Below, in pieces: positions 1-64,000 of a DNA stretch of 64,000 bases. Position numbers and translations under genes: made by a program. The notes below the pieces were generated by a model. It searched no databases. It was not told where the DNA came from and worked only from the letters and a program-made list of their open reading frames with translations. The stretch is from the NCBI GenBank assembly GCA_030704615.1, contig CM060733.1, forward strand, positions 33,852,001-33,916,000. Reading direction: 5' to 3'. Origin of the DNA: Takakia lepidozioides (lineage: Eukaryota; Plantae; Bryophyta). How positions within the stretch are numbered: position 1 is the first letter of the stretch; each line of letters starts with the position of its first letter.

Positions 1-3000
1 TAAGATGACCCCTCATAGAGAACCAAGCCTGCCATATTGATCTCCAAGCTTGTGAGCCCGAAAGAGGCACGGAGTTTGAGGAGCCTCCCTGCACAACCCA
101 TCTCAGGGAAGGAGGTCAAATTGAGGAAGGAGCTGGACGAGCCTTGAGGAGATGACCAAACCAGGAGACTCCATGGTGAAAGAGAATGAGTGAACACCGT
201 TGGGATCCACTTGGCTAGAATGGCCGCAATCTGTGATTTAGGGTCTATAATACCAAGGCCACCATTACTTTTTTTTTGGGTCAACTGCTTCCAGCTCACA
301 TGCGCTCTACGAGTCTGGCTAGGAGAGGAGGCCCCCCAAATGAAGTTCCGCATCATAGCTTTCATCTTTTTTATGAAGGCCTCGCTTGGCAACCAAACTG
401 AAGAGCCAAACCAGCTAGAAGCCAACACAACTTGGTTAACAATAATAGCTTTGCCCACTATAGAGAGGTGTGCCGAGCACCGGTAGGCTAGCTTCTTCTT
501 GAGGCTTGCCAGGATACCTTCAGCACGCAGAGCGTCAGAAAGGTCATGCCCAACCAAATGACCCAAGAGAACATGCGATTGGCCTTCCTGCAACCAAGAA
601 AGACCGAGGGCTCCCCCCCAGGGGGCTGTATGGGCAGCCATCGTGGAGTCCTTTATCTTGGATAAAATCCCTTTAGACTTACTCCAGTTTATATTCAGAC
701 CCGAAGCAGCACAAAATTGTGACAGAGCGAGCAGGGCCCGATCCACATTAGCCATAGTGTTGTTATCAATTAACAAGGAAGTATCATCAGCATATAGTGA
801 GGATTTTATACTGTAATTTGGGATAGATAGGTGCTGGATTTTAAGCCCCACCACATCTGGCCTGATGTGTAGGAGATGGCTGAGGCCATCTGCAACAATA
901 ATAAACAGAAAGGGAGATAGCGGGTACCCCTGTCTCACCGAGCGGAAAAGAGGGAAGGACCTTGAGATGGATCCATTAACCAACACCTTACTAGATGCTG
1001 ATTGAAGAAGAATGGTAATCCATTTGAGGAAGTTGCACGTTATACCACAATTTTGAATCGCCCCCAGCAGATAGGACCACTCAATATCGAAGGCTTTCTC
1101 GAAATCCAGAATTAGCATCGCTAATGGCTGGTTAGCTTCGAAAGCAGAGTGAAGAGCTTCATGAGCAAGCAAGGTGTTATCCAATATCATACGGTCCTTT
1201 AAGAACATTGTCTGCTCAGGTCTGATGAGCTTGTAGAGAAGCAGTTGAATCCTTAGGGCCAAGGCCTTAGCTATAATTTTGTAGACTGCATTTAGCAAGG
1301 TTATCGGTCTATAGTTGGAGATGGAATCACGGTCCCCCTTTTTGTGTATAAGAGTAATCACCCCTTGGCTAATCTGAGAAGGCATAATGCCTTTGAGAAG
1401 AATGTCTTCAGCAAAAGCTGTAAAATCATCCCCACACACTGACCAGATTGCCTGGAAAAGCTCCACTGGTAACCCATCTAACCCCGGCGATTTATACGAG
1501 GCGAGCTTTGACAACGCATCTGAGAGCTCGTTTGATGTGAAAGGGGCCGACTATCTCACCAGCTCTGATTCAGACACAATTGGAATGTAAGAAGAAAGCA
1601 CAGAGCTTCGGGAAGCCAAATCCTGCGGGGATGCAGTACGTGCTCCAAACAAGGCAGTGAAATGCCAGGCAACCAGGGAGGACATCTGCTTTGGGTTGGT
1701 GACCAGCAGCCCCTGGGCATTATTCAGGGATGCAATGGATGTAGCATCACGGCGTTGCCTAGCTTTAAGAAAAAAATATCTTGACATTTTCTCACCCTTC
1801 ATAGACCAATTGATGCCTGCTTCCTTCTCAAGTTCTCCTCCTTTGCATGAAGCAACTCTGCCAAGTTCCTTTTGGCTAAGTGAAAGGAGTCCCAGGTTTG
1901 GTTGTAGGCCCATCCCAACTCAATCACTTTCTGACACTGAGCTAGGCATTTGGTGAGAGCCTTTTCTTGCCTATTCCTTCCCATAGCATGTTGTTTCGAG
2001 ATTTCCTGCCCCACTCTTTTAACAACTTCCATTTTCTTCAAGAATCTGATCGTAGGGGAGGTAAAACCCAATCCAGCAAAAATCCAGGTCGATTTTATCA
2101 AGTCCAGGTACTGGGGGATGGCCAAGATGGAGGGGTTCAGCTTAAAGAAACCACACCCCTTGGAATGAGCACCTGGCAAGGAGAAGGAAACAGTAATCGC
2201 TGCATGATCAAAACCTGGCAGAATGGGCCCTAAAGCTGCAGGCTTCGCCCAAAACAAGGGAGTGGGAGAGCAGTAAATCCGATCCAGGTGGGCTATGCAG
2301 AGGTCTGGGGTTTACGGTTGTTTGACCAAGTAAAACGTAACCCATCTTCGAAAGAGGTGAAAGGCTCAGACAGACCCACCACAAAGCAAAGAGAATCCCA
2401 GACCTCTGACTCTTCAAGAGACAAAGTGTGTGAAGCTGTTCCAAATCGATCTTCTATACGCTCCACCATGTTCATGTCACCAGCAAAAATCCAATTAACA
2501 ACATCAGGACAATCCAAGATTTTAAGTCTCAGAAAAGACCATAATTCAATTCTTTCCTCAACGGAGTTGGGAGCATAAATGCTCACAAAAGCGCACCCTC
2601 GAAGGGCTGAATTGGAAGAAGCAAAAGCAACCTGAATTCTCCCTTGCATCCAAGCTTCAACCCTAATGAATAATGAAATCAAAGCTGGTGAAATCAGAAT
2701 AGTAGTTCCACCTCTAGAGTCTGCTATCGAAGGGTTCCACCAGGCAGCATTGCTAGGCCAAAAAGCGTTGCCTAATGCCTGGATTTTCGCTGCATTTAGT
2801 TTGTGCTCTTGTAAAAAGATGATCTGGTTAGAGTTCGTAAAGGTGGCCGCCCACTGTTGAAGACGGCAACGTTTAGGCAAAGAGGCTCCAGATCCAATGC
2901 CTCTGATATTCCACGAGGTAAGGCCAAAATTCATGGAGGAAAAGCTTGCAAGCCCATGGCATAACCACGAATTGATGGCTTGGAGAAAATTGGGAGGACA

Positions 3001-3529
3001 TGATGATCTTTGAGGATGGGCAAATGTGGCAATACTCTGAAGGACAAGGCTTGAGTTGGATGCTCCGAGCAGTAGGTGCAGGCCAGACCCCCCCTCCAGA
3101 CAGCAATTCGAAACACCTGGGGTGAACTGGAACCTCCATTGCAGCATGACTCATGACTGAGACAAACGGACAGGCCTCCCCAAGAGAAGAACTCAGCAGA
3201 GTAACTGGATAGCAAGAAAGGAAAGAACTGAACAGAGAAGTCAAGCACCACAGCTCTAGGGCAGAATCTCCAAGAGAAAGTGTAGATCCATAGCAAAAAC
3301 CCACTATAACCAATGGTCAAGCTGAAATTCAGCAGGGCAGGCTGATTAAGACTCACCGGTGGAGGCGATGGGATCAGCAGGTCAACAGGAGCCATTTCTT
3401 TCTCCCCCTTCTCTCCCTCCTTTACATTGAAGACCACCAAACCATTGCTAGATCTAGGGACATCCTCAGCCGAGGCCAGAACCTTGACCTTCTCTGTTGC
3501 CATAAGCAGTTTCTTCCCTACCGAGTAAA
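1..3529 (-). mobile_element. Degenerate L1-clade LINE: end of ORF1 plus ORF2 (AP endonuclease and RT); runs off the left edge, 5' part interrupted by element E2
   Basis: Endonuclease motifs SWNIRG, FLQEHK, SIYAPN, AGDMN and FDH in ORFs 2293-3147 and 1799-2257. RT motifs NYRPITLLN, DFEKAFD, RQGYPLSP and YADD (~783-794). Several frameshifts and stops. Confidence 0.93.
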
Positions 3530-5936
3530 TGTGATGTCGTGCACCTAAGCATCGTGCCACAACATACATCGCTGTCCACCACACAATCTAAGCACACAAT
3601 CCTAGAAAACTATACCACAATCGCCCCCCTAGCCGGTGATTAGGTCCCTCTAACACCAGATAGCTGACGAATATCCATCCCAATAAGATTATCGTTTGTT
3701 CATCAATCGCCCAAGTCCCACTATCTGAAGTCAATAGATCAAGAGGTCGGGTACAAAAGTAGCCCCATCGTTACTCGCCTTCCTGCAATCCATGGCTTCA
3801 GTATCATCATGCTCGCTCGTGCATGGATTACGACTCAACCCATCTGCATCCCGATTGACTATACCGGCTCGATGCACCACCTGGAAGTCGTACTCTTGAA
3901 GCATAAGTGCCCACCGTGCAAGCTTCCCTGTAAGCTTGTTTGACTCCATCAACCACTTCAATGGTTGGTGATCCGTGACAAGGGTGAAAAGATTGTCATA
4001 GAGGTAGCATCTAAAATGTGCCACTGCCCAAACTGCAGCTAGACACTTCATAGGAACTATACTTCGCCTCGGCATCATTGTTCGAACGGCTAGTATATGC
4101 CACTACGAACTCTCTTCCCTCATCATCCACTTGTGTGAACACTGCTCCAATCCCCAACATACTCCAATCCGTATGTAGCTGGAAAGACCGCCCCCCAATA
4201 GGTCGCCTCAGAATAGGCGCAGAAGTCAATCGAGCCTTGAGTTCCTCAAAGACTTCATCCTGCTTCTCCTCCCACTGCCACTCCTGACCCACCTTGGTCA
4301 ACTTGGTAAGAGCCTTTGCAATGCTGCTAAATCCCTTGACAAACCGTCGATAGTAGTTTGCCAACCCCATGAAAGCACGAACTCTGCTAACATCAATGGG
4401 GTGTGGAATGCGTGCAATGGCCTCCACCTTCGTCTTTTGAACACCCAATCCTCCAGGGTATATCATGTGGCCCAAATACTCAATCTGGTTGTAGAAGAAC
4501 TTGCATTTCCCAGGGTGCAATTTCAACCCATGCACTCTCAAGCGCTCAAACAACACCTAAAGGTGTCTCTCATGCTCCTCAACCGTAGCACTAAAGACGA
4601 TGATGTCATCAATGTAGCACCGGGCAAAGTCTAGCCCCGCGAGAATCCTATCCATGACCCTCTGAAACTCTGCAGGAGAATTCTTCAAAACGTAGGAACC
4701 GCCATTGGTACAAGCAATCCTTCACATATTGGTCAATCCCCCAGAATGTTGTCTTCTGCTTGTCAGCCTCTTATGATTGGCAATTGGTGGTGACCGGATC
4801 GCAAGTCCAATGTGCTAAACACATTTGCATGCCCAATGGCATCAAAGATCTGCTCTGGAGTTGGCATGGCATATCTATCGAACTTAGTCTGACAGTTCAC
4901 AGGACGGTAGTCCCCACACATCCTCCTTTCTGTCCAATTGCCATAGATATCCTTCTTAGCTGGCATCACCATTGTCGAGGCATACTCCCCGCCTGACAAC
5001 TCCACCAATCCAGCTTCGAACAACTCCATAGTCCGTGACTGGATCAAAGATCTCTCCATATCACTATACCTGTAGGGCCTTTGAAAAATTGGTGTGTCAC
5101 TTGCTAAATCAATACGAATCTCCTAGCCCTTCAAACTCCCCAAATCCTTCAAACCGAATGCAAAGCAATTTCTATAAGCCCTTAGAAATCGCTGGATCCT
5201 CCGCCTCTCTCCTCCGGTGACTGTAGGTCCAACATCTGGTTCCCAGTTGTCCTCAGTGACTGCAACCTTGGGTATACCAGGCTTGGAAGTAGGAGATGCA
5301 TCCTTTGGTTGCTAGATAGCAACCTCTTGGGCTTTATCCGCCCACCCTGACCGTGGCGTATCCTCCACTTGCTCCGCCATAGTCACCTTGAGAACATCCT
5401 CTGGGGAAGAAACGTTCTCAACCTCTTCAAAAACATTGGCCACCTTGGCCTCCAACTGATCCTCAGTATATGGCTCTCCTCACTCCTCATATTGCTGCTT
5501 GAGAGATCCAATGACTCTCTCTTTCCGCATCTCATCCCACATCTGCCATGGGTGTTTGCACCCCATGATCCTGTGCTCGCCCTCACTCACTGCCTCCACC
5601 GTCCCGGTTGGCAGGGAGGATCACTATTCAATGGGAGTGCAGAAGTAGCCACCACTGTCTGCAACCTCTGTTGCTCAGCCATGCACAAGCCAATGACCCA
5701 TGTCAAGCAATTTAGATCCATTGCTTGACCCAACATCTGACGTCGTGATGCCTCTGGTAGAGCTGGCACGGTTGTAGTGCCCGTAGCAAACCCCATTGCC
5801 CGCTCTCGCTCATCCGCACTAGGCTCCCCCAATTGTTGTAGCGTGTTGTCCCAGATCAACCCTGGACCCATTGTCTCGAAAAGCATGAGACGAGGGAAAA
5901 CTCATGAGTGTAGGCAAGGCCGCACGTGGTTGCCCC
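3530..5936 (-). mobile_element. E2 3' half: C-terminal DNMT, TAG-CAA-CCA, RT (YIDD intact), RNase H, integrase deleted, PPT and short terminal segment
   Basis: ORFs 5587-5886 (ERERAMGF..LGQAMD), 4763-5059 (MCGDYRPVN, LDLRSG), YIDD at 4605-4616, 4011-4556 and 3731-4078 (TDWS, TDHQPL, ADGLSR). Sequence jumps at ~3795 to the 3' UTR. PPT AGGGGGGCGAT at ~3620-3630. Colinear with E1. Confidence 0.93.
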
Positions 5937-5993
5937 TGTCAAGTTAAATAAACACAGTGTGAAACTAACTAGAATAAAACTAGTTATTTATAT

Positions 5994-6053
5994 TTAACAC
6001 TTGGATTTAGTTCAAGTGTTAAGTCAGGTGTCAAGTTTGAGCTTGACACCTGA
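5994..6053. repeat. Two adjacent perfect hairpins near the E1 left end
   Basis: TTAACACTTG/CAAGTGTTAA (5994-6022) and TCAGGTGTCAAG/CTTGACACCTGA (6024-6053). The second stem contains the element's terminal TGTCAAG. Confidence 0.85.
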
Positions 6054-6299
6054 ACCATCTTATCTTCACGAGAGCGTCAGTCGCGCAACTCATCTCTCTC
6101 GAGTTGAGCCTGCGCGACCGAGCTCCTTCACGCTTTAGAAGCTGAGTATGCTTATGAAGGGAGGATAGGTTGTTGTGGGGTGGAGTCCCCATAGCTTGGG
6201 GTGCCCCTGGCTCGACTACTATTTTAAAGAGTGATGGTGTTGGTTTTCATGTTTCTTGTGTGAACAGTGTGTCCTTTAACTTTCTTGTCACTCGAGAGA

Positions 6300-6621
6300 G
6301 ATGAACAAAGATATGTCAACACAGTGAAACTGAAAGATGGGCGGTCATTGTCTACAGACATTGTGGTAGTGGGCGTAGGCGCGAGACCACTCATAGCCCT
6401 TTTGAAGGAGCAGTTGGCTGTTGAGAAGAGAGGTTTCAAGGTTGATGGGTTCTTCAAAACAAGTGCTCCAGATGTCTATGCCGTTGGTGATGTTGCCACC
6501 CTCCCCCTGAAGCTGTTCGGTGACCTGCGCAGAGTAGAGTACGTTGATCATGCTTGCAAATCAGCTATTCAAGCTGTTCAGGCTATCAAGGCAGCTGAGG
6601 AAGGGAAGACTATTGCTGAAG
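6300..6621 (+). pseudogene. MDAR: Captured internal fragment of monodehydroascorbate reductase, intronless
   Basis: VKLKDGRSLSTDIVVVGVGARPL...FFKTSAPDVYAVGDVA..PLKLFGDLRRVEYVDHACKSAIQAVQAIKAAEEG matches plant MDAR. Both termini are missing and it lies inside E1. Confidence 0.9.
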
Positions 6622-7469
6622 GTAGGCTGGACCTGCTGTTTGGGTCTAAGAAGAAACACGAGGTTGATGTCCTTGACGGTCCAGGTCGGGAATGATTATC
6701 GTTGCATACCTCTCTGTTGGCAGTGGCCGCCTCTCGGTTTCACCAATGGCCACGCCAAGTTGACAGTGGAATGCTGCTGGTTTGGATTCGTGACATTCAT
6801 TTCCAGGTGACAGGCGTGAGAGAGAGAGAGAGATACAGACACATGGCTGCGCAGAGCTTGCATGCCCGTACCTCGCCTCTCCGTCTTGGGGTCGCCTGCT
6901 CCTCGCTGCTTTCATGTGATGTAAGGCTCTTGTTTCTGTCCAAAATGCGGAGAAGATGAGATTGTGGTGAAGCCTGATATATCAGATCGAGCAAATTGTG
7001 TTTGGTTTGGCCAAGAGCTTGTCTTGATAAGGCAAGACTTCAGAAAATTGTGCGCATGTGCTGGCAAAGATGGCCACTGTAGACCATGCCCAGGGGAAAG
7101 CTCTGGGTAGAACAGGCCAAGGGTCCAAATTTGAAGATACCTGTACACGTACTGAAAGTAGACCAGGCCGCCTTCAAATGGACGACTCTTTATTTGAGAA
7201 TGGTCATGCATATGACAACAGAAAGTTGCATCAACAGGGCTGTTGCCGGTGAGACAGGTGCTTGTGGAGTAGTTGTCCAGAGCCTCTGTGGGGGTGAATG
7301 TATTGGAATGGGACGATGCTGTGCTGCCTAGCTTTCCCAGTTGGGCTTCCGTTAGTTGCTGGTTCAACCACCTGCACCCAATACCAGGAACACCTCTATC
7401 AAGACTCTTGGGCGTTCAAAATTGCACTGGCAAGTTTTCTTGAGCAGCATTTGTGGGGTTCTTTCAATC

Positions 7470-7767
7470 TGTCCTCCTTTTTCTCTTCCTCCTTGGAGGC
7501 AGCTTCTATTGCAGCCCCACTTCCGGCAGCGGGTGCACTGCTCACAGCCACAGTGCCGCCACCTCCTGATCCAACATTGATGATGAGGTCATCAACACTT
7601 CTCTTCTCCAATAGCTTGGCGAACAGAGCGGGCCAGTAAGACTCAACTTGCACATTGGCGGCCTTCACTAGCGTTGCAATCTTGTCGGCAGTGATGGGAA
7701 TGTCGTCATCATGTAAAATCAGAGCAGCGTAAGTGCAGGCAAGCTCGCTGTGCGCCACGGCGGCCAT
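7470..7767 (-). pseudogene. RPP1: Captured 60S acidic ribosomal protein P1 copy, intronless, C-terminus lost
   Basis: [52 protein letters not shown]. The conserved EESDDDMGFxLFD tail is replaced by unrelated sequence after EEEKKED. Antisense within E1. Confidence 0.92.
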
Positions 7768-8271
7768 CGCTTCTCAACAAGACTCCGCACTCGAGAATCC
7801 AGACAAAGAGAATCCAGAGAGCAGGGGCTGCTAAGCGTGTGCCTGCGAAGGAGGATCCCAGCACTGCAACCTCTGTTGGTAGATTGCAATTCCACCATTT
7901 CGGGCACTTGTAGGGCATGGTATTTTTACCTTGTTGGGAACCTGCAGTAAATCGCAAAAAAAAAACGTGGGAACAGTTTTTAATGGCGAGAACGTTTTGG
8001 TGTTAAAAAAAAAAAAAACCTTTTGATCTAATTTAAATGATTTAGAGCCTAATTGGTCATAACTTTGTCAAATGGACTCCGTTTGACTCAGTTTTTGGGG
8101 GGATAGCTGCAGAAAGGGGAAATCTACCTATCTACTTATTTTTGTTTTCGGGACTCTGCTAAAAATCTATGGAATTTTTAGAGTGTGAGTGTGCCATGAA
8201 AGATCCACAATTCTGTTTCTAGAATCTGTTCTGGTCTATATGAGAGACAAATCTGTGGATGTCCTTCTTGT

Positions 8272-9021
8272 ATGGCTGGGGGAAATGAGGACGTAATTGA
8301 AGGGCATGTCTCTTCTCTTAGCCTGTGCACCCAAGGGGACAAGATTTATGTCTCTCAAGAAACTCAGACTGATTTGAGTGGAGAACAGTTGGACGAGTTG
8401 ATTGCATACTGGGAGTCAGGCATTAGCAGTAGACAACAAACTGCTGTAGTTGGCGTTGAGGGCCTCAATGTTGCTTTGGACAGTCAGAACTCTGTTGGAG
8501 CCAGCAGTTCTGCACCTGTAAGTGAAATACCAAAGTGGGTGAAAGCTAGGCTTGGAACACAGCCAAAGACAGCCCCGGGGACCAAGGTGTTCAGCCACAA
8601 GGCTGTGGTGTACTGGAGCAGAGGAGCAGGAGCTACACAAGTTTGTGCAATCAGACATGGTTGCAGCCGGACACACTCTGCACAAGGCAACCATGAGCGG
8701 GGGTTCATTAACAATGACAAGTTTGTTTTGCTTGAGGGAGATGCAGTCATTCGCAATGAGGACACCCGCAACCGTCTCAAAGCTTTCGAGTTGAGAGACT
8801 GTCAGACCCTACCTTTATTTTCTTTAGCGTTCAGTGAGCGGGAGATAGGGGAGTATTGCTTTGTCTCTACCTGGCAGAAAGAGGAGGAAGGTTGGTTAGA
8901 GCGAGCTACTGTAGCTTGGGACAAGGTTAGTGGCAGGTTTCTGGACATAGATATACCTCCTACACCTTACCATCATGCAGAGCGAGGCACTTTGAGAGAA
9001 GTCTGGCAGTTGATAGCATAG
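8272..9021 (+). CDS. Intact 249-aa orphan ORF upstream of gag in E1
   Basis: ATG-to-TAG open frame with protein-like composition. No recognised domain, and not seen in the corresponding part of E2. Confidence 0.55.
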   Translation: MAGGNEDVIEGHVSSLSLCTQGDKIYVSQETQTDLSGEQLDELIAYWESGISSRQQTAVVGVEGLNVALDSQNSVGASSSAPVSEIPKWVKARLGTQPKTAPGTKVFSHKAVVYWSRGAGATQVCAIRHGCSRTHSAQGNHERGFINNDKFVLLEGDAVIRNEDTRNRLKAFELRDCQTLPLFSLAFSEREIGEYCFVSTWQKEEEGWLERATVAWDKVSGRFLDIDIPPTPYHHAERGTLREVWQLIA

Positions 9022-9094
9022 ATCAGGATTAGATCTTGTTTGGTCGAGCTTCTATTCTTCCCCTCCATCTCTGTACTATTCTCATTACCTTGTA

Positions 9095-9500
9095 CTTGTA
9101 GTTGCCAAAGCCTCTCTTGGTGGAGGCCAGTCAGTCCGGGGTTGTGGGCTCGGATATTCTGCAGGATCAGCATTGCAGCTGGATTTTGGTGTGGGGGTGT
9201 TGATGTTTTGATTTCTTGTGTTTGGATCCCCCCCAACACCTGCATGCTTGACTGTGCGCCATGTTGGTTTTGTGTGGGCTTGCTTTCATAGGGATTAGGC
9301 CGGATTTGATCACCGGTCAATCCTAGAGTATGCTGTCGGTGGTGAGGCTGGAGTGATGACCAGCAAGACCACCAGTGTTTCTTCTATGGTGAGACTGGGT
9401 TGATGACCAGCCAACCATAGGAGTTCTTGCGGTGGATGCAGGTGCAGGTGCCCTGAGCCACTGGGATATGACCCTTAAACTGCAACAGGTGCCCACCCGT
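9095..9500 (+). promoter_or_regulatory. Conserved non-coding 5' leader shared by E1 and E2
   Basis: Homologous to the reverse complement of ~19390-19800. Core GATTTGATCACCGGTCAATCCTAGAG is identical in both, followed by a duplicated TGGTGAGRCTGG..TGATGACCA motif. Confidence 0.8.
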
Positions 9501-9569
9501 GTCACCATTAGAAATAGTACTAGAGCCTTATAGTGTCACGTGGGGGAGGTGCACATTGTGAGTGTCATC

Positions 9570-11690
9570 ATGGAGTTACCCAGGGGTTCTGAGGGGAGTA
9601 CGGCTACAGGCAGTAGCAGTGAGAGTGGGTTCACCAGAGGAGGTGTTCGTTTCAGACCACCTTCACCTCCACCCTCAACTAGTGCAGAGTCAGACACAGA
9701 CTCGGAGGCTTTATCAACAGGTGTGCAGTTTCATTCGCCATTGTTGTGGGACGACATGGAGGAGATGTATGGAGCTACCAAGGGGCCTCATAGGTACTCT
9801 GGAGCTGTGGGCACAATTGAGCTGGATGACTTTATCCAGGAGTTCGACAGCTGGTGTGATTTGCAGCAGATGCGCAATCCACAGCTGTTCACCCCATTCC
9901 TGGCGTGGAAGGGACTGTTCCAGCATTTGGAAGGCCCGCCTATGGACAATTACCACGAGTTCAGGCGAGGACATGACGCAGAGATTGAGGAGTGGAGGAT
10001 GTATTGGTCATCTGACTACGTCTTCATTACTCGAGGCACGACGTGACCAGTAGCTGCATCAGTACCAATATCTCCCACTGCCAGCACTAGTAGTGGAACA
10101 AGTACTGCCGGTACTTCTGCAGGTGATACCAGTTCAAAAGGTGCTACTACTCCTCCTGCCACGACTACAACACATGTGCCTAGATTCAACCCGGTGGTGG
10201 AGTTCTTCCAGGAGTTGCGGAGGAACTACCAAGGTGTACGGACAGAGAAGTTGCGAAGTTTGCAAGACTTCCAGCGCAAACCCAGTGAGAGCTTGCGAGA
10301 GGCCTACACTCGTATGAGGCGCTTGATAAGTGTGACCCAAGGGGTTACTGAAGCTCAGGCAATCCAGTTCTGGTATGGAATTTTGGACAAGGAGCTCAGG
10401 AGAAGGGTGCGGGATGCAACCCTGTTACAAGCAGCCCAACCCACATTAGCAGATGTGTTTCTGCTGGCTGAGCGGATTGAGCTCAACATGGTGGAGGAGC
10501 GAGTTGTTACCATTGGATTTGGCAAGGACATGCCTGTACGAGGCGCAGCTGCCAGCCCACAGGCACAAGGGACTGCCCAACAGCGTGGTCAGGGGGGCAA
10601 GGTTTCCCAACCCAAGTTCCATGGAGCTTACATGTGACCTCAGGTGCAGAGGCCCGTGGCATCTTTTGCAGGCCAACAGCAACCAGGGGTGATATGTTGG
10701 ACATGTGGAGGACCCCATGTCAAGAGAGATTGCCCAAAGAGTGGCAGAAGGCCGGCACAAGCACAGCCTGCACAGTTGCAGTGTGGGCATTGTGGCAAGT
10801 ATGGGCATGGAGATGCCCAGTGTTATCCTGAGTTGCGCCCAGACCAGTTCCAAGGGAACAATGGTGGCTGGGGGCAAGGTGGACCAGCCCAGAGAGGACG
10901 AGGTGGTCGGGCACGAGGTGCAGGCCAAGGGCAAGCTCAACATGGCCAAGGACGAGGAGGTCAGGGTGTTGACCAAGGCATGGCCAACCGGCTTCAGCAG
11001 CTAGAGCAGAGGCTCGCTGCCATGGCTACAGCTCAGGTGGTACCGGCTCCCAGGCGGGATGGTCCACCTCCTGCTCCTGAGGGAGGAGATATGGGAGGCA
11101 TGGGATTCATGTGCGGATCAGCACTACCACTAGTGCAGGTGGAGTCTGCTGCAGCTGTGACTCGAGGAGCAGCACGAGTTCCTGAGCCACGAGGTGCAGA
11201 GGTGGAATTGGATCCACGGCGTGGGAAGGCAAGCCGTCAGGCGAGGCTTCCTCAGTCATTCACATTGGCGGAGACAGTGTCGACGTCATCCATGGCACCT
11301 TGTTCTCGCCCGACTGTTACCAAGGCGGAGGTTACTATGCCCATTGGGGAGAGCTACACGTGCAGCACTGACACCTACTACCAAGGCTAGTGCAGCCGGT
11401 GTGTTATTGGGGGCAGCCACCTCTGTGTGTCAAGCCCCACTGTTCTCGGCAACCATGATTGCGACGCCGGGGGTAAGACCAGCTGTAGTGTTCAGACTAG
11501 CAGCAACACTCTGCGAGAGTGGGGAGATCACTTCATCTTCTGCGGAGTTACTGGAAGGTGTAGTGGCAGAGGGATCCTCGGATTTGAGGGTCAAGACTGC
11601 CACGACTACACCATGGCAAGCTGCAGCTGCCAGGTTGACGGAGCTGCCAGCTAGGCCAGCCTTTGAGCGCGCCATGGTGACACCTGGAGT
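9570..11690 (+). pseudogene. gag: gag with capsid-like region and two zinc knuckles
   Basis: One frame across stops at 10044 and 10635. FQRKPSESLREAYTRM (major-homology-like), CWTCGGPHVKRDC and CGHCGKYGHGDAQC. Frameshift at ~11340. Start is uncertain because E2 has ACG at the equivalent codon. Confidence 0.88.
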
Positions 11691-12130
11691 TGTCTTGTTA
11701 GACAACCAGGGAAGCATTTTCACTTTGAGTGGACCGGCAAGCAAGAAGTACCAGCCACTGCGGGTCTTGTTGGACTCAGGAGCTCAGCCACTAATGTTGG
11801 GCAGAGCTGCTATTGCAGGTTTGGGCCTCATGGAGGCGGATATGGAGCCTTGTCCTTTCCAGATATAGACATCTCTGGGAGGATCAGAGTAGGCTCGGGG
11901 CATGACACGGCGTGAGTTGGCCATTGGACTACAACCAGATCATCCTGTAGATGGCTCAGTGATGCGAGCCAAGGCCATTGTGACAGACGCGGTCTCTTAC
12001 GATGTCCTTGTTGGTGGGGCAGTGTTATATCCCATAGGCTTCACCCTGGACTTTTGGGAGGAGTCAGCATCCTACAGGCCTGGATGGTAGTCAGGGGATG
12101 GTCGTCGTGCACAGCTCCCTGTGACATTCA
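11691..12130 (+). pseudogene. Aspartic protease domain
   Basis: VLLDSGAQPLML (~11764-11799) and YDVLVG. In-frame TAG stops at 11866, 11890 and 12088. Confidence 0.85.
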
Positions 12131-12474
12131 TTGGGGGTATTGCGGCTGCCCAGCGGGGCAAGATGCCAACGTTAGCCGCCTTTACAGCTGCAGTTAGTTG
12201 GCTTGGAGAGTTGCTGGAAGGCAATGCCCATGCAGAGGATGTGCCACCTCCAGCAGAGCAGGATGACATGCATGGTACGGCGGAGTTGCCTGCCATGGTT
12301 GCTCACACTCCATTATGGGGTACGAGCAAGGATTTGCAGCATGCTACTGATGGACGGGTACAACAAGCCTGGGTAGAGGCCTTCGTACCGTCAGGAGAAG
12401 AGGAGAGTGCGGTAATTGCACCAGGACCACCTCAGTTGTCGCCATTGGACACCACACCTCTTGTGTGGCAGTCC

Positions 12475-13460
12475 CGGATGAAGGCATATGCATTCTGGAC
12501 TTGTTTGGCGGGATCAGCACTGGATTGGCTGCAGTACTGCAAGCAGGTGTACGACTTCGACGTTACCTGTATGTGGAGAGGGATGAGACTGCACGACACG
12601 TCTCACTGCGCCATGTTGCTCAGTTGGTACAGCAGTACCCTGATTTGTTGCCAGTGTCTGCAGTTCGTGGATACCAACAAGCCTTGCCAGCAGACATTTT
12701 GTTGCTGGGGGCGCAGGATTTGGAGCGGGTTGGCTCCATTGATCTGGTAGTGGCAGGTTGGCCCTGCCAAGGGCATTCATCAGCCGGGCATGGCAATGGA
12801 TTGTGAGACTCGAGGACGGGTCTGTTTTGGGAGATGGTGCGGGTTTTGCGCCACTTGCAGCTTCATCAAGCTGTATCTCCAGTATACATCTTGGAGAATG
12901 TGCCACTGATGGGCGATTCTCGGGCCAAGGTGATGGCAAGTGTGCATCAAGTCCGGTCGTGGCTTGGGTCAGCAGTGTTGCTGGATGCAGCAACAGTGCG
13001 GTCATGGGCTCATCGTCCACGGCTATGGTGGACTAACTTGATGCCACCCGCACTGCTCAAGCGTGCATTTGATGGGGTGCAGCGGCCAGCACACCTCACA
13101 GTGGATAGCATTTTGGACACAGGGAGGCAATCTCAACGTGTGAGACACGACGACCGTTTGCCATTGGCAGTGGTCAACAGGGTGGGTCAACCACGAGCAG
13201 CATTACCTACACTGCTCAGCTTCCCAGGATCCCATGCTTTTCGGGATGGTGGACCTGGCCTCTTGTGGGATAGCCAGTTGCAACAATTAGTGGAGCCCAA
13301 TGCTGACGAGCGCGAGTGGGCAATGGGTTTTACCACTGGTACCACGGCGGTGCCATCTCTTTCTGAGGCATCACGTCGTCAGGTGTTGGGGCAAGCAATG
13401 GATCTCAATTGCTTGACCTGGATTATCAGCTTGGCTATGGCTGAGCAGCGCAGAGTACGG
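12475..13460 (+). pseudogene. DNMT3-like C5 cytosine DNA methyltransferase domain within the polyprotein
   Basis: Motif I LDLFGGI (12495), II YVERD, IV DLVVAGWPCQ (catalytic Cys 12765), VI ILENV (12894), VIII AHRPRLWWTNL (13008), IX/X ERE(W/R)AMGF..T..RRQVLGQAM. One TGA at 12804 and a frameshift at ~12470. Confidence 0.95.
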
Positions 13461-13733
13461 AGTACACTTCCCTTCATGGTCTCCTTGCCTACCGAGACGG
13501 TATAGGCAGCGAGTGGGGGCGAGCAGGTGAGGACCACGAGGTGCAGGCCGCATCCATGGCACACGTGGGAGGTGCTCGAGGTTCAGAAGGAGTTGGCAGC
13601 CAAGGTGGCGGTGATGGATCAGGTTGGGGATTTTTCTCGGGTTGAGGAGATCCTCAAGGATGGGATGACGGGGCATGATGAGACATTGTCACTGACAGAG
13701 GAGGTAGTGGTCACTGCTCAAGAGGTTGCAGCA

Positions 13734-13742
13734 TAGCAACCA
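13734..13742 (+). promoter_or_regulatory. Candidate programmed stop-codon readthrough signal UAG-CAA-CCA
   Basis: Matches UAG-CAR-YYA. Identical in E2 (minus strand, 5314-5306) although the adjacent codons differ. RT continues in frame. Confidence 0.65.
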
Positions 13743-16700
13743 CGAGACGCGTCTTCTACCTCTAAGCCTGCTGGACTCAAGGTTGCAGTCACGGAGGACA
13801 ACTGCGAGCCTGATGTTGGACCTATAGTCACCAGAGAAGAGAGACGACGTATACGGCGGTTCTTGAGGGCTTACAGGAACTGCTTTGCCTTCAGTTTGAA
13901 GGACTTAGGAGCACTGAAGGGTCAAGAGATTCGCATTGAATTGGCTACTGACACGCCAATCTTTCGGAGACCCTATAGATACAGTGACATGGAGAGGTCC
14001 TTGATTCAGATGAGAACTCAGGACCTTTGGGAGGCTGGTTTGGTGGAGCTATCTGGGGGAGAGTATGCTTCAGCCACAGTGATGCCAGCCAAGAAGGATG
14101 TCTATGGCAATTGGACGGAGAGACGTATGTGCGGTGATTACCGGCCTGTAAATCGTCAGACCAAGTCCGATAGGTATGCCATGCCGACACCAGAGGAGAT
14201 CTTTGATGCCATTGGGCATGCCAAAGTCTTTAGCACGTTGGATTTACGATCCGGATATCACCAGTTGCCGATCAAAGAGGCGGATAAGCAAAAGACGGCG
14301 TTCTGGGGGATCAATGAGCACAGGAAGGATTGTCTATACCAGTGGATTGTCTTACCATTTGGACTTAAAAAAATGCTCCTGTGTTATGGTGGAGGAGCAT
14401 GAGAGACACCTTCAGGTGGTATTTGAGCGCTTGAGGGCGCACGGATTGAAGTTACATCCGGGAAAGTGCAAGTTTTTCCACAACCAGATTGAGTATCTGG
14501 GTCACATGATATATCCTGGAGGATTGGGGGTACAGCACACTAAGGTAGAGTCCATTGCACAGATTCCACGCCCCACGGATGTGAGCCGAGTTCGAGCTTT
14601 CATGGGGTTAACAAACTATTATAGACGGTTTGTTAAGGGATTTAGTGCCATTGCAAAAGCTCTAACCAAGCTGACCAAGGTGGACCAGGAGTGGCAGTGG
14701 GAAGATGAGCAAGAACAAGCTTTTCAAGAGCTCAAGGCAAGGTTGACCTTGGCGCCCATCTTGAGACGACCTATCAGGGGGCGTCCTTTTCAGCTGCATA
14801 CAGATTGGAGCATGTTGGGGCTTGGAGCGGTGCTCACACATGTGGATGATGAGGGAAGAGAGTTCGTAGTGGCTTATGCTAGCCGCTCGAACAACGCGGC
14901 AGAGTCTAAGTATAGCTCATATGAAGGAGAATGCTTAGCTGCAGTGTGGGCCATGGCACACTTCAGGTGCTATCTATACGGCAATCTCTTCACCCTTGTC
15001 ACGGATCACCAACCACTCAAGTGGTTGATGGAGTCAAACAAGCTTACGGGGAAGCTTGCACGGTGGGCACTCATCCTTCAAGAGTATGACTTTCAGGTTG
15101 TGCATCGACCGGGTTTGGTCAATCGCAATGCAGATGGGTTGAGGCGCAATCCATGCACGAGCCAGCAGGATGACACTGGAGCTTGGTGGCATGGTGAGAC
15201 GGACGAGGAGATGGTGCCCGGATGGCATGCATCTGCATTTCTGTGTATCTTGGCAGCGGAAGGCCAGGTTGGACCTGCAACAGGGATGATTGTAGATCAA
15301 GTGTCTGAGGACCCTGAGGCCAGCAATGAGCAAGGTGGCGCCAAAGATATACATGAGGATTCAGCTGTGTTGGACTATCTTCGCACTGGAGACACGGCAG
15401 CCACTGTGACTGCCAATGAGAGGGATCGGATCCTACAACGAGCCAAGAGGTTCAAGTGGGAGGGGACACACCTGCTCAGAATGTGGGAGGATGGTCGAGT
15501 GAGGATTATGCCTCACCCAACACAGCGGGCACGGTTAGTGCGGCATGCCCATGAGGAGTTGGGGCATTTTGGGGTGCGACGCACTCATAGTCTACTGCAA
15601 GGGCAGTATTGGTGGCGTGGTATGCACACAGAGGTGCAACAATTTGTGGCTAGGTGCATGGTGTGTGACAGGGTGCGTGCTTCATTCAATGCCCCTACTC
15701 CACAATTGCACCCTCTTCCGATCATGGGATTGGGCTACAGGTGGAGTCTTGACTTCGCGGGGCCGTTGCCACTGACCATGCACAACAACAAGTACGTGTT
15801 GGTGATGGTGGAGCACTTCTCCAAGTGGATCGAGTTGGTTCCGTTGTCTGATAAGGCTAGTGAGGGAGCTGCGTATGCATTCTTGGATTGTGTACTTAGC
15901 CGCTTTGGTGCTCTAGCTGAGGTACTCACGGACCAAGGGAGAGAGTTCTTGGGGGAGTTTCAGGCTTTGCGTGATAAGGCCTTGATAGACCACCGCACCA
16001 CTTCTCGGGATCATCCTGAGGCCGATGGCTTGGCAGAGAGAGTTGTTCAGACAGTAAAGAGGGGTTTGAGCAAGTATGGCTTGCAGAAGGGACACCTAGG
16101 AGATTGGGACCTTCAGTTACCCTGGTTAGCCATGGGCTACAGGTTCAGCAAGGAAGCATCACTTGCCTCCTTCTCACCATACTTTCTTCTCTTTGGCCGA
16201 GAGCCGGATTTGCCTACATCCATTCGTAGAGAAGCTGCTACAGTTCTTAACCTCGACGATCCGGACATGTGGGCACGTGCATGTAATCAGCGTGCAGAGT
16301 TGTTCAAGAAAGTCATGCCCATGGCTTTCGAGAACCTTGCCATTGCACAACATCGTGATACGTTGAGGTATGCTACCATACGTGGTGGAGGCTATCGTCC
16401 TGGGGTTCGGAGATTCAATCCTGGTGACTATGTCTATCTGCAGCAGACTGCTCCTACGACCTTGGATGTGACTGCAGGACGTGTTATTTTGAGGGTTCGA
16501 GAGGTCTTGCCCTCAGGCGTCTTGATCTTGGAGGGTCGGGATGGCATAACTTGGAAGGACCATGTGCGTAATTGTGCGCCATGTCACCTTCCAAATGTCG
16601 ATGGCAGGATTGACCCAAACTTGACAGTGGTACCTACAGGCTTGAGGTGCATGTTGTGTGGGTCTGCTAGAGGGGCAGCCACCATGCTAGTATGTGATCG

Positions 16701-16791
16701 ATGCTCTAGAGGTTGGCATATGGGATGCTTGATCCCACCTCTTGAGATGGTTCCTGATGGGGATTGGTTATGTCCGCATTGCATTGAATAG
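13737..16791 (+). pseudogene. pol: pol: RT (YIDD segment deleted at ~14375), RNase H, integrase (HHCC, DDE), C-terminal PHD finger
   Basis: PYRYS, MCGDYRPVN, LDLRSGYHQ, PFGLK; LHTDWS, YASR, TDHQPL; HEELGH..CMVC; SLDFAG, TDQG, GLAER. PHD CMLC..CDRC..WHMGCL.PPL..VP.GDWLCPHC at 16648-16782. Frame is open from ~14390 to 16791. Confidence 0.95.
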
Positions 16792-17040
16792 TGGGAGTGG
16801 ATGCAACCATGGGAGGCTAACAAGAAATGTAAGGCCAAGCTACTAGGAGACCTTGAACACACGAGATTCTGGCTCAAGTTCACAGATTGCAAGATGACGA
16901 CTAACGATGGGGCTACTCTTGTACCCGGCCTCTTGGTCTCTAGAGTTTGAGTACAACAGGGACAGTGATAGAGGACTTAGTACGGTTGTGGCTATTACAT
17001 CTTGTAGCTATCTGGAGTTAGAGGGACCTATCCACCAGCT

Positions 17041-17136
17041 AGGGGGGCGATTGTGACAGACTACTTTATTGTGCATATATGTGTGGTGTGGTTTGGACAG
17101 CGATGTAGTTGTGTAGCGATATGTATGCGCACGACA
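17041..17136 (+). other. Polypurine tract plus 85-bp terminal segment (TGTG...GACA)
   Basis: AGGGGGGCGAT at 17041-17051, then TG at 17052. The segment is homologous to E2 3535-3619 and both lose similarity at GCACGACA. Confidence 0.8.
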
Positions 17137-19800
17137 CCCCACTCGATTGACCACCGCCAAAGGTGGACGATCATCATGTCGCATTCTCTGTGGTTGCCTC
17201 CCTTGGTCCAAAATGCCTCAACCGTGAGGTTGGGTGGTCGTTGAATGGAATCATAGGCTCTCTTGAGCAGCTCTAGTGGTGCAAGATTGGTCCACCACAA
17301 TCGAGGTCGATGCGCGCGTGACCACCGCTGCTGCATCCAATAGCACCACCAATCCAATCCAAGACCGCACCTGATGCATACTGGCCATAACCCTGGCCCG
17401 ATTATCTCCTATAAGAGGAACATTCTCCAAAATATAGCCTAGAGGTTGCACTTGCCTCGTCTGCAAGTCCCGCAATGCTCGCAACAAGCTGCACCTTGCT
17501 TTACAGCACCACCCACTGGCATTTCCCGAGCCATACCAACTCTCCCCAATGACACTTATGGCTCTGCCTTTGACACACTTGGGCGAGCGGGTGCCATCGA
17601 TGGCGTAGTTGGCACTGTCTCAACCAATGTAAAGAACTGTGGAAGCCTTGTCTGACAACTTGCTTCCCCCCTTTGTGGATCAAAACCCACATCCGCTCCT
17701 CTTGGCTCAGGAGCACTCATTGCTGCTCGAGTGACAGCAGCAGTAGAGTCTAATACATGCAATGGTCCTACAAGTGCGGCTCCCCACATGAAGCCCATAC
17801 CAATCTGGTCTTCCCTAGGCATATAAGGTTGTGCAGGTGGGGCCTGAACCTCAGGCCTTGGAGCTGGCGCAACATGAGTAGTGGCCATGGCAGCAAGACG
17901 TTGCTCTAGTTGGGCAAGTCTATTCACCATGCTTTGATCATGACCTTGATCCTGACCCTGTACTCCTTGGTCTGGGTTACGACCTCCACCACGACCTCTA
18001 CCTCCTCTCTGGACTACATTGCCTCGTCATCGGCCACCATTGTTCCTTTGGAGCAGGCCTTGCCGTAGCTCATGATGCAAGCCATAACAATGGGCCTTCT
18101 CATGCCCATACTTTCCACAATGCCCACACTGTAGTTGTGTAGGCTGTGCCTGTGCCGGCCCTTTGCCTCTCTCCGGGCAATCCTTCTTGAAATGGGGTCC
18201 TCCACAATCCCAACAAGTCACACCCGATTGTTGTTGGCCTGAGAATGAAGGAAGAGACCTCTGCATCTGAGATCCTCTCTGTCCTTCCCTCGGCTTCACC
18301 TGAGCCCCCTTGTTGCCTTGAACACGTTGGGATAGTGGTTGTTGTTGGCTAGGAGCCCCACTTCGTTGTGTCTCCTTGCCAAACCCCACCATAACCACTC
18401 GCTCCTCCACCATATTGAGCTCTATCTGCTCTGCCAGCAAAAACACATTTGCTAAGGTGGGTTGGTCCACTTGTAGGAGAGTTGCATCTCGCACCCTTCT
18501 TCTTAGCTCCTTGTCCAGGATCCCATACCAGAACTGGACTGCCTGAACTTCTGTAACCCTTTGGGTTACGTTTATCAAGCGTTTCATGCGAGTGTAAGCC
18601 TCCCTCAAACTCTCAGTAGGCTTGCGCTGGAACTCTTGTAAGCTCCGTAATTTCTCCGTCCTTATCCCCTGATAGTTTCTTCTCAACTCCTCGAAGAACT
18701 CCACAACTGGGTTAAAGGCAGGCACGGGTACTAGCGCTGCAGCAGGAGCTTGAGTGGATTTCCCAGCTCCACCTTTACTTGTCCCAATACTACTGCTTGC
18801 AGTTAGGGATGTTGGTGTAGCTGTTAGTGTCGCCGCTGCCCTTGTGCCTCTAGTGATGGAGATATAGTCAGGTGACCAATACTGTCATCACTCCTCAATC
18901 TCCACCTCATTTCCCCGCCTAAACTCATGGTAGTCATCCATAGGCGGCCCTTCAAGGTGCTGAAACAGCCCCTTCCACGCCATAAAAGGCGTAAACAGTT
19001 GTGGATTGTGCATTTGCTACAAATCACACCAACTATCAAACTCCTGTATGAAATCATCAAGCTCGATGGTGCCCACAGCTCCAGAGTACCGACGTGGCCC
19101 CTTTGTAGCTCCATACATTTCCTCCATCGTATCCCACAACAATGGTACGGAAATGGCTTGCACCCTCGACGAGAATCCTCCTGACTCCGAGTCTGAACTT
19201 TCCTCAGAAGACACTTAAGGTGAAGGTGGCCTAAACCACACACCTCGTCTTGTGTACCCACTAGTATCGCTGGTGCTCGTACCGGCACTCCCCTCAGCAA
19301 CTGGTGGCACCTCCGTGATGAAAACTCACAACCCAACCGGTTGTCAACCTGTCTCTAATCCCCACTTTCTACAAGGTAACCGGGTAGAGAACCTGTTGCG
19401 GCCTATGGCTTAGACTAGTACTATGTTCGTAACATAAACCTGCACCTGCACCTGCATCCACCGTAAGCACTCCTATGGTCTGCTGGTCATCAACCCAGCC
19501 TCACCATAAGATAACAATGATGGTCTGATTGGTCATCACCCCAGCCTCACCACCGACAGCACGCTCTAGGATTGACCGGTGATCAAATCTGGACCAACCT
19601 CCTATGAAAACAAACGCCCACACAAAGCTAACATGGCGCACAGTCAAACATGCAGGTATGGAGGGGATCCAAACACAAGAAAATCAAGACAGTAACTTCC
19701 CCACACCAAAAACACTCCACAGTGTCGCTCCTGCAATGACACCCCAGCCCAAACCCAGACTGACTCTTGCCTCCACCTATGGAAAGGTTTTGGCCTATGG
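17137..19800 (-). mobile_element. E2 5' half: leader, gag, internal deletion of PR and DNMT motifs I-V, then DNMT motifs VI-VIII
   Basis: gag ORFs 19017-19214, 18027-18725 (two zinc knuckles) and 17556-17930. Junction at ~17490 into YILENVPL and RAHRPRLWWTNL. Ends at the E1 insertion. Confidence 0.93.
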
Positions 19801-21526
19801 AGATGGTGAAAGACTATGGAGAAGAGAAACTAAAGCAATTCCTAACCCCAGAATGCTCTCATCCCACCACTCTCCCTCCTGTCTCTATCCACTCGCTTGT
19901 ATGGTCGTGGCAAGTATCCTTCAAATATCCCTCAATCAATCCTTCAAGAGCTCTTCAACATTGTCCACCAAAGCTCTTCGAAGGGTCCTCCAATACTCCT
20001 CCAAGGACCCCAAAGATCCTCCAAACACTCCTCCAAGGGCCCTCAAATATCTTCCAAACAATCCTCCGAAGGCCCTTAAATTTCACTAAGTCCTTTCAAT
20101 GTGGATACCTTAACAGAGGTATAGTTTGAGGTTGATAGGGTCCCTCATGTTGATGATATCTTTACAGAGGTATAGTCTGAAAATGAGGGTTCTGTTTGGT
20201 ATACTAACAGAGGTATAGTCTGAGCTGATTAGGGTCCACATATGGTGATACCTCAACAGAGGTATAGTCAAAGGGACAAGCTCCTGTTTGATATACTAAC
20301 AGAGGTATAGTCTGAGCATACACTACTAGGGTTTGTAACGAAGAGCTAGAATGCAAGTCCTTGACTTCTATGCTTCTACTCAAGCAAAAATATGGTCTCT
20401 AGGTGGTCATAAGAGACATCTTCTTGCTCTCTTCCACCCCAATGTGCAACCAAGAGTGGTCCAACTCAACTTGCAAGTCATTGTCCACCAAATCAATCCC
20501 CCTTCTAGTCCTTGGGATTTGATTGCAAACTACCATATCTCCATTGCCGAGCAATCATGCATTTGTTTCCTCATCACTTGACAATTGCTCCAAATCAACA
20601 CAAATTATCTCAATGTGTAGGAGCAATGCTTGTCACTTATAATAATGCTCCCAAGCAATCCGCCTTGGATCCCACTCTCACGCCATATGCCTCATTTGGG
20701 GTCTTGCACCGATCCATCATCCATGTGCTCCCCTTGGTCATTTGAATGCATGTTCCATGACCTCTTGGCCTATGTGTTGCTCTCCTTCATCATAACATGA
20801 ATCAACGCCTCTTCACTTCACACACAAATGGATCTCAAGGCCTTCACCTCTTGCTAGTTCAAGAGCTCCCCTTCTCAAACTTGAACTTACAAACTCAAGA
20901 GAGCATGTTCCACATATGCACCACTTACTTGGTCAACTATCCACCACAAAGCTCGCACGACCAAGAGCATGAATAACCAAGTATTGCCTCCCCCTTTTGT
21001 CACATAACATAGTTAGGGTGAAGCTATGCATACATTGAATGATGATTTCCCTTCAAGGATTTTCCACCATATGTTCTCCAAGCCCTTCCAAATGGCGCCC
21101 TAAACTTGGCTCCACACCACCATGATTGGAAGATTTCTTCATATGCTCCCTTTCAAAACCTCTTGAGCTTCTTAGTGCTCTCCAAGTGCTTGCCCTTGTT
21201 GTCTTCAAGCCCAAGTATATGTAGCTCCTTGGCTTCTCTTCCACAACATCCACACTTTCAACTTGCTTAACCCTAGCTTGACAGTAAAATGAGCACTAAC
21301 AAGCCTTTAGTCACTCTCCACAAGCCATGGCACACACCATTGACTCCATAATGCATACAAAGGATTCTCAAACCCTAGAATCCATGCTTCCACACACACA
21401 AGACTTCCTCCTTGCAATCCTTGCAAAATCTTGTGACTCAAGAGCTTTATTCTCAAGCTCTCCAACTCCTTGGTGCATGCAACACTCGAACACCTTTCAG
21501 CAACCCCTTGCAAGCCTTGTGATACA
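19801..21526. repeat. LTR-like non-coding repeat DNA, probably the 5' region of E2; right boundary unresolved (21283 or ~21526)
   Basis: Strand-biased, repeat-rich, no convincing coding frame. Includes short CTCC/TCCAA repeats (19980-20070) and the array at 20104-20316. Confidence 0.45.
20104..20316. repeat. Five copies of ACAGAGGTATAGT in a dimeric tandem array
   Basis: Copies start at 20113, 20164, 20207, 20256 and 20299 (spacing 51/43/49/43). Alternate spacers resemble each other. Confidence 0.9.
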
Positions 21527-22448
21527 AGAGCTAAATTCTCCTAGCTCGGTGGATGTGGTTGTGGGTTCAAACCACGGTCTGGTGTGTCATGAAGGTGTCC
21601 ACCTTTCAGCTGGAAGGCGGTGGTGAAGAGACACCATAATTTACGCTCCCTCGGGGAGGCGTCTATATATATATATATATCCGCTAAGTACATGATATAC
21701 ATCCAGTCACTCACACAAAGGAAACCCAAGGGCCGCCCCAATTTTACAAGTTACTTCTCAATCCAAGTACCATCGTTGCATTGACCACAATTTCCATTCC
21801 AACTGCCATTTCTGACTAGGCACTGCATATGATCATGCAAATGTTTCTACTATCTGAAAGGCGGCTTCCGTATCAATCAGGCCTGAATTCCACACCTAGG
21901 CACCAACTGACAACCTCAGTGAATGCATGCTGGCTTTACCCTATTCCACCCGCAATGAGCAGACATACCCATCCAATACACTTGCAGTGCACAGCCCAAC
22001 TGGGCAAAAAATGACAGAGCTGCCCTCAGTATGTGCAAAGCAATACAGTCTAGGAAATCAAGCACAGCCAAGGGCTACTCATCTTGCGATGCTACTCCTA
22101 ACTTACAAGCCTTCAGCAGATGTGCACACTACGAGTACAGAGTTGGCTGTGCGTAAGCCCTGGTGAATACTTAATGGAGCTGGCACTGATCCTGGTCCTT
22201 CCCGGTCTAAAGCAGAGCTAATTCCTTGTCCTACAATACAGCAAAAGTGGCGGCGTTACAGACCCTCATAACTCGGTTACTCCAGACCATGATTTGCTAG
22301 CCAATATGGGCCGGGAAGAAATTTTGAAAGATGCCGCAAAGTTGTTGTTGTAATCCTCCAACCAATATGAGGTGGAAAATTCAGATTGGTGAAACACTTG
22401 AGTGTAAAGTTTTTGGTTGAAGGGTTACAATACCCAAATGTCTATATA

Positions 22449-25400
22449 TTACAGACTGGACTGCAACATCCGGACTCTCCCCATGTGTCCCTCATTAGTG
22501 CTATCACACTCTGTCAAAGATGGCCACCCTCTCCACCCATCTGCAAGTAGATCTCTCCTTCCATGGTAATTTATTTCCGTACTACTTGGGCCGCGAGTCA
22601 CATTAGCATCACCAACTACACCCCCTAACACATGGCCAGAATTGACATTATCTTCTGTATTTGTCCCTCCAGCATTTGATGAAGCACTGACAATGCCACC
22701 AAGATCTGGAGGGCTTGGATCTATCCTTTCCTCAAAATACATTTCACCACAACATGGGCTAAGAGTCACACCACCATCACCAACTACATCCCCTGGCGTA
22801 CGTCCAGATCCGCCAGTCCTGTCGTTGTTACTCTGTCTATTTGTCCCTCCAGAACTTGATGAAGCGCTGACAATGCCACCAAAAACTGCACGGCTTCCGT
22901 TCGGAGCATTTGAAGAACCGGCCCTCGGCAGTCTGCTTTGAACCTCAGGGTGGGAGGCAAGATATGCAAGGGACTGGACCCAAGGAACTATAATAGGCTT
23001 TCGCACATAGTCAGTACTGCCAGCTACTATGTCGAACGCATCCTCTAGTGCTGTGGTCCGAGCTGGTGAGGGGAGACTAAGAACAAGCATGGCCACTTCC
23101 TTCAGTAGTTCTGGAAGTACCTGTTTGCAATACACAAATGCAATATCTTTCAGCAACATTCCACCATGATCAACAATAAAAAATCTTCAAGCACAAACAC
23201 TACAATATCAGGATCCCTCATACCTTTAAGTCCACGCGCAAAATCAAGTGCAGTAACAGCAACTGAATGTTCTGGGCATCTCCAGATTTGTCTACGCCTT
23301 TGTGGGCCTTCTTAAGGTTCTGCTTGGTTAGGTCCCCGGGTTCAGAACCCATTGAATGGAGCGTTCTTGCTTTGTCTACCAGGCGGCTTATGCAGTAAAC
23401 CGTTGCAGGGCTACCAGGAGGCAGATGATGAGTGATTGCTCCAACACCGTAGACCAGCCCCTCAAATGGAGTTGTGCCTGGAAATGTCTGCACTGCCAAA
23501 TATCCAGCACAAACCAACAAACAATAAAGCTTCCATTTCTTCCCTGAGTGAGTCCCATAAGTAAGGGCTTTAAAGTTCACAGGAAGCACAAAGAGCTCAT
23601 GGCACAAGCACGCAAAAGCAAACAGAGAAGACAACAAAAAAGAGAGATTTTGAGAGACAAGTGAGAACCTCCAGTGATTGGTCAATGTAGTAGACAGAAA
23701 GCTGCTCCCTTATTGTTGTCTCTGGACCTTCTTTGGACTCCTCTGCAAGATTGGGATGCCGCTGATATGAAGATTCATCGGTGTTGCTGAGAGAAAGAAA
23801 AGAGGTAAACAAAGCATGTGCAGCCCGAGCAACTGTCTTCAATGGATGCTGGAGAAATCTTCAGATATCTCTGTCAGGAACTCCAACTCAACAAAGCTGC
23901 ACTATCTAATTGCATTCTTTTACAGGCCTGAATCCGACTGGGGTTGATGCTACTCCAAAACTGCTAGCGGCCCACCCTTGAAACAATATCGGGCTCTCAA
24001 CTCTTAAACTGGTAATGACAGAAATGAAAAATCTGGTAAAAGTGCAGTATCTTGTTTGTCATGTCAATCCTCCGAGACCCAAAGAACTATCTTTGTCTAC
24101 GAACTATTTCTGTAATGGTATAATGTCATCAATTTTCTAGAGAGGAGAGCAAGTGCTGCATTCCCCACACTCACATCATTCTCTGAATGTGTAACTATAG
24201 CAAGTTTTTCTGATCATGCATGCCTAACATATTACAAAACAAACAGTCTGCCAAGCTTGATTCAACCAGCTTCTGCATGATAACATCTCCATATGCAAAG
24301 CATGGAAAGGATACAAAAACATAGTAGGTGCCACTTCATTTGCAAATGTCAATTCAGGTAACTTTCCCAGACAAGAAGGCAGCACTCGAAGGTAGAAAGA
24401 GAGGCGTGAGGTCTGAACTTCATCTCGACTCCATTCATAGCCTACCATATTGTTCAGATCTGAAGGACCTGCAAAGAAACTTGGCACATTGCACGTTCAG
24501 TCTAACTCTAAAAGATGTAAGTACACCACATCGTTCAGGGGAACTGTGATGATCCACTTATGGACAGATCAAGATCCTGACACAGTTTCATCAGGTGCGA
24601 TCACCACTTTTACTCTGCCAGCTCAATAACCACAATACAACAAATCGGTGTTGAAGAGTAACCTGAGCTTACGTGCACATTCGGTCATAGTCAAAGTATG
24701 ATACATGATTGACCTCCCACACAAACCACAATAGACCCCAAGTAGAATAGACTTCCAGATTTTTGCTCTCTGAATAAAGTGACTAGAGGAATTACCTGGC
24801 CAATGAACAATGGAGCTATAAGGGGGTAAGAACCGTACAAGCACCAGAATGCCCGACCGGTTCACGGAGACAGAAGAAACAGCTCGCTGCACTAGAGCCC
24901 CATACTCTTGCATGTTCAGATGTCGGCAAAACTCAACACATGAAAGAGAGTCCAATGCTCGAGCTGCTATCTCTGCACCAAGCCCATCCATCTCCTGAGC
25001 TGCTTCTGCCCTTAATGACACCGCCCCTGGCAGATGTCCTTCTCCAATGGCACGGGAGAAGAACATCACCACTGTCATAAATGCAGACACAAGGACTTCA
25101 TCCAATGCCTGAGTGCTAATCGACTGATTTCCAGCTATAGACTTGGGACTCTCATGCCCATGTCCAGTTGCTTCTTGCAAAGGTCTGCCTGACAGCACAC
25201 TGAAAAGACGATGGCCTCTGTAGAGATCCTGTGTATACTCCCAGATACTTATTTCTGCATGGCGCTGCATGTTTCCATCGCCAAAAGCATATTGTTCACA
25301 CATGGCCCGTGCTATGGCCCCCACTTCTTGAAATAATGGGCCTCCTACATGCAAATTCATCTGCTCCAAAGCAGCACCTAATTTGCTACCTTGGCCAGGC

Positions 25401-27254
25401 TCACCAGGCTGTTTCACGTCCTTTATACCCCTCTGGTGTTCCATCAATTGTGCATAATAAACACCTCTCAACGAAAGGGCATCGCACAGTAAGGTGGTAA
25501 GCAAGCATTGCAGGATAGAAGGGTGTGGAGGGAGCCCTCTACAGCGTCCTACTGCTAACCCAATACATTGCAGCTTGTGTTGCAACCCAGGGGAAACAGT
25601 ATCAGCAGCTTCAAAGGTCATAACCAATCCATGGTCACTTTCCCCGTGAGCTATATGTTTTCTGCTCTGTTCTAGGTGCGCAGCAGCACAATCACAAACC
25701 CTAACCACCACTCCTTCAAGGGACCTCATAATGCTTAGCCACTTGTCTTCCAAAGGGCCAGAAGGCCTGTTATTTTGGGTGCCACCTTCCATGTACAAGC
25801 CTCGTCGAAGTCCTGCTGCTCCAAAGAGAGCTGCACATTGAGTGGCAGGCTTTGATACATCCATGGCCCCCTGCAATAGCTCCTTCACCATAACTGTGGC
25901 ATCTGCGCCATGTCTCTGAGAAGAGAAGGCTAAGCCTTGGTATTCCATTAGATGAAAAAGCATCAAGCCATGTCTCAAACATGGCCATTCGGTTTCTCTC
26001 CCTGGACTGACTCCATCAAAATTTCTCAGATTCCGTTCCCTTTCCATATTTGGAGATGGGATTGCATGGCTATGAATTGCATGTATTTCCTCCACAGAAA
26101 CTCTGCCTGGATGGCTGTTCCCTGACTCACCTCTACAGCTACGTGAAAGTGTAGAGGACAGGTGTGGATGAGCCAAGGCTGATGATAAAGTAGGCTCGCC
26201 AGTACTAGAAGCCGGGGTCCACAGAGAAAGCAAAGCTTGGAGAATTGAGGAACATTTCAAAGCATCAGCAACAGTCAAAGCATAACCTGCACCAGCAAGT
26301 GCATTGGCAAGACTTCCTTTCACAATCAAATCCTTGCGACCAACCAGCTCGCATATTATAACTTCTTGGCACTTTTGTCTCAGAACTTCCAAGCCTTGTG
26401 CAGCTGTACAGACTGTCCCAAGCAGGAGGAGTGCTTCGCAGATGAAATGATCTGAGACAAGGGGATCTTCCAGCGAACGGCAAATGCTTGCCACCACTAG
26501 ACTCAACGTTTCGCGGGCTTGCTGCGATGCGCTTGAAGAGCCAATTACAAAGGTTTTGTGAACCCATGAAGTCAAAATAAGGGCCACAGAGACACGGGCC
26601 TGTCCTAGAGCTTGTATGTCCTCGCATTTAACTGTTGAAATGAGGGCGAGGAGAAGCTTGGCTTGCGCCTCTGCCACATGGAGATACCTGCGATGTTGAC
26701 AAATCTCCAAGAGAGCTTCAGCATGCTGAGGCTCGAGCACTCCCTGCTGCACGCAAGTGCGTAGCTGAGACCATATCTGCACAAGAAGGGTCAATTCCCA
26801 AGTAAAACGAGTGAGCAGATTTTACACTGTTTCAAGTCCCAAGAAGGGAAATTATACTAGGAATCACACTACGCTGACAGCTTGCTGGGGCTCTACGCAC
26901 ACATTGAGAAAAATATTTTCAAAGAGTGTTTGTCACTCTGCTGGATGGAAAAGGGGTTTACCGCTACCGCTGAAACCAGCGCAACAGAACCTCAGTCATG
27001 GTTGGGTAAATGACGATATTCTGGGCACAATTTGAGTCCTGCAAGACGTGGTTTGCTGTAGCATAGCAACAAAGATTGCCAAATTACGCTGAATCAACTT
27101 GGACAATCACCGAAATTGCACTAACCTGTGCAATCTGCCTTGCTACTAGCCCAGGAGTTGCCGATAGTGAGGTCCCTGGCGCTGGTGGGGCAGCAGTCGA
27201 CGAAGGTGGCAAAGAGGCAGCAACCAGCCAGTCTTCCAGGAATTGAACATCCAT
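22449..27254 (-). CDS. Conserved uncharacterised plant protein (At1g73970-like), 6 exons
   Basis: Exons ~27254-27126, 26776-24796, 24468-24315, 23858-23669, ~23505-23225, ~23121-22449. Motifs FLEDWL, SRLSFYLRV, VAPTMFL, YPG/FPG.TPFEG, DYVRKP.IV.W.QSL.YL. Confidence 0.8.
23859..24314 (-). other. U12-type (minor spliceosome) GT-AG intron
   Basis: Donor GTATCCTTT; branch-like TTCCTGAC ~14 nt before AG; no polypyrimidine tract. Splicing restores PTMFL-FLQHPL. Confidence 0.8.
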
Positions 27255-27570
27255 TGATGCCGCAGAGCGAAGACGCAAACTCTCAATCAGTGATCCTCAC
27301 CCCCAGACCTAAACAGTAAACCCGCAAGCCCTCCTGCAATGACTCCAGGAGATGGTAAAGTATTGGAGATGATGCAGCAAGTGTACCATTGAGAAACCCA
27401 CAAACCCCATAGATCTAATCAACTGCTTGCCCATACCACACTTTTCTTTACCGCCAGATCCTAAACTGCAGAAGCCCAATTTTGCAGGATCCATCGCGCC
27501 AAAGAACCACCAGCAACATGCACACTCACACTCCTTATTAGTCCCCTTGGCTGGAAGTTGGAACCCTAAC

Positions 27571-27674
27571 TGACATAAACGACTAAAACGACTTAGTGAT
27601 ATAAAAGACTAGTTACAAAGATATGTCAGTCGTAACAGACATACCTAGAAATAGACAGTCAGTCGTTTAAGTCA
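27571..27674. repeat. Small fold-back (MITE-like remnant) upstream of the At1g73970-like gene
   Basis: TGACATAAACGACT ... AGTCGTTTAAGTCA inverted pair with one mismatch, and internal ACGACT/AGTCGT repeats. Confidence 0.45.
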
Positions 27675-29383
27675 CACAGTACATATCAATGCTAGGTCTG
27701 CCTAAGACAAGGACTGGGGAAATAATGCTTAGAATTTTGCGGAAGATTGCATCTAACCAGGTGCATGTGAGTGACATTGGCACACTTGCAGATAGTGGAT
27801 CAGTTCATTCTCCTTCGTGACAAGTGAATCACCGCGTCTTTCAGAAAACTGTAGTTCTCTTCTGTCTTCGTGGTAGATGACATGCACTTGTTAACAGGCC
27901 TCTACTCCGCCCCGTAGAGAATTGATAGAATGTAAGGATAAACAAATCATGCGTTCGCAGTTATGTTTGAAAGAAACTCACTTCTGCAAATCCACTTCAA
28001 AGTCTACCATCTGCTGCAACCACGGATTACACAAAGACAGCTCCATGAATCAGTTTGTGGTATAAGTTTACTTGATTTCTATCATTGTGAGGAGTGATTC
28101 AGTTCTTTGTTCAACCCTTAGGATACGCATTATGCCTCGGGAATTCTATCGTGATGCAATCATCAAAGAAAGTTTTGAAAGAATGGAATACCCTACATTA
28201 TCATCACATCAAACCTCCATTCCAAGTTAGTCCGAGACCACAGTCAGCATTCAGGCTGAAATGATCCGTTAGTGAAGAAGTAATAGAGTAGTGCCAGCTG
28301 CACTCAATTTGCTGAGAAATCTCTGTTTTGAAAACTATGAGCTATAGTTGGAGTGACTCAGATGAATATACGCATAGTTCTAGTTGGGTCGTTTTCGGAT
28401 TCGTCAGTTTTTCTGCGTGTCTAAATAGTCAAGGGATCGTTGCCAGAAGGTAGGCTTACTTAGTCATCTGAGAGTGGACCATAAGCAAGCAAGGGATGTG
28501 CTGGCGTCAGCATTGGTATGATCAAGGCTCTGTGATGAGATTGCTCATCGAGAGTGTGGGCATGAAGCAATGAAGCAGAATGTGGATGGGTGGCGGCGAG
28601 GGCATCCGGTGTGGCACAGACAGGCCAAGAGCTCACAACCTCGCATGTGCCCTCTGCAGAGGCAAGGGATGTTGTGCCGGACACGTATGTCATGTTTTCC
28701 CTTTCACCTTCAACACGAATCCTTTGTGTCATCATTGAAAATTGTAGATTCTGGAGTGAATAAGAACAAAGGGACATTATAAGAACCGTTGTCCAGTTTT
28801 CTAAGTGAAATCCACGTAGCTTCAAATATTTTCATTGAAGATAAGGGCCTCAGTCTCAGGAGAGATCACGGCAGTGAACCTTTCTCCTGGATGTGTAGCA
28901 GTAAGCGTCAGCTGATCTGACCACTACAGTCAAAGGAACAGTTGCCACTGAATCGATGATATACACGATCATCGCTTCTCACCCCTGTTTATTTGTATGT
29001 GGAGGTCCAAGACAAATGACAAAAGATACTGAAAACCCTAGCACTCTCTCGTAAATGATGATGGACTAAACGGTGCTTGGCCTGAAATTCACTGCAAATA
29101 GCTGGTTTATGATCTGCCTGCATGACCATGCAGGACAAGTGGTGCCTCTGCTGGATATTCTCACTAAGTTGACTGTCACTACTGTGATCAAAATTTTCAG
29201 GGGACGACAACACATGTGGAGCTACATAGTAGAAGCTGCAATGGTAACAACGCCTGGGATGGAGAAGTTGTGTGTGTACTGGACTATCCAGCTCTCAGGT
29301 CAGATGAAATGGCTGCTCACTTGAAGGGCTATTGCAGATCTTGTGCTCACATGGTATGCTGGAAGCATATGGCTGAAGTGACA

Positions 29384-32300
29384 TCAGCCCAGAAGCTTGG
29401 AAACCACCCCAGCACCCACTGTTCGGCCTCCCTCCCGGAGTGCAAATCGTTGCCCTGTATAGAAACATATATAACACATAAAGAACCTGATGACCATATT
29501 TGGAAAAGCAATCATTGAAAGTAAAATGAAAATGGACAGTTGGATGCTCTAGTAAGACACTCAAACCTCAAGCAAAAAGAAAAGTTGTCTTGCCAAAGCA
29601 GGCGTGAATTATGATGCCACTTTACCCTGACGGCCTTCTGTTTGGAAAGTGGACACCTAACGGCCGTAACAGGGCAAGGTGGTTGCCCAAACCCTCCCAA
29701 GCGAGAGTCCCCAGGTACCCACACATTAGATGACAGTTGACACAGCAACCTCCTTTTGTAGCTGGGTGGGTGGGCGATAATGGGTGACATCCAACATACA
29801 CCCACAACTGCTTGGAAGGGAACCTTCCAAGACGGGCCCCTAAACTGGGCCGTCTGTTGGATGCTACCCTCAAGCACAATTAGGAGATTACTTTATCCAT
29901 AGGCAGCAGTCCACAAAGACAACAAGTTTCTTACCTTGAGACTAGAACAGGAACACCACACATTCCTGCACTTACAAATCGACAGGGCAATCACAGTCCG
30001 ACTTCTATGAAACTGGGTAAGAGACATACCAGCTTCAATGGGACAAGGAATAATGAGCTCAAAAGTAGCGGTCAGATTGTCGCCAGGCATGACCATCTTG
30101 ATGTGTTCGGGCAGATCAACCTTTCCTGTCACATCAGCAGTGCGCAAGTAGAACTGAGGCCTGTAGTTGGAAAAGAAAGCCGTGTGCCGACCTCCCTCTT
30201 CTTTTGTTAGCACGTAGATCTCCGCTTCGAACTTCTGATACGTCTTCACCGTCCCAGGTTTGCAGATCACCTACCCATCAACAGTGTAAGTCGCTGACTA
30301 CAGGATCACACAAGATGAGACTGTTGAAACAAGGCTGCCATATAATCAAGTGAGTGAATAAACACACAAATGCATGATTTCATTTAATACAAAAACTATG
30401 GATCAGCTTAGTACCTGCCCACGCTGTACTTCGTCGCGCTTAAGGCCACGGATCAGCAAACCTACATTATCCCCTGCCTGTTCCACACACACAGTACCAT
30501 TCCATCAATCCTTTACGGGACCTGAGCACTACCCATGTTTTCCCTTCAGCTACTGAAAAGTGATCTGTATTTAAACAAGGAATAAGATATCTCACTCCTT
30601 ACAAATGTTCATGGAATGGGAGTTCTATCATACATCAAGACGCAGATTGATCAGGCTCTTGTCAAACTGTGGCTGATTCAGCCTTTTAACTCCCAAGACC
30701 TGTGTGACAACAGCAGTTGTAAGTATCCATAGCTGCAAACAACATGAAAAGTACATACCTGACCCTGATCAAGTTGCTTCTTGAACATCTCCACGCCAGT
30801 GACTGTTGTTTTCAAATTGGGTCCCTGTGATCAAAGCACTGAACAAGTTAAGCACATTAGCAGATAATGGAGGAGTAGTTGAACTTAAAATATTTTACAA
30901 GGGAGTTTTCAGAATCAGAGTTGGCAAACAGATTACCGTGCGAAGCCCCACCACTTCCACCTCATCACCTACTTTAATGACACCCTGCTCCACACGCCCC
31001 GTCACAACAGTGCCTCGCCCCTACATACATACACACAAACACACCGACTAGTACATCAGGTGGACTGTAGCCAAGGAAATCAATCAAGCTAGGAAATGCC
31101 ACCCCGCACAGGGTCAATATCCTGTCTCTGTCAGTTGGGTCAGTGCAACCACGAGCAGGGTCTCTGCCCAAAAGACAACGGCCACTTAAGTCATGGGATA
31201 CGCATCACCTAGGTACTGGTATAGATCACTCTCCCTCTTTCCCTATACTGCTGTCCAACTGTGAGGGCTGCGGCCATAAGGCAAGGTCTAAACAGTACAC
31301 TCCATTCTTATACGTACCACAGTCAAGCCTATGATCCCTGACTCATCAGGCACCCAAGCGGCAGCTTGAGTGTTGCACCAATGGGTTATCACCTAGTAAA
31401 AGAATTAACTGAATCTTCTTAGCAATGTTCCTAGGGAGAGGGTAAGCTGTGCTGTAAAATTGCTGAATATCATTGCATTGACCACTTGAGCTGAGGTACA
31501 GGTGCACACCTGGATAGAGAAGACATCTTCGATGGGCATGAGAAAGGGCTTCTCCAGGTTGCGCTTCGGCTCAGGGATATAGTCATCTACAGCCTGCATC
31601 AGCTGAAGAATGGCCTTCTTGCCAATCTCCTCATTGGTGCCTTGTAGTGCTGATAGGGCAGATCCTCTCACTATGGGGATGTCGTCGCCAGGAAACTTGT
31701 AAAATGACAGTAACTCTGCAATCAACCGTGACAGATAGAGAGTGTTTGCATCTTAAGTGTATTGGGACATTGTTAAGTAAACTACCACTTCCACACAAAC
31801 AAGCTGGGCATTGTACTAATACTTCAAGGCCCACCTGCATGCAGGAATAAGTGAATGCTCTATAAATGGCTGTGTCGGTGCATTAGACCCTAGACCAAGA
31901 TCCCTGATGAGCCCAGATCATATCGATCTGCCCCAGTCAACTAGAGGTTCACTTGGGAAGAGTACATAAAATTCATTGCATCAAAGTGCCATGTAGACTA
32001 GATTTGGATTCCTACAGATGAAATATGAAGGTGTTGGTTAAAGGGATGCTGAACCATCATAAAAGTTCTAGGCAAAGAGTTGAAAGGCAAATGTACAGAG
32101 CTACTGGGTAACACAAAAAAAGGGACTCAGAACATGCAGAACAGTATCCAATTGAGGTGGAAAAGGGTTGCAGCTATTATACCACGCAATTCCATCTCAA
32201 CAAGTTCCAATAACTCCTCATCTTCAACGACATCCACTTTATTGAGAAAGCACACCAAGGATGGCACTCCCACCTGCCTTGTTCCCGCGCCCACCCCAAA

Positions 32301-34491
32301 CCCCGGCAAGCTAAGAGTCAGACACAAAACAGAGCAAACTTGAGTAAAACCTTCACCAATAAACCCCAAATCTTCGTGTTACTCGACGCATATTTGAACT
32401 AATGAAGTGGAACAACACTGGCCTGGATAGGATATGTAGTCCCACATGATTCACGTTTCTCCTGAAGCAGCTAGGTATCAACTTAACATCAAACAAGGTA
32501 TCAAGCAACATAATCTGGCCAGATGTAGGGTGGAATTTTTTTTCCACACAGAACTAACCTGACGTGCAAGAAGAATATGCTCTTTAGTCTGGGGCATAGG
32601 TCCATCTGGTGCGGACACCACTAAAATGCCCCCGTCCATCTGTGCAGCCCCTGTAATCATGTTCTGCACCCTCCTCACCCTGGCTTCATCACACAAGTCC
32701 AAAAACTCAAAATGCAGAGTACGAGAGCCATGCAAGCATTATATATTATTCCTTCACTATTAAACTGATTTAATACCGATTGGAATACCGATTTAATACC
32801 ATGAGGGGACTGGGGGAAACTTACCTTCACATAGTCAGCATGGCCTGGGCAGTCGACATGTGCATAGTGTCGCTTTGCAGTCTCATATTCCACATGTGCC
32901 TGGCAATCACCCACTCGTGCTGTTACTTACTCTTTCCAAACTTATATCACCCTCCACACTCCAGGCTCATTGCCGCCAGTTCTTGGTTAGCACTTGAGTT
33001 TGCTTTGATACAGCTAGCAAGGATTGAAGAGCAATTTGCAAACACGCTGATGGTTTAGCAAGAGGGATGCAGTCTCAAAATTGAAGTGCCCAGGTTCATG
33101 CAATTAACAAAGGGGTTGATAGGCACTCACAGTTGCAATGGTGATACCACGTTGCTTCTCCTCTGGTGCTTTGTCAATTTCATCAAAAGCTACTGCCTTG
33201 GCATTGCCCTGCTCTGACAGTACCTGTCAAAGCATTCCCAGATTAGCACATTAGGTACACCACCTTGAGTATGTAGTTTGGCTCAGAGATGAATGGGCAC
33301 TTTTAGGTCTTGGAAGCATGTTGATTGAAATACAGTGAACAAGACTACCTGAGAGTGGGTGCTCCTTGTTTACGAGAATCGGACACAGAGTTGCAGGATT
33401 TGCGGAATTGTTTCACACATATAAATATAGGTTCATTGGTTTTGACCTGAACAAACTACTCTTGCAGTAAATACATCAAATGAGAGGTTCATTGATCCCA
33501 AAAATACTTGCTCAATATGCCAATGGTGAGAAAGAGGGAACAGTAACCTTGGTAATAGCGGCAGTGAGTGTGGTCTTGCCATGATCAACATGTCCGATGG
33601 TCCCAATGTTCATATGTGGCTTCCTGCCACCCCATCCCCCTTGATTCAATTTCCCTGCTGCATTGTGTCCCCTAAGAGTGGCTCATGACCATACCAGATA
33701 CTGCAGTCCAAATGCAAGATTTGCTGCAAGACCCTGACATACCTTGCAACTAGGAATTAATAATTTTCTTAAAGCCTCACATGTTGAATACGAGAGACTT
33801 ATTTTCCATTCATCAACTGGCACTGAACCATGTATGGTATCTTGCATCTTCGGATTAGAAACATGTCCTTCTAGCTGGGGTTACCAACCAACAGAAAGCA
33901 AAGCCCCAGTTGCTTAAATTGTTCAATAGCAGGGTTTTCCAGTGTGAGCCTCTCCCCCTTCAAGAGCCCCTTTCGATTTTATTTGCAGCCTTGGAATTGA
34001 ACTGCCAAAAGATCAGGGGGAGGAAGCCTTCACTCAAAATGTAGCTGACCCCCTAGCAAATTCAGCGATTGTGCAACTACAAGCACGTGGTCAACCAAAG
34101 AATGCAAGTATGTCACCTTCCAAAAGTTTCTCGACCTGAATTTCAGAAGCCAGAGAGGGACAGAGGTGCGAACTCGACCATTGCACATTGTGATTGTGTC
34201 CAACATAAAATCCATCGCTCACTTAGAATTGTCATCTGTACTAGCGACTCGGAAATTCCAACGTGTGACAACTTACGTGCGAGAGAAGGTTGCCATTGAT
34301 CTCTTTGACCAGAGCTCTTTCACGTAATCGCCCCATAGAGATTGACTGGCGCAGAGGCTCTCTGTGCAATCAAGAGGTTCTCTTAAGCTCCGACTGGAAG
34401 AAGCTAGGCCGGATGAACACGAAGCTGATGAGAAAGCCGCAGAAAGCCGGCTGAGCGAATGCGGCCTGCATGCCCGTGCTAATGCAGCCAT
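29384..34491 (-). CDS. tufM: Mitochondrial elongation factor Tu, 12 exons
   Basis: Targeting-peptide exon 34491-34277. [12 protein letters not shown] (~33600), [48 protein letters not shown]. Last exon [18 protein letters not shown] with stop at 29384-29386. Confidence 0.96.
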
Positions 34492-34847
34492 GACCCACCA
34501 GAAGATGGTCAAGCCTCCCTTCCCTGCATTAATAGAGGGCCAAACGCATCTTCTCACTCTTGCAATCCATGCTTCCCACCAAGCTATCCTCGCGCCCCAT
34601 CCTCCCTCCCCACTATATTCTCACTAAGAAACCGGATTCACGTGAGCGACAGGGTGATGAGGGAGGTCAGCTTAAACCCAAAGCCCTAGATGTCTTCCGC
34701 GGCAGAGTAAAACCTGACCAAGCTGAATCTGCCACGTCACAACCAAGGTGGAACAGTTCCTACCACTCTGGGGAGCTGCACAAACTGAAGGAGAAACATA
34801 ATAGAATCTTATCGGTGAGCCAGTTGATGTAGTTGGTGAGCTTCACA

Positions 34848-37800
34848 ATGGCGCTCTCTGGGCCCCTGTCTGGACTGTGGTCGTTGGGATCCTCATACGA
34901 TGGTAAGATTTTCCTCTGATGTTTTCAAGTAGGTAGTCAATCTGTAGCCGGGTAATCAGCAACATGTTTGATTCACTTCTGAATGTGGAGGGGTCGGATT
35001 ATGGTCTGAAAATTGCTGAGAGTGATTGACTGAAGTTGGTGATTGAAGTTGTTTCGTATATGTAATGCACCTTTATGCAGATTCTGTGGCAGAATGCAGG
35101 AAACTGCATTCGAGTTTCCTGCATTCGAGCCTGGCCAATTCCAGTCTTGCGATACGGCTGTTTGTTAATCAACGAGTTCTAGTTTGAATTCCATGGACTG
35201 CATCGTTTTCCCATTTGACTCGTAATGAGAGCTTTGAAGGATGGTACTGTGTGTTGGACCTAGAGGGTGTGAGGCTGCCATGTGTCCATAAAAGAGCACC
35301 AATTAGGCTGCATTTGCAGTGCAGCTCATTCTTCCGCAGGCCGCTAGGCACCGAAAAAACCAAATCAGAAACTGAAATTGTGCTGCAAGTTCCCCTGGAG
35401 TTGCGCTGTTCAATTCCCAGCTCTCAACCAAGTGGCTGCTTATGTGTATGTGTATAAGGGATGCGGAGTGGTTCAATCGATCGTAGAAAATACATAGCAC
35501 ATCACAGAATCCGATTTTTTTGAAGTCGTTGTATTGAAGGCACTGCAATCTGCAGGGTTGTAAGTGACACTTAATCTAAGCTTCACCTGTTCGAAAAACA
35601 GGTTCACTCCTTCAGTGGCCACCTCATTCTTGTGATTGCATAGGTTGGTCAATGTGGGGTGTAGGCAAGCAAGATCTTGGGTGGCCAACTCAGGAGCATT
35701 TAAGGACCAAAACCAACAGGGAACTGCGGAGGTCAATCAGGTCAGGCAGCCAGGATCGTCGCATGTGTCTGATGCTGCACTGCAAACTGCTAGGCACGAT
35801 GCTTGCCCATGAAGTCTCATACACTGCGCTGATGTGGACAGGTTCCACACACTGGAATCTCTGTTCCTACCCAGCTGCCAGTCGATTTCCTCCACTTCTC
35901 CCAGTTGCGTACTGTGCTCTCACCTCCCTTGCCTCCTTGGGGTTTTGCACTTTCAATGTTAGAGTTAAGTTAGGTCTTGGGATGGGTTGATCTGAAGGTT
36001 TGATGAAACTGCACATCTTAGAGGTGGCTGTGTGGGAGACTTGCTTGCGCTCAATTGTTATCTACAGTACCACTCTTGACTACTGAAATGGTTGATGGTT
36101 CTAGTTACTTGTAGCTGCAAGTGTTATGATGTACACTACCACTAGAGAAGCAAATATTGGCACTTAATGGACATAGTATTGTATGGCAAGATAGGCAGAG
36201 GTACACGTCTGGCAGGAACAGTAGAGAGCGCCACCATGAGCACCTGGAGTGGCAAAGCATTGCGCTTCTCAGATACAGCAAGTGCGAAGGTGATTGCTGT
36301 TGTCGGAGCTGACACAGTGAGCCCCTTAAGTGGGACTACATGGGAAGACGTAATGCTGCACATGGTGAGGCTTCTTTGTAGATGAGGATGGTCTTTGTGC
36401 CATGTAGGGATAACACTACCAAGTTATTATTAAGAGTGCTCATTGAGTGTAATTTGACAAAGAAATTCTGATTACCATCTTTCGGCCTTTCTGATTGGGC
36501 TCTTAGGCTCCTCTTGTCTGGGGTCTGTAATGTGGAAGCCAAAGTGCTGGCAAAGGGATCACATGTACCTGTTTTCTAGCGGTATTTACTATCAATGCTC
36601 CCAGAAGTTACGAGTCCTGTTCTACTGGTGTACTGGATACTGGCGGAAAGTAGTTTCTTAAGAGTACCAACACCAATCACCCTCCCTACTATTCCTGCAC
36701 ATGATACATAGACATTTGCTACAGGACATGTAAGGAATTTCTCAACAGCTTCCCACATCATTTACCTTTTTGTGGCTCATTTTTTACATGTATTACTTGG
36801 ACAGTATCAATGTTTAACCTGGCAGGTTGACACATTGTGGGAATTTTTGGATGCGGGATTGCAGGCACAACGATTGGGTTGGATTGACAGTAGTTTTGAG
36901 ATGCTGGTGTTCACTGACGAGGCTCTCCTGTCAGGAAAAATTGGGCAGGAAATTGATACCATCATCAACAAGTCCAACATTGCAGTGATTGTGAGCGTCA
37001 CAGACCCTGAGGCTGTGAAATTCGTGCAGAGTAGATTCTGTGGGAAGATATCCACGCTTGTCTGTTTTGACTCATCCCCAGAGCTGGAAACATTGCTGGG
37101 AGGGCTCAAAGTGAGACCCCTTGATCCAGTTGAGAGAGCCCTTGGTGCATTACCTGGAAGTAAGAGAGGAGAAGCAGTGAAAGTCTTGGGCATTGTGATG
37201 GAGGCATGGGATCGTGCTAGCAGTGATGACTTTCGCTTTGCACTGTTAGTGCTGGTTGACTCATATGTGACACCCGTCAAGCTGTTGAAGAACCTCCGAG
37301 CCACCAGCCTGGCATCCTTGCAGTGCATGGTGAAGAATTGTCGGTCACAAATTTTGGCCTGTCTCCTGAACCCTAACTGCCGGCAAGCCCTCAACTGTTT
37401 GACAAGTTGCTCACCTTCAGACCAAGTGTGCAGCTATCGCTGCATTGTGTCATATGAGAGCCCACTTCTGGAGGCTTTCTCTCTATGCGTGCTACAGAAG
37501 CACAACTGCCTGGGCTTGACGGCTGAGATCCTTATGCAACCTGACGTTCAACCATTAGCTGTGTTTCGAGGTGAGACTGTCAACCATGACATTGCTGAGG
37601 ATCTCTTTGTAGGCTGGCTTGGAAGGCCAAAGCTGGCAGTTCGAGGAACTCAACCAGGCGAAGCCAAAGAGGCAGAAAAGATGGAGTGGAGCTGGCGGGT
37701 GGTTGCAGGACAAAATGCTGCTTATGACCAGTTCCCTTGTCAGTATCAGCTCTTCTACCGGGGCAAGGCCAAAGGTTCCATGTGGTATGACCCTGTATTT

Positions 37801-38302
37801 CAGGTGAGCACAGCTGATTCTCGTTCCATGTGAAAGAACATTCTAGGCCTCTATTTAGTCACTCGTTGAGTTTGTCTCATTGACATTCTTCCACTTGTGG
37901 GAAGATATTCAGGTGCAGACTCTTGATGGGCGCATGGTCTGGAGGAGACGACACTATCGAGTGAGGAGAGGTCAGACTGCAGGCACATTCTACTTCAGTG
38001 TACTGGACAATGGTGTGATTTCAAAAGAGTTCTGGAGGATAGTCGAGGTGATGGATGATTTATCATGGGGCCTCTTTTACTACAGTGGAGCTGCCGAGGC
38101 TGCAGGACAATCCTACACAGGTGCCATACTCGTCACCCCAGATGGGAAGTGGCCAGCGGAGCGTGAGACCGAAAGGTTGACTGCTGCCTTGGACCGGTGC
38201 GGCATCAAGTTGTGGGAACTTTACCGTGTGAATAATGCAGGCTGTGCAGACCCTCCATTAGGCATCCCAGAGGGTTCCTCATTGCATTGTGCCATTGCCT
38301 GA
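34848..38302 (+). CDS. VDR: Violaxanthin de-epoxidase-related protein; 5' exons uncertain
   Basis: Exons ~36215-36364 (VSPL...WEDVMLH), ~36865-37803 (Cys-rich CMVKNC..C.YRCIVSYES, WRVVAGQNAAYDQFPCQYQ), ~37913-38302 (WRRRHYRV, SVLDNGV, GQSYTGA). Start at 34848 is tentative. Confidence 0.88.
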
Positions 38303-39407
38303 TAGGGTAGTCTGCATGCAAGTGCAACCAGTCCTGTACCTCTCTGTATGTCCAGAGAAGCTTCCTGAAGATCTCAGGCATGTCCATTCACAGGAAATTA
38401 TATCTCAGACCTGGTGTATAGAGATTCGGGAACACAAGCATGTTTCGTCCTCAGGGTTCCTGCCAGGTTGCTGCTTAGCTACAGAGACACCAGTTTAAAT
38501 CAATGAATCTGTTGAGGTTAGTAAGGTGTATGTACTAAAAGAAATGAATTGGTACCAGGCATGTGGACCTTGACATTGACCAAAGGGCATGCACTGGGAT
38601 GGCAAAAAGTCATCTAAAGCATAGAGAGATTTGGCTCAGGTCAGGGGTTCTGTGCCATAAATGCTCATCGTCCACTCCACCTGTTTTATTGTTGTGGAGT
38701 CCGCACTTTTAGGGGAATTTAAATGTGTCCTAAGAAAGATTTGTCAACTGATGTCCTGTCATCCTGAAGTAAGGATTGAACTCAAAATAGTTTCCTTTGA
38801 TGCTGAAGAATTCACTGAGATAGTTCATGGTGCAAGTCCCCAGCGGTTTGAAAGCTATAGCTCTAAATTGTCATGACATCCCACACCCTTGTATCTTGTT
38901 TCCCTCACATTGTTGAGCATCCCTGCTTATGACATTCCCTGGTGGACAACAAGATCTTTTTATGCAGAAGTTCACTTCATTTGCTGGGTACTTTTGCAAT
39001 GCATTTCAAAGCATCTTCGATCTCAGAAATCTCCATGAATAAAATGATCTGTGGACTAATAATTTCTGGTATACAACCCTCCCCCCACCTTTGCACAAAC
39101 ACACACACACACACTCTCTCTCTCTATAGGTGAGAAAAAGGCTTGGCACCACAGATCAAACTTGAGAAAGCAAAAATCTCAACCTCGGTCCTCACCCCAT
39201 TCCATGTTGACATCTCCCAAACGAAAGAGAGAAGGAAAACCAACGTAAGTACGACTGAATTTGGCCCACCGAACAACAAAGTTGAAGATCCTCGATGTAA
39301 CTGACCTTGTAAAAGTTGCTGGGATGGGGTTTAGGGTTTAGGAAGAGAGGGAAGTGTGATGGGTTTGGAGCTCTTGATGCAGAAGAGATAGGGGCGAGTT
39401 TAGAGGA

Positions 39408-41568
39408 ATGCGCTCTGCATTGTGGGTCGCACCGTCGTCTATGGGCTGCCTGGCGCGCACGCTGTCCTCCCGGGCTTCGTGTCTCTCATTCGCGAACCCA
39501 ATGTCCCCCTCGTCGTCGTGTACTTCTCTACATGCTGCTCCAGACCACCGCTTGCAGATATGGCATGTGTCTCCGGTGAATGAAACCGCATGTTTGTCTT
39601 CTTTGATGGAAATGCAGAGGATGTGTTCTAGATTGAGGTATGTAAAAAGAGTGAAGCGGCAGGTGTTGAGAAATTCTTGGAGGTGGGCAAGTGGGTTGAA
39701 GCTTAGCGCAGGTTCTGATAATGCATCTACATCTGCATCAAACAACTTAGAAAGCGTAGGAATTCATATGCGGTCATCTGTGGTAGCCTCAACATCCCAG
39801 TCAAGAAATCAACAGTTTCGTTCTCTTACCTTCTCTCAGAATTTTTGCAATAGCTCTGGTTTGAGGTCCCCTGGTAAAACTTGGAAACAAGCCACTTCAG
39901 TAGAAAGCCTAAGCGCAGAAGCCTCTGTGGCGCCCATCGCTTTGTCACCGTCGGTTTCAAATGAAGAAAGGGCGAACAGCAAGAGTTTTGAGAGATTAGC
40001 GTGTCCAGGATGCGGGATCTACATGCAGGACAAAGATCCGAAGGAGCCGGGCTTTTTCAAGCGCCCTGCTGCTCTTGATAAAGTATTGGACGATTTTGAT
40101 GAGGCAGGGGAGGCTGAGGATGACGCTGACGATATATATGAAGATGAAGACGACGAATCTGATTTGGAAGAACTTGAGGCCAGCTTAGATGAAGGCAAAG
40201 GGGACGGAAAGAAGGATGGAATTCAGATGGAGATTCCGGACTGGGGCTTAGAGGAAGATGATGATGATGATGAGATTGACCTTAGAGAGGCCGGGTTTCA
40301 GCCGTGGAACGAGGTGGGGGGTAGCAAGCAGGCAGCCAAGGACGCTTGGCTAAACCTTTTCAGGGGAAAGACGCAGAGTGAAGGAGATGAGCCAATCGAC
40401 TCGACTGATGAGGAAGAAAAGTTGGTGGTGTGTGCTCGTTGCCATGCCTTGCGACACTATGGGAAAGTGAAAGACGAGAGCCTTGAAAATTTGCTTCCAG
40501 ATTTCGACTTTGAGCGTGTAGTTGGCAGCAGGCTGAAAAAAGCTTATGGGAGAAGGGCTGTAGTAGTATTAGTTGTGGACGGATCCGATTTTGATGGTTC
40601 ATTCCCTCGTAAGGTTGCAGCGGTACTTGCTGAAGCTGAAAGAGACATGGGATCTGCCTGGCAAGAAGGCAAGCCTGGAAACTCCCCTCGCCTGGTAGTT
40701 GTGGTGAACAAAATTGACCTTCTCCCTCGCCAGATCTCGCCAGCCAGGTTGGAACAATGGGTTAGGCGAAGATCAAGGGCAGGTGGGGCGCCCCGGCTGA
40801 CTGGTGTCCATCTTGTGAGTGCTTTCAAGGGTTGGGGTGTAGAGAGACTTGCTATGCACCTCAAGGACATGGCTGGGCCCCGTGGGGATGTCTGGGTTGT
40901 AGGAGCTCAAAATGCAGGAAAGTCATCGCTTATTAATTCTCTAGCCAGGATTACAGAGGGCAAGAAACGTTCACAGCTGACGGAGGCCGCTGTACCTGGC
41001 ACGACATTGGGGGTTTTGAAACTGACAGGCATTTTGCCTGCAAGAGCAAGGTTATTTGACACACCAGGGCTGCTGCATCCCCACCAAATCACCACGAGGC
41101 TCAACCGGGAGGAGCAGAAGTTGGTGCAGGTCCGCAAGGAGCTCAAGCCCCGAACTTTTCGTGTAAAGGTGAGTCAGTCGATTATTTCATCATTGGGAGA
41201 GTATCTTGTGGGTTTGTATGGCAGCCCATGTGCCCATTTCACCTCTGACATTTTGTGGCTTTTGGCGTTGTGATGGCTCTCTATGTATTATTCATTGACA
41301 TAGTAATATAATTGGCCATCCTCGTTGCTTTGTGCTTTCATCCTCAACAAGCTGATGACTGGTTATTGTGCTAAGACTCTCTATGACTCGTCCATTTGTC
41401 AGAAAGGTGGAGCTGTGCACGTGGGCGGACTGCTGAGATTGGATCTGGTAGACGCACCTGCAGAAAGCATTTATATTACAGTATGGGCATCTGCCCAGGT
41501 TCCTTGCCACATGGGTAAAGTTGAAACGGCTGAGGAGCTCTTGGAGAAACATATTGGAGAGCGGTTGA

Positions 41569-41603
<35 letters not shown>

Positions 41604-42387
41604 CCTCCTTTCTGTCCAAGCTGGGCACAGGCCACAAGGCTACTGCAAACAACGTCTTAAGAGTACATTCTCTCCCTCTGCCCAAACCGGGTGCAGGGTC
41701 TATGGCCACAAGGCTACGCCAAACAATGTCTTAATTAGACATGCTCTCTCCCTCTGTGTTTCAGACAGGTTAGGAGAGACACAGGTGGGGATCTCAGCGT
41801 AGTTGCTGCTTGGACAATCTTTTACTGCATGTTGTAAGCATCCAGAATTTGGAGCCTGTAGGTTCCCTTCTTTGTCCTGAGTTTCCCTTCAACTGTAGCC
41901 ATGTGGACCTGATAGGACTATTGATGCATCCCCTTTCTAATTGCCAGGAACTTATTTTGCAAACGCGCTATTTCGTAAGTCAACTCTCTTTGGTTGGGCT
42001 TCAAATACTCGGGAAGGTGCTTTCCTGCCATTGATTGGGTTCTTTGGATTGTTGCAGCCTCCGATGGACAAGGAGCGGGCAGCTGAGTTGGGGCCCTGGG
42101 TAGCGCGAAGAGTCACAGTCTCAGGAGACAAGTGGGATGCCAGTAGTGTGGATGTGGCCATAGCTGGGCTAGGTTGGGTTGGAGTTGGCGTGAAAGGCAC
42201 TGCGATTTTGCAGGCTTGGACTTATGAGGGCGTGGCTGTCACCACCCATGAGGCCATGGTCTATGACATGGCCTCTATCTTTGAAAAACCCGGGTTCACT
42301 GCAGTAAAAGTACCTAGTAAACCCGGAAAGAAGTCCAGTGGGCACAATGAGAAGTCTAGGGAGGACCTAGTTACTGAGGTGGTTTAA
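39408..42387 (+). CDS. BPG2: Chloroplast circularly permuted YqeH-family GTPase, BPG2-like, 3 exons
   Basis: CPGC..CARC zinc finger; G4 NKID, G5 VSA, G1 GAQNAGKS, G2 PGTT, G3 DTPG. Exons ~39408-41168, 41403-41570, 42058-42387. Could be the BPG2 paralogue rather than the orthologue. Confidence 0.88.
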
Positions 42388-42825
42388 TTGTTCTGTTAGA
42401 TGCACCCATCCACCACCAATGCATGTTCTGCTTGGATGTGAGGCATTTCTCCTTAGGTTCTCACCATGTTGGGAATTGCATCACTGTAATTGCGTATGGT
42501 TGATACCACCACATGTCACCACATGTCAAAGCTTTCCCTGTGCTTGTTGCGGAGTTCATTGAATTTGTGGAGATCCAAAAAGTGGATTGTATTGTAGATG
42601 GAACAATATACAGGTCCTTTATGGTAGTGTACACATTGCTTTTTTCTGGTGCTGCTGAGTAAATCATTTTCAAATGCAAAAGCGCATTTGTCACTGTTGA
42701 GTCAGTGCTGGAAGAAAATAGAGTCATAACTTTCATTCTTAGTTGTCCATTGGTGTTGGACGTGTGGCCTCAGAATTTTGTGTGGCCTCCACTAAGCAAA
42801 TGATTGGGAACGAAGATTGTGCACA

Positions 42826-43049
42826 TTAGCTGGTAGCTCAGCTGGTAAGTGCAGTGTGTCACCTTGGGGTTTGGGGCTCAAACCCGCTGCCCTGCCCCGC
42901 GTGTGGGATTGTTCTCGACGGTATGTCTGGGCATTGATCGTCCTGTAGGCCTCATGGCCCATAAATGAAAGGGGGTTAATTTTCCCCCCTCAAGGGCCTG
43001 AACTGTGGGCTGTCGCTCCCAGGTTACCTTTAAAAAAAATAAAAAATTA
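42826..43049 (+). mobile_element. tRNA-derived SINE
   Basis: A box TAGCTCAGCTGG (~42834), B box-like GGGCTCAAACCC (~42873), A-rich tail 43032-43049, degenerate TSD AAGATTGTGCAC / AAGATTTTGAAC. Confidence 0.7.
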
Positions 43050-43446
43050 AAAGATTTTGAACGCAAAGCGCTGATTAAATTTTGTTGGAGATTCCACCTT
43101 TGCAGCAGGAATGAGATCAACATACGAGAAATCAAAACCGTGCTCAATGATGAATAATTGGAGAGAACTTTCTGGAGCTCACTCTTCTCTGAAGCTTAAA
43201 TTACATATACTTGTCCTATGCTTGAAAGCACAAAACATTCTTGAATTGGACAGTCATGCAAGTTGCATGTTGCAAGTTGCTTCTTGTCGCTAGCTGTAGT
43301 TGGATGCGCACCCTATGCCTTGAAATGACCATCTGGAAGAGAACATAACAATTATGTCCGGTACCCTGAAAATGGGGAGGTGAGAGACACTGAAAGTGGG
43401 TGGGGTGTGCGGTATAGGTCAGAGAGAATGGAAGCTTAAAGTTACA

Positions 43447-45457
43447 CTAAACATCAATAATGTCAAGAGCATTTGCATTGTGAGGATCACCATCTGCCTT
43501 ACTGCATGCTTGGCACTGTAGCTTGCCTTGCCCCTTACAAGCCTTGCATTGTAAAGAGGTTGAAGTGCTTCTGTCTTGAGCAGCCAAAATCTCAACCTTC
43601 TGAAGCCACCCTGAACTCCATCTTTCCCTCTCCTGTTATATGCAGATCCATGCGTGTTCTATGTTAGACACCGAGCCCAGTGTGCCCAATTCAATACATT
43701 CACAAGGAATACTATGTGAAGTAATGCAACTGCAAGCCCTATCCTCTGGATTTCTTTCTACAGAAACAGCTCTTACATCTATGTGTCATTGATTTGAGAT
43801 ACGTTTGGATATCTAAGTAGTGGAGCGGCCATACTATTGTTGGGTAACTTTCAGAAACATGAAGGACCTTTCTCAACAATCCTGAAGAGAACAAGAGAAG
43901 GCACCTTTAGGTTTTGAGAGTTGACCCAAAACCTTGTCGTCTCATCACATGTGGCCACCATTTCCAAGAACCAATCCTTCCCAGACCCTCTCCGTTTTGA
44001 ATGGATTCGAAAATGTCGCCATCCAAAAGTGCTCTCCATGGCAGTCCACTTTGATCCTGTAGCCCACCCATAAACAAAGATGTAGTGAATGGGGGAAAAG
44101 CATGTAATATAGTTCACTCCATGTAGAACGGTCGGTCATGACAAAATGTTCCGCAATAACCTAGTGACCAGCACATCCACATGCAGTTACACTTGCATCC
44201 AAAATATCACCTACATTTCTCAGATCCTCGTTCTGCTCTGTATTTCTTTGCCTCTTTCCTTCTTCAAATCCATTTTACTAATGAAAAAGGTTCTGACATT
44301 TTGCCAAATATCTCAAACTGGAACCGATGTCTCATCTGAGCTCACCCAAGTGCCAGAGGAAGAGAGGTATGGTTGTAAAAGAACCCCATTGTTCCTAGAG
44401 GTCACAACTGAGCAAAACCTTTTACAAATTTCCTTTAAGGCCAGCAAAGAACCACTACTCACCACCCTGTAAATTTTACTCACTGCAAAGTATGGCTTTT
44501 TGCCAAATGCCTCAACAGCCCAGCATCCGTGGAACTGAGGCTTCTTAAGTTATTCTGCTGGTCTCACCTACCAGTCTCACCTGGAAATGACTGCCATAAT
44601 CACTCATGATACCTCCACTTTCAACTAAGCTAAGAGAGAGAGAAGGGGGACTTACCAACAATCCGGTCTAATGCGACAGGATTCCTCTTGTGATAGCCAC
44701 CTCGAGCAAGCTTTCCCTGTCCACCACACTTGTCGCAGGACACTTCACCTTCACCTGCCAACATGCACATAGCATCCGAAAGGGTCTGAGGAATAGAATT
44801 CCGGGCAACTTCTACCAACTCCAGCACAAACCATCTAACTATTGTCATCCCAATGTTGCTCGGCGATGCACCAAATGCTAAAACTACATATAGAGCACAT
44901 GCTACTCAGTCATCGTACCAATTGAGGTGGAAGGTTGTTGCACTCAGCGGGTGACTGCAGGTATCTAATCAGAAGTGCACAGCCTGCTCTGTATGTCAGA
45001 ATTACTGGTCGCATGTTTCCTGATTTTGGGAAACCGCACTGCAATTTGACTGGATAAGAGTGGCCAGGATGTGGAACACAAAAGAAATGCGTTCGAAGAC
45101 ACAATCTTGATAACGAAATTTCAAAGTGAGGTGCTTGCCCTTTAGTTCTACAAAGCCAATTCCCTGCTTACGACACATTCAAATCCTGCACATGGCCTTC
45201 AAGACATCAAAATAATCACAAAAGTTTCAAATCTGTCTGCCAAATGCCACACTGGCTGAGATGCAACGCCAACCTCTACAAAACCGGCAGGGCACAGGAG
45301 GGTACAACGCAGACAGAGGCTTCACAAATTGGTTCTCCAAGCTGCTGTCCGCTGAGACTGCTCCCCTGGCAGCATTGTTGCTCCCGGATTGCACCAATGC
45401 CCTGAAAAACTGATGGGGAGGAGGAGATGGCAGCCTCATCATCGTCGTCGTCGTCAT
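43447..45457 (-). CDS. DnaJ-type zinc-finger protein with an inserted Trp-rich TIGR02450-like domain, 4 exons, probable plastid transit peptide
   Basis: CRFCRG|EGEVSCDKCGGQG...GSKWTAME..FGWRHF..LEMVATCD..RFWVN..NLK|ERERWSSGWL...CKACKGQGKLQCQAC. Stop at 43447-43449. Confidence 0.75.
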
Positions 45458-46209
45458 CAGGCTTCAGATGTTGCTGGATTTCGATGCAGCTTGCCCAAAT
45501 TAAACCAGAGGTGATGCTATGTATACTCGAGTATCTTATTAGCACCTTACAAGACTGCTACCTATACCTATCGGCAGTAACCTTGTCCAATCTACAAGAT
45601 TCGGCCATCATCCCCAAGCAAAAACGCGGGAAGCCCAGATGTGAATGGTCAAGGAGGCGAGGAGATTCAATCTGGGTAAGAGATTGTCGTCCAGGGTATT
45701 CATCTTGTGGGTAGCAAAGTTTCAAAAAGGGGTAATGGCGTTGCGTATGTCGTATTGCACAAAAAGTCAGAGTGCAAGGCTGCAGGATCCAACGGTGTAG
45801 ATGGCCGCCATAGATTTTCTTACCCTAAGCCGGTCTGTGAGCTCTTTCCATGGCACAGGGAGCGAGATACGGAGACTGGTGAGTACGATGGTTTCTGCAT
45901 CCTCGAACATTGTGTAGAATGTCGATGTAGTAGCTCAGTGGTCGTTATGTACTGTACGATGGAGCGTGCAGTGCGTCCGTGCATGTGAAAGCAAATTACT
46001 GCCAGAGGCCTGTGAGATCTTAATTACATGTCCAAGCGGAGGCTTGTACACGATGAGATCGAGAAAGGTACAGAGGCTTGAAGCATTTTGGCGAAATGTA
46101 GTGCAAACGAAGCCTTGCATCTTTCGCGGAGGTGAGGGAGAGAGAATCGTTGGGAGTGAAACCTTGGCCTAATCCAGGGAAAATTAACAATCAAAGAAAA
46201 GAGGTGCTT

Positions 46210-49200
46210 ATGGGGGAGGCAATGAAACGCGGGAGATTTACTCTCGGAAGGCAGTCGTCTTTGGCACCTGAAAAGGAGAATGATAGCTCGGATTTAGGCC
46301 AAGATGAATCCGACAGTTTGAAGTCAGCAAAGGATCTGGAAGCTGTATCCGAGTTGCTCTACTCTGCTTGCAAAGGAGATGTTGATGGCGTCGAATCGTT
46401 GCTGGCCAAGGGCGTAAACGTTGATGCGGCAGATCTTGATGGTCGAACAGCCTTGCATTTGGCAGCTTGCGAGGGTCAGATGCAGGTGATCGAGCACCTC
46501 GTTAACAAAGGAGCGAATCTCAACCTTGCCGATCGGTGGGGCAGCACGGTCTGTAACTAAGTCCCACACTCTCTTATAAACTGAAAATTTCAAGACTATC
46601 ACCGACATTTTGTTGAAGTGAATATGCGTACAGGTAGGCACAGTTTGAGTGTGTTTCTTCCTATAGTTTCAGCTCTCTTTCTTCCTCCACTCCCTCGCAG
46701 GCTGAGAGTTGTGAAAGGCGCTTTTCGCTTTACTTATGAAGACTCTGCGGGCAGTTACAAAGCACGATGTAAATCCAGACTCAGATCATCAGAGTTTTGA
46801 ATCTGAGAGGTCCTTCACGTGGTGTTATTTAAAGACTTTCACCCCTATCAGGCCGGCCAACTTAACAATGTATAATTGACCTTGTTTGTGTGGCTAGGAC
46901 AGGTAGTCAATAAATGTGATGTCCTTGTGAGAAGTGAAGTGAAGGGATGTGTTTCCACAGCTGGATTACTTCTTCATGTGTTCTGATTGCAATGCTAAAG
47001 GCCGAAGTTCAGATGTGATCAAGAATCTTATGGTATTCTACACCAAGAAAACAACGAATGACAGTCAGAGTTTTAAGATACGCAGTAGAACCTCACAGTA
47101 AGGTAGTCCACTAGACCAAGCTTCCTGCTTCTTTACGTCACAAGTCTAGAGTATGATAACCATAGCTAATTGCAGATCTGTTGGTTGCAGCTGCCCCATT
47201 ATATCCAGTCCTCCTTAACACTCTATTTGTGCATGTTTTCGGCAGTTCACCTACTAAGAGTATTCACCATCTTAGAGGATTGGACAAGCTGATGTTGAAG
47301 TTGAAAGTGTTCTGCTGTATTGTGATGCCCCTTACGGCAATCCTTTTCTCTGTGCCTCATATGCTCTGGGTGGAATGTGTGAATGTGGCAGCCCTTGGGC
47401 GATGCAGTGCATTACGATAGAGTTGAAGTATCCAAGTTTCTCGAAGCACGGGGGGCCAGATTACCTGTACTTCCTTGACCCCACTTGCTTCAATGTGTGA
47501 ATTCAGTCACTGGGAACCAATTGTGAATAATTTGCAGCAATATATGAGTGGCCATTAGACAAACTCTCCTACCCTTTGGATTCAATACAGCGGCTGATTT
47601 TGCATTGTTTCTGGTTGGCTATCTAAGGCATAAAAGCTGTAGAAAGGGGTTCTTCATGGAGCTAGGTGGATTGCTTCTGACATGGTTCATGAGCTATATC
47701 AGAAATCATCAATGCGAGTGCGGACCCAAAAGGAGGTGCCCGAATATGAGATCAACCCTTCTGAGCTGGTGTTCAAGGATAGCGAATATAAATTGCCGAA
47801 TGTAAGTCAGGCTTTTTATATTGTTATTTTGTTGCTGTTGAGGATGTGTAACACACCAAAGATTATTGATTTTTGTCAAATCTGAGAAAATAAGGAAACT
47901 CGGAACAGGATAAAGACCAAGTAGGTGATATTGAATTTTTAGTAGTTGAAGTGTTCAGATTAGTTTGCATGAACTTATGGATTTTATTCCCTGACACATG
48001 TTGGTGTGCTCATCTTGCATCTACCCCTGCGGATGGTAGTTGGCTTTTGCTAAGAATGTGTATTTCTAGTAGTTTCGCACTCATGGCGCTAATGTCATTG
48101 GACAAACCTTTCAAACAGAGAGAGTGTGTATTTCTAAGATGTTTCAAACACACACAGGCTGTCCAGATCAACTGAAACCTGGCAAGGACAAGCATTGAGG
48201 GTGTAGTCCAATAGGAAACCAGAGCCAGCTTTGCAAGCAGGGTTAATGAAACTCAACTCAAACTTGCCAGGGTTGTCACAGGGACTCGAGTGCTGATTTA
48301 TGCGTTGACCTGCATATCGTACTAGGATGTATGAGATTATACCAGCAGTCTAATTCTACGCCACCAGATTACAATAGATGTGTCAGCTGTGACTGCTGTT
48401 GCATAGGAAAAAGCGGGGGAGAGAATGTACTCATAAGACCTCTGCCGTAGCCTTGTGGTCATAGACCCCACCCAGACGGAACAAGAGGGAGAGGGAGGTT
48501 GAGAGATTTAGTCACAGCATTCGATGTGTGGATGCAGCATCGGGTTGCAACCTGGCATGGGACAAAAGTGGCTGTGAAAGCGCTTTCCACTATTGACATC
48601 TCAGACGAGGAGACACTGTACGCCTAGATCTTCTTCTTCTTTTGTTTTGCTGTTGTTCTTGGGTTAGGGTCTTTCTTCTTCTTCTGTTCTCTTAAAACAA
48701 TCTGTGATAAGATAAAGTTGTGAGAGGTGAAGATGCCAAGACATGGAAAGACTTGAGATTGGAAGGTTAGTGCTCAGAGGCGGGGAGGGGCCAGATTTGG
48801 AGCTATGAAGACAGGAGTAGGGCTGGTTTTGAGAGTAGTAACAAGGCAGATAGATAGACAGACAGATGGAGAGACAAAAGAGGTGCTTTAGAGGCTAATA
48901 AAGAACATTTTTGCAGAGTCTTCTGCAAAGCTGAATTTCATGGCTGCCAAAAAGCAATGGAGAAGTCTCTGTGAATTGCTTGCAGGCTGTGGTTTACGGA
49001 GGAGCTCGCGCTGTTGCAAAAACTGCGGCATCCTAATGTGGTGCAGTTTCTTGGAGCTGTTACTCAGAGTGCCCCCATGATGATTGTCACTGAATTCTTG
49101 CCTCAGGTATGTGTTTTCTTCACTCCTTGATTACGCTTGATTAACTTAATCTCCTTCAGTAGCTTCTAAACATAATTATGGTGATGTCAAAGAGTGGTGT

Positions 49201-51808
49201 GTTTGCAGGCCATGGTATCTTTGGCCATGAAGCAGCAAACATACATAGAATGTTCTCCTTGATAGGTTAATTTCTCAAACAGTCAGGGTACAGTCCATGG
49301 ATCTGAGATTAGCGACTTGCACTTCCTGTTGATTAATTCTCTGCCTACGATGGCGTGTGTTCTTGGACAGATGGATCTGGGCAAGTATCTGCATGAGAAG
49401 GGATGCTTGGAACCAGAAAGGGTGATAGCATATGCGCTTGATATTGCTAGGTTTATGAATTGATCCCTCCCCAGTACGACGTTGATTTTGTGACCTGTAG
49501 GATGATGTGCTACATCTTGCCGGTCAATGCTCTTTATCTGTGTATCTCTGCCCCCATCCAACCATCATCTTGAGCTAGTCTCTGTCGAATTCCGGATTCA
49601 GTCTGTCCCTTGTCCATGACCCCTACCCCATGCGTATAGCCCTTCTCCTTCTCGCCCCTTTCTTACTATATCTCGTTTGAGGTGGATGATTTTCTTTCCT
49701 GTAAACAAATGTTTGATCACATGTCATTTGTGAATGTTACATCCACCAATACAGGGGAATGAACTATTTGCATGAGCACAAGCCAGAGGCCATCATCCAC
49801 CGTGACCTTAAACCCAGGTGAGGTTTGTTTTCAAATAGTACCTTTGCGATCTCCTATGTCCATGTTTGCAGAAGGGTGCATTCTCATGCAACATCATTCA
49901 TGCGTATTAGCCCTGAACAGGGCGTGAAGTGAAACCTGGACAAGGCACACAATGATCACATGGATGTAATTGCAGTGTGTGATATGAACTAAGCAATTGC
50001 AAATTGCTGGTAAATAGTAGCATCGCTGTTGCCCAAGCTGCCTAAAGTACCAGTGGTCCTGTGGGTTGAAGAGGCGCTGTGATTCATGTTTGCTTTGGCT
50101 TGCATCCTCCTTTTCCTGTCCTTGTGTACATGTAGTGGATGAAGTAATGTGCCGATATTGCCTGACAAAAATACCCTGATACAAGAGGCAGGGAGTAGCG
50201 GTGGAAAGGAGGGGCTGAGTGAGTGAGTGGGTGTGGATTGAAGTTGACAAGTGAGCCGTTGCCGTAGAAGGTACCAGCAATCTGTTGAGGGACGGCAAAC
50301 ACCTCAAGGTAGCCAATTTTGGGCTGAGCATTCCGACCTACGACTCCGATCCGGTTCACAATGACTCACCGCATCTGAAACCGAAAGGCACATCTTGTAT
50401 GTTTTCCTCTCTTCTCCACGAGTGCTTATACAGATGTCCTAGCCATAGCTTCAAGGATTTATATGTCCAATATGGATTGTCCTTTTGCCAAAGTGCATTG
50501 GCAGTTGGGCTCCTAGCACTCTGGTGTCATGCACAAGTTATTTAGCTCCACTTCTTTGAAAGCAGGCCAATGTTGGGCACTGCTGTAGGGCTGGGCTCTC
50601 CCCACAACAACTGCATGATAGAAATGACCCATCCATGCATAAAGCTCTATTCCAAATGGTAGTGCAGGTCGCTACATGGCACCCGAGCTGTATCGGAATC
50701 ATCCCCACGATAAGAGCGTGGATGTATTCTCTTTTGCTTTGATTGTTCAAGAGGTTCCCTCTATCCCTTCTCCCTTCTGTCTTCGGCTCTCTAGAACTTG
50801 TCCCAGCAAGCTAGGAACATGAAAATTGTTTGTAATACTTGTCATACATTTGTAGCAAATGTGTTGCGTTTGCTAGGAGGAAAATTACTACAGATCTTGG
50901 TTATCTGCCCAGTAAATGTCAGTTGCTCTGGATTGGTGTGGGTGTTGCACATGCTGTTTTTGGAAGTTTCCATGTGTTTGCTTGTAATGTTTTTGAGATT
51001 GTTTTGTTTGAGGACCCAAGAGTGATGTTGACCTGGCATGGGGTGGCTGTATAGATGATGGAAGGATCTCCCCCATTTCATTTTCAGCCACCAGAAGCAG
51101 TCGCCAGGGTTTATGCCATCGACAATAGGAGGCCTCCATTCAGGCACCATGCCCGACGGTACCCAGGTGGCCTGAAAGAGTTCGTGCCTCATCTCACTTG
51201 TGTAAATTTTTCAATTTTTTATTGATGCACCAGATAATCTTCGGTGCTTCCAAGGACACTGCATAGAGTTACTTGAAGAGGATGTAGTCCTTTTCCAGTG
51301 TGAGAGAGGAGAAAGAGAAGAAATCAGTCATTTATTCCTGATTGTCGGGGTTTATTGACATGTTCTCAAGTCTATGAATTGCTCTATGTATTGCATGTGA
51401 TCATAAAGGCTTCTTCTAAGCTCTGTTAAGAACAGCAGGGATTTGCTTATAAGAGAGAAGTTTTTTTGAGGCCAAGCAGATGTCCAATGAACTCAGATTG
51501 CTGTGTCGAGAGTTAGTACCATACATATAGCTATGGAGTTCGATGAACTGTGTTAGTCTCCAAACTGAAAGTGAAAGTTTTTTTGTGGTAACAGACTGAT
51601 AGAAGAGTGCTGGGATTCCGATACCGCAAAGCGACCAAATTTTTCCCAAATTATCAGCCGGCTCATGACAATCCAAGATGAATTCGGGAGCAAGAGATGT
51701 TGTTGGGTCACCATGAGATGCCTGTCATGGGCACCTCTCGAGATGGCATCATTCGTGATACACCGTAAAAAACTAATGCCTGACAGCACCACTGCCTCGT
51801 CCGTTTAG
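46210..51808 (+). CDS. Ankyrin-repeat tyrosine-kinase-like (integrin-linked/VIK-like) protein kinase, ~11 exons
   Basis: GRQSSLAPE; DLDGRTALHLAACEG; DRWGSTPL; EVPEYEINPSEL; VAVK; LRHPNVVQFLGAVT; IIHRDLKP; KVANFGLS; RYMAPE; DVFSF; LIEECW..RPNF. Confidence 0.92.
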
Positions 51809-52599
51809 GAAGTGTAAGACGCCTCACTTGAAGTATGTTGAAGTATGTTGACTGGACTCAGTATATTGAGCTTCGCTTTGTGTTGATTCCAACATAGTTC
51901 TTAAGTGTGACAGTCAACTTGTATCTCAGGAATGGAAGTTAGATCTTTGTGACTTTCAGAGGTTGCAATCTCTGTGCTGGACATTTTCACTGTGTACCTC
52001 GTGGGCATGAATTCATTGTTCTTCCTGGATTCTTGGAAGGTTCTGTCTGCTTGTCTTTGGGTCAACAATCTTTCCTTAAAAGATTCTTCTAGGCAAGAGT
52101 ATGTATGATGATGAAGTCTCCAAGTTGGCATGTCATCAATGAATCGACAGCAGTGGCATGGGCCTTATCTCGGATGTGACAGAAACAAGACCATTAACCA
52201 AGTCTGTTTCATAATCAAGACATGCAAAGAGTTTGACTCAGAGCAAGAACTAGATATTCAATAATAGATATTTCCTGTGGTAGGCACCTTGAGCAGGAAC
52301 TGGCCTGTCCATCACACATGTCAAGGGTCCCTCCAACCTCACATGCCAACGTGCAACCTTATTCTAACTGTGCCCTATCGACATGAGGAAAATCGGTAAC
52401 AGCATATACACAGAACTTGGACAGAGTCTTCAAGAGGCTTCACCAATGGTCCGACTATCCCACGACACTTATTACCTGGCATCCCGGATTGCACCGATGC
52501 CCTCCAATGAGGAGAAGATGGCTGTAGAGAGTACTTTCCCTTTTCAAGGGTTTGCTCATCATTGTTGTTTCAATTTCTTTCTGACATCTCAATGTTCAA

Positions 52600-52880
52600 T
52601 ATATCACACCAACTATGTATCCTTAGCTTTGTGCTTTGTTATATTGCTATAATGGTGTTGGTCACTGTAATGCGGCTCAGTCTCTGGATAGCCTATGAGT
52701 CAGGATCAAGCGCTTGGAGTATGGCATTGGGGATGAGATCCGGGGCTGGGGCCTTGGATTTGGATAAAGCTTTTAGGCAGGAGTCATACAGGTCTGTTGT
52801 GAAAAGATCAAGGATACGGTCCGTGGTGGAGCCACGCTTTTCCAGTGAGAAGCCATCGAGGTCACGCCATGGATAGTGTT
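52600..52880 (-). mobile_element. Short LINE RT N-terminal fragment
   Basis: LKALSKSKAPAPDLIPNAIL resembles the KAPGPDGIP motif of non-LTR RTs. Confidence 0.5.
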
Positions 52881-52917
52881 TGGCTTTACAAAGGGAGTTC
52901 GGTGTGTGTTGGCTAGT

Positions 52918-53100
52918 CACTACTACGTTTAGGGGGGGTTGGCGACGCCCATAGCCCCCCCGCGCCAGACGCGCCGACCCCACTACGACTGCAACATCAC
53001 ACAAGGGCCCCGGCCCGGCCCCGCCGGCGCTGAGGTGACGTTGTGGCACCTTGCGATGCCACAACGTCGCCGGAATCGGGGGCGTGACCGTGTTGTCCAC
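52918..53100 (+). mobile_element. CACTA-like transposon terminus
   Basis: Begins CACTACTACG, followed by GC-rich sequence with GCGACG/CGTCGC-type motifs. Similar in style to 57047 onward. Partner end not found. Confidence 0.5.
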
Positions 53101-53296
53101 CGTAAGTGGATAGCATCGTGGATAGCATCGTGAGAAGTAGCAGAACTTGATGTATCAACGGGGTGAACGAGAATCGGATTGGAAGCATAAATTACAGCAG
53201 AAGAACCCTCATTGTTGGTTGCTATATATTTTGTCCCTGATATAACATGAACAACAAGCTTCAATTTCATAAGCAAAGAAAGCGCAAGCTGAACTC

Positions 53297-56200
53297 TTTT
53301 TTTTTTTCTTTTTTTTTCTTTTTTTTAATAACGAAAGTGGAGGTAGCCCTTAGAAACTTTATTGACGATTATTGTTGGGAAAAAAATTAAAACCCACATA
53401 TGCCCGAAGGCTGCCATAAGGCAGAACACACGGATACTGTGTTGGAGATCCCAGGAGAGCAGTGCATTCTCACATAAAGTGACATGTCTAGAAACAGTAG
53501 CTATAGAACTAGGGCAGAGAGCCTATTCTATCATGTAGACACGGAAGAGTAATGACCAAGAAGCGTTGATCCCAAGATCTAGTGTATGCCTAAAGGCTAG
53601 TGTGTGCCTAAAGGCTGAGAGAAAGCGGTTGCAGGCGTGGGGCATAGGCAAGTAGAGAGAGAAGTGTTGACAAAGTATATGCCCATCTATCTATCAAAGT
53701 CTAGGCGAGCCCTGGATGCCCTGACATGTTTCTAGTCCATGTCCGATTTGTCAAATTTAGGCGAGGCCGAAGAGGAGGGACCAATGATGTTGCCATGATG
53801 CTGGTATGGTGGAAGCCCACTCACATGAGCCAAGCTCAGAGCATCTGCAAATGAGTCCGTGTCGTCCCCATGTCTCCTCGAAAGCTGCGAAGAGCGTGAG
53901 CCTACGTTGAGGCGCCCTGGCGATATCTGTACATAGTTTAGCCCATGCATTTTTGGCAGCCACTGTCGGATCAAAAAAGACCTGAATAAGGATTGCAGTT
54001 GCCGAGGTGTTGGAGGAATCCAGAGTCCATCTATATCTAGCTTTCCACAATTGCCAAAGAGTAGCACTTCGGAGGGTCTCAAAAACAGGACAGTCACATG
54101 CTTTAGCTTTGACAGCCTGGTTGTAATGAAGTAGCAGAGATAGTGGACCGGATGAAGGAGTCCCCCAAGGGCGGTAGAAGGTAATAACCAAGGGCCATAC
54201 TGCCCTGGGACCTGTGCAATGAAGAAAGCAATGCTCCAGGGTTTCGATGGTATAAATAGAGCAACAATTGCACAATAAAGCATCCTGAAAGCTCAAGAAT
54301 TGACCAACCTTCAAAACCCTATTAGCTATCTGCCAAAGGAAGGCACTAACTTTCGCTGGTTTTGTCTTATCCCAAACAATTTTCCATAGACATCCCCATT
54401 TCTCCTGCCTGAAGTTAGCATGACTCCAGCTGCCGTTCCATTTTGCCTATAATGGAGCTGTCTTGAGGAGAGATCTCTATAGGCTTTTTTTGCAGAATAA
54501 GAGAAGAAGGTTTGTGGCTTCCCCCCCAAGTTCCCTTCAAATTTCCAAAGCCATTCAGCGGGATCTAGCTGTAGATTTTGGATCTCATGTCCACCTATCC
54601 AGGCAAATGTCTCTATGGCAAGCCAAGAGAGTATTGGAATAGTTGGAGGGTGTGACGGGTTGAAGTCTTTTGAGGGGGCAGACCAATGGCAGATACGAAC
54701 AGGTTTGGCCAATGCTGCAGGGAAGGAAAGCTTATCCGTTGAGGCAAGGGAAAGAGCACCAGAGAAGGGGTCGGGTTGGGAATCCATACCCTTTAAGCAG
54801 AGTGCCTTGAGAGTCAGAGATGTAAACTATGATATTCTGCTGAGCTTGGAAGAGGATCCATTGACCAGGGCAGACGGGGATCTCCCCAGCCCTGGGAACG
54901 ATTTTCTAGGTGTATGGGACTTGTCTGATTATTGTGTTAATGCCTGACCTGAGTCTGTGAGCTCCCAGGGCAGTCTGGAGGGATTGAGGAGTACTATGCC
55001 AAAGATCCCTGATTTGGGAAATGCCTCTAACATCCCATGCAGCCCATCTTTTTGCCTGGTTTTTCTCTTCCCCAGAGGGTTTTGCCGAGTTAAGGAATAA
55101 GTGTTGTCTGAGGGTTTCTTGGAAGGTTTTTGGCGCATGTTTAATGAGAAAGGGCCTGAATTTGTTCCAAGAACCTCAGATAGAGGCCCATAGGGGGGAC
55201 CCCGAGGTTTTGTGTCTAAAACCTTGGGAGATCCAACGAGTGGAAGGGGCCCATGAGACAGCCGTGAGAGGAGAACTAGTGGAAATATTGTTGGAGACCA
55301 ATAGTTTCCACCATCCCCCTTCAGGGCCCACAAAACGAGGGAGCCATTTACCCAGCCTCCATTCGTTGATCATCGGAGATATTATTTCCAAAGGTGTGGC
55401 CTAACAGCGTCGTTGTTTCCCCATCTTTAAGCCATACCAGGCCTAGACCACTACCCCAGGTAGGTAGAATGCCGATAGCAGATTTGGATGAGTCTCCTAC
55501 TAGCAGAGCTTTGGTCTTGGACCAGTTCACTCTGAATCCAGACAAAGTTGCAGAATTGCAGAATGGTCATCTCAGCAGCTTTGAGGGTTGAGGGGTGTGC
55601 TTCTAAAAGGAGGAATGTATCATCCACAAACATAGAGTCCTTGACTTGGATCCACATCTGCGATTTTGGGTTGTGCAACTTCAGGCCTTTGATTAACAGG
55701 TTGTCATCAAGGAGGTAGCCGAGTGCATCTGCCACAAAGAGAAACAGGAAGGGTGCCAGAGGGCAGCCTTGTCTTACAGATCTCCGCAAGCAAAAAGATT
55801 TAGTTACATGTCTGTTGATGATAACCTGGCTGGAAGCATTGAGAAGGAGAATTTGGACCCATTTACATAACCTTGAGGTAGGCCTATCTTTGTCAAGACT
55901 GAGAGCAGGAAGTCCCAATCTACCCTATCGAAAGCCTTCTCGAAGTCCAAGAGCCAAAGGGCTAGTGCTTGATTAGATGCTTTTGCATAGGATGAGGCCT
56001 CTTGAGCTAAGAGGACATTGTCTAGAAAGTAACGCCCTTTAATGAATCATGCTTGACCTCTTTTGCCTTACAGGAGTGGACTGGGCTGGGGGCTCATTTT
56101 GCATTCAGGTTTCAAAGATTTCACTCGTGAAAGGTAGGGTAGCAGGGATTGTAATCTCCGTGCGAGGGCCTTAGCTATGATCTTATAAGAGTCATTAAGC

Positions 56201-57043
56201 AATGTGATGGGTCTATAGTTGTTAATGTCTGCCCTATCCCCTTTCTTGAACAGGAGAGATATGACACCTTGGGACATTATGAAAGGCATAGTACCCTTGA
56301 CTTTGATCTCGTTTGCCATGTCACAAAGGTCAGCGGATATTTTGGGCCAGAGTGCTTTGTAGAATTCTACAGGCATCCCATCAATATCCGGGGTTTTATT
56401 GTTGCTCATTTGCTTTAGGGCAGAGCCTAGTTCCTTAGGTGTAAACACTACCTCCAGAGGAGGAGTATCAGAGGGTTTAACCTTCAGTGGCTTGCAGGCA
56501 GCGAGCTAAACGTGAAAAGGCCAGAGGGTCAGGGGATCTTTTTGAAAGAGCTGCCTGAAGTGGGAGAAGGCTATATTGCAAAGGTCTTTGGGGATTGAGG
56601 ATTTTGTTCCATGGAGATCAGTATAGAGCTCTGCAATATTTTGGAGAGATCGTCTCTGTTTCATCTTTTGAAAAAAATACTTGTACATCTTTTCCCCCTT
56701 TGCTGACCAGTTGACACCTGCCTGCATCTGCATTTTTTGTTCTTGAAGGAGGTGGAACTTTCCCAGATTCATACGGGCTTCAAGGTAAGTTTGAAAGGTA
56801 TGTTCATCGCAAGTGTTGTTTTCAATACTCTTTTGATAGACACTGAGGCATTTTCTTAGGGCCTGAAGACGCTTTTTAAGGGCAGAAGAGATCTCCCTAC
56901 TAAGATCTTGATTGGCTTTGTTAGAGGCCGAGAGCTTTGCTTGAAATTTGAGAATAGGGCAGGATAAGTGGTTTCCAGAGTTGAGCCATTCCTTCTCCAG
57001 AGAGGTTTTGAATGAAAATTTTGAAAGGTGAGAGAAATTGAGC
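53297..57043 (-). mobile_element. Degenerate L1-clade LINE with poly(A) tail, related to the LINE at 1-3529
   Basis: T-run 53297-53326 (poly-A). CNCC..ETLEHCFLHC zinc-finger tail, FVDD (~55625), RQGCPLAP, DFEKAFDRV, NYRPITLLN, GVNWSAKGEKM. Cut at ~57043. Confidence 0.93.
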
Positions 57044-57046
57044 CTG

Positions 57047-60000
57047 TTACTACAGGAAGGGGGGGGGGGTCGACGCCGCTGCGTCGCTAAAAGGGCTGGC
57101 CCTTGTCCTCCTCCAGCGACGCCCGAATGTAGCTACTTGGCAATCCAGGGCACTGGCAGGGGCCTCCTTCTAGCGCCGGCCGACTATTGCTACCCTCCAG
57201 CCGACGGCGTTGGATGGGGCAACGCCCCGGCGTCGCATCGTTGTTTTTTTTTTCCCTAGGCCCGAGCGTCGCATACTAAAAACAACGCGACCCCCGGACG
57301 TCACATACGTAAAAAACCCCGTCACAGGGGAGTCAGGCTTTGCGACGCCTGGCCGTGGGTTTCAGCGAATCCCGGGAGTCGCATATTTCTTTTCTTTTCT
57401 GTTATTTAAAAAAAATGCGGGGCAGGACGCGAGTGGGAACAGCAACGTTGCGGCGTCGCTACTAGCGACCCCCGGAGGTCGCCAAGGGAAAAAACCAATC
57501 GCAGGAGGGGGGGGGGGGTCGGGGGTTGATTTTGGGGGGTGAATTGGGGGTGATTTTTGGTTTTTCCCTAGTTTGTTTTTGGTGTGTTGGAAGACCTTAT
57601 AGCTTCCATTGCTCTGATTTAACGGGTACATAGCATAGGTTATTGCATAGGTTTGACTAAGCATGAATCAAAGGTGAGGCCGGTGCAACACATGAATAAG
57701 AGGGAAGATGGAAAAATGGAAATATATCTACAGATGGAAATATATTTACAAGTAATGAGCTGAAATGCTTTGCTCACAAGAGTTCAGTAGGCTGACCCTG
57801 GGACCTACACGGACTACGACTAGTCGTCCTCATCCTCATCCTCATCCTCAGAGAAAGACTCAGAGCTATCCGATGAGCCTGATGACTCCGCGCCCTTTGC
57901 CTGAGCATGTACAGTAAACGGCGTTCCCCTAACTCCCACAAAACTCTCATCCAATCCTTGGCCATGACCCCCCCCCTCACCCACACTAGTGCCATGTAGC
58001 GCACTCATCCCCTCCGTGTTAGCCATGTTCTTCATGAGGGCTTGCCAACCATGTTGTTTGGCATAGTCGTACTCTATCGGAGATGACTTCCTCTCAAACG
58101 CGGTTTCCTACACATGCCACAAATGAAAGTCAGTTCCTCACGATGATGGAGCGAGGAGAAAGACATAACAAAATACATAGAGAAGTATGACTTACAAATC
58201 GCAAGATAAAACCCCTGAATCCGGCAGGGCCCCACTTGTGTGTGGATTCGTGCTTCTGAAGGCGGACTGTTGTTACTTCGCGTGCCTTCTCAAATTTGAC
58301 TTTGGGTGTCGCATCCTTCTCTCCCGCAATAAGCGCATCCCACGATACCTATGCCCCCCCCCCCCAATTAGCGAATTACACACATACGTTGCATCGAATC
58401 CACCTCATTAATGCACATGCAACAAATGGAAGGTGAAATGATTCAAGGATTTGCCAACCTGTGAAACTCCAAAAGGTGGTTTGGGTTGGACCTCATTTGC
58501 CATTGCTTTCCGAATTCTCGGTACCTCTTGTCTTTCAAGTTCCGCCCCCACCATCTCCATCACCCTTGTCTCATTCCAATTACCCGGAAACCGGCGGTCT
58601 AACTCACGGGCATACGCCCACTTTTGGCCATAGTGCTGATCAGCCCACTCGATGTGTAGAGGGAACCACAACGATGCGAGTTCGAAGGCTGGCTTCTTCA
58701 TAGCCGCCCAAAATGCACCGCAGGGGTCACCATGCTTATTGACCTCCACCCATAACAATATTTGGCAACACCACGTCCTCTATCCCCCGGAATTTTTTTT
58801 TTCTTCGTCCCACCCTCTCCCTTCTTTGTAACCTCCTTCCCCTCCACCTTTGTTACCCCACTGGCCTCCCCCGCATGCATAATCACCACCTCATCTTCAT
58901 AGGACCTCTTCTTCTTCTTTTCCTTCCCGTCACTATGTTTTTTCCCTTCCCGGCTACTTCCACTCTCTGGTCTCTCTCCCTTCTCTCTCTCTCCTCAGCA
59001 GCCCCTTCATTGATGGTAAAAGGGACCTCGGGAGGTCGAAGCCTCTTCTTGTTACCTTTGGTGTTCGGGTCCTTCATGAACACCACGTGCCCTCCCTCAT
59101 TGGCAACGCCACCGGACTGCACCAATGTGGCCAAGAATGTTGATGCCTCCTGAAGACGAATAACCCCACCAAATTCAAAAAAAGAAACAAACAACAAAGA
59201 AAATCATGCAAGGAAAGGACAAAACATGGAACAAGGTGCGACAGTTGTGCCTTTGCACTTGACTGACTCAACCCCGGTGTCACTCGATGTGGCGGAGTCC
59301 CTGCTGCCGGAAGTCCCCGCGCTATCCCCTCCCGGAGCGCTGCTGGAAGTAGATTCCAGACGACCATGGCCCACGGCGGCGGCCCGTAGTCCAGGCCCTT
59401 CTTTGTTGACCGCTCAGGCTAAGGGGGCGGCGTTGCTGCTCGGTTGGCCTCTCCACCGGCCTGTACCTCCTCGCCCTCCCCAAATGCTCCGCAGGGTAGA
59501 AGCCCTCACCCGGCTTGACTATTCGAGGCGCTTCTTTAGGTCGGCCAACTCATTGGCCCTCCTCGTCTCCTCCTCCCTCATCCTCAACACTTCTCGAGGC
59601 CCTTCAACCTGACCTTGGGCCTTGGCAAGTGCGGCCTTTGCTGCGGAGGAGGGGTCCCTATAGGGGTGACATCCAAAAGTTGCCCAAACTGGGCTCCCGA
59701 ACGGGTGATGTGCTTGCCAAGGTACATCTCACCCGTCTTGGTGGCCGGGGGTGTGCTCAACTGAGTGTCCGGCCCAACAACAACCTCCCAAATAGGAGAG
59801 GTGGCTAAGCCGGCCCCTGGCGAATCCAAGACGGGGATAAGAGGGGGGGGGTACTGGCCTGAGAGGGCAAATAAGCCCTCTGGCTGTGGTTGCCGATGGG
59901 GCTGATAAACCGTGAGACGCCAGCCCGCGTCACACGTGCCGGCAAAGCAAACGGGTTCTCAGCCCCTTTCTTTGGGGCAGGGGACTTCTTCTCTTTCCCT

Positions 60001-60450
60001 ATAAGCCTGGCCCCTATCATGCAAACCCAAAAGTTAGCCTCACCTGGAAACAATCGTGCTACATTCCAGATCCCCAAAAAAAAACAAAACATGTGGGGGG
60101 CTGAGAGCAGAAAGTGCTGCTGCTCTCAGCTCCCCCCCCCACCACAGAGGGGGCAGGAGAGAGGGGGCAGAGAGAGCAGGAGAGAGGGGGCAGAGGGAGC
60201 AAGAGAGAGGGGGCAGAAGAGAGGCGGAGAGGGGGAAGATACTATGTCTTTGTCGGGACATGGACAAGACCAAATATGGTCTTTGTCAAATTAACGACAA
60301 ATCAGCCCTTTACAGGGCACCATCTAACACCTCCTTCTATGCACATCTCCTCAAAATAATTAGGGTGGGAGGGTGGGGTCTGTTTCATAAGAGAACAGCC
60401 ATATGCCAAGAGCAGGAATGGGTTTGAGAAGAGTATGCAATTGCCATACA
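57047..60450. mobile_element. CACTA-like element inserted into the LINE, with a degenerate spliced minus-strand gene (TnpA-like?)
   Basis: TACTACAGG start and many GCGACG/CGTCGC subterminal motifs (57060-57490). Exon-like blocks at 57774-58110, 58455-58860, 58880-59150 and 59270-59900 with splice signals. Product not identified; right end unresolved. Confidence 0.45.
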
Positions 60451-63400
60451 ATCAAAGGGGCCCAAAAATTACAATTTTTTGCTTTTTGAAGTAGGTTGAG
60501 CCTTATAATACAGCAAATAGACAAAGGACTTTGGTTTTGCTGGCCTCCAAGAAATTTCAGCAGCTTAGAACTGTATGTAGTAAGCTTAACAGGTCAAGTG
60601 CAAACCATTCAGCCATGTCTGAGAATGTAATTTTGGGAGAGTCTCAAATCCATTACTAACTTTTCAAAGGACCTTGTGTGCCTAAGAAGCCACTGCTGCA
60701 TCACTTAGACTTCCATAAAAAGGCCGAATGCAAATCTGGGATATGTATACCAAATGCTTGTCAAAATGTTGCCATGTTTACTGCTAATTTCAAACAGGTT
60801 CAATCTGCAATCTGGTTATGAACTCGTCCGTTGATGGGGGTCTTAAAAAAAAGTTTCATCTCATCCATTTCCTAGTACATGTAACTCTGTTGCTAACAAG
60901 GCAAACCAGTTTGCTGCTTATTCCTTCATAGAGCCACAACACTTTAATAAAGGCTTGAAGACAATGTACCAGGCTTTGCCAAAAAATTCCACCATGATCA
61001 ATCTGGTAACCAGATATCTTATCACTGAAACCACGGGGCATTCACTAGAATGTTTGTAATATAGGAAGCATTGCATAAGACCCACTTCATAAGTTAAACC
61101 AAAACCAAAGGATGAGGTCAAAGTTTAAAGCGTATCCCCATTGAAGCGATTTCTGAAGCGGCGGTGTGCAGCGACAGTAGATCGTAGCCCACTCATCCAT
61201 TCTGCTCAGTCCAGATCACCTGCAGGCTCTGTAAATCACATCAAGTGAAGTCCCTCACCTGCGCCCGTCCCAAAAACAAACACAAAACATGTTTTGTGCG
61301 TTAGTGAGGATGCGCGAGGTGAGTTGCAGGATTTCACAGTTGCTATCCATGTCCGAGGTGAGCTACAAAGCGGGCAAAGAGATCAAATGGACAAGCATAA
61401 GCAGAAACATCCAAAAACTTTCAAAGTTAGTGGAACTAGTGGATTTTGTAGCATAACATCCAAAATCTGGCATAGACAAAGCAAAACACATTAGCTTTGC
61501 TGCAAGGGAGAGAAAACAAGCCTCCATAGATCAGTTATGGCGCCGCTGCAGCAGAAGTGCACAATGAGAGATATCTCCGGAAAGAATAGCAGCGGCTCGG
61601 CTGCCAGCATGTGGAGTGAAGACACCAGCAGGAGAACTCCTCATTCAGCTGCACCTAATCCTCCCAAGGAGATCAACAACGCGGGATTGTGCAGCGATTC
61701 AAGTCGCCATCGTGCAGCTCCAAGAAAATCAAAAGCCCAGGTGTCGGGCTGTTTAGGTTTAAAGTGGTGAATCAAAATTGTTTCCCCGCAATTTTTCATC
61801 CGGTCTGGATGGAAAATTGGCTTAGCTGATAGGTCATTTTGTACTTTTTCATCCAGCAGGAATGACTTCCGTCGGTTTCCAGGATGTCATCCATTATGGA
61901 TAAAAAATCGAGCCATTTATCAGGTTTTGAGTATTTACACAAAAAATCCTAGGTTGTCCATTAGTCATCCATCCAATTTTTTCTTAAGGTTTCCATCTAT
62001 TATGGATGAAACCCTACTATATCCATTAGGGATTATAAGAATTCCACACTAGGTATAGTATTGGAAAAAATGTTAAAATCCCAAACAAGTATCTGGAGAG
62101 AGGGAGGGAGGCAGGCAGGGTGCGAGAAAAAAAAAAAGGTGGGGGGGGGGGGGGGGGGGGTGATTCAGTAGCAGCAACAGCTACTCAGTCAGTCCCCCCC
62201 CCCCCCCCCCCATTTTTTTTTTTCTTCTCCTCCTCTCGCTCTCCCTCTCTTTCTCAATCTTCTATCACTCCCCAAAATATGTATATATATATATATAGAG
62301 GGAGAGAGGAGGCAGAAGAGAGGGAAGATATTCATGTCATGTCAAGACATGGACAAGACCCACTAGGGTCATTGTCAATTAAAGACATAAACAACCCAAA
62401 ACAGGGCACCATCTAACATTTCCATTCTTGTCATAGCTTCCCATGAATTGACATCACCCAATCAGTCATGATAAAACAGGGTGGGAGGGCGGGGTTTGTT
62501 CATGTAGGGGATGCAAGCATCTTGAACACCCGAGATCTGGCCATCTTGGCCAATGAATCATTAAATTGCGATGTTACGAGCCTGGTGTCATGACAAGGTC
62601 AGAATCACTGATTGCAGCACCTTACCTTATGAGCATAGGGTCATGCATCAAGCAAAACATAAGGACCAACTTGCAATATTTCAGACTCAGGACATGCCTC
62701 CAAGCAATCCACTTGGGCATGAAAAAACAGATTCCATACCATTTATAATCATCCCAAGACGTGTAATCATACAAGGCGTCAAGGGAATGTGAGATCAGCT
62801 TGTCATATTGCAAATTCAAGACATGTACACACAAGCATCTTGAAAACTCAGATTGCAGGTCATAGACCTGATGTCATGACAAGGCCAAAACAATAGGTAG
62901 GATTTCATTACAGCTTACCATCATCATCCTTCAAGAAGTCCATGCTAAAGCTTGCAAAAAACACCTCACTATGATCCATCACACACCAGAAATAGGCCCG
63001 AAAAAGAGCAGTTCGGTTCTTTATTAGGCTGCCACCATAACATTCAAGGCCACCGCGTCCTTAGAGCCCCAAAACTGCCGAAGCATCCCCCATAAAATCA
63101 GATCCTCTTTGACCAAAAGAACTTATAACCTAGCTCAATAATCCACAGGCCCTGCTATCAAAGATCAAAAGGTAGGGTATGGTTTGTATGCAAGCCCCAG
63201 GAAACAGGCCAAGCAGGGCGAGCTGCACATCGACAGCAGAACAACAAAGGCCAAAACACAGGCTGTAGAATGCCAAACCAAGAGCAGTCGGGTTGAAATC
63301 GGGGCTGCAGACAGCAGCCACCTCACTGCGCAATAACCCACAGGTCTCCTCAGCCCATATCCCAATCTGCATGCTCAAGAAACTTCAAAGTAGGTGAGGG

Positions 63401-64000
63401 TCCTCACCTAGTCCCATCACAAGCCCCCACAAAAACCAACAGGTTAGTGAGGATTGTGGAACCCCGGGTGAATCACAGACCCTCACACTTGTCATCGATG
63501 TCAACTAAGAAACTCAAAAGCAAGAGAAAGAGATAAGAACATGAGAATCCATCAACTCCAAAGGCACCTTAAGCAATTGGGGAAGAGGGTTATGCGCCAT
63601 CACCACCCGCAGCAAGCCGCCTCCACAAAGCACATAAGCAATGAAGCAAAGCAGGCACAATCGCAAGGCACTAGAAAGGAGGGAGAGAACTTCCCATCAT
63701 AAGTATCCTTGCTACGCACAGAAAAAGCCAGAGGAGAGAAGATGCCACTGCATTCAAAGCGGTGTTTCCCGCTGCAAGAGAGACAAGGCGCCGCCTTCGC
63801 GTCCCTCCAAGCGCTCGTCCAGCATGGGTACGACACCACAAACGGGGCAACCACCGAAGCACGTCCGCCATAACACTCTCCTCGTGAGCTCAGAAGCACA
63901 TCACGTGCTTCTGACAGCGGGAGAGACGACATAGGGTTGTCCCCCGATTATTCATCCGTGGATGAAAAATAGTAGGACGAATCCATATACCCTGACGGAT
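60235..64000. repeat. Diverged ~2.1-kb tandem unit, two copies
   Basis: GACATGGACAAGACC..ACAGGGCACCATCTAACA..GGGTGGGAGGG at ~60255 and ~62345. CCTCACCT..GTTAGTGAGGAT at ~61253 and ~63402. CATCC/GGATG clusters at 61795-62030 and from 63950. Confidence 0.65.

Follow-up and report, generated by a model that had tools for sequence, protein, structure and literature searches.

Split direct repeats in the order A-coding-B-A-B characterize PAT and Ngaro, retrotransposons that use a tyrosine recombinase. A Gypsy element of Klebsormidium nitens, KnitGypsy-Dnmt3, is described in the legend to Fig. 4c of de Mendoza et al. (2018; PMC5890265) as having DIRS-like repeats, an order that the paper gives as A-coding-B-A-B; that account is silent on a mechanism and on any palindrome, as well as on the mode of priming, the length of the duplication and a short form. 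A literature search that left aside Repbase, Dfam and subscription journals found nothing in print on the mechanism of a split-repeat Gypsy layout beyond this 2018 description. The priming site of Tf1 is complementary to 11 bases at the start of its RNA (PMC7175516), and the Tcn1 clade is present in mosses (PMC6317226). Circular DNA was proposed in 1984 as the normal substrate for integrases of the retroviral type and was later abandoned for linear DNA, the established integration precursor of retroviruses as summarized in PMC11054761. The question was reopened in vitro by work on foamy virus, whose integrase cleaves the CA-AT-TG circle junction in the experiments described by Delelis et al. 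(2005; PMC1180852).

The window (the whole stretch of DNA analyzed, 64,000 nucleotides from Takakia lepidozioides) contains an element, E1 (5937-17136), which interrupts a second one, E2 (Table 1). Further copies in the source species were sampled through contigs of public runs (X1, X3, X5 and X6 among them). E1 is a genuine, cleanly inserted Ty3/Gypsy retrotransposon with a true 4-bp target duplication and without paired LTRs. Its boundaries read CCCC/TGTCAAG...GCGCACGACA/CCCC, and upon removal of E1 together with one CCCC the interrupted frame of E2 read RPPLAVVNRVGQPRAALPTLMSFP, in register with the RLPLAVVNRVGQPRAALPTLLSFP of E1 itself. Position 5932 was also joined to 17137 in contigs from three runs; these contigs may correspond to other E2-type copies rather than to the empty allele.

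In accordance with its assignment to Ty3/Gypsy, E1 has gag, protease, RT, RNase H and integrase in the order of that group, a DDE integrase, TG...CA ends, a target duplication within the range of 4 to 6 bp, a priming site that follows the 5' repeat, and a polypurine tract (PPT) that precedes the 3' repeat. The Pfam profiles RVT_1, RT_RNaseH, Integrase_H2C2, rve and PHD scored above their cut-offs, and the D, D and E motifs of the integrase were retained; the gag profile match (PF03732) was below its cut-off, and the protease motif was taken from the translation. Two matching LTRs were not found at the ends of the integrated E1, the left end being repeat A and the right end repeat B. The 86 bp following the PPT had no counterpart at the 5' end of E1, and their sole match was the 3' end of E2 (72%, E 4e-11), which stops at the same point. 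Sequence common to the two elements began at 9104, with unrelated sequence upstream. These results bear out what the first-pass annotation had claimed, namely a clean CCCC-bounded insertion without matching LTRs, a common end of E1 and E2 after the PPT, and unrelated 5' regions upstream of the leader. The true 5' end of E2 was not located by a duplication scan, a TGTCA scan, tblastx or an inverted-repeat search. A candidate at 21283 (TGTCAAG after a 4-mer with one mismatch) was rejected, as it is situated within a stretch that looks unrelated and has no matching self-primer, and the two TGTC-starting repeats at 60251 and 62340 do not belong to the family of E1. No TATA match was found in E1, Rfam gave no matches on 3000-23000 and ARAGORN none on the whole window, and the scan of viral contigs yielded no relative.

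Table 1. Features of E1 and of the interrupted element E2 (positions in the window)
Feature	Position	Strand	Remarks
E2 3' part: short-form end, RT, RNase H	3535..5932	-	integrase deleted
E2 repeat B, 86 bp after the PPT	3620-3535	-	ends at GCACGACA, like E1
E2 PPT	3630-3621	-	
Target-site duplication, left copy, CCCC, 4 bp	5933..5936	.	joint 5932-17137, 4 letters fitting both sides
Repeat A, 354 bp, TGTCA start, CA end	5937..6290	+	predicted promoter plus R/U5 part of LTR
Predicted self-primer, likely RNA 5' end	6090..6104	+	15-nt perfect complement of 6290-6304
Predicted self-priming primer-binding site	6290..6304	+	directly after A; complement of 6090-6104
Captured host sequence (several pieces)	6305..7964	.	
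Captured piece, intronless, monodehydroascorbate-reductase-like	to 6619	+	Pfam PF07992
Multi-copy insert, 70 bp	6671-6740		within captured sequence
Captured piece, 60S acidic ribosomal P1	7472-7827	-	Pfam PF00428
Family 5' internal region	7965..9570	+	high depth from about 7990 on
273-aa frame	8200-9018	+	matches no Pfam family; within family 5' internal region
Leader common to E1 and E2	9104-9451	+	within family 5' internal region
gag with two CCHC knuckles, plus protease (LLDSGAQ)	9571..11865	+	disrupted by stop codons and frameshifts
Dnmt3-like cytosine methyltransferase domain (broken)	12351..13502	+	PF00145, E 0.003
RT, RNase H, DDE integrase, C-terminal PHD finger	13737..16791	+	Pfam above cut-off
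PPT, AGGGGGGCGA	17041..17050	+	same position before B in relatives
Repeat B, 86 bp, CACGACA end	17051..17136	+	right end of short form; matches end of E2
Target-site duplication, right copy	17137..17140	.	
E2 5' part: leader, gag, methyltransferase piece	17141..19794	-	about 72% identical to E1

The complementarity between repeat A and the site behind it, which was reached by 0 of 1,000 shuffles, points to self-priming of the Tf1 type, with an RNA start that is predicted from the sequence. E1 would have no tRNA priming site because it primes itself next to A; the predicted priming site is not near 9480-9570, where the first-pass annotation had suggested searching for tRNA matches. Among relatives, self-primer and priming site vary by subfamily yet remain complementary. 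The match was reached by at most 24 of 1,000 shuffles in 9 of the 12 cases tested, the remaining three not being significant, and complementarity was also present in four of five further loci without B2.

In the source species, B was joined to A via GC, the natural junction being GACA-GC-TGTC. Loose ends after 17136 started with GC-TGTCAAG in 65 contigs of X1 (agreement 0.44) and in 5 contigs of X6 (agreement 0.65). From the other side, a loose end of one X6 contig had B plus G before 5936, repeat A of this other copy being preceded by the end of B plus GC. The palindrome GACATGTC, originally obtained by joining the ends of E1, therefore has to be corrected, since it lacks the 2-bp spacer. Across 18 copies the spacer was GC in 8 and a transition variant (AC, GT or AT) in 10. 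It was missing from the integrated ends, all of which stopped at TGTCA or GACA. Repeat B of E1 was 76-85% identical to that of relatives, and a palindrome after a PPT was found even in those with only 43-48% protein identity (L047, L083 and L086). PPT and priming site bound the unit B-GC-A, which places the integrase site within the LTR that reverse transcription would make.

Repeat A is multi-copy in the source species, with a summed contig depth in X1 of >160,000 (5880-6284) versus 170-550 (6771-7823), and the family contigs of X6 stopped at 6304, the end of the priming site. The captured stretch that follows also holds other low-copy pieces; a single X5 contig of 1,628 nt spanned 6292-6619 with 8 differences, and in 4 of 4 runs a joint across the 70-bp insert showed other cassette copies to lack it. 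Such host-derived pieces behind A, like the unrelated upstream region of E2, might be read as signs of a misassembly, or of a one-off chimera in which E1 combines two unrelated LTR families. This we consider extremely improbable, given that the A and B of E1 itself are joined via GC in other copies of the source species, that the same ending recurs in 15 distinct related insertions and that an X3 contig spans A and the captured piece (6245-6456). The one-off template-switch chimera entertained in the first-pass annotation thus finds no support, and the junction contigs already speak against it.

Two forms were distinguished among 87 loci, 42 of which were not assignable to a class. The long form, A-coding-PPT-B-GC-A-B (in full, A1-priming site-coding-PPT-B1-GC-A2-B2), was present at 28 loci, representing 19 distinct insertions, and the short form, A-coding-PPT-B, as in E1 and E2, at 17 loci, representing 15. 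Among nine copies with both ends, the 4-bp target duplication was exact in four, had one mismatch in three and was not clear in two. The 34 related insertions and the junction in the same species support the initial proposal of a family with non-canonical termini, perhaps with a circular intermediate, apart from the GC spacer, which had been missed. The collection of copies that had been suggested yielded TGTCA/GACA termini and 4-bp duplications, together with a long form that had not been foreseen. As for a permuted form (A-B-GC-A-coding-B), B preceded A in 0 of 11 distinct 5' ends of relatives, six of them with a short 3' end, nor did it in E1.

At the A2/B2 join, the sequence passes from the boundary of the priming site to that of the PPT, with neither element itself present. 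Eight of 15 joins were flush and seven were altered, some including the first 1-2 bases of the priming site (L080 and L041) or a PPT remnant (L003). By its sequence, the join in long copies looks like a 2-LTR circle junction. Four tandem- or circle-like loci (L081, L005, L083 and L047; PPT-B-NN-A-priming site) were not counted as evidence of circles; the ends of the circular contig L081 have a 127-nt overlap, as is typical where an assembly loops through a pair of identical copies of A, and its circularity probably arose in this way.

The explanation that we favor, with moderate confidence, is that E1 belongs, as a copy inserted cleanly in the short form, to a split-repeat Gypsy family whose integrase likely cuts the palindrome GACA-GC-TGTC inside the LTR and not at the LTR ends, probably in circular or end-joined DNA, instead of trimming linear ends in the manner of retroviruses. 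The RNA would start inside A1 and prime itself, and reverse transcription would produce ordinary linear DNA flanked on both sides by the LTR B-GC-A. The two ends would then be joined A to B in a 2-LTR circle, or a 1-LTR circle would be formed. By a staggered cut that falls after CA on each strand of the palindrome, the integrase would create 2-nt 5' overhangs similar to those of processed retroviral ends, and would then insert the product. Opening of the 2-LTR circle at its left palindrome would give the long form, and opening of a 1-LTR circle, or use of both palindromes, the short form, E1 being a one-LTR product. Lacking a 3' copy of A, the short form would not be expected to replicate on its own; the long form is likely the replication-competent one. 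Circle opening, RNA start and integrase cutting are likely steps that we infer for this family. A symmetric 2-LTR circle predicts the permuted form as often as the long one; with none in 11, the circle model therefore needs a left-palindrome bias that is unexplained.

Alternatively, E1 might have been born long, within the same family and at the same site, and have lost GC-A2-B2 by B1 x B2 recombination, much as solo LTRs arise. The resulting sequence would be identical, with the duplication kept, and a degenerate solo A/B unit in L002 (about 361-775) indicates that repeat-mediated loss may occur. However, repeat B offers merely 86 bp in E1, and short copies were not older than long ones: in four uncorrected tests with small n, their divergences were 0.106 versus 0.099 in family 1 (p 0.28, 7 versus 6) and 0.095 versus 0.109 in family 2 (p 0.044, 7 versus 9), where short copies also retained more CpG (p 0.021). 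We regard such a loss as unlikely, though worth keeping in mind.

A free circle might also be dispensed with if the integrase cut linear DNA at its left palindrome and inserted the A1 end and the released B end, the free A2 and B ends then being fused by host end-joining. The same flush but variable A2/B2 join would be predicted, from a substrate that stays linear, as described for retroviruses in PMC11054761. Two pieces of DNA would, however, have to be held through integration, and a double-strand break would have to be repaired in the chromosome, although the join is flush in 8 of 15 cases; the missing permuted form is likewise unexplained. This route seems to us distinctly unlikely.

In its order of repeats the family agrees with DIRS-type elements as described in the source cited above (PMC5890265, Fig. 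4c legend), which brings to mind a DIRS/Ngaro-like process where the RNA carries B2 and an internal B-A copy templates circle closure, B2 and the A/B join being inherited through the RNA. We hold this to be very improbable. No tyrosine recombinase was detected by Pfam in the 12 frames of E1 scanned; where PAT and Ngaro integrate by means of that recombinase, the E1 family combines a DDE (rve) integrase with TG...CA ends, a PPT and a duplication of 4 bp. The PPT lies exactly at the B boundary and the self-priming site exactly at the A boundary. Moreover, the A/B join differs among copies, and B1 and B2 do not form separate lineages, being closer within a copy (0.936 versus 0.92; 0.914 versus 0.87-0.89) and identical over 106 bp in L082, although only 2 of 7 copies in one set and 4 of 8 in the other had their own B2 as the closest B2, with one insertion present twice in each set.

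Returning to the described systems, E1 and KnitGypsy-Dnmt3, as presented in PMC5890265, both have a Gypsy pol with a Dnmt3-like domain inside the coding region. The A-coding-B-A-B layout is that of the 19 long insertions, and E1 itself is A-coding-B. Over 108 aa, the methyltransferase of E1 had 78% identity with P0125, whose 25 PDB matches were all DNMT3A/B/C. Proteins of K. nitens matched the pol of E1 at 39-54%, with no match tied to the named KnitGypsy-Dnmt3 element, and this alga was not among the named matches of the methyltransferase search. The lineage extends to liverworts and mosses, with named matches in Marchantia, Calypogeia, Riccia and Sphagnum. A priming site complementary to the first RNA bases, as in Tf1 and Tcn1, is predicted for the E1 family, but those elements are bounded by ordinary paired LTRs at whose ends the integrase acts, whereas here the site is inside the LTR; the PHD finger and the methyltransferase also set the family apart. 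The palindromic CA-NN-TG with a 2-bp spacer is common to foamy virus, where, in the work of Delelis et al. (PMC1180852), it arises only on ligation of LTR ends, the provirus has ordinary LTRs and the integrase cut yields processed ends. In the E1 family, by contrast, the palindrome is fixed within the LTR, the integrated element is permuted and the cut is predicted only.

LTR finders that rely on a pair of LTRs with a duplication on either side, like that of PMC6317226, would miss or misbound elements of the E1 type; the high-copy E1 family is therefore probably under-annotated in bryophyte genomes. Genomes subject to routine opening of circles would be left with just such a structure as this family has. 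In Marchantia polymorpha, the annotated genes include relatives that have long open frames, and the circle question is therefore testable in a model plant.

E1 had been described in the first-pass annotation as an insertion bounded by a CCCC duplication, and this was confirmed (see the table below). It interrupts E2, a family member on the minus strand (∼72% identity), and removal of E1 and one CCCC brought the E2 frame into line with the homologous part of E1 itself; thus, the target duplication is exactly 4 bp. The joint 5932/17137 was spanned by contigs of three runs, with four ambiguous letters. It had also been claimed that the stretch following the polypurine tract (PPT) is not repeated at the 5' end of E1 and that E2 terminates at the same point after its PPT. 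Both claims held: the 86 bp 3' of E1's PPT matched only the end of E2, whose post-PPT segment is likewise 86 bp long and has identical final letters. No paired LTRs of the Gypsy kind were found in E1, and E1-type elements lack the combination of paired LTRs and duplication that serves as the criterion in the accessible text of Neumann et al. (PMC6317226).

Features of the window (positions in nucleotides)
Feature	Position	Strand	Remarks
Broken LINE	1-3534	-	Endonuclease and RT frames; adjoins the 3' end of E2
E1	5937-17136	+	Starts TGTCAAG, finishes GCGCACGACA; CCCC on each side
A, left-end repeat of E1	5937-6290		Highly repeated
Predicted primer	6090-6104		Perfect complement of priming site
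Priming site	6290-6304		15 bases, end of A and just beyond
Host cDNA-like pieces	6292-7964		Begin exactly at the priming site; X5 contig (own species) covers from 6292
Low-copy, host-derived sequence	most of 6305-7900
273-aa frame	8200-9018		Multi-copy 5' internal region of E1
Leader motif (30 nt)	9291-9328		Also in E2 leader and L081 (8501-8530)
AACGATGGGGC...CACCCGGCC motif	about 16895-16935		Between pol stop and PPT; also in E2 and about 29 related loci
B, right-end repeat of E1	17051-17136
Short tandem repeats	19918-20317		Upstream of E2 leader
Purine-rich stretch	within 19918-21660		Upstream of E2 leader; resembles another element's remnant
Second broken LINE	about 53700-57130	-	Endonuclease and RT frames
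150-bp repeat, two copies	60206-60353, 62297-62443		76% identical; without relation to E1
Hairpin-like poly(G)/poly(C)	62096-62255		Amid the 150-bp repeats

The frames of E1, interrupted by stops and frameshifts, comprise gag (two CCHC knuckles), protease, cytosine methyltransferase, RT, RNase H, integrase (D, D and E motifs all present) and a PHD finger. The methyltransferase piece was 78% identical over 108 aa to the protein P0125, whose PDB matches were DNMT3A, B or C in 25 of 25 cases. The pol of named relatives in Calypogeia, Riccia and Marchantia showed 64 to 76% identity to that of E1, further named relatives being found in Sphagnum, Klebsormidium and Closterium; judged by this distribution, a liverwort would be the probable host. 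The 273-aa frame had no Pfam match and no counterpart in the 87 related loci. The leader motif, which E1 and the distant locus L081 share at 97% identity, folds into a hairpin with a self-complementary ACCGGT in its loop; our guess is a dimerisation or packaging signal.

Of 574 stretches confirmed in a metagenome scan, the best 80 were kept, and 7 loci from a genome scan brought the total to 87. Forty-five were classed by their 3' ends, the other 42 showing an early end, interruption, collapse or excess distance. The long form, PPT-B1-NN-A2-B2-flank, was found in 28 loci (19 separate insertions, judging by their flanks), and the short form of E1 and E2, PPT-B1-flank, was found in 17 (15 distinct). 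A family with non-canonical termini, rather than a singular copy, is thus borne out, and the feature is real and family-wide. A1 was also visible upstream in three long copies (84 to 92% identity to A2). Among nine two-ended copies (ends of L066 and L033 set by eye), the 4-bp duplication was exact in four, had one mismatch in three and two in one, and was absent in one. The B1-A2 spacer was GC in 8 of 18 copies, the others (AC, GT or AT) being transitions from GC, and the same palindrome followed the PPT even in relatives with only 43 to 48% protein identity. Separately, L002 carries at about 361-775 a degenerate solo A/B unit without PPT or priming site, as would be expected of this family's equivalent of a solo LTR, and L081 to L087, family contigs of a eukaryote-type retrotransposon, lie in records titled bacterial or archaeal genomes, probably through binning contamination.

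In the species' own sequencing runs, the sequence past 17136 was most often GC-TGTCAAG (X1, 65 contigs, agreement 0.44; X6, 5 contigs, 0.65), and one X6 contig had the end of B plus G before 5936. A and B therefore belong to one family with the junction GACA-GC-TGTC, and the one-off template-switch chimera, one of the alternatives offered in the first-pass annotation, was rejected for E1's ends. E1 is a gene-capturing copy. A reductase mRNA resembles the priming site where the captured host sequence begins (6292). The same cassette, without a 70-bp insert, occurred in other copies, so that E1 is not the only carrier of this variant.

Reverse transcription sets the LTR as the stretch from PPT to priming site. 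In this family the LTR so defined is B-GC-A, which contains the palindrome giving the integrated ends. In long copies, the A2/B2 fusion falls exactly at the priming-site and PPT boundaries, without either element. It was flush in 8 of 15 joins and altered in 7, the changes being one or two bases from the priming site (L080, L041), an insertion with a PPT remnant (L003) or deletions (L061, L066), whereas the PPT/B1 boundary was constant. Such variable joins would be left by end-joining of a linear product. B1 and B2 formed no separate lineages, were somewhat closer within one copy and were identical in L082, as expected if each cycle remakes B2 from B1; in this modest test, with one insertion twice per set, the own B2 ranked closest in only 2 of 7 and 4 of 8 cases.

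Cutting GACA-GC-TGTC just behind the CA of each strand would stagger the break, leaving 2-nt 5' overhangs shaped as processed ends, and would account for the loss of the spacer; foamy-virus integrase cleaves CA-AT-TG likewise in vitro (PMC1180852, accessible text). A 2-LTR circle opened at its left palindrome would give the long form, and an opened 1-LTR circle would give E1's short form, which, lacking A2, would require a partner RNA for replication. No published account of an internal integrase site was found in the openly accessible literature searched, and the available portion of a history of integration research describes the circle-precursor model as abandoned in favour of linear DNA (PMC11054761). 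From a symmetric circle, a permuted form would be expected as well, but in all 13 loci examined (11 distinct insertions, of which 6 have a short 3' end), and at E1, the 5' A lacked a preceding B; the A end beside the priming site seems always to have been used, a bias that the circle model has to assume. End-joining following integration would yield the same sequence as the circle. Short forms, possibly including E1, could also be later products of B-by-B recombination; however, a comparison of ages speaks little for that route, since short and long copies did not differ significantly in family 1 (P = 0.28) and short copies were younger in family 2 (P = 0.044 and 0.021, L050 omitted; four tests, uncorrected). 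Overall, the split-repeat anatomy is well supported, and integrase opening of circular DNA at the internal palindrome is, judging from the sequences, the fairly probable route.

As regards priming, none of 1,000 shuffles paired as well as the priming site and predicted primer of E1. In relatives, both sequences diverge and complementarity is retained: 9 of 12 scored at most 24/1,000 and 3 did not, counting perfect matches only, and 4 of 5 further loci had pairs of 11 to 16 nt. A TATA box lay 23 to 37 bases upstream of the primer in five primer-matching relatives; none was found before E1's predicted primer. The predicted pairing resembles that of Tf1, which self-primes with its first 11 bases (PMC7175516, accessible text).

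In repeat layout the family also resembles the KnitGypsy-Dnmt3 of De Mendoza et al. (2018), for which a figure legend gives a DIRS-like repeat arrangement with Gypsy domains; the accessible text of that paper (PMC5890265) offers no mechanism for the layout. Streptophyte Gypsy-DNMT3 receives one line in the accessible part of a 2026 preprint (10.64898/2026.05.21.726589), and the accessible part of PMC10952607 does not mention E1's family. Paired LTRs aside, the predicted workings of the family are those of a self-priming Gypsy element.

Follow-up and report, generated by a model that had tools for sequence, protein, structure and literature searches.

A PHD finger, a candidate reader of the histone H3 tip, ends the integrase of a Ty3 retrotransposon family that carries DNMT3-like methyltransferases

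PHD fingers and DNA methyltransferases (DNMTs) are already known from Ty3 elements, each separately. KnitGypsy-Dnmt3 of Klebsormidium nitens is a Gypsy element with a DNMT3 in Pol and DIRS-like repeats, reported from Klebsormidium only, and the activity of its enzyme is a prediction (PMC5890265); the text and supplements searched of that report do not mention a PHD finger, and its Fig. 4c may draw one. PHDs in retrotransposons have been called widespread (PMC6673714, 10.1101/2021.11.30.470311, PMC8557442), and one is described in a Ginger transposase (PMC2836005). Gypsy-7a_cRei and other Chlamydomonas elements encode a Ty3/gypsy Gag-Pol with a PHD, which was proposed to minimise harmful insertions; an intergenic bias was observed (PMC9940879). 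Chromoviruses end their Ty3 integrase with another chromatin reader, the chromodomain (PMC6673714, 10.1101/2021.11.30.470311), for which targeting has been demonstrated. EpiLTRs combine a reader and a DNA methyltransferase writer in one LTR element; theirs are a chromodomain, DAM, and a DNMT4-related domain, and the authors separate them from the streptophyte Gypsy-DNMT3 elements (10.64898/2026.05.21.726589). In a 2025 survey, streptophytes and dinoflagellates are still the only groups for which DNMT3 retrotransposons are cited (PMC12344493), and a 2019 opinion paper describes DNMT retrotransposons as absent from "land plants, such as tracheophytes" (PMC6338049). Within the literature searched we found no paper that characterizes Gypsy-DNMT3 elements by a PHD at the end of the integrase and none that describes the family in green algae or bryophytes, records that figures, Repbase, or closed supplements may hold; a changed reader surface in Gypsy-DNMT3 PHDs was likewise not found described there.

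The element studied here, E1, lies in a 64,000-nucleotide stretch of the moss Takakia lepidozioides (contig CM060733.1, positions 33,852,001 to 33,916,000), the whole of which we call the window. Its features, in window coordinates, are as follows:

5937 to 17136, plus strand: whole element E1, arranged as A repeat, leader, gag-pol, polypurine tract, B repeat, with ends TGT...ACA
5937 to 6290, plus strand: 5' terminal repeat A, from contig joints
6292 to 8070, no strand assigned: low-copy host mRNA fragments in the leader (Pfam PF07992, PF00428; depth drop; matches to parts of longer contigs)
9534 to 12090, plus strand: gag with zinc knuckles and protease (LLDSGA motif), broken by stops (Retrotrans_gag, E 5.6e-4)
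12474 to 13460, plus strand: DNMT3-like C5 cytosine methyltransferase domain (PF00145 weak, E 0.0026; motifs I, IV (PC), VI (ENV), VIII (RxR))
13860 to 14511, plus strand: reverse transcriptase (RT), broken (PF00078 in two frames; compared with the open frame of the related locus L034)
14698 to 15087, plus strand: RNase H (PF17917, E 3.6e-35)
15517 to 16038, plus strand: integrase H2C2 zinc domain and DDE core (PF17921, PF00665; catalytic residues D534, D594, and E629 present)
16429 to 16581, plus strand: integrase C-terminal beta-barrel, SH3/Tudor-like by its five predicted strands, with a conserved xxPCH motif at its end
16648 to 16782, plus strand: PHD finger (C4HC3), last domain of Pol (Pfam PF00628, PDB sequence matches, model, fold search)
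17041 to 17136, plus strand: polypurine tract (17041 to 17049) and 3' terminal repeat B, common to the E2 3' end and related loci

The order of domains in E1 (gag, protease, DNMT, RT, RNase H, integrase, PHD), with an intronless DNMT3-like domain in a Ty3 Pol, is that of KnitGypsy-Dnmt3, and split terminal repeats of the DIRS-like kind are also common to that element and the E1 family. A 4-bp target duplication, CCCC, flanks E1 at 5933 to 5936 and 17137 to 17140. In complete relatives the repeats are arranged as A-coding-B-A-B or as A-coding-B, the former being complete in three loci (L003, L016, and L073), and matched 4-bp duplications were seen by eye in the loci of seven relatives, with an imperfect or no match in four others that have both ends. 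E1 itself has the short A-coding-B form. The B-A junction is present in other copies of the same genome: 56 contigs run past 17136 with two bases and then sequence like the 5' end of E1 (agreement 0.45), and a single A-to-B joint, from 6285 to 17050, was found in the contigs. Searches revealed no ordinary LTR pair around E1 or E2 and no tRNA genes. The host fragments in the leader include a 60S acidic ribosomal protein (PF00428 in the Pfam search) among others, and the PF07992 match there is one that we take to be monodehydroascorbate reductase-like.

E1 is a dead copy, a point that the earlier note on this finding leaves out. It has nine in-frame stops upstream of the RT and two frameshifts, and it has lost the YIDD segment of the RT through a frameshifting deletion of about 33 codons. 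In the DNMT the damage consists of a frameshift near 12473 and a stop at 12804; what is left is 49–51% identical to the unbroken domain of L034, whose best PDB matches are DNMT3A/B/C. The motifs of a methyltransferase are thus present in a broken domain. The LLDSGA motif together with a weak Pfam match in L034 points to a protease. CpG is no more depleted in E1 (0.47) than in the exons of the host (0.33–0.65), and its depletion therefore carries no information on the DNMT. The PHD region is high copy, with a summed contig depth of 0.93 million in the PHD bin and 1.07–1.08 million in the integrase bins as against 66 in single-copy DNA, sums that do not give a copy number. E1-like contigs also occur in two runs guessed to be RNA, an observation with no bearing on expression.

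The earlier note, made from the sequence alone, had described a canonical C4HC3 PHD fused in frame to a DDE integrase, at the position where chromoviruses carry their chromodomain, and both statements hold: coordinates, Pfam, and reading frame agree, and the finger ends the integrase. The stop-free frame from 14152 to 16791 (879 codons) runs from the end of the RT through RNase H, H2C2 domain, and rve core to the PHD, after which two residues precede the stop at 16789 to 16791. The finger scores 40 bits against PF00628 (cut-off 24, E 4e-10) and all eight zinc ligands of the Cys4-His-Cys3 pattern are complete, so that it is no chance pattern. An AlphaFold model built with a 60-row alignment has a pLDDT of about 90 across the finger, and the modelled finger adopts the cross-brace fold of PHDs and superposes on those of BAZ2A, DPF3, and MOZ with an rmsd of 1.0–1.4 A. 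Its best PDB sequence matches are CHD4, KDM5B PHD1, KDM5A PHD1, PHF12, ATXR5, Lid, and BHC80. A chromodomain was not matched by Pfam in E1 or in the Pfam annotation of 194 listed relatives. Tandem Tudor-PHD readers of the PHF1/UHRF1 type were top fold matches to the barrel and finger together, but the pair superposes only at an rmsd of 12–15 A and the barrel has no aromatic cage evident by eye, and we rejected that reading.

To the family belong Marchantia Mp_7g09570 and proteins from Calypogeia, Klebsormidium, and Haematococcus, which are among the 74 proteins obtained with an integrase-end query that included the PHD and is biased accordingly. A PHD-free query gave 270 matches among longer proteins, and among the 120 of these that were listed, profiles assign both DNMT and PHD to 99, DNMT only to 11, PHD only to 4, and neither to 6; several of the DNMT-only proteins stop short of the PHD position. 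The finger is thus present in 103 of the 120 long relatives listed. Among 80 metagenome loci, collected with six search patterns of which one was taken from the PHD, it is present in 64, absent in 2, and beyond the end of 14 that are too short (64 of 66 scorable loci). The DNMT precedes the RT in 35 of these 80 loci, 43 are too short, and two were scored as lacking it, one of which is a match to a neighboring element. The PHD, for which the earlier note had proposed a survey, is therefore family-wide and not confined to the E1 copy, and it is a conserved trait of a family that reaches a moss (Takakia), liverworts, and green algae.

Two layouts were found. In the first, the DNMT lies before the RT (14 of the 120 listed; E1, Klebsormidium, Closterium, and also Tetstr1 models), and in the second it lies between RNase H and integrase (85 of the 120; Pleodorina, Tetrabaena, and many others); in all DNMT-bearing layouts the PHD follows the integrase, while the position of the DNMT varies. 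In a tree of RNase H and integrase (235 proteins and 283 columns, rooted on another Ty3 protein, after exclusion of 33 of 268 usable rows as multi-element chimeras), 197 proteins form one clade with a local support of 0.80. E1 falls into a clade of 44 that includes Klebsormidium P0083 and P0089, with a FastTree local support of 0.905 that is moderate on 283 columns. Pieces of E1 are 44–56% identical to P0083, and the Klebsormidium protein KFL_015960010 has the same integrase-PHD end. These comparisons place E1 with KnitGypsy-Dnmt3; unlike that element as described (PMC5890265), the family extends to a moss, liverworts, and green algae and includes a second domain order. Within the tree, a Closterium-type branch of six has lost the PHD and kept the DNMT and the rest, and there the finger is dispensable. 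Several separate branches have a PHD and no DNMT match, some of their proteins beginning at the RT, and another lineage likewise has a PHD and no DNMT match. Gypsy-7a_cRei, for which a legend in PMC9940879 gives the order RT, RH, PHD, INT and no DNMT, matches a separate branch of 10 proteins in the tree and not E1.

With E1 dead and one subclade living without the finger, the PHD might be regarded as a passenger with no current function. Its dN/dS, however, is far below 1 (0.06–0.11 for L034 versus L038, L036, and L044, and 0.19 for E1 versus 45 loci; rough values, each pair offering about 34 synonymous sites), and green algae and bryophytes alike have retained the finger. In the integrase core, dN/dS of E1 is saturated. 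By the ratios for the finger, the PHD of the E1 family is under purifying selection; the passenger reading is thereby largely refuted for the family, and we regard it as highly improbable.

What such a finger could read was assessed from the residues that contact H3 in solved PHDs, counted in 193 parsed fingers. KDM5B numbering was transferred through the alignment to the PDB hit, a 55-residue construct assumed to start at 306, a start that reproduces L324–D328 of PMC4225485. In KDM5B, L325, D328, P347, G349, and W351 hold Ala1 and Arg2 of H3 (PMC4225485), and the E1 finger matches all five in the alignment. The pocket characteristic of PHDs that bind the unmodified H3 tail (Leu, Asp after the third Cys, and P-x-G-x-W) is thus complete in E1. 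In its subclade the counts for Leu, Asp, and the elements of P-x-G-x-W are 58, 56, 51, and 55 of 58, and 56 of the 58 sequences have an acidic residue where KDM5B has D328. In this fold and in these Ala1/Arg2-holding residues E1 resembles the PHDs of KDM5A/B (PHD1), ATXR5, BAZ2A, and UHRF1 (PMC4225485, PMC5499861, PMC5415848, PMC3214078).

These PHDs have other contacts that E1 lacks: an Asp at the N-terminus, an acidic patch ahead of the first strand, and a second aspartate for Arg2. Nor does E1 have a four-cysteine pre-PHD finger like that of UHRF1. In KDM5B, D308 contacts Lys4 and E321 contacts Thr3 (PMC4225485), and an acidic wall near Lys4 is a feature of BAZ2A (PMC5415848); E1 has no equivalents of D308, E321, or D322, nor of this wall. 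An Asp/Glu patch before the first strand is found in none of the 58 subclade sequences as against 103 of the 135 other members, and an acidic residue just before the first Cys, absent in E1, in 9 of 58 as against 88 of 135. The 58 sequences represent one evolutionary loss, after which the pocket was retained. Among PHDs that read K4me3, the tryptophan of the aromatic cage stands two residues before the His. This residue, described as invariant in such readers (PMC3241642), occurs in 0 of the 193 parsed fingers, and E1 has Gly at that position. The sequence accordingly favors a weak reader of the H3 tip and is compatible with more than one degree of K4 selectivity. Of the statement in the earlier note that similar PHDs often read the unmodified H3 tail, as the ADD domain does, the first part is borne out, in that the closest solved relatives do so and the K4me3 tryptophan is missing; the analogy with ADD is weak.

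The earlier note had also proposed that the finger steers integration to H3K4-unmethylated chromatin. In the strict form, a K4me0-selective reader that directs insertion into silent chromatin as a chromodomain would, this gains from the unmodified-H3 binding of the closest solved PHDs, from the missing K4me3 tryptophan, and from the acidic patch kept outside the E1 subclade. The PHD of ATXR5 moreover excludes methylated K4 through backbone carbonyls and no acidic side chains (PMC5499861), which favors a stricter reading than a mere hold on the H3 tip. E1 and its subclade, however, do not have the acidic Lys4 contacts of KDM5B and BAZ2A, and strict selection is for that reason unsupported. Insertion sites bear on the same proposal, and those around E1 are these:

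3 to 3534, minus strand: LINE fragment (endonuclease and RT; PF03372, PF00078), adjoining the 3' end of E2 at 3535
3535 to 19800, minus strand: E2, a member of the E1 family with internal deletion, cut by the E1 insertion into the pieces 3535 to 5936 and 17137 to about 19800 (self-alignment, 70–84% identity)

That E1 sits inside E2, as first noted, is confirmed by the CCCC duplication and by the empty site, which three contigs of DNA run X1 contain as a joint from 5932 to 17137. E1 interrupts the DNMT region of E2, which has lost its integrase core and PHD. The further claim that E2 sits inside a LINE was not confirmed: E2 adjoins the LINE fragment, and on the far side neither a duplication matching the LINE side (searched from 17138 up to the window end near E2) nor a remainder of the LINE (by tblastx or Pfam) was found. 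A 5' end of E2 at 21283 was considered and rejected, as high-copy contigs cross that point. High-copy repeat DNA extends to 21663, followed by single-copy host DNA, and only about 0.25 kb separates the end of this block from a putative terminal exon of a host gene (exon end near 21916). The window holds several genes, among them one for a BPG2-like GTPase, whose best named matches come from Ceratodon and Sphagnum and rank above those from liverworts, ferns, and seed plants, as would be expected of a moss. Although the landing of E1 in another element speaks for silent-chromatin targeting, the nesting that had been thought to fit it amounts to one event with no background rate, its outermost step (the LINE) is unconfirmed, and a host gene lies beside the repeat block in a multi-gene window. 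Among relatives, Ty3 coding sequence lies within 5 kb (<=5 kb) in only 5 of 27 distinct 3' flanks, a count with no background rate, and the 27 flanks have no target-site consensus. We consider strict K4me0 steering unlikely.

Losses of the kind seen in the subclade are costly in other proteins. A single acidic-contact loss weakens binding 6- to 12-fold in KDM5B and UHRF1 (PMC4225485, PMC3214078) and a double loss 17-fold in BAZ2A (PMC5415848), so that H3 binding could be gone. The bryophyte-subclade finger might then serve the integration complex as a basic DNA-binding component or as a structural one. Fingers of E1 and 43 loci have a mean net charge of +3, as against −5 for the algal layout, with which DNA binding would be compatible as well, and the xxPCH motif tracks the PHD (119 of 148 PHD-bearing proteins versus 2 of 10 PHD-less ones), hinting at a packed barrel-PHD unit. 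Yet the E1 finger alone has a net charge of 0, the model gives no confident arrangement of barrel and finger (pTM 0.49), and the Ala1/Arg2 pocket is retained in 51–58 of 58 sequences. We judge loss of histone reading to be rather unlikely.

The DNMT raises the question of a functional pair. The ADD domain of animal DNMT3 consists of a GATA-like finger and a PHD-like finger beside the catalytic domain. E1 has a single canonical PHD, and no ADD chain is found among the best 60 PDB matches. The earlier note had spoken of a reader paired with a methylation writer, and this stands insofar as both domains are present in E1 and in 99 of the 120 listed relatives; a pairing of the ADD/DNMT3 type does not, because PHD and DNMT of E1 are 3.2 kb apart, the DNMT occurs in two positions, and each domain has been lost separately. 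A coupling in which the PHD guides or activates the DNMT3 of its element, with methylation then placed on H3K4-unmethylated chromatin where the element inserts, could draw on this co-occurrence, on the 85 of 120 listed proteins in which the DNMT directly precedes the integrase and could share a mature protein with the PHD, and on ATXR5, whose PHD tunes its own catalytic domain (PMC5499861). Tested on its own in yeast, the Klebsormidium DNMT had no activity, a result its authors call inconclusive (PMC5890265) and one that would be compatible with a need for such activation. Co-occurrence within one clade, however, reflects shared ancestry; one loss of the PHD left the DNMT in place; several separate PHD-bearing branches have no DNMT (with an upstream DNMT possible where proteins begin at the RT), and neither does another PHD-bearing lineage; and in the E1 layout RT, RNase H, and integrase separate the two domains. 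We hold this coupling to be very unlikely. A broader version, in which an ancient green-lineage Ty3 clade with members in chlorophytes, mosses, and liverworts put together a scheme like that of de novo methylation in animals out of separate parts, with an integrase PHD that senses unmodified H3, a co-packaged DNMT3 that methylates the insertion and its flanks, integration by cutting of an internal repeat junction and not of LTR ends, and a reader retuned in bryophytes, seems to us quite unlikely. The PHD likely serves to anchor integration at the H3 tip and not to guide the DNMT.

The explanation that we favor, at about an even chance, is that the PHD fastens the integration complex to nucleosomes, drawing it mildly away from active promoters, while the DNMT acts alongside on the cDNA or the newly made copy. 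It builds on the fusion, the conservation, the purifying selection, the kept Ala1/Arg2 pocket, the missing K4me3 cage, and the loss of acidic residues on the K4 side in the E1 subclade. The protease would free an integrase-PHD protein apart from the DNMT, and this protein would hold a nucleosome through the free H3 tip (Ala1–Arg2). Each finger of the subclade would bind weakly, aided by integrase multimers, and with a loose sensitivity to K4 methylation as in UHRF1, whose PHD binds through Arg2 and pays only a 3-fold penalty for K4me3 (PMC3214078); an Arg2-anchored PHD so nearly blind to K4 methylation makes mild sensitivity plausible. Insertion would then be shifted mildly off H3K4me3 promoters instead of homing on heterochromatin, and algal members with acidic residues may be stricter K4me0 readers. 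A Chlamydomonas Ty3 element with a PHD has intergenic insertions 2.6 times above chance (PMC9940879). The DNMT may act with no need of the PHD, as proposed for KnitGypsy-Dnmt3 (PMC5890265). Chromoviruses, which also end their integrase with a reader, differ in that the E1 finger, with its Ala1/Arg2 pocket, would read another part of H3, and in that targeting by it is predicted only.

These results turn Gypsy-DNMT3 from a single-species curiosity into a wide clade with a fixed integrase reader, and they place DNMT-carrying retrotransposons in land plants, contrary to the statement quoted from PMC6338049. The clade offers a natural experiment, with acidic PHDs in algae, de-acidified PHDs in bryophytes, and a branch with no PHD. 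In Marchantia, Mp_7g09570 is a member annotated as a gene, and the chromatin maps available there make the targeting idea testable. If the PHD proves to direct integration, it would be, next to the chromodomain, a second way of choosing insertion sites by reading histones.

Domain order varies among the relatives of E1, the Ty3/gypsy copy in which a DNMT3-like domain precedes the reverse transcriptase and a PHD finger follows the integrase. In a neighbouring Ty3 branch (P0185, P0283, P0287, P0297, P0298, P0311, P0312, P0315, and P0316) the PHD lies between RNase H and integrase and no member has a DNMT match, which is the same arrangement as in the Chlamydomonas element Gypsy-7a_cRei (PMC9940879). 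Inspection by eye revealed a degenerate methyltransferase-like insert in the RNase H–integrase interval of P0096 that the DNMT profile missed.

Many members with the algal layout, in which the DNMT lies between RNase H and integrase, continue for a further 200–600 residues C-terminal of the PHD (P0126 residues 1640–1993, P0140, and relatives). A DPFxGxG-like motif was found in 32 of 107, four of which also have an SPPF motif, and these motifs resemble those of amino-methyltransferases; a Tudor-like stretch is present in some. The extension matched no Pfam model and the atlas lead for it was weak (0.87). It is possibly a second writer. The Marchantia protein Mp_7g09570 (P0001), annotated as a host protein, consists of E1-family DNMT pieces together with the integrase end and PHD, and represents either a mis-modelled E1-family copy or a domesticated one.

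The E1 leader contains several intronless, low-copy host mRNA fragments in both orientations (window 6292–8070), the product of chimeric gene capture either by E1 alone or by a small subfamily. A 273-codon leader frame (8200–9021) is high-copy in the DNA run, matches no Pfam model, and has nothing similar among the 80 related metagenome loci. The remainder of the window includes a high-copy repeat that has no Pfam match, is strongly depleted in CpG and CHG (0.22 and 0.30, respectively), contains short tandem units at 20100–20320, and ends in a TA run.

Further features of the window
19800–21663, high-copy repeat
22449–26821, 36712–37833, 39378–41273, 46102–46560, and 55451–57132, host genes for an unnamed protein, a violaxanthin de-epoxidase domain, a BPG2-like GTPase, and an ankyrin repeat, plus a second remnant of a LINE
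62096–62255, 160-bp inverted repeat containing runs of G/C and of A/T

E1 and several related loci are DDE-integrase elements with split terminal repeats, a 5' part (A) and a 3' part (B) preceded by a polypurine tract.

Elements with split A and B repeats
5937–6290 and 17041–17136 of the window, E1
1679–10805 of L003, related locus
L016, L073, L011, L042, L057, and L074, further related loci

B is joined to A by CA-two bases-TG, which in sequence looks like an integrase attachment junction. Because matched 4-bp duplications flank both the A-coding-B-A-B and the A-coding-B forms, the data suggest that E1-family elements integrate via a cut at an internal or circle junction.
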